46,101 nucleotides of DNA from a virus (Duplodnaviria; Caudoviricetes): positions 1 to 46,101 of IMG/VR virus record IMGVR_UViG_3300017754_001947. One strand, 5' to 3'. Below are positions 1 to 46,101 of this stretch, one piece after another. Position 1 is the stretch's first letter; each line of letters starts with the position of its first letter. A program made the position numbers and the translations under genes. The notes below the pieces were generated by a model. The model ran no database searches. It saw nothing but the letters and a program-made list of their open reading frames with translations, and had not been told where the DNA came from.

Positions 1-945
1 ACTACTACTAACTCTGATAATTTCCAGGGTGGAACTACAGCTGCTACTTGCTGCTTTGAGTTCTTGTGTGGAGAAACTTACTACTTGCGTCTTGATCTTA
101 AAGGATCTCCGCTTCTGCGTTTCTTGAACCACAACTCTTACCACACACTTTCAGCTTACACTGGATGTTGCTCAGGTCCTACTCCAACTGTAGTTGACTC
201 TACTTTGGTTATGATCTCTTGGGCTACTGAAATCATCACTTCTGAATACACTAAGAGCTTTGTTCTTCCTGTAGTATTTGATGAAGCTGGTGTTGCTTGG
301 TATGCTCCTGGAACAACTTCAGATCCACTTACTGGTGCTCTTGTAAATTCAACTCAGTGGTGGGATGCTTATGTTTCTACAGGTCACACTGCAAATGCTT
401 GCGCAGGTCTTCGCTTGTTTGGTGCTTATGTTGAAACTAAGTTTGGTAACTGTTCTTTCCAAATCACTGATTTCTTTGAAAAAGAATTGGTGCGTATCTA
501 TGCTTCTATGGTAGATTACAATGGTGATCCATGTGTATTCTCAGGTATCTGCGTATACACTGAGTGCTATGGTCTTCAGGGTATGGGATTTGGTGAGCAA
601 GTTCTTCGTGATTTGATTCTTTCTGAGTCTTATCTGCAGAATTACTTCCACACTGATATTCGTATTCGTGAAATCACCCAGGGATCTGACATCATTGCAA
701 ATGTTAACCGCAATGCTTTGTATGGAAGATACTTCATCTTGCACAGTGTTCCACGTTACAACAACCCAAGTAGCACATTTGACAATGATCAATACATGCT
801 TGAAGTTATTGTAAATGCTCCGATCACAGCATTTGAAGATGATATGACTGCATGGTTGTCTGCATGTGGTAATGATTGCACTTCGCTTGTAATTAATTCT
901 TGCGAGCCTTGTGTAGTTCCACCAAATCCAGAACCAGTTAGATAA
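1..945 (+). CDS. 5'-truncated virion structural protein, probably the auxiliary capsid protein that follows the MCP in crAss-like phages
   Basis: Frame is open from base 1 (TTTNSDNFQGGTTAATCCFEFLCGETYY...), so the TTG at 64 is not the real start. Strong codon bias (CGT, GGT, TTC, AAC) and a terminator follow, typical of a highly expressed gene. QGMGFGEQVLRDL and the DNDQY end resemble, from recall, the crAss gene-75-like family. Confidence 0.6.
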   Translation, partial: TTTNSDNFQGGTTAATCCFEFLCGETYYLRLDLKGSPLLRFLNHNSYHTLSAYTGCCSGPTPTVVDSTLVMISWATEIITSEYTKSFVLPVVFDEAGVAWYAPGTTSDPLTGALVNSTQWWDAYVSTGHTANACAGLRLFGAYVETKFGNCSFQITDFFEKELVRIYASMVDYNGDPCVFSGICVYTECYGLQGMGFGEQVLRDLILSESYLQNYFHTDIRIREITQGSDIIANVNRNALYGRYFILHSVPRYNNPSSTFDNDQYMLEVIVNAPITAFEDDMTAWLSACGNDCTSLVINSCEPCVVPPNPEPVR

Positions 946-960
946 TTTTAACTGAACCGT

Positions 961-1000
961 AAAAAAAGGGAGTAGAGTAAAAAAACTCTCTCCCTTTTTT
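961..1000 (+). terminator. Rho-independent terminator, possibly bidirectional
   Basis: AAAAAAAGGGAG(T)AGAGT - A-rich loop - ACTCTCTCCCTTTTTT inverted repeat 15 nt after the stop at 945, with a 3' T-tract and a 5' A-tract. Confidence 0.85.
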
Positions 1001-1025
1001 ATTATTTTTGTTTATATTAAAAACA

Positions 1026-1580
1026 ATGGCACAGCACCAACTAAGTCTTGAAGCACCGGATACCATGAATCTTGGTATCTTAAGAGTTGTAGATACAAGT
1101 GTTTATAGCTCACTTATTCCTGTAACATGTCCTAAGTTGGCAGTAACTCTCCCGGGATTTAGTTATTCTGTAGAATTTACAGAGCCTGTAATTAATGCTG
1201 GGTTTATTGTAAATATCACAGCTTGTGATCTTCAAGTACAAACTGCTCAATGTGGTACTGTACTTAATAATTTACCAGATGGTGTATACATTCTTAAGTA
1301 TAGTGTATCACCTAATGATCAAGTATATGTAGAGTATAATCACTTACGTATTACTTATGCAATGACACAGTACCAAACACTTCTTTGTGAATTGGATTTA
1401 GGTGCTTGTGATCCACCTCAAATTATTAAAGACAAACTCAATAAGCTTAGAATGATACAAATGTATCTTCAAGCAGCTAAAGCTAAAGTAGAGGTTTGTC
1501 ATGAGCCTCAAGAAGGCATGCAACTTTATAACTATGCATTGAAACTTCTTAAAAAGATGGAATGCAAAACTTGTAAGTAA
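1026..1580 (+). CDS. Virion structural protein, putative portal-vertex auxiliary / crAss gene-74-like protein (184 aa)
   Basis: Better start is the ATG at 1026 (aaaacaATG) rather than TTG 1008. Beta-rich N-terminus with LPDGVY, helical C-terminus ending CKTCK. Position directly after the auxiliary capsid gene. Confidence 0.55.
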   Translation: MAQHQLSLEAPDTMNLGILRVVDTSVYSSLIPVTCPKLAVTLPGFSYSVEFTEPVINAGFIVNITACDLQVQTAQCGTVLNNLPDGVYILKYSVSPNDQVYVEYNHLRITYAMTQYQTLLCELDLGACDPPQIIKDKLNKLRMIQMYLQAAKAKVEVCHEPQEGMQLYNYALKLLKKMECKTCK

Positions 1581-1601
1581 AAACAACAAAAACCAAAACC
1601 A

Positions 1602-1775
1602 ATGACTTGTAACAATTGTAAAGCAAAACTTTCTTGTGGATGTCAGAAAAGAGTAGCTTCTAATGGTGTTCATGTATGCAGTAATTGTCTTTTTGCATAT
1701 GAAGCCTCTCTTAAAAATAAACCTAATCCACAACAGATTAATATTACAGCTGTAAACGCTACACTCAATAAATAA
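1602..1775 (+). CDS. Small Cys-rich protein (57 aa, CxxC-x5-CGC-x11-CxxC), absent from the ORF track
   Basis: Manual translation: MTCNNCKAKLSCGCQKRVASNGVHVCSNCLFAYEASLKNKPNPQQINITAVNATLNK*. It has an A/C-rich leader and fills the gap between 1580 and the ATG at 1779. Confidence 0.85.
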   Translation: MTCNNCKAKLSCGCQKRVASNGVHVCSNCLFAYEASLKNKPNPQQINITAVNATLNK

Positions 1776-1778
1776 AAC

Positions 1779-3686
1779 ATGTCTACTACAACATATCATG
1801 TAGGTAACCAAGGATTTATAAGGAAACTTATAGATAACACTACTCCATGGAGTGATATTGGTTATTCCTTTACTTCAGGTGTACTACCTGTTTACTATGA
1901 TGTGATGACAGATCCTACTGATGGGGATAAGGTATTTGTAGTAGGTCAATCTCTTACATTTAATACTCCAGGATTTTATGGAGTATTAGTTTCTACTAAT
2001 GGAGGTACAACTTGGAGTATACCAACTGGTACTTATCAAACAGATGTTGCTCAATTAAATTTCAAATTTTATGAGATTTGGGTAGTAAGTAATTTAGTTT
2101 CATATGCTTGTGGAGATAATGGTGTAGTAATTAAGAGTACTGATGGAGGACTTACATATAGCTCTTGTACACAGCTTCCTGCAGGAGTAATTGTTCCAAA
2201 TGCTGAACCTATTGTTCCTACAGCATATTCTTTGCATTTTATTAGTACAACAACTGGTGTTGTAGGTTGTAGAAATCTTATCTATAAAACAACGGATGGA
2301 GGAGTAACCTGGTCATCATTGACTATTATACCTGATGTAGCTCCTAATTTACCTCAGAATATTTTAGGTATTCATATGTCTGCAGATGAGCAGACTATTG
2401 TAGCATGTGGTTCTCAGTATATTATTAGATCTACAGATGGTGGAGTTAGTTGGAGTGTAGTTTATAGCTGGGTATCTATTAGTGACTTTGCAGGTAAACA
2501 CCTTACCTGGATTGATGATAATAATCTATGGGCTACAGGAGCAAGAAATGTAGTAGTACAATCTACTGATGCAGGTTTGTCTTGGACTCAAGTTCAACCT
2601 ACAACTGCTTCTGGAGATATTAGATTAGCCGGCCACTTCTATACTATTAATGATGGATATCTAGGTATAACTACTACAGAACAAGTAACAAGTAACTCTG
2701 GTAATACAGTAGCTACTAGTGAAGTTGTTCCTGGCGCTAAAAGTATTGAAGCTGTTTGGACTTATTATCAGGCACCTGTATGTTACAAGCTTACTAATTG
2801 CTGCGATAATGCTTGTGTATTTACAGTAAGTAATGACCTATCTGCTTATGTTGGTTTAAGTATTTATATACCAACTCTTCCGGATGTTGAGTGTTTAAAT
2901 AATCTTATTGGGTATAAAAACTGTTTTACAGTTACTTTAGCTCAAGATTGTACTCAAGTAATTGAAATAGATACTACAGGTTTAATATCTTCTGCAGACT
3001 GTGAAAGTTGTATACCCAGACATTATGTACTTACTAATTGTGTTGATGATCAGGATGTTATTATCACTTCTACTGATTTCAGTGATTATGTAGGCCAAGT
3101 TGTTAATCTTAGTAATTGTGGAGATAAGTGCTATACAGTATCTACTAATATAGATTGTAATATCTATGGTACTACCACAAATACAGTAACTAACTCTTAT
3201 GCAACTTGTGAACTTTGTGCATATGTACCTCCAGTTCCTAGAGAGCTTAAGAAAAGATCAGTAAAACCAGGATATGATACACCGGCTTGTACAGCAGATG
3301 CATATGATAATATCACTTGCAAGTTTGCTACAGCTGTGTATGATGAGATGGTTAAAGCAAGATATGGTATAACTATCTGCTGTGAGCATGATGTAAACTA
3401 TTGGGATGTACAAAAACAAATTCTTGACCTCCAATCTATTATGGATCCTAATCCTAGTACTTTGGATATTCCTTGTACTTGCTGGACAATTAACCAAACT
3501 GTGGGTACTGGCACATATACTTACATGGCTTGTGGAAATATAAGCTCTATTATTACTTTGACTCAAGGGCAAACTGGAACTGTGTGTTCTAAATTTATAC
3601 CTTGTCTTTCAGGTACTACTGGTGCATATAGTATTACAGGATTAGGTACAGTATGTACAGATAATGCTAGTTGCACACCCCTTTGA
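1779..3686 (+). CDS. Virion appendage / putative receptor-binding protein: N-terminal BNR/Asp-box (Ycf48/sialidase-like) beta-propeller plus Cys-rich repeats
   Basis: Asp-box repeats STNGGTTW, STDGGLTY, TTDGGVTW, STDGGVSW, STDAGLSW. C-terminal half is Cys-rich with two YxLTNC...D[LF]SxYVG...C[FY]TV repeats. Confidence 0.7.
   Translation: MSTTTYHVGNQGFIRKLIDNTTPWSDIGYSFTSGVLPVYYDVMTDPTDGDKVFVVGQSLTFNTPGFYGVLVSTNGGTTWSIPTGTYQTDVAQLNFKFYEIWVVSNLVSYACGDNGVVIKSTDGGLTYSSCTQLPAGVIVPNAEPIVPTAYSLHFISTTTGVVGCRNLIYKTTDGGVTWSSLTIIPDVAPNLPQNILGIHMSADEQTIVACGSQYIIRSTDGGVSWSVVYSWVSISDFAGKHLTWIDDNNLWATGARNVVVQSTDAGLSWTQVQPTTASGDIRLAGHFYTINDGYLGITTTEQVTSNSGNTVATSEVVPGAKSIEAVWTYYQAPVCYKLTNCCDNACVFTVSNDLSAYVGLSIYIPTLPDVECLNNLIGYKNCFTVTLAQDCTQVIEIDTTGLISSADCESCIPRHYVLTNCVDDQDVIITSTDFSDYVGQVVNLSNCGDKCYTVSTNIDCNIYGTTTNTVTNSYATCELCAYVPPVPRELKKRSVKPGYDTPACTADAYDNITCKFATAVYDEMVKARYGITICCEHDVNYWDVQKQILDLQSIMDPNPSTLDIPCTCWTINQTVGTGTYTYMACGNISSIITLTQGQTGTVCSKFIPCLSGTTGAYSITGLGTVCTDNASCTPL
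2781..3220 (+). repeat. Two tandem ~70-80 aa Cys-rich protein repeats within the 1779-3686 CDS
   Basis: CYKLTNCCDNACVFTVSNDLSAYVG...NCFTVT...ADCESC versus HYVLTNCVDDQDVIITSTDFSDYVG...KCYTVS...ATCELC. Confidence 0.75.
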
Positions 3687-3717
3687 TTTGTAAAAACTAT
3701 TAAAAAGTTGTATATTA
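3687..3717 (+). promoter_or_regulatory. Candidate promoter TTTG-N20-TATATTA
   Basis: TTTG at 3687-3690 and TATATTA at 3711-3717. The spacing resembles the Bacteroidota -33/-7 promoter. TATATTA also occurs in the intergenic gaps at 1013-1019 and 6606-6612. Confidence 0.45.
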
Positions 3718-3733
3718 ATATATTCCAAAGATC

Positions 3734-5227
3734 ATGAAGCCGATTAATAACGATAATGCATCCTGTAACCCGATCTCCTCTAATTGTGTGATCTGGCAAG
3801 GTGCTGATATTCCATGTATCAACTTATGTAAAGGAGATACAGTAAGTGATGTAGTTTTTAAATTAGCTACAGAGCTTTGTGCAGTTCTTGATCAAATTGA
3901 TGTAACTACTTTAGATCTTTCATGTTTCAATCTTACTGGTTGTGAACCTAAAGATCTTCAAGCTTTCTTACAACTTTTGATTGATAAGATATGTGCACTT
4001 GAAGGATGTTGCAATCAAACTCCAAGTACAGCAAGAACAGGTTGTCCTGATTGTACAGTAAATATTGCACCTTGTTTCTATTATCAGGATGCTTTTGGTA
4101 ATCAAATTACTACAATGCAGCTTACAGATTATGTAACTGCTATTGGTAATAGAGTATGTGATATTCTTAATCAGATTGATATTATTAACCAAACCTTGGT
4201 TAATTATAATATCCGCATTACAGCTCTTGAGAATGCTCCAGCTCCTACCTTTACAATTCCTACAGTAACTCCTAATTGTGTTCTACCTTCAGTACCTACT
4301 GAGGTTCAAATTGTAGTAGATGAATTAGAAAAACAATACTGTGAATTAGTAGGATCTACAGGCCAACCAACTGATATTTATTCTGCTATTCTACAGGAAT
4401 GTCCAGGTTTAGCAACTTCTCCAGTTCTTGGTCCAGGTGGTGGAACAATGGGATCTATCCCAGGATGGGCTAGTCCAGTATTTAATTTGGCTGACAGTAT
4501 CAATAATATGTGGCTCACTATCTGTGATATGAGAGCTGCTATTGTTAATATTCAAAATAACTGTTGCCCATCTGGTTGTGATGGTGTTGCTCTTAATCTT
4601 TCAGCTGTATTTGAAGCACCTAATACACTTAGAATTTATATAACAGGTTCCATAGCAACAGGCTTTAATAACTGTAATGTATTAGGAACTTTGTTTACAA
4701 TATCTGATACATTAGGTGGGTCATTTACTTATTATATTGATGTACCAACTAATCTTAATAACCCGGGTGGTGTTGTTATTGATTTGAGCACTACTCCAGT
4801 TAATACATCATCTAACCTTACAATTCAAGGTAATGTTTGTCTTTGCAATCCTACAACAAATGCAGAATGTTGCAACTACTTATCTTATCTACTAATTAAC
4901 GAGGCTTCTTGTCCAGTGCTTACATTATCTCCATCAATTGGTACAATTGGTTACTCATTTACTGTAGTAAGTGGTACAGCAACATACACTGTACAACTTT
5001 ATGATAATGCAGGAACAACACTTATAGCTCAAAATGTAACTGCTGCTACTGGTCCAACAATTGTATCAGGATCATTTACAAGTCTCTCTTCTTCAACACC
5101 TTATAAAGTAAGAGTGCTTGTTACAGTAGGTTCATCTACAACTACTTGTCCATTTACTCCTGCAACTACACTTCCAGGACCATGCTTACCTCCAACTAGT
5201 GTATCAGCAGTAATAGCAGTAATCTAA
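3734..5227 (+). CDS. Cys-rich virion fibre/spike-like protein with short coiled coil and C-terminal FN3-like domain
   Basis: N-terminal SSNCVIWQGADIPC motif, heptad stretch (ILNQIDIINQTLVNYNIRITALE), and C-terminal FTSLSSSTPYKVRV typical of FN3. Confidence 0.6.
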   Translation: MKPINNDNASCNPISSNCVIWQGADIPCINLCKGDTVSDVVFKLATELCAVLDQIDVTTLDLSCFNLTGCEPKDLQAFLQLLIDKICALEGCCNQTPSTARTGCPDCTVNIAPCFYYQDAFGNQITTMQLTDYVTAIGNRVCDILNQIDIINQTLVNYNIRITALENAPAPTFTIPTVTPNCVLPSVPTEVQIVVDELEKQYCELVGSTGQPTDIYSAILQECPGLATSPVLGPGGGTMGSIPGWASPVFNLADSINNMWLTICDMRAAIVNIQNNCCPSGCDGVALNLSAVFEAPNTLRIYITGSIATGFNNCNVLGTLFTISDTLGGSFTYYIDVPTNLNNPGGVVIDLSTTPVNTSSNLTIQGNVCLCNPTTNAECCNYLSYLLINEASCPVLTLSPSIGTIGYSFTVVSGTATYTVQLYDNAGTTLIAQNVTAATGPTIVSGSFTSLSSSTPYKVRVLVTVGSSTTTCPFTPATTLPGPCLPPTSVSAVIAVI

Positions 5228-5239
5228 AAACTTAAAACA

Positions 5240-5779
5240 ATGGCCTGCAATACTTGTAACTGTCAAACAACACCATGCGGATGTGAGAAGGGGTTAACTA
5301 CTCCTCCTCCATGCTCGGTTAATACTACCTTTTGTCCAACACCTAATCCTTGTGCTGAAGAGTTTAGCTCTGATTGTATTGTATACACTGGGCCAGAATT
5401 ACTTTGTGGAAATAGTCCTTTGACTACTTTAACTAGTATTATCCCAACAGGTATATCAGTATCTGAAGCTTTACAGATCCTAGTTAATTATATTTGCAAT
5501 GGAGCTACAGATCAAGGTAATGTATACCTAAGACTTAATGGACAAGTAACTAGTTCTAGTATTCCTATTATCTGGGATGCTATTACTGGAGATAGTACTT
5601 ATAAAATCTATATGAAGCTTTCTTCTGATCCAGTAGGAAGCTTTACTTTGATTTCTACAGTTTCTCCTACCTATGCTACAATTACAGGTCTTTTAGCTAA
5701 TACTAGCTATGACTTTTATGTACAGGGTAGTACAACTAACCAGAAATCTATGTATGTTAGAATCTTAACTCTTGCTTAA
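5240..5779 (+). CDS. Cys-rich virion protein with FN3-like domain, paralogous N-terminal module to 3734-5227
   Basis: SSDCIVYTGPELLC parallels SSNCVIWQGADIPC. ITGLLANTSYDFYV is an FN3 signature. N-terminus is MACNTCNCQTTPCGC. Confidence 0.65.
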   Translation: MACNTCNCQTTPCGCEKGLTTPPPCSVNTTFCPTPNPCAEEFSSDCIVYTGPELLCGNSPLTTLTSIIPTGISVSEALQILVNYICNGATDQGNVYLRLNGQVTSSSIPIIWDAITGDSTYKIYMKLSSDPVGSFTLISTVSPTYATITGLLANTSYDFYVQGSTTNQKSMYVRILTLA

Positions 5780-5791
5780 AAACCAAATAAA

Positions 5792-6493
5792 ATGGCACTA
5801 GTACCAGCATCAATTACAGTAAATTTTACCAGTAACTATACTGGAAATCACCGGGTTTGTTACAGACTAGGTGGTGTAGGTCTTTATGACTGCACTACTA
5901 TTGTAACTTGTATAGGAGGTGGAACAGCTTGTTCAGCTACAATCAATGTTACAGTAGATGATGAGTCTTGTGATGACTATGTATATGATGGATATGTACA
6001 AGCAACCTGTGAAGAAGAAGGATCTCTTACAGGTAGAGTAGCTTGGACTGCTACATATACCCCTACAAATGCATGCTTTTCAGTAGCATTTACTTGTAAT
6101 GCTTCAGGTGGAGCTGCATTTTGCCCAGCATTTACTCTTCCTTCAGACCCTGATTGTGGAGGAGGTACAGTAGATGTACCTGCTATTCCTGATGGAGATA
6201 CTTTTAGTTTTTGCTTTCCTGCGGGAACTACTTTTGCAGCGCCTACAGATTATACAAGAGTTAATGGAGATACAGATTGCTGCACTTGTAACACTATTAC
6301 TATTTCAGCCCCTACAAACCCTGCTACTACAGGTATCTATTTTTACCAAGATTGTATCACTAAACAGTTTGTTTCAGGTACCCTTACTACCGGTGATCCT
6401 GATGTAGTAGTATGTTCAATCATATCTTCTGAAGGAGTAGAATATAACAAGTCAATGTCCATTGTAATTGGTGGAACTTGTCCAGTACTTTAA
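5792..6493 (+). CDS. Cys/Thr/Gly-rich hypothetical virion protein
   Basis: Clean ORF with A-rich leader, beta-strand-like composition, many Cys, followed by a terminator. Confidence 0.6.
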   Translation: MALVPASITVNFTSNYTGNHRVCYRLGGVGLYDCTTIVTCIGGGTACSATINVTVDDESCDDYVYDGYVQATCEEEGSLTGRVAWTATYTPTNACFSVAFTCNASGGAAFCPAFTLPSDPDCGGGTVDVPAIPDGDTFSFCFPAGTTFAAPTDYTRVNGDTDCCTCNTITISAPTNPATTGIYFYQDCITKQFVSGTLTTGDPDVVVCSIISSEGVEYNKSMSIVIGGTCPVL

Positions 6494-6497
6494 TTAA

Positions 6498-6525
6498 GCT
6501 GTGATTTTGTTGGTTTTTTCGCAGC
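6498..6525 (+). other. Stem-loop with U/G-rich loop just upstream of the terminator
   Basis: GCTGTGA (6498-6504) pairs with TCGCAGC (6519-6525), including one G-U pair. The 14-nt loop is TTTTGTTGGTTTTT. Confidence 0.5.
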
Positions 6526-6564
6526 AAAGGCGAGGCCCTGGGGAAACCCGGGGTCTTTGCTTTT
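6523..6564 (+). terminator. Rho-independent terminator
   Basis: GC-rich hairpin GAGGCCCTGGG-GAAA-CCCGGGGTCTT (GNRA loop, G-U pairs) followed by TGCTTTT, in an otherwise AT-rich region. Confidence 0.85.
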
Positions 6565-6621
6565 ATAGGATATAATGATTATTTTTAACTCTGCAAATTT
6601 TTCACTATATTATTATGTACT

Positions 6622-7212
6622 ATGGACTTTAAAAACTACAAGAAACCTGATGTAAAAGCTCCAAGATTTAGAAAAGAGAGACTTAATCTATTAGAGTCTG
6701 ATCTATTTAAGGAGTTTAGAAAGGAGTTTCCTGAGTACAAAAAGGTTTCAGATAAAGATCTTAGAAACATAATTAAGACTTTTAATGAAAACATTTGGAA
6801 AGAAGTAATAGTAAATAGAGATGGAGTTGAGCTACCTGAAGGATTAGGATACCTATTTGTGGGATCTTGTCCACCACCTAGTGGTAAAAACATAGATGCT
6901 CCAAATTCTTTGAAATATGGTAAACAACTAAAGAATACTAATCTTAACTCGGATGGTCTGCTGTGTAAGATATTCTATAGTAGCTTTGCCTCTAAATATA
7001 AGTATGAGTTTAGAAAGCTCTGGAGATTTAAAGGTTGTAGAAACTTTACCAGATCAGTATCTAAAGCATACAGAGAGAATTGGAAAAATTATGTTCAGGT
7101 AGATAAAAGAGTAATGATATCTAAGCTTTATAAGAAAAGTGTAACTAGAGATATTATGAAAAGGCTTTCCATGAGCAAATTAGATAACTATAACGAATTT
7201 GATCTAGATTAA
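6622..7212 (+). CDS. HU/IHF-like basic DNA-binding protein of crAss-like tail modules
   Basis: Lys-rich, with two helices followed by DGVELPEGLGYLFV, matching the HU/IHF 'V.L.GFG.F' strand. IHF-like genes precede the tail genes in crAss-like phages. Confidence 0.7.
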   Translation: MDFKNYKKPDVKAPRFRKERLNLLESDLFKEFRKEFPEYKKVSDKDLRNIIKTFNENIWKEVIVNRDGVELPEGLGYLFVGSCPPPSGKNIDAPNSLKYGKQLKNTNLNSDGLLCKIFYSSFASKYKYEFRKLWRFKGCRNFTRSVSKAYRENWKNYVQVDKRVMISKLYKKSVTRDIMKRLSMSKLDNYNEFDLD

Positions 7213-7213
7213 A

Positions 7214-7888
7214 ATGACAACAATAGGAGATACAATATCTAGAGTCCGCAACACTATTAAAGGTGTTAAAGAAGATGCCTTTATAACTGATAGATACATT
7301 TATAGCTTGGTTCTGAAATATGCTAAACTTTATATTCAGAGACAGGATACAGCTAATCAAATTCTTAAGTATCAAAATTTATTTGAGGTTATCCCTTGTG
7401 TAGAGCTTACTGAAGTTGATAAAATAGAAGCATGTTGTGCTGGAATTAAATCTAAGTGCACTGTTATGCGCACTAAAGAAAAACTTCCTATTGTTCTTCA
7501 AGGTTCTTATGGACCTCTATTTAGAACAGTTAGTTCTCTAGATTATTCTGTTTTAGCATATCCAACAAGCCCGGCTATTTATACAGCTATGGCTAACAGT
7601 ACTACTTTTAAGTATAACAAAAATGCTTACTACTGGTATTTAGATGGCTACATGTATTTTCCAAATGTACTTTGGGAAGCTGCTAGAATTGAAGGTATTT
7701 GGGCTGACAGTATTAGTTACTTAAAGTGTAATTCTGATACTGCTTGTAAAATCAGACAAGATGATAATACTAATATTCCTGAGTACATGTTTGCTGAAAT
7801 AGAAAAGCAAGTGTTATCAGATATTATGCTTCTTGCTCAGGTGCCACAAGAGCCTGCAGAAAATGGTCAAAACGTACTAAGATCTTAA
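7214..7888 (+). CDS. Tail tubular / ring protein
   Basis: 224 aa with an N-terminal helical pair, a YWYLDGYMYF beta-hairpin and a C-terminal IPEYMFAEI helix. Located between the IHF-like gene and the tail stabilisation gene. Confidence 0.6.
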   Translation: MTTIGDTISRVRNTIKGVKEDAFITDRYIYSLVLKYAKLYIQRQDTANQILKYQNLFEVIPCVELTEVDKIEACCAGIKSKCTVMRTKEKLPIVLQGSYGPLFRTVSSLDYSVLAYPTSPAIYTAMANSTTFKYNKNAYYWYLDGYMYFPNVLWEAARIEGIWADSISYLKCNSDTACKIRQDDNTNIPEYMFAEIEKQVLSDIMLLAQVPQEPAENGQNVLRS

Positions 7889-7892
7889 AACA

Positions 7893-8591
7893 ATGACTAT
7901 TTTAGAAAATACTAAATCAGATTCTTGTATTTATTGTATAATGAATCAAGAAAATGGACTTTTTTATATAGGTCAAACTAGATGTTATTCTAAAAGATCT
8001 AAAGAACATTTAAATGATTTTAAAGCAGGAAGGCATAAAAATATATGGATGCAAAGAGTATTTCAAAAAAATAATTTACTTATAATGTTTCCTGTTGAAA
8101 ACTGTAGTCCTGAAAAATTAAATGAAAGAGAAGTATTTTGGATTGATTATCATCAATGTTCAAATAGAAGAAATGGTTATAATCTTTCAAAGGGAGGAGA
8201 TTTTTCATTACTCTTATTAACTGAGGATGCACAAAAAAGAAAAGCTGATGCACGAAGAGGTAAGCCAGGAACATTAAAAGGAAAAAAGCAGTCTAAAGAA
8301 TGGATAGAAGCAAGAATGTCTAAATTAAGGGGTCAAAAAAGAAATTACTCAGAAGAACATTTAACTGCAATAAGAGAATCTAGAAAAAAAACAAAAGGTA
8401 TTCGTAAAAAAGGGAAACTTGTAAAGGTTATAGATTTAATAACAAAAGAAGAAAAAATATTTCAAAGTAAACGAGAAGTCGAAGATTTTTTAGGAATTGC
8501 TCGAGATAAACTTATTCATAAATTTTATAAAGGAAAACCAAGAAAAATTCTTAAAGAAACCAAAGTTGGCAAATATTTAATAATCAGATAA
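7893..8591 (+). mobile_element. Free-standing GIY-YIG (Seg-like) homing endonuclease with NUMOD-like basic C-terminal DNA-binding region
   Basis: CIYCIMNQENGLFYIGQT (GIY-YIG), R..EH, LNEREVFWI and GYNL motifs, plus Lys/Arg-rich repeats. More A-rich than its neighbours and abuts intact genes on both sides. Confidence 0.9.
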
Positions 8592-9680
8592 ATGTATAAT
8601 TACACCCTCCGATATAGAACCTTTGATCAACTTCTAAGTGATATTCAAGTAGATTTCAAGAATATTCAACTTCAGAATTACATTGATCCACAGCAGCTTA
8701 TTAAAGTTGCTAAAAGGGTTAATTATGATCTTGGACTTAGAATCTTTAAAACTAAAGAAGCAATTCTTGATGTAGAAAAAGGAAGAGTAAAACTTCCGGA
8801 TGATTTCTTTGTACTAAACTTTGCTCTTATTTGTGATGAGCTTGTTATTCATGAACCGGTTAATCAAGGTACATGGATTGAAGAAAGACCAGTTGTTACA
8901 CCATATCAACAAACTACTAGTACTATAGATACTTGTGTAGCATCTACTGTAAACTGCCAGGTATGTAACAACACACCTTGTGGTTGTCAAAATACAGCAT
9001 CTTGTCAAACCTGCAATACTTGTAATACTAGTCCTTGCGGATGTGCTAATCAGGTAATCAATGTACCTCCTTATAGCGCTGTAAATCCTTATGGAAGTTA
9101 TTGTCAAACTCCTAAAGTATTTACTAATTGCAAAGGTGATGCATATGAACTTGTTCAAATAGTTAAATCAACTCAGCGTGTCTACAAGAGACAATGGCCT
9201 ATTAGAATACTAGAAAATCCACAAAGCATTGATTGTGATTGTCCTAATCTTTATTGGAATGTAGGTACAACTGCTTGGATTAAAGATGGTTGGTTATATA
9301 CAAACTTTGACTGCGGAACTATCTATGTTAATTATCAAGGTATGCTTGATGATGAGCAAGGTAATCTTTTGGTTCCGGATCATGATATGATCAATGAGTA
9401 TTATGAGTATGCTGTTAAGCAGCGTATTCTTGAGAATCTCATGATGAATGATGATGCTACAGCTGTTAATAAACTACAAGTTGTAGAACAAAGACTTAGA
9501 GCTGCTAGAAACAATGCCCTTTCTATTGTAAATACTCCAAACTTCTCAGAAATGAAAAGACTTTGGGAGATGAATAGAAAAGCACAATACTGGAAATACT
9601 ATGATATGTTTAAGTCATATCCATGGAACCAGGGCACAGTTAATAATCAACAGTATCCTAACTCATATACTAGATACTAA
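8592..9680 (+). CDS. Tail tubular / ring protein with Cys-rich insertion
   Basis: RVKLPDDF, IKDGWLYTNFDCGTIYVNYQG and DEQGNLLVPD...YYEYAVK resemble crAss-like ring proteins. An insertion carries two CxxC-xxx-PCGC units. The stop overlaps the next start (TAATG). Confidence 0.7.
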   Translation: MYNYTLRYRTFDQLLSDIQVDFKNIQLQNYIDPQQLIKVAKRVNYDLGLRIFKTKEAILDVEKGRVKLPDDFFVLNFALICDELVIHEPVNQGTWIEERPVVTPYQQTTSTIDTCVASTVNCQVCNNTPCGCQNTASCQTCNTCNTSPCGCANQVINVPPYSAVNPYGSYCQTPKVFTNCKGDAYELVQIVKSTQRVYKRQWPIRILENPQSIDCDCPNLYWNVGTTAWIKDGWLYTNFDCGTIYVNYQGMLDDEQGNLLVPDHDMINEYYEYAVKQRILENLMMNDDATAVNKLQVVEQRLRAARNNALSIVNTPNFSEMKRLWEMNRKAQYWKYYDMFKSYPWNQGTVNNQQYPNSYTRY

Positions 9681-12600
9681 TGGCAAAATATAATCCTACA
9701 AGTTCTGATGATTTAAGGAGGTTTGATAAAGAATTAAGTGAAGATAGAAATGATTTTCACTTGGATGAGAGTACCTGGACTCAAGCTCGAAATGCCATTA
9801 ATAACTCTAAGAGTGGTGATATTGGTAAACTAGGTAATGAACCCGGTAACCAATATTGTACTGAAGCAACCTATACTATAGTAGGTGCTATCTATACAGA
9901 TAGAGATGTCTGGGTACTATTCTCTACTGATGAGACTAATTCAGAGATTGGTATCTTTAAAGAAGAGACATGCACTTATCTACCAATAGTAAATAGCCCG
10001 TGTCTAAATCTTAGTAAGTATCATCTTATTAAGGGTGTATCTAAAGCAACATCAGATTGTTATTGGAGAATCTACTGGGATGATGGAAATAACCCATCAA
10101 GAGTATTAACTGTAGATACAATTAACTTTAGTAACAACTTATACTCAAGTCCTAATAGTCCTATTCCTTGGATCCAAGATTGTTTAGATGAAAATGGTAA
10201 TACACCAAATTCTCCTCTATATCCACAAGGATGTATATTTTGTAACAATACTCCTGCTATAGATTGTGATGCTATAAGACTTGCTAAGCTTGTAAAAACT
10301 CCATGTGTAAGAGTTGAAAAAGGAACATCTGGAGGAACATTAGCAAATGGATCTTACTTTGCAGTTATAGCATATTGTATAGATGGTATAAAACTTACAG
10401 ACTACTTTAAGCCATCTAATCTTCAACCATTATTTGATCATGATAATGTTGCAGGATCTTTAGATATTTACATTGATGGTGCAGACACTGACTATGATTC
10501 TTTTGAATTAGTTGTTGTATCAACAATTAGTGCTCAGACTGTAGCTAAAAAAATTGGGATATACAATATAACCCAGACTAAGGTTACACTTGATACTATA
10601 GATCTAACACTTACTACTGTACCATTAGAACTTATTCCTTTACAAACAACTGTCTATGATAAGACAGAAGCAATGTTTAAAGTGAATAACTATTTAATTA
10701 GAACTGCACCTACTACTAAGCTTGACTTTAACTACCAACCACTTGCCAATCAAATAGTTACAAAATGGCAAGCTATAGAATATGACAGAAATTACTATAG
10801 AAATGGAGGAAGTAATACTGGATACATGCGTGATGAAGTATATCCATTCTTTATTCGCTGGATATACAATACAGGTGATAAATCTAAGTCATATCATATT
10901 CCAGGTAGACCTGCTTTAACTGTTGGTGGCTTTAATGAAAATGCATTTCTAACTGTAGCAAGTGATGCTTTACCAGATGAAGTATCTGGAGGATTTAACT
11001 ACAACTGGTTAGTAAACAACCTAGCTCAAGTTGAACCTGGATTTATTCCTTATACTCTTCCAGATGGAGGAAATGTTATAGCTCAAGGTATCATGGGTTA
11101 TTGGGAATCAACTGAATATTATCCTAATAATAATGATGAAGTATGGAATGCATCAGCACATCCATGGTCAACTGTAACAAGCTTACCTTATTCTGGAACA
11201 GCGCTTACTGATTATGATTTGTGTGGTGAAAAAATAAGACATCATAGATTTCCAGATAACTTTACTGATAATAGTCCTAGTACTTTAACAAACCACTTTA
11301 ATCAGAGTGGTGGAAAGATTAGAATCATGGGAGTTACTTTTGATAATATCAAAGCTCCTGTAGATAATAATGGAAATCCTATAACTAATATTGTAGGATA
11401 TGAAATTCTAAGAGGTAGTAGAAATGCTAATAAAACAGTAGTAGCAAAAGGTATCATCAATAACATGGGTATATATAACCTTGATGATGACTTTGATCCA
11501 AACACTCCTTATGCAGGCCCAAGAGGAGCTTATCAAAACTATCCTTATAATGACTTGCACCCGGATACATTTTTGTCTACTCAGCAAACAAGTTATACTA
11601 CATTAGGAGGAGAACAAAACTTTTCTCCACAAAGTCAATTTTCAAGAGAACTGTTTTCTTTTCACTCTCCTGATACAACTTTCTACAAACCTTTTCTCTC
11701 TTCTAGAGAACTAAAGGTATATTCAAATTTTGTAGGTGATGTATATGGTAAATTCGAATGGTCAGAAAAGCATCCTAAAGCAAAAGTGCTTACTGACATA
11801 GCATTTGTAGTTTCAGCAATTGCAGGTGTTGGTATTGCTCTTCTTGCTAAAGATGGACAAAGAACTGTAACTAGAGAAAAGCCTAGACTTAATGCTACAG
11901 TTTTAGCAGGGGGTACAACAGACTTAGCAGTTACAGTACCAGCTGCAATAGGTCTTGTAAGTGCAGCTTTAGGTTTATCTAGTTTATCTGAAGCAGATTT
12001 AAATAACCTTGGTATAAGTACTGCTTTATCTATAGCCTTAGGTGTTACATCTGATAACTTAGCTTATAATAGCACGGGTTATGATGCTGCAGCATTAGCA
12101 ACTCTTCTAGCACCTAACATATTAGGTGGTACAGAAAATGTATCTTATCAAAGATCTTCTTATGCGGATTTACCAACTTTATTTAAAGTTGTAAATGCTG
12201 TTCCTAGTTTTGCTAACTATGCTACAGAAGGTACAGATAGAACACTTGAGCTTATAAAAGCTTTCATTAAGTATAGAGATTTTGCACTTAAGTATAATTC
12301 TCATGGATTATACAATCTAGGATATGCTGTGGCTGTAGGAAACAGAAGAAGAGAAATTACTGAGCAATCTTATATTGGGCCTGAAGTTGTTGACTTTAGT
12401 AATAACTATAGAATCAACAACCTGTTTAGAAATAAATATGTTGCTCTTAATGTAAATACTGCTATTCCTAGTCAAGGTCTTACTGATAATACTAGACAAA
12501 GAGTTTCAGATGTATCTGCATTATATCCAGGATTCAATACAAAAAGACCTATTGATGGTTCTGAGTTTAGAACAACAACAGCTTCATACTATACAGCGCT

Positions 12601-14752
12601 TAAACAAAGAATTAGAAATCAGTATGGTCAAATAGATTCTATTTCTCAAATTAATGCAAGCAACTGTTACACAGCAATTAAAGTAGGTAAAGCTGTACCT
12701 TCTAGTGGAACTATTTTTGGTGGGGATGTTTATATTGGAAGATATAGTGAAAAGACTACCTTCTTCTATTTTTATGATTGGTTATATGATCAACCAGATG
12801 GTTATCAGTTTAACTATGATGATTATAAAAATATCCTCTACCCAAGATATTGGTTAAATATGGAGGAGTTTCAAACTAATGATTTTACCTCTTCTATATT
12901 TTCAAACATATTTAACCCGGGTGCATGGGTAACACCAAGTGATTTTTATAATCTTGATCCTTCACCATCTCTTATATCTAATATAAACTTTGCAGTAAAG
13001 AATGCTTATTTCTATTTGTTTAATTCAGGAGTAAGAGAATTCTTTGTAGAGTCAGAAATCAATGTAGATCTAAGAGATTACGGTAATATAGATGCAGAGA
13101 AATACTACCCTTATATATCTGATGTTAAAAGACTATTTGATACATCTATTATAAAAGCTGGTAACTATTACAAGTATGATGCATCATTAAGTTTTACAAA
13201 AACAATACTTAACTATACATCGTGGGGTATAGTCCAGTCAAGATCTTATAGTCCATATTTAGCTGAGACTTGTTACACTTATAGTCCTAATAGAGTTATC
13301 TATTCTTTACCTTCTCAATTTGAAAGTGAGAAAGATAACTGGCTATACTTTTTAGCTAATAACTATTATGACTTTGATACTTATGTAAGATCTATCAAGT
13401 CAGTTAATAAGAGTGGTGCTATTATATTCTTTGACACTGCAAGTCCGGTTCAATTCCAAGGTCTTGATCAACTTGAAACAGATCTTGGCACCAAGCTTAC
13501 AATAGGTGATGGAGGATTATTCTCTCAACCTATGCAAAGCATTATTAATGCTGATGCACAGTATGAGTATGGTTCTTGTCAAGATAGAGCAAGTGTTATA
13601 AACACTTCTGCTGGTCTATACTGGATAAGTCAAAACCAAGGAAAGATATTTAAGGTAGCTGGATCTATTGAAGAAGTATCACTTGATAATATGAAGTGGT
13701 GGCTTGCTCAGTATCTACCTTATCAGTTGTTGCAACAGAATATTGCAAACATTCAAAACTTTGAACTTACTGATAATACTGTAGCAGGTATAGGTTGTCA
13801 ATCTACTTATGATAACCAAAACCAATTAGTGTACTTCTGTAAGAAGGACTATATCTTAAAAAGAGATCTTCCGCAGAATATTTCTTTAACTTATTTAGGT
13901 ACAGATCAATTCCAAGTAAACACCATAATTGGAGGAGAAGGTTTACCAATTAATACTATTACCCTAGGTGATCCTCTTTACTTTGAAGATGCATCATTTA
14001 CACTTAGCTATGATCCTAAGTCTCAAGGTTTTATTAGTTACCATGACTGGCATCCTACATTAACTTTACCGGGTAAGAATACATTCTTAACTGTAAATCC
14101 AAATGATAAAAAGTCTATTTGGGTGCACAATGAAAGATGTGATCTCTATGCTAACTATTATGGTATAGATTATCCATTTGAGGTGGAGTGGATGGTAAAT
14201 ACAGGTAATAATGTTAATACACTTAGAAGTATTGAATATCAACTTGAAGTCTATAAGTATGCACCTAACTGCTATGATAGATTCCACAAGCTTGATACAA
14301 ACTTTGATGAGGCCGTAGTTTATAATACAGAACAGTGTTCAGGATTGTTAAAGCTTAATTTAACTCCTAGAAATAATGCTCCTGCTATTCTCAATTACCC
14401 TATTATTAATCCTACTAATATTGATATCTTGTTCTCTAAAGTAGAACAGAGATACAGATTTAATCAGTTCTGGGATGTTACAAGAGATAGAGGTGAATTC
14501 CCAATTGGATCACCTTATCCACCTCCAACACCTAACGTCGGATCTTATGCTCAACAAACTATTTGGAATACAGGAGCTAATGGATATGTAAGAGTTCTTA
14601 ATGCTAACAACTTAAACTATAATAAAGAATCATTGCAGAGAAAGAAGTTTAGACATTACTCAACAAGTGTTCTTTTGAGAAAGCTTGTAAGTAATGACAG
14701 CAAATTCCTTGTAATGACATCTACTAATAAAAACCTTTATTCACCTAGATAA
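9680..14752 (+). CDS. Tail stabilisation / muzzle protein (P22 gp10-like position), 1690 aa
   Basis: Size, beta-propeller-like composition and motifs IYWDDGNNPSR, GYMRDEVYPF, FTLSYDPKSQGFISYHDWHP and FDEAVVYNTEQCSGLLKL, recalled from crAss-like stabilisation proteins. Directly follows the ring genes. Confidence 0.8.
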   Translation: MAKYNPTSSDDLRRFDKELSEDRNDFHLDESTWTQARNAINNSKSGDIGKLGNEPGNQYCTEATYTIVGAIYTDRDVWVLFSTDETNSEIGIFKEETCTYLPIVNSPCLNLSKYHLIKGVSKATSDCYWRIYWDDGNNPSRVLTVDTINFSNNLYSSPNSPIPWIQDCLDENGNTPNSPLYPQGCIFCNNTPAIDCDAIRLAKLVKTPCVRVEKGTSGGTLANGSYFAVIAYCIDGIKLTDYFKPSNLQPLFDHDNVAGSLDIYIDGADTDYDSFELVVVSTISAQTVAKKIGIYNITQTKVTLDTIDLTLTTVPLELIPLQTTVYDKTEAMFKVNNYLIRTAPTTKLDFNYQPLANQIVTKWQAIEYDRNYYRNGGSNTGYMRDEVYPFFIRWIYNTGDKSKSYHIPGRPALTVGGFNENAFLTVASDALPDEVSGGFNYNWLVNNLAQVEPGFIPYTLPDGGNVIAQGIMGYWESTEYYPNNNDEVWNASAHPWSTVTSLPYSGTALTDYDLCGEKIRHHRFPDNFTDNSPSTLTNHFNQSGGKIRIMGVTFDNIKAPVDNNGNPITNIVGYEILRGSRNANKTVVAKGIINNMGIYNLDDDFDPNTPYAGPRGAYQNYPYNDLHPDTFLSTQQTSYTTLGGEQNFSPQSQFSRELFSFHSPDTTFYKPFLSSRELKVYSNFVGDVYGKFEWSEKHPKAKVLTDIAFVVSAIAGVGIALLAKDGQRTVTREKPRLNATVLAGGTTDLAVTVPAAIGLVSAALGLSSLSEADLNNLGISTALSIALGVTSDNLAYNSTGYDAAALATLLAPNILGGTENVSYQRSSYADLPTLFKVVNAVPSFANYATEGTDRTLELIKAFIKYRDFALKYNSHGLYNLGYAVAVGNRRREITEQSYIGPEVVDFSNNYRINNLFRNKYVALNVNTAIPSQGLTDNTRQRVSDVSALYPGFNTKRPIDGSEFRTTTASYYTALKQRIRNQYGQIDSISQINASNCYTAIKVGKAVPSSGTIFGGDVYIGRYSEKTTFFYFYDWLYDQPDGYQFNYDDYKNILYPRYWLNMEEFQTNDFTSSIFSNIFNPGAWVTPSDFYNLDPSPSLISNINFAVKNAYFYLFNSGVREFFVESEINVDLRDYGNIDAEKYYPYISDVKRLFDTSIIKAGNYYKYDASLSFTKTILNYTSWGIVQSRSYSPYLAETCYTYSPNRVIYSLPSQFESEKDNWLYFLANNYYDFDTYVRSIKSVNKSGAIIFFDTASPVQFQGLDQLETDLGTKLTIGDGGLFSQPMQSIINADAQYEYGSCQDRASVINTSAGLYWISQNQGKIFKVAGSIEEVSLDNMKWWLAQYLPYQLLQQNIANIQNFELTDNTVAGIGCQSTYDNQNQLVYFCKKDYILKRDLPQNISLTYLGTDQFQVNTIIGGEGLPINTITLGDPLYFEDASFTLSYDPKSQGFISYHDWHPTLTLPGKNTFLTVNPNDKKSIWVHNERCDLYANYYGIDYPFEVEWMVNTGNNVNTLRSIEYQLEVYKYAPNCYDRFHKLDTNFDEAVVYNTEQCSGLLKLNLTPRNNAPAILNYPIINPTNIDILFSKVEQRYRFNQFWDVTRDRGEFPIGSPYPPPTPNVGSYAQQTIWNTGANGYVRVLNANNLNYNKESLQRKKFRHYSTSVLLRKLVSNDSKFLVMTSTNKNLYSPR

Positions 14753-14753
14753 T

Positions 14754-15620
14754 ATGTGGAACAAAGTACCTAAGAACGAGTACCTTAATAAAAAAGGGTA
14801 TGCACCTAAAAAGAATCCAGAAAAGATTGTTAATGAAGGTGTTATATATGACCTTAAAGGTAAAGGTCAATGGGAATATCCAGGTCAAGTAACTAAAATA
14901 CCTTCAGGAGATATTACCATGCAAGGTGTACCTTATCCTGTACTAGGTGTAGATAACTTAGGTAATGAGCAAATGATGTATCCTGGTGTAGATTATACAT
15001 TCCCGGGTAATGTGGTTACTGAATATCCTCAATTTCAAAAAGGAGGTGATTATAATATGTTAGGATATGCTATGCATCATCCTATAGGAGCTTTAAAGCA
15101 TTTTATTAATCCAGAAAAATACCATGCTACAGATGAATATAAAAGACCAAATCATATGACTTTTAGTGATGAGTCTAAGTATTCAAATAAAGAACATCAA
15201 GGAGGTCATTGGGAACAACAGCAAGATGGTACATGGACATTTACACCTACTGCATGGAATATACAAAATGCAGGGGGATATGATAAGCTTCAAGATTGGT
15301 GGAGTCAAACTGAAGGTAAAGCCGGTAATATACTTTTACCACCTTCAGATTCTCCTCAACTCCAATATGGCGGGGATCCTTCTATACCAGAGTTAAATCA
15401 AGCTAAGAAAGGTGGATGGCTGAATAAGTATTCTAAGCTACCTAAGAAAAAATCATCTAAGAATATTAAAACTAGCATTAATAAACTGATGACTAGGAAT
15501 CCTTTATTTGATAGAAACTACATGCTTTATGGAGCTAAAGGACCTAGACTTTATGATCCTAATTCTAAGTATCAGTTTGGTGGTTGGCTTGATAAATATA
15601 AACCTAAGAAGTCTCCCTAA
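14754..15620 (+). CDS. Putative internal virion (cargo) protein, 288 aa
   Basis: Small modules (ITMQGVPYPVLG...MMYPG..Y.FPG..VTEYP; KRPNHMTFSDESKYS...GGHW) separated by xGG motifs. Basic C-terminus with GGWLNKY and GGWLDKY. No Cys seen. Confidence 0.65.
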   Translation: MWNKVPKNEYLNKKGYAPKKNPEKIVNEGVIYDLKGKGQWEYPGQVTKIPSGDITMQGVPYPVLGVDNLGNEQMMYPGVDYTFPGNVVTEYPQFQKGGDYNMLGYAMHHPIGALKHFINPEKYHATDEYKRPNHMTFSDESKYSNKEHQGGHWEQQQDGTWTFTPTAWNIQNAGGYDKLQDWWSQTEGKAGNILLPPSDSPQLQYGGDPSIPELNQAKKGGWLNKYSKLPKKKSSKNIKTSINKLMTRNPLFDRNYMLYGAKGPRLYDPNSKYQFGGWLDKYKPKKSP

Positions 15621-15717
15621 AAAAGGAGGAAGTCCTAGAAAATCTAGTAAAAAATTAGTAAATTATAGTCAAAGCCCTAACTTTGTTAAAACCAGTTGGT
15701 TAGATAAATACAAATAG
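15615..15717 (+). other. Candidate +1 programmed frameshift (CCC-TAA) and 32-aa C-terminal extension
   Basis: The ORF ends CCC TAA (15615-15620). The +1 frame reads KKGGSPRKSSKKLVNYSQSPNFVKTSWLDKYK* and stops at 15717, one base before the next ATG at 15719. Confidence 0.65.
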
Positions 15718-15718
15718 A

Positions 15719-18397
15719 ATGAAAGCTCAATTCCTCAAAATGGCCGGGGTAAACTCTGAAGAAGAGTTTTATAATATGTACCCTACAGAAGAAGCCTTTT
15801 TCCAAGTATATCCTCAAGCTAGACAAATGGCTAATGGTGGTCAACCTTATCCATGGTCATATCCAGAATATGGTATGCAAGGTAAAGGTGCAGGCGCTCA
15901 AATTCCTGTAGAGACTTATTATGCTTATGGTGGATTTACAAGTAATCCTGCAGCAACTCTTGTTCATTATAATCATGGAGGATCTGGAGATTATGCTCAT
16001 CCTTCTAACTATGGAGCTTTCCCAGCTTTTGCTAAACAAGGTGGTACTTATGGTGCATCATATCATCAAGGACCAGGAGTCCAAGGTGGTAAAATTGATA
16101 ATGTAGTAGATAGCAGAAAGAATAATTTCTTATCTGCTATTCAAGCAAATACTCAAAATGCTCTTAATAAAGAAGCTGCAGAAGAGGCTATGCAAATCAA
16201 TCAACAGTTTATGTCTCAGCTAATTGCACAATTTGGTGCTGAAACATATAATAACAATTATATGTATGAGAATCAGCTTGATACACTTAGCGCTAATAGA
16301 GAAAATAAAATGCGCGATTTCATGGGTAGCATAAGAGGAGCTGTTAGCTATGAAACAGACAAGAGATTGAAACAGAAGATGTATGATGATACTCAGAAAA
16401 AACTAAACCTTTTAATGAGTACAAATAAATTAAGTACTGATGCTCAAACAGTACCTGACTTTAATCCAATTCCTGAAAACATGGCAAAATACGGTGGATC
16501 ACTTAAGAAGTATCAAACTGCTGGTACTACAGGAGATCAAATGAGTGAAGATATAAAAGGGTATGCTCAAAAAAAATATGTAACAAATACAGAAAACATT
16601 AAAAGTAGACAAAAGCTTATCCAACAACTGGAAGAAGCTTTGTTGAGAGCACAGCAATATAGTTCTGATCAACAAGTATTATCAGATTTTGGTGTTGATA
16701 AAACATTAGCTGGATCTTTTACACCTTATACTTATATTGATAAAAAAGATTGGAATAGTAGTTCAGAGCAAGGTGAAAAAAAAGAATTAAAAAGTGTTGC
16801 TGAATTACAAGCAGCAATTGATGCAGAAAAACAAAAAATAGAAGCTGCTAAAACAGATCTTAAAACTGTAGCTACTAAATATCCACAGTATTATCCATCA
16901 GATGTTTATCCTGATCTTTATGCATCAGATAATCCTTGGGGTTTTAAACTTTCTGAAAAAAATTGGGATGCTAATGAAAAACAAGAAAATATAACTCAAA
17001 GTACTAAAACTCAAGGAACAACTCCATCAACTCCTTCTCAAACACAACAAGGAACAGAACCTACTAGAATAACTGGTACAGGAACTAGGGGTGCAAGATA
17101 TACTCCGGGAGCTCAACAACAAACAACTGGCACTACAACAGATAATCAAATGGATCCTAAAGAAAAAGCAGTAAAAGATCTTGCTGTAGCATATGGTCAA
17201 GACCCTGATCAAACATGGGCTAAATACCAAGCGCTTACAACTTATGGTACCATGGGTGCTGGTGCAGGATATCCATATATGGTTAATGCTCCTGATTATA
17301 GATATAGAAGAACTCGTAGTTCATATCCATTTGCAGGAGATGTAGGTAGAATGCCAACTTCAGAAGATATTGAAGCAATGCAAGCAGCTGCTGGAGCACA
17401 AGGTTATGGATTAAAAGTAACTGAGAAAAAGAGATTGTTTGGTAAAGGTCCTAGAAAGATTATTATTGAAACAACCTTTAATCCTAATACTGGTAAAGTA
17501 GAAGAGACTCCGGTTGAACAAACTCCTTCTCCAACATGGGGTGTAACACCTCAAACACCTTCTCCATTGCTTACTGATCAGGATAGATATAATCTAGATA
17601 AAGAACAAGCTATTAGAGAAGGTCAAGCGTATGAATATGAGCAACTGGATCCTATAGAAAAAGCAAGATTGCTTTCTCCAATACAAAGTTCTATTCAACC
17701 TGTTGAGGCTGATGAACCTTCATTAGAAGAGATGTATACCCCTACTAAAAAATATGGCGGTGGTCTACATAGATTCCTACCTAAGCATGACATGCTTGGA
17801 GAAACAGGAAACTATCAAGGTGTACCTGTAACTTCTATGCCTGATATGTTTTCTTATGGAGAAGAGGGTACTCCGGGTATGACTGGATTACCTGGTAAAA
17901 AAACAGGAGCTAAATCTTCATACAAGAGAAAAATGAATGTAGCTCCATGGGCTGCTGATGCAACTCTTACAGGTATTAGTGCATTAACTGCTCTTGGTTT
18001 AGGAGATGAAGAAAGAGCAATGGAAGAACAAGTAGCTCAAAGAAAAAGAGGAGATAATCTATTCAAACCATTTGTAGGTAAAGATCTTGGCCAATATGTT
18101 CCTACCGGTGCATTAACAGGTACTCTTGGAGTAAATCAATCTATTCCTATTCAAGATACAGGATACATGCCAGGATTTACAAAAGACAAAGGTGGTTCTA
18201 TAGGTTATTCAGATTGGAGTCAAACTCCAGTTAATGGATACTATGGAGTACCTACAGGTGAGATGACAATGTACCCACATTGGACTCAAGCTCCTGTAAT
18301 GCAAATGGGTGGTGCACCATCTACTGAGCAATATCTTACAGATAAAGAAATTGCAGAGATTATCCAAATGGGTGGACAAGTTGAATACTTAGACTAA
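15719..18397 (+). CDS. Putative internal virion (cargo/ejection) protein, 892 aa
   Basis: Low-complexity Q/T/G-rich protein with about nine xGG motifs, no Cys seen. Lies between the muzzle and ejection genes. Confidence 0.6.
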   Translation: MKAQFLKMAGVNSEEEFYNMYPTEEAFFQVYPQARQMANGGQPYPWSYPEYGMQGKGAGAQIPVETYYAYGGFTSNPAATLVHYNHGGSGDYAHPSNYGAFPAFAKQGGTYGASYHQGPGVQGGKIDNVVDSRKNNFLSAIQANTQNALNKEAAEEAMQINQQFMSQLIAQFGAETYNNNYMYENQLDTLSANRENKMRDFMGSIRGAVSYETDKRLKQKMYDDTQKKLNLLMSTNKLSTDAQTVPDFNPIPENMAKYGGSLKKYQTAGTTGDQMSEDIKGYAQKKYVTNTENIKSRQKLIQQLEEALLRAQQYSSDQQVLSDFGVDKTLAGSFTPYTYIDKKDWNSSSEQGEKKELKSVAELQAAIDAEKQKIEAAKTDLKTVATKYPQYYPSDVYPDLYASDNPWGFKLSEKNWDANEKQENITQSTKTQGTTPSTPSQTQQGTEPTRITGTGTRGARYTPGAQQQTTGTTTDNQMDPKEKAVKDLAVAYGQDPDQTWAKYQALTTYGTMGAGAGYPYMVNAPDYRYRRTRSSYPFAGDVGRMPTSEDIEAMQAAAGAQGYGLKVTEKKRLFGKGPRKIIIETTFNPNTGKVEETPVEQTPSPTWGVTPQTPSPLLTDQDRYNLDKEQAIREGQAYEYEQLDPIEKARLLSPIQSSIQPVEADEPSLEEMYTPTKKYGGGLHRFLPKHDMLGETGNYQGVPVTSMPDMFSYGEEGTPGMTGLPGKKTGAKSSYKRKMNVAPWAADATLTGISALTALGLGDEERAMEEQVAQRKRGDNLFKPFVGKDLGQYVPTGALTGTLGVNQSIPIQDTGYMPGFTKDKGGSIGYSDWSQTPVNGYYGVPTGEMTMYPHWTQAPVMQMGGAPSTEQYLTDKEIAEIIQMGGQVEYLD

Positions 18398-18403
18398 TAT
18401 AAC

Positions 18404-20827
18404 ATGAGAAGAAGAGTAAAAGTAACTCTACCAAAAGGTAAAAAAGGTCTAGAAGCAAGAACTTCAGGCTTGGAGGTAAGAATGTCTCCAGGTCTTGGCT
18501 TTAATGCTAATCAACTTAGTTGGCCTGTTATGGCAGGTGAGTTTTCTCAACCTGAAGTAGAAACCAATAGTAGTATTAAAGCAGTACCTAGAGATCAGGC
18601 TAATTTAGAAGCTGAAGTAGGGGAAACTGCAGTAACAAACTTTAGTGGTGATGGAATTCCAGAGCACTATAAGATTGGTGGAAAAAGACATAGTGAAGGT
18701 GGAACCCCTCTCTACTTACCGGATAATTCATTCATCTTCTCTAGAGATAGATCAATGAAGATTAAGGATCCTGATATCATTAATCAGTTTGGAATGAGTC
18801 CTAAAAAAGGTGGTTATACTCCAGCTGATATCGCTAAGAAATATGATATCAACAAGTTTAAAAAAATACTAGGTGATCCTAATACTGATGATCTGCAAAG
18901 AAAAACTGCAGAAGCAATGATTTCAGGCTATAACCTGAAATTAGGTAAACTAGCTCTTGCTCAAGAATCTATCAAAGGATTTCCACAAGGTATTCCAGCT
19001 ATTGCTATGCCATATTTGGAACACATGGGTATTCAACCAGATCAACTTGTTCAACAAGCTCCTTCTCAAATGTCACAACAAGAAGAAGACACAGAACAAA
19101 ATGAAGATCAGCAAGTTGAGTCACAAGAAGAAGTAGAAATGCCAGAGGGAAGATATGGTATGAATATCATATCTCAGATACCTAAAAAAGCATTTGGTGG
19201 AGGACTCAATAGATTTGTAAAGGGTGGCTCTAATAAAAGAAGAGTAAAAGTAACCATGCCTATGTTTCAAGGTGGTGGTCAAGCTATTAAGACAGATCCA
19301 GAACCTGCTAAATCAAAAGCTGTTGGAATTGTAAAATTTGATACTGAAGATGCATTGTATCAAACTCCTAATGTTGAATCTATTGTACAATCAGGTAATG
19401 CATATTTAAGAGGTGAAGATGGAAAATACTATAGAGTAGATTATCTTCCTCCAAGAGTAGATGTTGATCAAGAGAAATACAATCCTCTTAAAACAGATCA
19501 AGGTGACTTTAGAGATGATTATGCATATCTTGAAAATGAAGTACTAAATAGTCCTGATATTCAGGATGCTATTTGGAACAACTATCAAGAGCAAATAAAA
19601 AATGTTAAAACTGAGTCTACTAAAACAGCTCTTACTAAAAAAACAAAAGAAGATGTTATTAGTGACTTCCTTAACATGCAGTTTCAGAACTTTGCTATGC
19701 GTGCTCAAGGTGAAGATCTAAATGCAGCTAACTGGCAAAATAAATCTAATCCTGCTAAAGCTTATCAAACAAGTATTGAAAAAGCTGGTCTTAAAGCAAT
19801 GGATCCTGTTACAGTAGCTTCAGGACAAGCAGCTTATGCTGCATTTGTTCAAGCATCTAAAGATGAAAAGACTAAAGATCTATTCTCTATAATTGTACCA
19901 GAACAAACTGGAGTTGGTGATGAAAGTTATGTTGCTGATAAAAAAACAATATCACCACCAGATGGTGTAATGGGTAATACTACTGCTGGTCAATTAGCTA
20001 CAGTAAAGATTCGTTTAGGTGATGCTTTATCTGCAAAAGAAGAGACTACAGATTTTCAACCTAAGCATCTTGATAAACCTCAATATACAGGAGCACCATC
20101 TTTCTGGCTTCAGGATATTATAGGTACTGCAGGTGCAGCCAGGGATCTTATGGGTATAAAAAAACAAATGCCTTGGCAAGCTACACCTGAAACTTATTTA
20201 CCGGAGCCTACATTTTATTCTCCAGAAAGAGAACTTGCTGCAGCTCAAGAACAAGCAGGTACCCTTACTCAAGGACTTGCTGCATTTACTGGTCCAAAAA
20301 CATTGTCTTCTAGAGCTAGTGCTATTCAAGGTCAAACAGCTAAAGCAGCTGCTGATATCTTAGGTAGATACAATAACCTAAATGTAGGTGTAGCTAATCA
20401 GTTTGAACTTCAGAAGACTAGCATTCTTAATCAGGCCGCTGAAAGAAATGCTGCTCTAGCTACACAGCTTTATGATAAGACTGCAATTGCTAATGAGCAG
20501 TTTGATGCATCTAAAACAGCAGCTAGACAAAATGTTAGAAATCAATATTTACAAGCTATAAGTAACAGAGCTAATACCTATAACCTAAATACTCTGTATC
20601 CTCAATATGCTGTAGATCCTCTTTCAGGGGGAATGATTGATTTCACACATGGTGCTGATATCACACCTGATGCTTCTGAAAGTCCAGATATAATGAAACT
20701 GGCACAGAGCTATTTAGAAAAATATCCTTCTTTCACAACAGCACAAGCATATGATGCTGCAAAGCTTACACTTGGTTTAGGTAAGAGTAGCGCTAATGCT
20801 GGAGCTCCTGAAGGATACCCTGGTTAA
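18404..20827 (+). CDS. Putative internal virion (cargo/ejection) protein, 807 aa
   Basis: N-terminal module ANLEAEVGE...GKRHSEGG...FIFS, acidic linker, xGG motifs and Ala/Gln-rich helical C-terminus. RRVKVT[LM]P occurs twice. Confidence 0.6.
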   Translation: MRRRVKVTLPKGKKGLEARTSGLEVRMSPGLGFNANQLSWPVMAGEFSQPEVETNSSIKAVPRDQANLEAEVGETAVTNFSGDGIPEHYKIGGKRHSEGGTPLYLPDNSFIFSRDRSMKIKDPDIINQFGMSPKKGGYTPADIAKKYDINKFKKILGDPNTDDLQRKTAEAMISGYNLKLGKLALAQESIKGFPQGIPAIAMPYLEHMGIQPDQLVQQAPSQMSQQEEDTEQNEDQQVESQEEVEMPEGRYGMNIISQIPKKAFGGGLNRFVKGGSNKRRVKVTMPMFQGGGQAIKTDPEPAKSKAVGIVKFDTEDALYQTPNVESIVQSGNAYLRGEDGKYYRVDYLPPRVDVDQEKYNPLKTDQGDFRDDYAYLENEVLNSPDIQDAIWNNYQEQIKNVKTESTKTALTKKTKEDVISDFLNMQFQNFAMRAQGEDLNAANWQNKSNPAKAYQTSIEKAGLKAMDPVTVASGQAAYAAFVQASKDEKTKDLFSIIVPEQTGVGDESYVADKKTISPPDGVMGNTTAGQLATVKIRLGDALSAKEETTDFQPKHLDKPQYTGAPSFWLQDIIGTAGAARDLMGIKKQMPWQATPETYLPEPTFYSPERELAAAQEQAGTLTQGLAAFTGPKTLSSRASAIQGQTAKAAADILGRYNNLNVGVANQFELQKTSILNQAAERNAALATQLYDKTAIANEQFDASKTAARQNVRNQYLQAISNRANTYNLNTLYPQYAVDPLSGGMIDFTHGADITPDASESPDIMKLAQSYLEKYPSFTTAQAYDAAKLTLGLGKSSANAGAPEGYPG

Positions 20828-20833
20828 TAAACT

Positions 20834-20856
20834 TTATAGGTTTACTAAACTTATAA
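20834..20856. promoter_or_regulatory. Imperfect palindrome (operator or promoter-like) upstream of the ejection/RNAP genes
   Basis: TTATAGGTTTA-C-TAAACTTATAA: 11-bp arms, one mismatch, 1-nt spacer, in the 56-nt gap before 20884. Confidence 0.5.
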
Positions 20857-20883
20857 TATTTTTGAGTAAATTTATACACTGAT

Positions 20884-23841
20884 ATGGCTTCATACATCCA
20901 AGGTTTAACAGACTATATACCACAGGTTCAACCTTTTACACCTGATTATAACTTTCTGGGCAATGTTTTACAAACCAGACAAAGTAGGTATGATGCTGCT
21001 CACAAGCAGCTTAATAAAATGTATGGTACTCTGCTATACTCACCTATGCTCAGAGATGAGAATAATCAATCTAGAGATCAGTTCTTTAAAGCAATAGATC
21101 AAGACATTAAAAAAATGTCTGGTATGGATCTATCTTTACAACAGAATGTAGATGCTGCAGGTAGTGTGTTTAGTTCTCTCTATGACAATAAGAATATTGT
21201 TAAAGATATGACCTATACTAAACAGTATAAAAATCAGCTTGAGAGAGCTGAGAATTTTAAAACTTGTTTAGATCAAGAGAAATGCGGTGGAACTTATTGG
21301 AATGTAGGAGTTAACTATCTTCATTTAAAAGCTGAAGAGTTTAAGAATGCTTCTGCAGAGGAAGCTATGGGTATGCAAGCCCCGGAGTATACTCCTTTTA
21401 TTAATGTTACTGAAAAAGCCATGAACTATGTAAAAGATCTCATGGGTAAAGGATTTGGAGTAACTTCTGTAAACTGGTCACCAGATGGTAGATATATTGT
21501 AACTACTAAAAATGGCCAGAATCTAACAGTTCCTCTTTATCAGCTTTTTCAAAACCAGTATGGTGCAGATCAAAAAGTACAAGATATGTACAATACTATG
21601 GCATATGTTCAAAGAAAAACATATGTCAAAAATAATGCTGAGAAATTTGGTGGAGATGAAACAGCTGCTGAAGAAGAATACATTAATGCTATACTTAATA
21701 GAGTTAATGAATTTAAAACTGATGCTGTTGAATCACAGACAAATACATTAGCTGCTCAAGCTAAAAAGAATGCTATAGAAAAAAAGATTAAGCAAGAAGG
21801 AAGTACAGGAAATGATGGTATAGCAAAAGCTTATCAAATAGCAGATCTTGATTATACACAGCATGCTCAAACAGCTCAGTATAAAGATGAAACAGCTAAA
21901 GTAGCTTCAGGAATAACTAATGCTGGAGAAAACAGAAGACTTAGAGTTGCTAATGTTGATTCTCTTATTGCAAGAACATTAATGGGTAATGATTTTAAAG
22001 AAGCTGCCATTAATATCTCTAATCTTACCGGGGAGACTTCAGTAAAAGAAGATCCATATGCTAAGAGCTACTATGACCATTCATTAAGAATGACAGAAAA
22101 AGCTCAAGAGTTCCAATATAAACTTAAAGAACTAGAGTTTCAAACAAGATTGGATATTCTTAAAGATCAAGCAACTGGCGAAGTTCAACAAAGAGGTCCT
22201 GCAACATCTGCTCTTAATTCAGGTAAGTTTGTTCAAGCTCTTCCAGGAACTGCTACAACTGCAGATAAAACAGATGAGGCACATGAATCTTTTGCATATG
22301 TAGAAGAACAGAAATCTGTAACTACAGATGCTGCAAAAGAATATACTAGACAATACACAGACTACCTTTTAAATATCACTAATGATTCAAGTTATGACAA
22401 TGATCAAAAACTTGCAGCAAAAAGTGAGTTAAAGTCTATTTATGGAGCTAATTATGATGTGGCTAGTAATCAGTTTATGATTAATGGTTCAGCTACTGAA
22501 TATACAAAGATTGCAGATATGTCTCCATTAGCTACATATAATGCAGCTTTTGCCTCTAGAAAGAAAGAGACATCTAATGCATTATATGGACAATTCTTTA
22601 ATGAGACTTTAGATCCTATCTCTAAAAGATATGATGATTCTAAACTAGTAATGGATGTTACAAGTAAGGTTTATAAACAGAACAACCTTAATGTAAAATC
22701 ATGGGCTCTTACAAATGGTCTTGTTGATGATGATGAAAAAAATCAATTTGGACTTCTCTTTAAATATGATGGAGATTTAAGAACAAAAGATGAATATGTA
22801 AAGATATTTGCAAGTGGTGGGGGAGATGCTGAAGATGCTGGAGATGCTTGGGATGACATGTATAAAATATATAGTAGTGTCTACAATGGTGGATATTCAT
22901 ATGCAGATCCTAAAAATCCTAATAGTAAGGTTCCTATTGTAAAGGCTATCTATGATCCTAATGCTGCATTTGAAATGTTTGCAGAAGGTAAAACATCTGG
23001 AGGTGGAGTTCAATATGCATTTGATGCTGGAGCACCAGCAGCATTTGGTACAAGAGGACTACTTACATTTGGTAATGATGCTTTGAGTTCAGCAGGTACT
23101 TTGTTTAGTCCAGGAATTGTAGCAGAAGAATCTAATGCTATAAGTGCAGATGATCAAGGTAATTATAGAGATGCTCTTAATTCAGTAATAAGTGATATTA
23201 CAAGTGGTGCTTATACAAATAAAGATAAGGATAGACCACTAGGTAAAGTTACTTATATGGATATAGCATTAGGTGACCCTAAGTATAAAGCTGTCCATAT
23301 TGATTTTGCTCCAGGATACATGGATAAGTATAAAGGTACATCTGATGAACCGGGTTGGGGTAAAAATGAAAGCATTAAGCAAAATGGCTTAACTGTTTAT
23401 GTTCCTAAGACTGATACAAATAATGATTTTACACAGGCCTTTACTCAAAAGCCTTATGACATTATTTTAAATCATCAACCTGTAACTATATCTAGACCAA
23501 ATGGTGGTAATATAACTATTACTAAAAATCCAGATGGTAGATTTACTACTACTGGATCACTTTTTAGTTATGATGAAAATGGTAATAAAACATCCATAAC
23601 ACCATCAAGAACTCTATTTAGTTCTGAAGTAGGAGGAAACAATCTAGTAGTAGGATTTGATGCCTGGCTAGATCAAATCAACATTGCAAATACAAACTAT
23701 CTTAATGGATTACCTGCTGAAAGAATCTATGATCCAGCAGCGCTATCTTTTACAAATAGAAGTATTCTTGAACAAACAGGTAATGCTGGAGAAATGTCTC
23801 CTCTTCAGAGATTTGATCAACTAATGGCTCAACCTTATTAA
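20884..23841 (+). CDS. Putative ejection protein, 985 aa
   Basis: N-terminus YIPQVQPFTPDYNFL...RQSRYD followed by a long helical region, as recalled for crAss-like ejection proteins. One internal Cys pair only (CLDQEKC). Confidence 0.6.
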   Translation: MASYIQGLTDYIPQVQPFTPDYNFLGNVLQTRQSRYDAAHKQLNKMYGTLLYSPMLRDENNQSRDQFFKAIDQDIKKMSGMDLSLQQNVDAAGSVFSSLYDNKNIVKDMTYTKQYKNQLERAENFKTCLDQEKCGGTYWNVGVNYLHLKAEEFKNASAEEAMGMQAPEYTPFINVTEKAMNYVKDLMGKGFGVTSVNWSPDGRYIVTTKNGQNLTVPLYQLFQNQYGADQKVQDMYNTMAYVQRKTYVKNNAEKFGGDETAAEEEYINAILNRVNEFKTDAVESQTNTLAAQAKKNAIEKKIKQEGSTGNDGIAKAYQIADLDYTQHAQTAQYKDETAKVASGITNAGENRRLRVANVDSLIARTLMGNDFKEAAINISNLTGETSVKEDPYAKSYYDHSLRMTEKAQEFQYKLKELEFQTRLDILKDQATGEVQQRGPATSALNSGKFVQALPGTATTADKTDEAHESFAYVEEQKSVTTDAAKEYTRQYTDYLLNITNDSSYDNDQKLAAKSELKSIYGANYDVASNQFMINGSATEYTKIADMSPLATYNAAFASRKKETSNALYGQFFNETLDPISKRYDDSKLVMDVTSKVYKQNNLNVKSWALTNGLVDDDEKNQFGLLFKYDGDLRTKDEYVKIFASGGGDAEDAGDAWDDMYKIYSSVYNGGYSYADPKNPNSKVPIVKAIYDPNAAFEMFAEGKTSGGGVQYAFDAGAPAAFGTRGLLTFGNDALSSAGTLFSPGIVAEESNAISADDQGNYRDALNSVISDITSGAYTNKDKDRPLGKVTYMDIALGDPKYKAVHIDFAPGYMDKYKGTSDEPGWGKNESIKQNGLTVYVPKTDTNNDFTQAFTQKPYDIILNHQPVTISRPNGGNITITKNPDGRFTTTGSLFSYDENGNKTSITPSRTLFSSEVGGNNLVVGFDAWLDQINIANTNYLNGLPAERIYDPAALSFTNRSILEQTGNAGEMSPLQRFDQLMAQPY

Positions 23842-23842
23842 A

Positions 23843-26800
23843 ATGGCACTAGAAAGTTCACTTGATAAAAATATTAGTTTTCCTGATTTTGGTCCTTCTG
23901 GAAGTCCTACTCAAGCATTTGATAGAGAGTTTTCACAAGTAAATACTGGTATACAGTATAACAATCCAATACCTATTGTTAGTCCTGCTTTACCACCAAC
24001 TAGTCCTGACTCAGTTGATATTAACCAGAACTTGGTTGGTAATGAACAAACTGGCCCAGTTCCAGGAGCAAAACAAACTTCAGGGGGAACTACAGATTTT
24101 GTTAAAGCTGTAAATAGTTACATGGGTCAAGCAGACCAGTGGGCTAAAGATAAATACAAGTATGGTAGAACATACTCTTATGGCGCTGGCTATAAGAATA
24201 TGAACTTTGAAAGATACTATGAGCATCCCGAATTTAAAAAGCTAGGATTCTCTCCTTATAGAGATAATGAACAACTCTATAATGAGAATAGTTCTTGGAT
24301 GGATGACTTTAGAAGAATGGGTACACAGTGGGGTAAGCTTTTTACAACAGGTGTAGGATCCAGTTTATTTCTTGTAGATGATGATGAAGCAGAAGAAGCT
24401 ATGCAAAAAGGCATGGCTATTGGCTCTTCATCTAAAGAAGGAGCTGGAGCTTGGATTACAAACTTTGGTCTTAACTCAGCATATAGTTTAGGTATTATGA
24501 CTGAGATTGTTGTAGAAGATCTAGCTTTAGCTGGTCTTGAGATTGCAACACTAGGTGGATCTACTCCTTTAACTATTGCAGAATTAGGTAGACAAAGCCT
24601 GCTAATAGGTAAAGGTATAAAAGCAATAGAGACTACTAAGAATGTAATTAAAGGCTTTAAAGATATAAACAAAGTTAGAGAAGCTTTTAGTGCTGTTAAA
24701 CTAGGTGATGTTGCTTTAAAAACAGGAAAGTTTTTAAATCCTTTTACAAGAACTGCAGATTTTACATATAATTTAGCAAGAGGTACTGGAAGCTATAAAG
24801 AATTAAACAACTTAGCTAAAACAGCTAAAGGTTTTGGTGAATTCTATAAAGATGTTCGTGAGATAAGTTTAGCAACAGAAGAGGGTGGAATGGAAGCAGC
24901 TACTGCATCCAATACATATCATCAAAAGCTTATTGATGAGTACTATGCTAAATATGGTAAAATGCCTGAAGGACAAGATGCTCAAGATATTTATGAGAAA
25001 TCTAAGTCAGTAAGAGCATCCACTCAAATGTGGAACAATATTATAATCTTTTACAGTAATAGACTTGTTTTAGGTAAACTATTAGATGGTTTTCCTAGTG
25101 TGTCTTTATTAGCTAAAGGAATTGAAGAAACCTCTACTAAATATTTAACTAAAACAGCTGTTGGTGAAGTACTTGAAAAAGGAGCTTTAGAAGCAGGTGA
25201 AAAATCTTTAGGAAGAAAGACTGCAGAGTTCTTAGTTAAATCACCTTATGTTCCTTGGTCTAAAAGTTATATTGTAGGTAACTTATCTGAAGCACTTCAA
25301 GAAAATGCTCAGGAAGCTATTCAAAAAGGAGTTATTGCTTACCATGATAAAGTAGATAAAGATCCTAGTCAAGCAGGTTTTTGGCAAGGTGTCAATCATA
25401 TGGGAGATGCAATAGGTACTCAATTTTCAAGTGAAGGTATGAGTACTTTCTTCTCTGGTTTCTTAATGGGTAGTGTTGCGGGTGGTGCACAAGGTCTTGT
25501 AATGGGAAGCTATCAAAAAGCAAGATCTTTAAATAGCACATACAAAGCGGAGCTTGATGCAGCTAAACAAAATGCTGAAGAAAGAGAGACTAATATTATT
25601 AATGCTGTAAATGACATAGCAAAGAATGCTATGAACATTGGCCAGAAAAATGCTGATAATGCAGCCATCTCAAGGAACTATGCTGCAGAAATGGATAATG
25701 CTGTAAATGAGGGGAATGAGCATAAATTCAATGAAGCAAAAGATAATATGGCTGGTGAAAAGTTTTATACTCTTGCCTCAACAGGTAAAATGAAACTTAT
25801 CACAGAGCACTTTAATGATATGCTTAAAGCAACTGATGAAGAGTTAGCTCAAGCTTATGGTAAAAAAGTTGAAGATGCTCCTAAAGTAAGACAAAGACTT
25901 CAAACACTTATAGATAGAGCAAACAATTTTCAGAAGATATATGATAAAGCTACAAAAGAGTTTGCTAACCCTAATGATCCTGGTGTAGCTGATCCTAAAA
26001 GAAATCCTGAGCTTTATCAAAAAATCAATAGAAAGTATAATGCTTGGAATCAAGCAGTTAAATCTATTGTAATATCTAGTGAAGCAGCTGAGAGAGTAAG
26101 TGGTAGAATGACAAGTATTGCTAATGAATTATCATCAGTATCTCCATGGATAGAAACAAGAAGAGGAGCTACTGTAAGTAATACAGCCGGCACAGATGAA
26201 GCTATGTCTTTAATTGATAATTATCAAAGAAAAGACATGATCAGAACTTTACTTCTTGAAGCTGAAGCACTAGAACAAGGAACTGAAGAGCAAAAAGAAG
26301 AAGCTGCTGAAAAAAGACAAATTGCAGAAACTCTTAAAGAGTGGGGGATTGTTACTAATAACTTTAATATAGAGCTTCTTTCAGAAAAGAGAACTCTTAC
26401 TCCAGAACAAAAAGAAGCAAAAGCTAATCTTATGAAGATTAGAGAAGGCGCTGTTGTTAAAACAGAAGGTTCTGAAGAAGAATACAAAGTAGAAAGAGTT
26501 ATTGGTAATCAGATTGTAACAAAAAATAAAGAAGGAAAGACTACTTATATCTCAAGAGATAAAGCTCAAATAGTAAGAGAGTCTACTCTTGAAAAGAAAA
26601 GTACTGCCGAAAATACTCTTGATGAAGCTATTGAAATGATGTATGATACTTATACTAAGTATTTACAATTGGTAGCTAAACAAAAGGGTGGAACTATTAT
26701 AGACAAAGAAGGAGATGCTGCTTTTAAAAAAATAAGAGACTTCTTTATGCTTGAGAGAGATTCTCAAGATCTTACAAGAGCTATTAATCTTTTAAGTAAT

Positions 26801-29743
26801 CCTCTGTATTTTAATAGATTGTATCAAGCAGAACAAGCTGTACAAGAAAAAAGAGAGAAAGACAGAGATGAAAGAATAAGAGAAGCATTTGTTGCTTATG
26901 AAAAACTTCTTAAAACTAACAGTTTCTTAAATGAATTATATGATCTTGGCCTTTGGATATTTCCTGAAGAAATAGAAGCTTTTAAAAAAGATCCTAGATC
27001 AGTAACTTACTTTGATAAAGTAAAAAAAGAAGTAATAGAACCTACTAGTGAAACTTATAAGAAGATCCAAGTTATTTTAGATAAGTACTTCCCTGTAGAG
27101 AAGAAAGAAGGAGAAGCTAAGGTTGAAGAAAAAGAAACTGAAGTTAAAGTTGAGGAAGAGAAAAAACCAAAAGCTACTCAAAAAGTAACACCTAATATAA
27201 CAATAGAGCAGCTCAATAAAATTCCTGAGCTTAAATCTATTCTTATCAAGCTTTACAAAAACCAATATGTAAGAGAAAGCAAAGGTCTTACTGATGAGCA
27301 AATTCTCAATACTCCTAAGTTTAAGAACTTTATCAAAACATCCGGTACAGCTCTAGATCAAATAGCTAAATACAATCTGTCTTCAGAACCTGTAATAGCT
27401 AAAGAAGAAGAAGTTGAAGTTGTTATACCAGATGAGTTAACAGATGATAATTGGAAAGAACTCATTGATAAAGCTGTATCTGAAAGAGAACTTGATAAGA
27501 TCATGCTGCAGATAGACAATGTTAATCAGATGAATGGTGGTTTAATGTTGGCTATAAGTAAGAAAAGAGATTCTTTTAAAGAAGCTTCTGAAGCAGCTCC
27601 CACAGCTCCTGCTACTACAGATGCTAAAGCTGATATAGAAAAAAATCTTGGAATAAAATTATCTGATTATATTGGTTTTCCAACGTCTTCATCAGGAGCA
27701 ATGAGTTGGGAAAAAATGTTGAGTGGAATAGATAATGATGGTTATCCTATTTCTGAAAAAGATCAAGTTGTTTTAAAATCAGGCTATGATTTAGGTAACG
27801 GGTATTTTGCTATAGGATACAAACAAAATAGTTCTTCTAATAAAATATCTTTTCATATATTCAAAAAAGGTATAGAGGTTCCTGCAACTAAAACTAGCAT
27901 AACAGCTTCAGATGCGTATGCTGCTCCTTCTAAAGAAACTATAGAAAAAATAAATTCATTAGCATCGCCTAGATTATTTTCTACTGCTGATACAGATGTT
28001 ATTCTTCAAAAAATAGATGTTCTTAAATCTAAATACGATGCAGAACTAGTTGCTTCAGAAGGTAAAGCTCAAGTAGATCCTAGAAAAGAAATAGAAGAAA
28101 AGATTAAAGGTCTTGAGGAACAGATAAAAACTACATATCGTTTCATGGGTAATACAGATAGCCATGCCGCTACTGTTCAAGCTGAAAAAGATATTAAGAT
28201 GTATGAGGAAGATCTTAAAAAACTAAAAAATGAACTAGCATCTTTAGAACCTAAACCTGAAGTAAAACCAGAAGAAGTAGAAGCTATATCAGAAAGAACT
28301 TATTACCAGGGAGCAGAAACTCTTGATGAAAGAGAATTTAACTACTTCACTACTGATAAAGAAGAAGCTAAAGACTACGGTGAAAATGTAAGAGAAGTTA
28401 GAGTAGAGCCTACTAATCCACTTGTTTACTATGAAAACCGAGAAGTAGTTGATGAGTTTAATAACCAAAATACAGGCCAAATTGCTGAAGAGTTTAAAGG
28501 TAAATTTATATATGTAAGTCCTGGAGCAGGTAAAACAACTCTTGCTGAGACAAATGAAAACATTGTTGATGCTGATCAGCTTATTATTGAAGAAATAAAT
28601 AAAGCTTATCCTGACTTTACAAGAAAAGCAGATGAAACTGATCAAGAGTTTATAAACAGATTTACTAAAAATTATAGAACAAAGAGAGTAGCAATTAATA
28701 ATGCTGTAAGGACTAGAGTAGAAGCTTTGCTTATAGAAGGTAAAACTGTATTAACTGGTACACTTGCTTTTGCAAATGATGTTGATTTAGCTTTTACATT
28801 AAAAGCTTCTGATCCTAAACTATTAAAAAGATTCTCTTCTACTCAAGAAGCATCAGACTTTTTAGCTAGAGAGCAGGAAACTTTTGATAATGCACAAAAA
28901 GAAATCAATATTCTTGATAAACCGGTAGAAAAGAAATTTACTACAGCTGCAAGGTTTGATTTACTTGACAACTCTCCAGAAGGATTAGCTACTCAAAATG
29001 CATTCTTTAAGTTTGCTAAGAGCAAAGGTTATGATGCCATTGACTTTAGCAGCAAAGGTTCAGAGGAGAGTAAATATCTTGTATCTCTTAATAATGATAT
29101 AATAAAACCTGCAACAGAAAAGAAAGCAGAAGTAAAAGTTGAAGAAAAAGTTGAAGCTAAACCTACTGGAAAACAGAGAGTTATAGTAACTCCTGACCTA
29201 TTAGCTAAAGTAGATGATATAGCCTCAATAGATGAGCTCAATGAATTCTTTGGCGATCTTTATGAAAATCAAGAAGCTAAAGAAAAGTATGGCTTATTAA
29301 ATGCACCTAATGCAGTAATAAAGAAACTTCATAGTGAATTTAAAAAGAGATTCTATAAGAAGAAAGACTTTAGAACAGCATTAAAAGGAACTGTAGGTTT
29401 ACTTACTACAGGTCAAAAATTTGTAGTTACTTCTAAGACAAAAGGTGGTTTAAAATACCGTATATTAGATGCTTCTAATCTCCCTGTTGGAGAAGAACAA
29501 ACTATGAGTAAAGAGGATTTTAAAAATAATGTTGATATCATATATAAAGATGGTATGGAACTGGAAGAAGGTTTATTTGCACCAGTAGCAACAGAAAATA
29601 AAATAACTTCTAATGAGAATATTGAAGGTACTTCAGTTGTTCTAACAAAAGAAAAGATTGACGAGACTTCAAATAAAATTGAAAATCTCAGCAAGGAAGA
29701 AGTAATTAAAAAATTAAAAGATAATTTAGGTTGTAAGAAATGA
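23843..29743 (+). CDS. Giant ejection / polyvalent protein, 1966 aa, with hydrophobic membrane-active segments and C-terminal accessory domains (ART-like, P-loop)
   Basis: Gly/Ala hydrophobic segments (LALAGLEIATLGG; FFSGFLMGSVAGGAQGLVMG), EALQE...QE motif, coiled coils, Walker-A-like SPGAGKTT at 28517-28540, and a single Cys near the C-terminus. Confidence 0.7.
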   Translation: MALESSLDKNISFPDFGPSGSPTQAFDREFSQVNTGIQYNNPIPIVSPALPPTSPDSVDINQNLVGNEQTGPVPGAKQTSGGTTDFVKAVNSYMGQADQWAKDKYKYGRTYSYGAGYKNMNFERYYEHPEFKKLGFSPYRDNEQLYNENSSWMDDFRRMGTQWGKLFTTGVGSSLFLVDDDEAEEAMQKGMAIGSSSKEGAGAWITNFGLNSAYSLGIMTEIVVEDLALAGLEIATLGGSTPLTIAELGRQSLLIGKGIKAIETTKNVIKGFKDINKVREAFSAVKLGDVALKTGKFLNPFTRTADFTYNLARGTGSYKELNNLAKTAKGFGEFYKDVREISLATEEGGMEAATASNTYHQKLIDEYYAKYGKMPEGQDAQDIYEKSKSVRASTQMWNNIIIFYSNRLVLGKLLDGFPSVSLLAKGIEETSTKYLTKTAVGEVLEKGALEAGEKSLGRKTAEFLVKSPYVPWSKSYIVGNLSEALQENAQEAIQKGVIAYHDKVDKDPSQAGFWQGVNHMGDAIGTQFSSEGMSTFFSGFLMGSVAGGAQGLVMGSYQKARSLNSTYKAELDAAKQNAEERETNIINAVNDIAKNAMNIGQKNADNAAISRNYAAEMDNAVNEGNEHKFNEAKDNMAGEKFYTLASTGKMKLITEHFNDMLKATDEELAQAYGKKVEDAPKVRQRLQTLIDRANNFQKIYDKATKEFANPNDPGVADPKRNPELYQKINRKYNAWNQAVKSIVISSEAAERVSGRMTSIANELSSVSPWIETRRGATVSNTAGTDEAMSLIDNYQRKDMIRTLLLEAEALEQGTEEQKEEAAEKRQIAETLKEWGIVTNNFNIELLSEKRTLTPEQKEAKANLMKIREGAVVKTEGSEEEYKVERVIGNQIVTKNKEGKTTYISRDKAQIVRESTLEKKSTAENTLDEAIEMMYDTYTKYLQLVAKQKGGTIIDKEGDAAFKKIRDFFMLERDSQDLTRAINLLSNPLYFNRLYQAEQAVQEKREKDRDERIREAFVAYEKLLKTNSFLNELYDLGLWIFPEEIEAFKKDPRSVTYFDKVKKEVIEPTSETYKKIQVILDKYFPVEKKEGEAKVEEKETEVKVEEEKKPKATQKVTPNITIEQLNKIPELKSILIKLYKNQYVRESKGLTDEQILNTPKFKNFIKTSGTALDQIAKYNLSSEPVIAKEEEVEVVIPDELTDDNWKELIDKAVSERELDKIMLQIDNVNQMNGGLMLAISKKRDSFKEASEAAPTAPATTDAKADIEKNLGIKLSDYIGFPTSSSGAMSWEKMLSGIDNDGYPISEKDQVVLKSGYDLGNGYFAIGYKQNSSSNKISFHIFKKGIEVPATKTSITASDAYAAPSKETIEKINSLASPRLFSTADTDVILQKIDVLKSKYDAELVASEGKAQVDPRKEIEEKIKGLEEQIKTTYRFMGNTDSHAATVQAEKDIKMYEEDLKKLKNELASLEPKPEVKPEEVEAISERTYYQGAETLDEREFNYFTTDKEEAKDYGENVREVRVEPTNPLVYYENREVVDEFNNQNTGQIAEEFKGKFIYVSPGAGKTTLAETNENIVDADQLIIEEINKAYPDFTRKADETDQEFINRFTKNYRTKRVAINNAVRTRVEALLIEGKTVLTGTLAFANDVDLAFTLKASDPKLLKRFSSTQEASDFLAREQETFDNAQKEINILDKPVEKKFTTAARFDLLDNSPEGLATQNAFFKFAKSKGYDAIDFSSKGSEESKYLVSLNNDIIKPATEKKAEVKVEEKVEAKPTGKQRVIVTPDLLAKVDDIASIDELNEFFGDLYENQEAKEKYGLLNAPNAVIKKLHSEFKKRFYKKKDFRTALKGTVGLLTTGQKFVVTSKTKGGLKYRILDASNLPVGEEQTMSKEDFKNNVDIIYKDGMELEEGLFAPVATENKITSNENIEGTSVVLTKEKIDETSNKIENLSKEEVIKKLKDNLGCKK

Positions 29744-32700
29744 TCTGTACATTAACTCCATCACAACTTGAAGATCTCTTAACACTAGTGTTATGGGATC
29801 TTTCTGATATTGTTAAAAAGGGAAACAAGTTTGACTATAAGACATACATGAAAGAAATGTATGATCTTATAAAAGCAAACTCACCTTATGAAAATGCAGA
29901 AGATACAGAAGCTTTAGCTCTTGACTATGCTAGACAAGCAGCTATTATGATTCATGAAGTTGCTGCTATTGGTAAAGTAAAAAAAGAAGGTAAACAAGTA
30001 AGACTTTCTGTTGAACTTAGTGAGGTTGGCTTTAGTAGTGATGCTCTTATTAAAGAAATAAAAAAATTTGAAGATCCTAATACAGGACTAGAAGCTGTAG
30101 CAGCTATTGTTAATCCAGTAACTGGTATAGCACAAGATCTTAAAAATGCTCAGATTGTTCAAGATTTAATAAGTCAAGAAGAAGAACTTAATAAACCAGA
30201 AGAAGTTAAAGAAGCAGTTATAAAAAAAGCTGAACCTTCTGTTAGAACTACTGATAAAGAAACTGTTAGTCGTGATTCAACAAGAAGAAATCCTCTTCTT
30301 ACTGTGTATTATAAAATACAGAGAGCTATTGTAAACTTTGTTAAAGAAGCTGTAAATACCAATAGCAAATCTGTAGAATATCCTGGTATAGGAAAAATCT
30401 ACATTAAGCTTGTTGCAGGAAGAAACATAGATGCTGAAAATAGAAGAGCAGCAGACAGTCAAGTTAGTGACTTTGATAAAAGAGTTTATGCTGTTGTTGT
30501 AGATGAAGAAGGTAATTTTCTTTATGCTAATGAGGATGGTACTCTTGCTAAAGAAGGTAAGAAGTTTGCATACTACTCAGCAAATGAAGTAGGTTCTCAA
30601 ATAGCTAACTATCTAAATGAGAACACTAGTAACTTTGTAAAAGCTAATATTATAGGTGGGTCACTTGGACAACTTGCTAATATTACTGCTTCAGATAGAA
30701 AGCTTAAAGACATTAAAGGAGTTACTTCCTCAACTACTGTATACCCTAGAGATGCTAGTAGCAAATTTCCTTATTATCAAATAGAAGGTTATCCCGGTAT
30801 ACTTACTATATCAGCACCTAAATTTGGAGATTTTAACCAAAGAGGTAAACTTGAAAAGATTGTTGATTTACTTATCAACAAAGTATATGAAAGAAATACA
30901 GAACTTTCATTTGATGATAAGCTAAAGAAAATGGAGTTTATGTTTTCTTTAGAGGGAGCAAGTAGAAAAAAAATAAGAGATCTTATTAAATCTAAAACAG
31001 AAAAAGTTACAGATCAAAATAAGAATCAAATTAGAACAGAGTTGATGGGTATAATTGGTGAGATGTATTTCAACATTGATTACCCATTATTCAATGCTAA
31101 TATATACAGAGACTTTGATGTTAATACTACTGAGACTGTAGATGGCAGAGTAATGTTCCAAGAAGGTCCTCAGAAGCGCTACAAAGAAGACTATCTTTTT
31201 GAAAACTTTACAAGCAGAGGTAAATTTGATTCTGAAGGTAATCCTGCTGTATTTGATTCATACTTAGAGTTTCAACCTCAAGAAGCTGAAGTAGATAAGT
31301 ATACTAAAGTAGCTGAAGAGGTAGCAAAAGCTGAGATTAAAGCTGCTCCTGAAGTCAATACTCAAGAACAAACTACAACAGCTCCAGGTATACAGGAAAC
31401 AATATCACTTGATGATATTGCTAATATAGCTATTAAAGACATAGATTCTTTATCTAAACTTATAGGTGTTAAATCACTAAATGGAAAAGAATCTGTAGTT
31501 AAAATAGCAAATGGTCTTATATGGTTCCTTGGTGGTAAAGAAGCTCTTAAGCATCCAGCAATGAAGAAGTTCATGTCAGCTCTTTCAAGAACTGAGGTTG
31601 AACAGATTAAAGCTTTAGCTGTACAAAATCCTGAAGCTTCTCCATTAGCTACTAAATATAAAGTACCTGTTGAGGTAGTATTTAAGGCTGTTAATAGTGG
31701 TCCAAGAGTAGCAGCAGCTACCTGGTCAGTTAATGGTATTGTACTTAATCAATACATGAGAGAAGAAGGAGAAAGCATTGATGAAGCAATCAGTGGTGAC
31801 TTCTCAGATATCTATCATGAAGCATGGCACGGGTTTACTCAAACCTGGTTAACAGAAGATCAAAGAAAGAATATGTATGCTGAAGCCAGCAAACAAAAAG
31901 GTTCTTTTACTGATTACAATGGTAACAAGGTAACATTTGCAAATGCTAAACCTCTTCAGTTAGAAGAGTATTTGGCAGAAGAGTTCAGAAAGTTTATGCT
32001 TTCTGGAGGTACTTATACAAGGCCAGAAACTCCTGTTCAAAACTCTATATTTGATTGGTTATTCAATCTTATCAAAAAGCTTTTTGGAAAAGCTAAAACT
32101 ACAGATAGTGAAATGCCTATTATTCAAGAGCTTTATCAAAAGCTTAGAGTAGGTGATATGTCCGGGTTTAACTTTGATGTAAACAACAGAGATAAAACAA
32201 TAGGTCAACTAAATAAAGCTGTAGAGAAAATATCTTCTAATAAAGAAGATATTGATCTGAATCATCAGGATTCAATGCAGCTTATCAATACTATTGATTC
32301 TATTATTTCTAACATAGTAGACTTCACTAATAAGAAAAGTGGCACAAATCGCTTTACTGTAGGCTTCTTTAAGAAAGAAGAAAACATGAAGGTTGCTTAC
32401 AAATATGCTAAGCAGCAATTAGAAACTACTATAAAGAAGCACCTGGAAGATAAGATTGCTAAGTCAGAAGGAGCTCAAAAGACTCACTTTGAAAAGCAGC
32501 TTTCTCTTGTTAATTGGGCTCTTAGAAACTTTGGAGATACTGAGAACCTTAAGAATAACAGAGATGGTAAAGGTCTTATAGCTTACCACCAAATGAAGTC
32601 TAAGTTTATATCCTATGAAGATAGAAAGAACTTCTTTGCTGATATAAATGAAGAGGCTTTGTCTACTAAAGGTAGAGAAGGTTATGGTGATAGAGCAGGT

Positions 32701-35700
32701 AATGAGTTCTCACACCAAGAACTTGGTGATCCAGATGTGCATGCTCTTTTAAGAAGTATCTATGCATTTAAAGGTAAGGATAAGGTGCTAAATGATTTTG
32801 GTACACAAGATCTTGTTCCATATGACCTTATGTGGAATAAGCTTGCTAAAATTCTTACCGGTACCATTACTATAGATAAAATGGAAGCTGCTCTTAAAGA
32901 AGCAGCTAAAACAGATGGTACTATTGAGCATTTACTTGAAAAACTTGGGGATAAGAATACTTCTCAATATGATGAAGAGTATAGCTTATGGACTAAGTTT
33001 TGGCAAACTTTTAATGGCTCATTAATTCCTTTAGTTCAGGTAAATGTTGAAGAAAACAAAGTTGGTGACACTGATGTTACAAAATATGTAATTAAGGTAG
33101 GTAGATCATCTGCTCCATATGCTCAGGTAGCTAATAGATGGAGTAATACATTTGAATATTTGACTAGTGATGAGGTTGATACTTTTGACAAAGACCCTCT
33201 TACAAATCAAAGCTATATTGATCTTAATAAACTATTTAAGAAATTTCCTAATGGAGTTACTAGAGAACAAAGAATGGAATTCTTTAGATCTTTAGGTATT
33301 TACTTTTCAAGTGATTCTAGAATTGCAGAAGCAATAGAAAAGAATAATATAGGTGGTGCATCTGATATATGGTCTAATCTTTCAAGTCTTTATTCTAAAC
33401 ATGGTGTTCAAAGAATAAACTCTTTAGAAGAAGTATTTGCGGCCTATAAAGAAAAACCTTCTGTAGATAAAAACGGAGTAAAAGTATTGGCTCCAGCTCT
33501 TGTAAGTTTGGAAACTTACTATAAAAAGCTCCAAGAACTTGAGGCAAGAAACTCAGACTATACTACAAACTTCTTATCTAGTAATGCTGAAGGAAACTCT
33601 CAATATGAGTATAGCTTAAACAATACTCTTAGTATTCTTACTGATGCTCTTAATACAGCAGATTCTTTTGAAGCTCTTATCAGTATGCCTCATATGGCAC
33701 AATTTAAAGAAGAATTAAATGCATGGAGTAAATCTTCTGCTACTTTAAATTCTCTCTTTGATATGAGTAATCCTGTAAAGAAAGAAAGAAGAAAAGATAA
33801 AGATGGCAAACCTATTAAGATAAATCTTAGTAACCTAAGTGGTGTTCAGCTTATTAGAGAAGATGGAACTGTAGGTATTGCTTCAGCTAGTGCTGACGTA
33901 TTTACTAAGTTTATCCAGGATTTACACCTTATGACAATTGCTGGTAAACCTGAGTTACCAAGACATGCTGATAAAACAAGTTCATTCTCTACCTATGTAG
34001 ATAGAATATACCCTGTTGGAGTAGGTGCTTCTAGAGGAAGTCTATACATTGATATTGAAGATCTTGCAAAAGATCAAGGTAAATCTGGTAAGAACAGAGC
34101 TTTTAGTATTGTAAAGAACTATATTAATTCTGAGCTTGATAGAATTAGAAGATTTAAAGCTTTACAAGAAAGAGTAGACAAAGGAGAAAATATTCAGTTT
34201 GATTTTAAATATCTTAAGAAAGGTCAAGACTTTGTAATATTTGAAGATGTACTGAGTAATAAAACAAAAGAACTTCTGCTTAAAGCTGATTCTTCCCTTA
34301 CTCTAGATGAAATATTAAATCTAAATGAAGGGGATATTTATGATAAACTTAGAGGGGACTTTGATAAATACTTTGATGTTCAAGTACAAAAAGCTAATGA
34401 GTATTTTGATAAGGTTGATAAGTTTACCGCAGAGAACCTTCTTATAACAATAGAAAGACAATCTAAAGTAAATAGACAGCAAGCAAAAGTAGCTGCTATT
34501 AATGCTTTTGTATATAACTCATGGATTCATAATGTTGAAGCTATGATTGTTATCTACGGAGATATTGCACAATACAAAGATGCTGATGACTTTACTAAGC
34601 GTATAGCAGGTTCCGGATCAACTGGTAAGATCATGAGATCTGATGCAGCTGGTATTCAGTATGTCAACAATAAGAAAAATAAGTATGCTATGAAAAGATT
34701 AGGAACTACTATGGATCCTAATCAGGCATCAGATCTTAATAACATTGGACTAGATGGTACTCTTAATTCTGCAATTCTAGAAGATAATAAAATAGGAACT
34801 CAATACATTGATCAGTTAAGAGAAGCTATTACAGAAGATGTTGTTAAAAGAAATAAGGACAAGAAGCTTTCTAAGAAAAAGATAAGTGAGATTGTTGAGA
34901 AAGAGCTTGGAGATTATGTAAACAGCATGAATGAAGGTGATGCTCAAGGCTGGATAAGCTTTGATGCATACAGAGCTTTATCAAATCTTGAAGGAAAGTG
35001 GAGACCTGAACATGAGAAGATGTATAATGATATCATAGAAGGTAAAGTAAAACCTGACTATGAAGCTATTAAATACTTCTTCCCTGTTAGAAAGTTTCAG
35101 TACTGGGGATCAGTAAAAAATGAACATGCTGCAGCTAATGCTTTCCATAAGTTCTCTTTGATGCCTCTTATTCCTTCTTTAACAGAAGATACTAGTATAG
35201 ATGATCTTCATTTAAAGATGATGAATGAAGGTATTCATTATGCTCTTTTTGAGTCAGGTTCTAAGGTATCTACTATTACTACTAATGGTGTTAAAGACAA
35301 GTTCTATACTAATAAAGAAGAAAGAACTATTGTAAACATTAATGATAAAGCGTTTACAAAGAACACAGTTCACTTACAATTCCTTAAAGATCAATTAGAT
35401 ATAGCTGATGAGTATAAAGGTAATGTTACATTTCCTACTCAGATGCGTAAGCTTATTGAATCAGGTCTAATGGAAGGTGGAGTACCTGTTGATTTTAAAC
35501 CAAACCTTAGTCTTGAGGCAAGAGTAAAGCTTTGGTCTACAGTAGTAGATAAGGAAGCAGAATCACCTATATATAAGCTTGTAATGAACTATGAGAGCAG
35601 TATTTCTGCTCTTACAAAAAAGCTTACGGATGATCTTATCAAAGAAGCATCTATAGAGTTTGATTCTGATGGCAATATCATCTTCAATGATAATCTTGCT

Positions 35701-38700
35701 AATTTCATGGTAAATGCTTTAAGATCTGAAGATCTTGCAGAGCATGAAATAGACTTCCTTAAAAAGGCACCTGGTGGCAAGAGTCTTGCACATGATCTTT
35801 CTTTATCTCTTTCTGCAGAAAAAATTGAAAAAGCTCTTAACTCTATAATTGTTAAGAGACTTGTAAGACAGAAGTTTAATGGTGAAGGTCTGATTCAGGT
35901 ATCTGGTGCAGGTTTTGAAAAGAAAGCTCCTAAGTTTAGAGTAGCTACTGATGAAGAAAGACTTAAGTACAAAGGTACTAATGACTTGCCTTTCTATAGA
36001 AGATCTGGTGGTAAAGATGGTAAAACCAGCGCTGCTAAGATCAAGATTGCAATGCAGGGAGATTTTGTAAAACTACTTAATCTTAAACACCCTGATGGTA
36101 ATAAAATAGAAACTATAGAAAGACTTAATCAGCTTATTACTGATGATGCTTGGTTAGATGAAGGTAATAATAGAAGAATGATCACAATAACTGGAGCTCG
36201 TATTCCAGTACAAGGTCTTAACTCTATGGAATTCATGGAAGTATATGAGTTCCTTGATCCTACAGCAGGCAATATTATTATTCTTCCATCTGAAATTGTA
36301 GCTAAGTCAGGATCTGACTTTGATATTGATAAGCTCACAATGATGATGCCTAACATTGAGTCTAATTATAGCTTTAAAAAATGGACTACAAAAGAAGGCA
36401 GAGAGCTACTAAAAACTCTTGCTACTGACAATCCGGATATTGCAGATAAACTTACTCCGGATAATGTAGGTATTATTCTTGATATCATTAAAAATAAAGA
36501 AGAACTCTTTAAGCTTGATGAATCAGACAATAAAGTCCTTGATTTACTTAAAGCAAATTCAGAATTTAATGTAGGACTTGAATCTGGCAATACAGTTGGT
36601 GGATTACAAAATAAGGTAATTCAAAGTATGATAGATATTTTGGAAATACCACAAAACTATCTTTCTTTAGTTAAACCTAACTCTACTTATATTGCCAAAG
36701 ATCTAGCAGATAATCTTGCAGCTAAGGTTCTTGATTATAACAATAACTATAGAGTTCATGATGAAGTGACTGGTAAACCTGCAGGTACTAGAGTATTTGA
36801 AATAGGCTTTAACCTTTATAAACATTCTTCACACAATATTGGTAAAGAAACACTTGGTCTAGGCGCTGTTGATAATACTTATAACTCTGTATTTAACAGA
36901 ATAGGTTTCTATCTTAATCCTTCATATACTGCTGGATTTGGAACAGAAAAATTTGAAAAGAGAGCTACAATCCTTCTTCCTCATAATAAACTAAATAATG
37001 GTATATCCTTGTCTCACATTATGGATGTGAACAAGGAGAATTATGTTGGGGATATTATATCACAGCTTATTAATGGTTGGGTAGACGTAGCTAAAGATGC
37101 TTGGATCTTTAATATTCAAGGTAATAAAGAAGCTTCTCCTACTTTGCTTTTCCTTATACAGGCCGGTGTACCTTTTAAACAAGCTGTACACTTAATGTCA
37201 CAACCTATTATTAGAGAGTACATTCAGGAACAAAAAAGAGCAAAGAGTATTCTTGCTAATGCTTTAGGAGAAGACATTAAAAATCCAAACTTTTTCAGAG
37301 GTCATACAAGAGATAAGTTTATGAATAGATACTTCTTACAAAGAAAAGGAGTAGTCTATGAAGAAGATTTTGATTATAACAATTTAAACAACTCTGAGAA
37401 ACAAAAGTTTATATATGATAGAACTCTTGAGTATACAAATAACCCAGAGTTTTTAAAGTTTGTATCTGATCCTGAAGCTATTGAAGGTAACATAACAAGT
37501 AAGACAATTTCTGATAATGATCTTGCATCTCTTCTTCATTTCTTTGAACTTGAGGATATGGCAAAAACAGTTAGAGATGTTAAACTTAGAACTAACTTTG
37601 ATACAACTAGATCATCTAGCGCATATGATGCAGAAGATAAAATAGCTCTTGCAGAAGCTTTAGAAACTAATGATCTTATTCCAGGTGATCTTCTTGATAA
37701 GGTTTTAAATGATACTCCTATTGGTTCATTCTATGTTCAACCATTTCAAGTAAAAGCTTGGAAAGGATTCTTTGAGCTTAGAAATAATGATAAGGTAAAT
37801 GCCTTCTTAAAAGAGTACATTAAGAAAAATAGAACAAGTATATATAATACTTATGGTGATGCAAGTGAATTTATTAAGGCATTTAAGAACAATCTTCCAA
37901 GCTTTGTTTTCCAAAATGAACTTAAAGCATTTGATATATCTAAGCCAAGTAGCTTTGATGGACTTATAGTTAATACAAGAGCTGGTTATGCTGTACTAAA
38001 AACAGCTATAAATCTTGAAACCGGTATAGCTGTTAAAAAAGTTGATGGCGAAAATGTAATCTACATTGATAAGGATTCCCTTATTAAAAACTATAAAGAC
38101 TTTGAAGAAGGTAAAGGAAACTTTAAACCTTCTTCTAAAGAAGGAAAGATATCTTCTGGACCTGCTTATGTAAATCCTATGGCATTTAATAAGGTTCCTA
38201 GAGATGAATATTTCAGATTTGTAGTTGCAAGAGAAGTATTAAGAGCTACTTATTCTAAAGAAGCTATTGAGCAGAGAGAAGATTATAAAGAACTTCTTAG
38301 TTCTAATATGAAGAATCAGTTATATACTCTTCAGGATGAGACTGCTGAAGCTCACAAAGCAAGAATGGAAAATCTTACTTATGAAGAAATTATAAGAGAT
38401 ACGGCTCTGAATAACACCTATAACTTATGGAAGCTATTCAAAAGCGATAAAACTGTAGCTGATGAGTTCTTTGATATAATCAAGAAACATCCATCTTTGT
38501 TAGATGATTACGCTATAGTTCAAAACTTTAAAAAGAGTGTAAGTAAAGACAAGAAAATTAAAAACTTGGTATTTACTGATACAGCTCTTACAGCTGACAA
38601 GCTTAATATCTTTAATGAGAACCTTTTAGAACTCTCTAATTCATCTTCTATAAAACTTGATATTAATGAAGAAGAAAAAACTAGAGTTGCTCAATTCTTT

Positions 38701-40125
38701 AAGAAACTTAGCACATATGCTTTCTTACAGTCTGGACTTAATACAGGTAGTGCATTCTCTATTATTAGAGCGGTGCCTCAACAAGAGTATCTTAATAAGA
38801 TGATTCCTGCAGCTGGATGGTTTACAAAAGAACTTGAAAAAAGTAGTCCAGAACAAGTTGATGCTATGCTCACAACATTTGTTCAAAAGATGAAGACAAA
38901 TAGAGCAAGTAAAACAAGGAATAGGTTTAGTGATTATCAGGTATTTAAGTATAAGTCTATACGAAGCGTAAATAAACAACAGACTATAGTAGACACTAAA
39001 GAAGACAATTCTGGAAATATTATCTATCAGACTAAACTTAAAGATAAAGAAGGTCCTGAAGGTAAATACAAAACAGCTTATGGTGTAGAAGAGGCAGCAA
39101 ACCTTATGAATACTATGGATAATGTAATGTTTGTTGCTGAGGTACCTCTAGAAACTCCTGCTAATGAAAGAGATCAAAATCCTTTATATATAGCACAAAA
39201 TACTAGAGGTATGAATAACTTTATACCTGTTGTTACTAGAAATACTATAAGTACAGATGGAGTATTTACTGATCAACTTGCTGATAAGTCAGATGTATCA
39301 AGTAAAGATCTTCCTAAACCTACAGTTAAAAAGGTTGGATTTGATATAAAAGAGATCTCACCTAATACAAAAGATCCTAAGAAAGCTGCTGCAGCTACTG
39401 ATATTATTGAGTTTGGTAGAAAAGATCCTAAAACTGGAAGAGTATCTAGCTCTCAGAAATATGGAGAAGCTGCTGTAAATCAAGGTATTCCAAGAAATTC
39501 TGGTGTATATGATTCTGGTACAGTGGCTATGGTAAGTGTTGCAGGAAACAATGTATCTACTACACAAGACATTGATAATACAGTAAATCAAATTGTCAAA
39601 GTTCTAAATGCCGGTGGTTCTGTTATCATGGATAATAAGAAAAACCGTGAGTCAAACTGGAATAAATCTGGAGAAGGTGTTGTATTTGAAGCTGTAATGA
39701 ATAAACTTGGAGTTAAGAATCTTACCAATATCTCCAAGGATCCTGACTATGTTCAAATCAAATACAAGACAAACATACCTACTGCAGTTAATGGTTTAGT
39801 AGAACCTAATACTATTGTAAAAGAGAAGATAGATAAGTTTATTGAGCACGCAAAAGAAGTAAAAGCATCAGGTATGCAACTTGGATTCCCTGTTACTGGT
39901 TTGGCTCAATATATGAGAAGAGGAGACTCCTTTGCAAGACAAACTTTCTTATATTTGTCTAAGAGACTTTTAGAAGTTGGATATGTAAATCCAGGGCTTT
40001 TAGAGGTCCAGTCAGATCCTGATAATCAGGTAAGTGAATCTGGTATTGAGATGGTTGAAAAAGTTCAACAGGTATCAGTCAGAGAAGCTAGTGATAAATT
40101 ATTAGAATGTTTTGGTAGAAAATGA
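29740..40125 (+). CDS. Virion-packaged single-chain DNA-dependent RNA polymerase (crAss-like, phi14:2 gp66 type) fused to a zincin-like domain, 3461 aa
   Basis: Catalytic GSDFDIDK (DFDID at 36316-36330) preceded by RIPVQG (36199), with DAQGW, KFSLMPL and INGWVDVAKD motifs. HEAWH at 31816-31830 has downstream EEYLAE. ATGA overlaps at both ends. Confidence 0.9.
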   Translation: MICTLTPSQLEDLLTLVLWDLSDIVKKGNKFDYKTYMKEMYDLIKANSPYENAEDTEALALDYARQAAIMIHEVAAIGKVKKEGKQVRLSVELSEVGFSSDALIKEIKKFEDPNTGLEAVAAIVNPVTGIAQDLKNAQIVQDLISQEEELNKPEEVKEAVIKKAEPSVRTTDKETVSRDSTRRNPLLTVYYKIQRAIVNFVKEAVNTNSKSVEYPGIGKIYIKLVAGRNIDAENRRAADSQVSDFDKRVYAVVVDEEGNFLYANEDGTLAKEGKKFAYYSANEVGSQIANYLNENTSNFVKANIIGGSLGQLANITASDRKLKDIKGVTSSTTVYPRDASSKFPYYQIEGYPGILTISAPKFGDFNQRGKLEKIVDLLINKVYERNTELSFDDKLKKMEFMFSLEGASRKKIRDLIKSKTEKVTDQNKNQIRTELMGIIGEMYFNIDYPLFNANIYRDFDVNTTETVDGRVMFQEGPQKRYKEDYLFENFTSRGKFDSEGNPAVFDSYLEFQPQEAEVDKYTKVAEEVAKAEIKAAPEVNTQEQTTTAPGIQETISLDDIANIAIKDIDSLSKLIGVKSLNGKESVVKIANGLIWFLGGKEALKHPAMKKFMSALSRTEVEQIKALAVQNPEASPLATKYKVPVEVVFKAVNSGPRVAAATWSVNGIVLNQYMREEGESIDEAISGDFSDIYHEAWHGFTQTWLTEDQRKNMYAEASKQKGSFTDYNGNKVTFANAKPLQLEEYLAEEFRKFMLSGGTYTRPETPVQNSIFDWLFNLIKKLFGKAKTTDSEMPIIQELYQKLRVGDMSGFNFDVNNRDKTIGQLNKAVEKISSNKEDIDLNHQDSMQLINTIDSIISNIVDFTNKKSGTNRFTVGFFKKEENMKVAYKYAKQQLETTIKKHLEDKIAKSEGAQKTHFEKQLSLVNWALRNFGDTENLKNNRDGKGLIAYHQMKSKFISYEDRKNFFADINEEALSTKGREGYGDRAGNEFSHQELGDPDVHALLRSIYAFKGKDKVLNDFGTQDLVPYDLMWNKLAKILTGTITIDKMEAALKEAAKTDGTIEHLLEKLGDKNTSQYDEEYSLWTKFWQTFNGSLIPLVQVNVEENKVGDTDVTKYVIKVGRSSAPYAQVANRWSNTFEYLTSDEVDTFDKDPLTNQSYIDLNKLFKKFPNGVTREQRMEFFRSLGIYFSSDSRIAEAIEKNNIGGASDIWSNLSSLYSKHGVQRINSLEEVFAAYKEKPSVDKNGVKVLAPALVSLETYYKKLQELEARNSDYTTNFLSSNAEGNSQYEYSLNNTLSILTDALNTADSFEALISMPHMAQFKEELNAWSKSSATLNSLFDMSNPVKKERRKDKDGKPIKINLSNLSGVQLIREDGTVGIASASADVFTKFIQDLHLMTIAGKPELPRHADKTSSFSTYVDRIYPVGVGASRGSLYIDIEDLAKDQGKSGKNRAFSIVKNYINSELDRIRRFKALQERVDKGENIQFDFKYLKKGQDFVIFEDVLSNKTKELLLKADSSLTLDEILNLNEGDIYDKLRGDFDKYFDVQVQKANEYFDKVDKFTAENLLITIERQSKVNRQQAKVAAINAFVYNSWIHNVEAMIVIYGDIAQYKDADDFTKRIAGSGSTGKIMRSDAAGIQYVNNKKNKYAMKRLGTTMDPNQASDLNNIGLDGTLNSAILEDNKIGTQYIDQLREAITEDVVKRNKDKKLSKKKISEIVEKELGDYVNSMNEGDAQGWISFDAYRALSNLEGKWRPEHEKMYNDIIEGKVKPDYEAIKYFFPVRKFQYWGSVKNEHAAANAFHKFSLMPLIPSLTEDTSIDDLHLKMMNEGIHYALFESGSKVSTITTNGVKDKFYTNKEERTIVNINDKAFTKNTVHLQFLKDQLDIADEYKGNVTFPTQMRKLIESGLMEGGVPVDFKPNLSLEARVKLWSTVVDKEAESPIYKLVMNYESSISALTKKLTDDLIKEASIEFDSDGNIIFNDNLANFMVNALRSEDLAEHEIDFLKKAPGGKSLAHDLSLSLSAEKIEKALNSIIVKRLVRQKFNGEGLIQVSGAGFEKKAPKFRVATDEERLKYKGTNDLPFYRRSGGKDGKTSAAKIKIAMQGDFVKLLNLKHPDGNKIETIERLNQLITDDAWLDEGNNRRMITITGARIPVQGLNSMEFMEVYEFLDPTAGNIIILPSEIVAKSGSDFDIDKLTMMMPNIESNYSFKKWTTKEGRELLKTLATDNPDIADKLTPDNVGIILDIIKNKEELFKLDESDNKVLDLLKANSEFNVGLESGNTVGGLQNKVIQSMIDILEIPQNYLSLVKPNSTYIAKDLADNLAAKVLDYNNNYRVHDEVTGKPAGTRVFEIGFNLYKHSSHNIGKETLGLGAVDNTYNSVFNRIGFYLNPSYTAGFGTEKFEKRATILLPHNKLNNGISLSHIMDVNKENYVGDIISQLINGWVDVAKDAWIFNIQGNKEASPTLLFLIQAGVPFKQAVHLMSQPIIREYIQEQKRAKSILANALGEDIKNPNFFRGHTRDKFMNRYFLQRKGVVYEEDFDYNNLNNSEKQKFIYDRTLEYTNNPEFLKFVSDPEAIEGNITSKTISDNDLASLLHFFELEDMAKTVRDVKLRTNFDTTRSSSAYDAEDKIALAEALETNDLIPGDLLDKVLNDTPIGSFYVQPFQVKAWKGFFELRNNDKVNAFLKEYIKKNRTSIYNTYGDASEFIKAFKNNLPSFVFQNELKAFDISKPSSFDGLIVNTRAGYAVLKTAINLETGIAVKKVDGENVIYIDKDSLIKNYKDFEEGKGNFKPSSKEGKISSGPAYVNPMAFNKVPRDEYFRFVVAREVLRATYSKEAIEQREDYKELLSSNMKNQLYTLQDETAEAHKARMENLTYEEIIRDTALNNTYNLWKLFKSDKTVADEFFDIIKKHPSLLDDYAIVQNFKKSVSKDKKIKNLVFTDTALTADKLNIFNENLLELSNSSSIKLDINEEEKTRVAQFFKKLSTYAFLQSGLNTGSAFSIIRAVPQQEYLNKMIPAAGWFTKELEKSSPEQVDAMLTTFVQKMKTNRASKTRNRFSDYQVFKYKSIRSVNKQQTIVDTKEDNSGNIIYQTKLKDKEGPEGKYKTAYGVEEAANLMNTMDNVMFVAEVPLETPANERDQNPLYIAQNTRGMNNFIPVVTRNTISTDGVFTDQLADKSDVSSKDLPKPTVKKVGFDIKEISPNTKDPKKAAAATDIIEFGRKDPKTGRVSSSQKYGEAAVNQGIPRNSGVYDSGTVAMVSVAGNNVSTTQDIDNTVNQIVKVLNAGGSVIMDNKKNRESNWNKSGEGVVFEAVMNKLGVKNLTNISKDPDYVQIKYKTNIPTAVNGLVEPNTIVKEKIDKFIEHAKEVKASGMQLGFPVTGLAQYMRRGDSFARQTFLYLSKRLLEVGYVNPGLLEVQSDPDNQVSESGIEMVEKVQQVSVREASDKLLECFGRK

Positions 40126-43100
40126 AAGCTTGTCCTAACTTAAATGACCCATTTGTAAGAGAAAGATGGGATGCAATTAGTAGTGATCCAGAACTTGGGC
40201 AGTTATATGCTATGCAAGAATACCTGGAAGCACTTGGTCAAGATAGACCAATGGGTACTGTTGAAGAAGTAAAGGAAAAAGTAGATAAGAGATTTGAAGT
40301 AAAATCTCCAGTTGAAGTAGCTGAAAGAATTAGAAGAGAGACTGAAACTATCAAAGAAAAGTCTAATGATCCTGTATTTACAGATCCTGAAACAGGTATA
40401 GGACTTGCTATTCTTAGTAATCCAATAGATGGTAAGACTCTTAATATCGAATCTACTGACAATACTAGAGCTAATGAAGCTCTAAGAATGTTGTCCCAAA
40501 GTTTAGGTATTACCTATCATTTTATAAGTCCACAGCAGGCTATTGAACTTACTTCAAAGTCTAAAAATCCATGGACTACTGCTAAAGGAAAAGCTTTCTT
40601 CTATGAAGGTAATGTGTACTTTGTAGGTACAGAAGTTACAACATCAATGGCTTTTCATGAATTTTCTCATGCTGTTGTCAAAGCATTAGCTGTTGATCCA
40701 GAAACCAGATCTCTATTTAATAAGCTTGTAGCTGAGGCTCTTGCTGCTGATCCTAATCTTCTTACAGAAGCTGTTTCAGAATATAGAGATCTTGAGCAAG
40801 CTATTGAATCTGAGGAAGATCCTGCAGAAAAGAAAATTCTGATTGATAAATATCAAAGCATTCTTGCAGAAGAAGTTCTTGTTAAAGCTCTTACTAAAGC
40901 AGCAAAAGATAAATTTGATGCTACTAAAACAGAAACAAAGTTTGGCAAATTCATGAAAAACCTCATGTTTGCTATTAAACAGTTTCTTAGAAAAGTATTT
41001 GGTAAGAAGATTAACATCTCTAAGCTTGATCCTACAACTAGTCTTAATGATCTTGCTAAGATTTTAGCAGAAGGTGGCAACTTTAAAGTCAATACAACTA
41101 TGGTATCTGACTCTGATGTAGTTGCATATCTTGAAGATAGAGACTCTCTACTTAATGATCTTAAGCTTCTTAATGAAAGAGATATTACAGCGCTATCTTC
41201 AGAAGCATATGATCTTAGTACTAAGTACATCAAACTTCTTATAAGAAATAAGAACTATAAGGCCCTTGCTGATCTTCTATCTGATGAATATGGTAGAGGA
41301 GAACTTAAAGAGATTCAGTCTAACTTGCGTGAATATGCAGGAGAGCTTACAGAAAAAGCTGAACAACTTATCCTTGATATGGATAGGATGAAAGACAATG
41401 TGCAAGCTCTTACTAATACTGTGTTGCGTCTTGATAAAATTATGACAAGGATTCAAGACTACATGAAAACATTAGAAAAGGATCCTAATAGTAAAGAAAA
41501 TCTTCAGAAGGTATTTTATTATAAGCACTTTATTGATCACTGGTCTAACTATGTAGACAATGCCTTGGATACAATGAACAAGGCAAATGCTCCTGCAGGT
41601 TCTCCTATGGTTACTGTCTTAAATAGAATTAAGACTAATGTAAACAGAATAGAAGAATCTATAATGAATATCAGAAAAGAAGGTGCTGGACAAGTACTTT
41701 TTGATGAGATATCTGATATTGTAGAAGCTGCAGATGAACAATTTAAAGAAACAATTAAGCTTCTTAAAAGTAAAGGTGCTTCACAATCTAGCATAGACTC
41801 TAAATATAAATTTTATCATGGTCTTACAGAAGATGAATACAATCACTTTGTAAGATTAAATTCTCTTAAAGAATCTGGTATGTCTCTTACATCCCAAGAT
41901 TCTCGAGATCTAGAAGCACTAAAAAGACAAAAATTTACTGAAGGTGCTCAGATTACAAAAGAGAAAATGGATATGCTAATATCCGGTAATCTTAAAGATG
42001 CTCATTATACGAATAGCTTCTTTGAAGGTTACATGTATAATACAGATCCTGTAATAGCAAGTTTTGCTTCTTTCTTAAAAAAGAACATGACAGAAGTTGA
42101 TCTAAAAGTAATGAACAACTATGACAAGTTTCTTGATAAGATAGTACCTCTTCTAAAAAAGAATAAAATCAAGTTTACAAACATTGGTGAACTGGGTGAA
42201 AAACTAGGATTTGTTGATATTGTAGCTGGTAAAGATGAGAAAGGTAATCTTACAAAAAAAGAAAGATGGAGTCTTTTAGGTAAATATAAAGACTATAGAT
42301 ATGTTGAATCAGAGTTTGATGATGAAATTACTAAGCTACAAGCTGAATATTACCATTCTCAAACTAAAGAAAATAAAGAGAAACTTTCTGCAGCTATATC
42401 TAAAAAGAGAGAACACTTTAAAAAGTGGTGGAATCAAGAGTATGTACAAGAAGTATATGATCTAGATAAAGTATTTAACCAAGGTCCAGATGATAAGATA
42501 GGTCAAGAAGCTTATAGAAGAAAACAAAAATTCTTTGAAGACCTTAATAACCTAACAGCAGAAAGAGATGACCTTGATCTTCTTGAAGTAAATGACCGGA
42601 TGAATGAACTCTGGAGAGAGTATAGACTTATGCATTCTCTAAGAGATATTAAAGGTAACATGAAGGTTGGTGAGGAACTGGAAATTGCACAAAGATTAAA
42701 TGAATACAAAAGGCAATCTAGTGAATACTATGAATATGTACCTAGAAGAGGAGTATTTGAAAATACTCTTAAAAAAATAGAAGAACAGATTAAAGATAAT
42801 CTTAAAGAAGAAGATTTTCAACCTGGTCCAGCTTTTGATGCAGAATTTGCAAGAAGAAGACAAAAGTGGATTGATGCAAATACAAGAACTGTAATCAAAG
42901 ATTCTTTCTATGAAAGACGTGCATTCTTATATCAAGAAATAGAAAGACTAAATAAGTCTTTAAGAATCAAAATAGAAGAGAAGATAAAACTTCTAAATGA
43001 CCAGATTCCAAATCTAAAAGGTAAGCAACTCATTTTTGCTAACAAAAATGTTAAAGATCTCCAAGATAGCATTGATGCTATGGAGGAGATAAAGAAAGCT

Positions 43101-45938
43101 AAGACTGAGCTTTATGATCTGCTTTCAGAGTATAAAGATGATGATGGTCAAGTAGTTGGTAATGAGCTTGATAATGAAAGAATTCAGAAGATTAAAGCTC
43201 TTCAGGAAAACGTAAACAAGCTTCAAGAAAAAATCTTTAAACCAAGTGGCCTTACTCCAGAGCAAAGAGCTAGAGTAAAAGAACTCAATACAATAAAAAG
43301 TAAAAGAGAAAGGTCTCTTTCTGCAGAAGAAAAAGATGAATTAAAAAGACTTTATAGTGTTAAGGCATCTATTTCTCTTGATAAGAATGAGATGAATAAT
43401 TTGATTTCTTACTATGATGAGCTTTCAGAAATGCAATCTAAGAAGCCTACTGAGTATTACTTAGATGCTTTGCAATTCTGGTTTGAAGAGCTTAATGGTA
43501 GTGAGTTAATGCAAAAAGAAGGCTTTGGTATTACTGATGTTGATGAAGACAATGTAGGTATCTTATTCAGTCCTAACTTTTTAGAAATCTATTTTGCAGA
43601 AAATAAAGAGTTTGAAAAGTGGTGGAAAGCAAATCATATAGCGACTACTGAAAAAGATGTTACTACATATGAAGCTATTCCTGCTTGGACAAAAACTATT
43701 CCATCTGGTCCTGAGTATTATGAGCAAACAGAAATTAAAGATGAAGATGGAAATATAGTTGAGTACATACCAGGTAAACCTAAGCTTAAGTACTACGCTA
43801 AAATTGTAAAAAAGCAATATAAAACAGAGCGTATTGTAGGTACTACTGTAGACAACAGAGGTAATTTCTTACCAAAAGAATTACCAAATAGTCCATATAG
43901 AAATGAAAAGTACTATGAGCTAAAAGAAAATGATCCAAATATGTTTGAGCTTCTTGAATCTCTTACACAAATGCATTTGGATTTTCAAAAAGGTTCACCT
44001 AAAGATAGCAAGCTGTATTTGGACTTTCCAAGATTCCCAATGAGTGATCTTGAACTTGTTCAAAAGCGTGGTATTAAAGGAGCAACTCAAGGACCTAAAA
44101 GCTTTATAGAAAGAATCATTCAAAGAATCAGAGACTTCTTCATGGGAGGTAGAGCAGATTTTGAAGTTGGTACATCTAACTGGAAAAATGCTCAACAAAA
44201 GCTTGTAAAAGCAGACATGTATGATAATAAGATAGATAACATTCCTGCTCATGGTCTTTATGATCTTACAGCAAATGAAACATCTACTGACTTTATTACA
44301 GGTATGCTCAGATATATGCAATCTCTTGAGCGCCAAAGAAAACTCATTGAAATCAATCCTATTGCTATAGCAATTAAAGAAGTTCTTAATGATCCTAAGA
44401 ATAAAGCAAGAACTGATGAAATTAACAGAGGTAACTTTGTTGCAAGACAAATGCAGTCTTTTGTTAAGAAGAAAGGAAAATATGTAAGGGCAGAAGCTTT
44501 TAATGCTTACTATGACAGAGAATTCCTTGGAGAATCTCTTACTGGTTGGGGCAAGGACAATGCTTTTATTAATAACTTCTCTAACTTCTTATTTAAAAGA
44601 GCTGGTTTTTCATTTTTTGCATTGAATATTCCATCTGCTCTTAAGAACACTGCAGGTCAAAAATTCCAAGCACTACTTGAATCAGTAGGAGGTACTAATA
44701 TATCATTTAGAACTCTAGTAAAAGGAGAAGGTTGGGCATTTAAGACTGCTAGTAAAATGAGTGTAAATGTCTATAATGGAGAAGCAAAAGATCTAGAGCT
44801 CCTTCTTATGGATGTCTTTGATCCTATCCAGGGTAGATTTAAAGAAAAGTTTGGAACAAAAATAACCAGAACTATGGCAAAAGATATTGCAGATAGAAGC
44901 TGGTTGTATAATTTCCGTAAGTGGAGTGAAATTCAAGCTACTCTTCAGACTTTTGCAGCTATGATGTATAAACAAAAAGTAACCATGAAAGATGGCTCTA
45001 CTATTGAATACATGGATGCATGGGAAGTTGTAGATGGTAAACTAAAGCTTAAAGATGGTGTAGATCCAGAATGGGGATTCTCTTATGATGAAGAAGGCAA
45101 TGTAATAATGGGTAAGAAGTTTGAGAGAATGCGTAATAAGATTCATCAAGTAATGAACAAACTTAATGGAGCTTATTCTCAACATGATCAACCGGAAGCA
45201 CATAGACATTTGTGGTTTAAGTATATAAGCAACATGCGTAGATACTTTACTACTATGGCTGTTAAGCGCTTTGGTAAAAACAGATTGAATATAGGTATGG
45301 GAGGTTATGATGAGGGTTATTATATCACTGCTGCAAAAAGCTTTGGTAAAATCCTCAGAGATAGAAATATCAATCACATGACCCCTGAAGATAGAGAAGC
45401 TCTAATGAAGACAGTTGCTGAGTTTTTATTCTTAGCTCTTCTTAATATGGCTGCTTATAGTGTAATTGGTGGGTGGGATGAAGATGATGAAGATAGATAT
45501 GCTAAATTAAGAAAGAAGACTGGACCACTTAAACTGTGGGGTGTATCTGATGAAGAACCTGATTTTGATCTTGGAGGATACATACAAGTTCATAGCTTCT
45601 TATTATTACTTCAGGTAAGAGCTGAGAACGAGCAATTTATTCCTTTCCCGGGATATGGATTTGATGACTTGGCTTCTATGACAGATATTAAATCTATAGC
45701 ATTTGGGCCTACTACAGATACTTATAAGCAAATAATCAATGATATGGTTGACATATGGGAGGGTAATGAAAAATCAAGATATGTAAGAAGAGTTGGTGCA
45801 TATGAATGGCAACAACAAGGTGGATTAAAACTCTGGTCACATATGGCAAAAATGTTTGGTATAACAGGATCTACAGTAGATCCAGTAACCGCAGTTAAAA
45901 ATTACTATTCAGCTCAAGCACTTTCTAAGAATAAATAA
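40122..45938 (+). CDS. Giant ejection / polyvalent protein, 1938 aa, with N-terminal zincin-like HExxH domain
   Basis: HEFSH at 40656-40670 with downstream AEEVLV, long coiled coils, and a C-terminal helical region with a hydrophobic stretch (FLFLALLNMAAYSVIGG). Single Cys seen, at residue 4. Confidence 0.7.
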   Translation: MKACPNLNDPFVRERWDAISSDPELGQLYAMQEYLEALGQDRPMGTVEEVKEKVDKRFEVKSPVEVAERIRRETETIKEKSNDPVFTDPETGIGLAILSNPIDGKTLNIESTDNTRANEALRMLSQSLGITYHFISPQQAIELTSKSKNPWTTAKGKAFFYEGNVYFVGTEVTTSMAFHEFSHAVVKALAVDPETRSLFNKLVAEALAADPNLLTEAVSEYRDLEQAIESEEDPAEKKILIDKYQSILAEEVLVKALTKAAKDKFDATKTETKFGKFMKNLMFAIKQFLRKVFGKKINISKLDPTTSLNDLAKILAEGGNFKVNTTMVSDSDVVAYLEDRDSLLNDLKLLNERDITALSSEAYDLSTKYIKLLIRNKNYKALADLLSDEYGRGELKEIQSNLREYAGELTEKAEQLILDMDRMKDNVQALTNTVLRLDKIMTRIQDYMKTLEKDPNSKENLQKVFYYKHFIDHWSNYVDNALDTMNKANAPAGSPMVTVLNRIKTNVNRIEESIMNIRKEGAGQVLFDEISDIVEAADEQFKETIKLLKSKGASQSSIDSKYKFYHGLTEDEYNHFVRLNSLKESGMSLTSQDSRDLEALKRQKFTEGAQITKEKMDMLISGNLKDAHYTNSFFEGYMYNTDPVIASFASFLKKNMTEVDLKVMNNYDKFLDKIVPLLKKNKIKFTNIGELGEKLGFVDIVAGKDEKGNLTKKERWSLLGKYKDYRYVESEFDDEITKLQAEYYHSQTKENKEKLSAAISKKREHFKKWWNQEYVQEVYDLDKVFNQGPDDKIGQEAYRRKQKFFEDLNNLTAERDDLDLLEVNDRMNELWREYRLMHSLRDIKGNMKVGEELEIAQRLNEYKRQSSEYYEYVPRRGVFENTLKKIEEQIKDNLKEEDFQPGPAFDAEFARRRQKWIDANTRTVIKDSFYERRAFLYQEIERLNKSLRIKIEEKIKLLNDQIPNLKGKQLIFANKNVKDLQDSIDAMEEIKKAKTELYDLLSEYKDDDGQVVGNELDNERIQKIKALQENVNKLQEKIFKPSGLTPEQRARVKELNTIKSKRERSLSAEEKDELKRLYSVKASISLDKNEMNNLISYYDELSEMQSKKPTEYYLDALQFWFEELNGSELMQKEGFGITDVDEDNVGILFSPNFLEIYFAENKEFEKWWKANHIATTEKDVTTYEAIPAWTKTIPSGPEYYEQTEIKDEDGNIVEYIPGKPKLKYYAKIVKKQYKTERIVGTTVDNRGNFLPKELPNSPYRNEKYYELKENDPNMFELLESLTQMHLDFQKGSPKDSKLYLDFPRFPMSDLELVQKRGIKGATQGPKSFIERIIQRIRDFFMGGRADFEVGTSNWKNAQQKLVKADMYDNKIDNIPAHGLYDLTANETSTDFITGMLRYMQSLERQRKLIEINPIAIAIKEVLNDPKNKARTDEINRGNFVARQMQSFVKKKGKYVRAEAFNAYYDREFLGESLTGWGKDNAFINNFSNFLFKRAGFSFFALNIPSALKNTAGQKFQALLESVGGTNISFRTLVKGEGWAFKTASKMSVNVYNGEAKDLELLLMDVFDPIQGRFKEKFGTKITRTMAKDIADRSWLYNFRKWSEIQATLQTFAAMMYKQKVTMKDGSTIEYMDAWEVVDGKLKLKDGVDPEWGFSYDEEGNVIMGKKFERMRNKIHQVMNKLNGAYSQHDQPEAHRHLWFKYISNMRRYFTTMAVKRFGKNRLNIGMGGYDEGYYITAAKSFGKILRDRNINHMTPEDREALMKTVAEFLFLALLNMAAYSVIGGWDEDDEDRYAKLRKKTGPLKLWGVSDEEPDFDLGGYIQVHSFLLLLQVRAENEQFIPFPGYGFDDLASMTDIKSIAFGPTTDTYKQIINDMVDIWEGNEKSRYVRRVGAYEWQQQGGLKLWSHMAKMFGITGSTVDPVTAVKNYYSAQALSKNK

Positions 45939-45941
45939 CCA

Positions 45942-46082
45942 ATGGCAAGGATTAAAGATTCTACATCTACCAATATTATTAAGATTAAAAAGAAAAGACA
46001 AGGCGTTCACTCTAAAAACAATCACTACGGTCTTAAAACCGCTAAGAACTATCAGAAGAAGTATAGAGCTCAAGATAGATAA
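45942..46082 (+). CDS. Small basic protein (46 aa), absent from the ORF track
   Basis: Manual translation: MARIKDSTSTNIIKIKKKRQGVHSKNNHYGLKTAKNYQKKYRAQDR*. ATG lies 3 nt after the preceding stop. Confidence 0.75.
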   Translation: MARIKDSTSTNIIKIKKKRQGVHSKNNHYGLKTAKNYQKKYRAQDR

Positions 46083-46101
46083 TCAGCACTTGGACGACAG
46101 C

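Follow-up and report, generated by a model that had tools for sequence, protein, structure and literature searches.

The closest described systems are the cargo protein trios of the crAss-like phages phi14:2 (gp67-gp66-gp65) and crAss001 (gp47-gp50-gp49). They are orthologous to the three giant proteins A, B and C encoded in the 46,101 nt viral DNA analyzed here (IMGVR_UViG_3300017754_001947, the window), and they have the same terminal cysteines. The trio is packaged and is thought to be ejected partly unfolded. It is not resolved in the crAss001 reconstruction. The crAss001 virion contains disulfides, which the accessible part of that article mentions just for tail and vertex proteins; reduced and untreated virions were run on gels, and the same part of the text gives no result on links within the trio (PMC10172136). 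The preprint on phi14:2 gp66 has no match for “cys” or “disulfide”. Fused forms are explained in the phi14:2 preprint by proteolysis of a polyprotein. The literature searched contains no description of a chain joined by terminal cysteines in Crassvirales and reports no bond within the trio for crAss virions.

A comparable bond is, however, known from another podophage. In Anabaena phage A-4L (A4), a cyanopodophage of the Saffermanviridae, the C-terminal helix of gp27 lies in a cleft of gp26 (PDB 9K3A), and cryo-EM resolved a disulfide between Cys1715 and Cys5 (PMC12002296). These are the only cysteines of the two proteins, and both are retained in Pf-WMP3 and cyanophage PP. As in the window, the proteins are encoded by neighbouring ejection-protein genes, and the sole cysteines face each other across the junction (2 residues from the end of the upstream protein; residue 5 of the downstream protein). 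In contrast to the chain proposed below, A4 has a single bond, which connects two proteins and is described as stabilising, and its genome has no RNA polymerase match. Chain, fusion or linker logic is not discussed in the part of the article that was accessible (PMC12002296). A sequence-only reading of the window had stated that no such arrangement was known. This holds for Crassvirales in the literature searched but not for podophages generally, given the gp27-gp26 bond (PMC12002296).

The Schitoviridae (N4, DEV) resemble the trio in that their polymerase is ejected and has large parts on both its N- and its C-terminal side, and they resemble the window in that cysteines are suppressed across the ejection operon. 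Their giant virion RNA polymerase (vRNAP) is, however, one Cys-free polypeptide with a different polymerase class and without an inter-protein clasp. An N4-type vRNAP was rejected for the window, which has three genes, four cysteines and a DFDxD-type polymerase instead of a single Cys-free chain. A 2026 paper on N4 leaves unsettled the correspondence between the three crAss proteins and the three parts of the N4 enzyme.

The window belongs to the Crassvirales, since it codes for the ring and muzzle marker proteins (Table 1). By the homology of its three members, its trio is the Crassvirales vRNAP cargo trio of the gp47/gp50/gp49 type. Protein B carries GSDFDIDKL, which contains the DFDxD polymerase motif, and matches phi14:2 gp66 (PDB 6VR4; E 2e-13). 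Protein C matches crAss001 gp49 (tblastn), and its predicted fold matches the phi14:2 gp65 model (E 6.5e-15, TM 0.72). Protein A has no pairwise BLAST match to gp47 or gp67; an iterated profile, the first seed of which contained all three, matches window A, gp47 and gp67, and gene order agrees. Pfam and PHROGs searches gave nothing for A, B or C. HExxH metallopeptidase motifs are present in B and C, and C has one hydrophobic segment (residues 1765-1783).

Table 1. Features of the window relevant to the cargo trio.
Feature	Position	Strand	Remarks
Tail ring proteins and muzzle protein (crAss)	7214..14752	+	PF25702, PF24228, PF25731 above cut-off
Four Cys-poor cargo-type genes upstream of A	14754..23841	+	288, 892, 807 and 985 aa
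Protein A, first link	23843..29743	+	1966 aa; assigned from gene position and a profile match with crAss001 gp47 / phi14:2 gp67
Cys1964 codon (TGT) of A	29732..29734	+	C-terminal clasp residue; sole Cys of A
Protein B, vRNAP	29740..40125	+	3461 aa; DFDID motif near residue 2193
Helical N-terminal domain of B	29740..30114	+	residues 1-125; high-confidence prediction
Cys3 codon of B	29746	+	N-terminal clasp residue
Cys3457 codon (TGT) of B	40108..40110	+	C-terminal clasp residue
Protein C, last link	40122..45938	+	1938 aa; orthologue of crAss001 gp49 / phi14:2 gp65
Cys4 codon of C	40131	+	sole Cys of C

Comparisons with the A4 proteins did not establish homology. Profile comparison of the crAss proteins with gp27 and gp26 gave E values of 0.1 or worse, without a BLAST match, and the match of the C-core model to 9k3a_A (Z 3.8, rmsd 5.7, 132 aligned, rank 23) is within noise. 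For the B head, fold searches yielded no clear solved relative (best Z 6.5, helical noise), nor did they for the C core, where no Z reached 5. The C core also had no matches in a profile search of the PDB, and an ESM Atlas search returned only unnamed viral clusters.

The 7365 residues of A, B and C include just four cysteines (A Cys1964, B Cys3, B Cys3457 and C Cys4), with none at the N-terminus of A or the C-terminus of C in their translations. The computed positions thus bear out what had been read by eye, namely that the only cysteines of the trio lie at facing termini. The chance that four random cysteines land one each in the four terminal 10-residue stretches is ~8e-11. Avoidance of cysteine extends beyond the trio: the seven genes at 14754-45938 encode 6 Cys in 10337 aa (0.058%), in contrast to 148 Cys in 4444 aa (3.3%) for ten upstream structural-module genes. 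The four cargo-type genes upstream of A have no terminal Cys and stand outside the clasp chain; the Cys128/Cys134 pair of the 985-aa protein is internal.

Conservation was analyzed at 116 non-redundant junctions of close relatives, drawn from 80 loci. This set omits two A-B junctions because of start-call or frameshift problems; on inspection, the Cys is visible in both. Both facing cysteines are present at 116/116 junctions, while the interiors contain 18 Cys per 415,907 aa. Full-length A has Cys at its C-terminus in 40/40 cases and at its N-terminus in 0/40. Among 116 upstream genes taken as a control, Cys is N-terminal in 0 and C-terminal in 2, and the gene adjoining A has a terminal Cys in 0/40. 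The predicted conservation, with enrichment at facing junctions only, is thus found in relatives. In the whole sample (non-redundant ends, Cys within the first or last 10 residues), N- and C-terminal Cys occur in 0/60 and 57/61 for A, 70/76 and 102/104 for B, and 132/135 and 0/108 for C. The trio of phi14:2 has exactly the four terminal cysteines, and the rule is order-wide, covering close relatives, phi14:2, crAss001 and all four gut Crassvirales families. In phi14:2 the facing pairs are gp67 Cys1797 with gp66 Cys3 and gp66 Cys2179 with gp65 Cys3; their crAss001 counterparts are gp47 Cys2339 with gp50 Cys5 and gp50 Cys2404 with gp49 Cys5. Cys3 is the sole invariant residue of the B N-terminal domain in the alignment of relatives, and the terminal Cys is the sole invariant column among 49 aligned A tails. 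Internal Cys reach 0.10% in A-B fusions and 0.15% in B-C fusions of gut lineages, and the cr272_1 fusion has 39 Cys. Because internal Cys are tolerated in these lineages, strict avoidance does not hold throughout.

Both junctions in the window are 4-nt ATGA overlaps. The AAATGA overlaps had been taken to indicate translational coupling; they are real in the window, but ATGA is found at only 3/116 junctions of relatives, intergenic gaps span -7 to +303 nt, and A is on the opposite strand in crAss001-type genomes, so that translational coupling does not belong to the system. One alternative treats the Cys codons as a by-product of stop, start and ribosome-binding signals that overlap at gene junctions. 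TGT does resemble ATG/TGA contexts, and at 6/116 junctions the Cys codon runs into the next gene. The Cys is nevertheless kept where the gap is at least 10 nt (27/116), with either TGT or TGC in use, and across inserted genes, and it is absent from neighbouring coupled genes. The crAss001 trio retains its terminal Cys although gp47 (A) sits on the other strand, and opposite-strand A genes have the C-terminal Cys in 12/12 tails. Retention in this arrangement refutes the by-product reading, to which we assign a negligible probability.

An amphipathic helix before the C-terminal Cys, described from the window, survives as a tendency. The mean helical hydrophobic moment is 0.34 versus 0.25 for shuffled sequences (209 tails), with 0.37 and 0.40 for the two tails in the window. 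Some lineages, however, end in Pro/Gly-rich tails. Clasp modules share only the Cys across lineages, and some tails look non-helical.

The sequence patterns would fit a disulfide or other thiol-pair chemistry alike. N-terminal Cys residues serve in ligation chemistry. If the two thiols bound one metal ion, or reacted through a thioester or by ligation to give a peptide-linked polyprotein, one Cys per side of each break would likewise be required, and the HExxH motifs could point in this direction. Such chemistry is improbable in our view. The N-terminal Cys is found at positions 2-7, where 18 different residues occur in front of it, and the C-terminal Cys lies 0-9 residues from the end; this variability argues against a fixed cleavage or splice register. 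The aligned heads and tails of relatives have no conserved His or other ligand near either Cys, Pfam revealed no intein family match, and the sole solved case of such geometry (A4) was modelled as a disulfide. Splicing of the intein or ligation type depends on a nucleophile in fixed register and a conserved His/Asn motif. It was rejected on the variable Cys positions, the lack of a conserved His and the lack of a Pfam match. Bacterial lipoproteins have a signal peptide and a lipobox ahead of the Cys. They were rejected as well, since a signal peptide cannot fit ahead of a Cys at positions 2-7.

Fusions and splits are informative about which cysteines belong together. A-B fusions have N-terminal Cys in 0/34 and C-terminal Cys in 36/37, and five of them (3890-4902 aa) have a single Cys each, at the C-terminus. 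B-C fusions show the reverse, with N-terminal Cys in 2/3 of the whole sample (3/3 if crAss002 gp33 starts at Met33) and C-terminal Cys in 0/3. Three further B-C fusions, one from Crevaviridae, have 3/3 and 0/3. In 9/9 linker genes within the chain, each end has a Cys, and one linker type has a tail homologous to that of unsplit B. Four unrelated genes inserted in the chain lack terminal Cys. On a 72-row tree, chain architecture switches 6 times, a rough count from FastTree only and with long branches, which indicates several events. That Cys is lost on fusion and gained on splitting suggests that the cysteines pair head to tail and rules out an artefact of DNA overlap. The B-head profile found no convincing internal copy of the B head in fusions, so that Cys loss is deduced from the absence of any Cys, not from an aligned position. 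Three apparent fusions under translation table 15 (L169, L170, L192) are artefacts of code choice. Scans for loci with a single-protein query (A segment; Lbo-JY46 C domain) found none.

These losses also address other pairings, in which B closes on itself and A joins C, or like copies pair with each other. B has one Cys per end, and each virion has several copies of each protein (estimated at six in the accessible part of PMC10172136). We consider such pairings very improbable. A-B fusions keep only the C-terminal Cys of B and B-C fusions only its N-terminal Cys, and neither self-closure nor self-pairing gives a reason for the joint loss of both junction cysteines. In Lbo-JY46, where no polymerase was detected, the C-terminal Cys of A and the N-terminal Cys of C are retained side by side.

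We therefore consider it likely, on the sequence patterns, that disulfides link A Cys1964 to B Cys3 and B Cys3457 to C Cys4, which would give a covalent chain of ~7,400 residues and likely keep the proteins together during unfolding and tail passage. The C-to-N pairing of A-B-C put forward from the window gains partial support from conservation, junction-only enrichment, paired loss and gain, and the A4 disulfide. Phage assembly happens in a reducing cytoplasm. A thioredoxin-family protein is encoded in 0/16 near-complete relatives. Taken together, these make it unlikely that the disulfide drives ordered packaging, as had been proposed, and docking must precede it. The C-terminal tail would dock non-covalently on the next N-terminal domain during assembly, bringing both thiols together; from structure prediction, the N-terminal domain of B is likely the docking site for the A tail. 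The bond would form by oxidation after lysis. The same is assumed for the many crAss001 tail disulfides. The absence of other Cys would avoid mispairing both inside the virion and in the periplasm, which is oxidising. Gut hosts are anaerobes, which poses a difficulty for the source of the oxidant. On infection, the covalent link would outlast unfolding, so that order and a 1:1:1 ratio would be kept, as in the single-chain vRNAP of N4. Thiol reductants of the host cytoplasm would then cleave it, so that release of the polymerase would need no protease. In this scheme, ordered threading and release by reduction are inferences.

The same patterns would fit head-to-tail disulfides that act as static clasps, stabilising the packed core or tethering the polymerase to the assembled ejection channel, without a set threading order or a need for reductive release. 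The A4 bond is said to add stability to a folded pre-ejectosome layer (PMC12002296). A-B and B-C fusions are common, so that permanent attachment is tolerated. The single hydrophobic segment of C could anchor the chain, and N4-type vRNAP associates with membranes. A stabilising bond could, however, sit anywhere on the interface, whereas here the Cys is at the extreme ends of every break and moves with the break, the geometry of a link that replaces the backbone. An A-B-C triple fusion is also absent from the sample, although the phi14:2 preprint says that such polyproteins exist. We regard static clasps as unlikely, though less so than the other alternatives.

Returning to the end-to-end chain, it is tempting to speculate on a redox-switched virtual polyprotein: 7,000-9,000 cargo residues would be disulfide-clasped, pass as one ordered thread and be cut in the host cytoplasm. 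A portable clasp would let breakpoints move and domains join, and it may also serve Saffermanviridae and polymerase-less crAss relatives. On this broader proposal, we are evenly divided. Ordered delivery of several megadaltons of protein, including a polymerase, through a narrow tail is a question for the most abundant gut phages. If true, the terminal disulfide chain would answer it, together with the crAss-versus-N4 relation, by one device; it would explain family-to-family differences in gene fusion and offer a release step without a protease.

Apparent exceptions to the terminal-Cys rule were inspected individually, L288 excepted. They were set aside because of frameshifts or N runs (L036, L172, L176, L024, IAS virus), intron or frameshift splits (L088, L198, L251, L257) or start calls (L077, crAss002), and L178 is by architecture an A-B fusion overlooked by the profile. 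In three cases (L155, cr273_1, L177), an added tail separates the Cys from the end by 31, 49 or 287 residues. In practice, the terminal Cys can serve to recognise correct start calls and frameshift errors in these giant genes.

The ring and muzzle families encoded in the window place it in Crassvirales. Protein B, the virion RNA polymerase (vRNAP), has a DFDID motif and matches phi14:2 gp66. For protein C, the match is to crAss001 gp49 at the sequence level and to phi14:2 gp65 in predicted fold; A is matched to gp47 and gp67 via profile and position only. According to PMC10172136, gp47, gp49 and gp50 are present in the crAss001 virion and are argued to need partial unfolding for tail passage. 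HExxH motifs occur at B693 and C179, and C has a single hydrophobic segment (residues 1765-1783). A GIY-YIG homing endonuclease gene (7893-8591) lies between two tail ring genes.

Giant cargo genes A, B and C
Gene	Position in window	Length	Basis
A	23843-29743	1966 aa	translation of window
B	29740-40125	3461 aa	translation of window
C	40122-45938	1938 aa	translation of window

The sequence-only reading had claimed that these proteins contain just four cysteines, all at termini facing a neighbouring giant gene. Translation confirmed this (A1964, B3, B3457 and C4). For four randomly set cysteines, the probability of such a placement is ~8e-11. The cargo block is Cys-poor (6 in 10,337 aa); the upstream structural block is Cys-rich (148 in 4,444 aa).

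On the sequences compared, the terminal-cysteine pattern is a real feature across the order. Among close relatives, the B core retrieved 80 loci; all 116 of their non-redundant junctions have both cysteines, which were also seen on inspection at two A-B junctions left out of this set (start or frameshift problems). Interior cysteines number 18 in 415,907 aa. Full-length A orthologues, drawn from 40 of the 80 records, have the C-terminal Cys in 40/40 and an N-terminal one in 0/40, and when A tails, B heads or C heads are aligned, Cys is the sole invariant column. Restriction to the junctions, as had been proposed, was borne out: among 116 upstream control genes, none has an N-terminal and two have a C-terminal Cys, and the gene adjoining A lacks terminal Cys in 40/40. 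Over all loci, non-redundant ends were scored for Cys within the first or last ten residues. The counts for the N- and C-terminus, respectively, are 0/60 and 57/61 for A, 70/76 and 102/104 for B, and 132/135 and 0/108 for C. The ends devoid of Cys that were inspected (all but the one at locus L288) can each be put down to an intron, a frameshift, a start call or an added tail. Phi14:2 has precisely the four cysteines; crAss001 and its relatives retain them with A on the other strand, distant from the start of B.

The annotated start of crAss002 gp33 (L085:12227-24964) is probably 32 codons early; from Met33, the protein has the Met-Ser-Cys head of its relatives. In four loci (L088, L251, L257, L317), the B gene is broken at or just after DFDxD, probably by introns, and in some of them the gap holds an endonuclease-type gene.

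The ATGA overlaps reported earlier exist at both window junctions (A/B and B/C), but in relatives at only 3/116 junctions. With gaps of at least 10 nt at 27/116, a DNA-level cause of the terminal cysteines is excluded.

A and B are a single gene in Suoliviridae and several environmental lineages. These fusions have an N-terminal Cys in 0/34 and a C-terminal Cys in 36/37, which is the sole Cys in five of them (3,890-4,902 aa). In Intestiviridae and Crevaviridae, B and C are a single gene; the six proteins keep the N-terminal Cys and lack a C-terminal one. Nine additional in-chain genes (linkers) have Cys at both ends, and the commonest has a tail homologous to that of unsplit B; four unrelated inserted genes lack terminal Cys. 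A FastTree of 72 polymerase cores implies 6 architecture changes, so that several independent events obey the cysteine rule. The Leptolyngbya cyanophage Lbo-JY46 has adjacent crAss-like A and C genes (L089:8741-21647) with one facing Cys each, and no vRNAP match was detected in its record. Taken together with phi14:2 and crAss001, these results favor C-to-N pairing between chain neighbours; the end-to-end joining of A, B and C suggested at the outset thus gains from paired Cys loss on fusion and from Cys at both linker ends. No A-B-C triple fusion and no B frame open at both ends was seen in our sample; triple fusions exist according to the phi14:2 gp66 preprint.

An accessory domain common to L023:15489-17456, L027, L160, L173 and L226 occurs in a linker, a C head or an A-B fusion tail, as if breakpoints slid along a fixed domain order. 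In L177 (chain order A, B, 871-aa linker, C), B (L177:6212-12043) continues for 287 residues past its Cys tail, in a stretch similar to a cargo gene. In 10/63 relatives, C has LysM domains close to its C-terminal core.

The N-terminal Cys falls among residues 2-7 and its C-terminal counterpart 0-9 residues from the end. Tail and head alignments revealed no conserved neighbours and no histidine pattern. A metal site or fixed-register ligation is disfavoured by this variable position and the missing histidines. In cyanopodophage A4, the C-terminal helix of gp27 sits in a gp26 cleft, held by a Cys1715-Cys5 disulfide (PMC12002296). Gp27 (1717 aa) and gp26 (1114 aa) have no further Cys, and Pf-WMP3 and cyanophage PP retain these cysteines. 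This precedent makes a disulfide likelier in the crAss chain and lowers its novelty. A4 offers a terminal clasp of this kind, solved once; the proposed crAss chain would have multiple links surrounding a polymerase. It may be a variant of the A4-type clasp extended to several links; homology searches gave no clear match (profiles at E 0.1 or worse; C-core model against A4 gp26: Z 3.8, rmsd 5.7, 132 residues aligned).

We favor the view that A, B and C form a disulfide-joined virtual polyprotein. The tail of one protein would dock on the head of the next in the cytoplasm, the disulfide would form by oxidation following lysis, and the link would outlast unfolding and be reduced inside the next host. 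The B head is predicted to be a compact helical domain (pLDDT >90 across most of residues 11-120), and the tails lean amphipathic. A thioredoxin-family gene was found in 0/16 near-complete relatives, which is compatible with, but no proof of, oxidation independent of a phage enzyme. In the main rival the disulfide also exists, but serves as a membrane tether or static clasp. Points that weigh against the polyprotein reading are the internal cysteines of gut-lineage fusions (Suoliviridae, Intestiviridae; e.g. L319, L256, L321), at 0.10-0.15% and 39 in one fusion versus 0.004% in the window clade, and three tails with a long extension past the Cys. This looser avoidance is possibly tied to anaerobic hosts. 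The question of the oxidant in such hosts also weakens the polyprotein reading.

No description of a terminal-Cys clasp in Crassvirales was found in full-text literature searches (subscription papers, supplements, the original crAss family paper and the gp66 journal version being outside their scope). The portions consulted of the gp66 preprint and of the polyvalent-protein paper (PMC5512222) mention neither cysteine nor disulfide. Cysteine suppression in N4-like ejection proteins is documented (PMC11445570), and PMC13434306 does not settle how the three crAss proteins correspond to the parts of the N4 polymerase.

The cargo-type gene before A (20884-23841) codes for a Cys128-x5-Cys134 pair, found at the same positions in 11/40 orthologues and absent from the others. 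Other upstream cargo genes often have Cys in close pairs, as in crAss001 gp45 (390, 398). Some cargo-1-type proteins finish in a basic tail containing Cys (L084:946-3519, L085:1532-3205, L095, L118), with no evident partner. Examples are Cys856 of 857 residues in p-crAssphage gp47 and Cys550 of 557 in crAss002 gp30.
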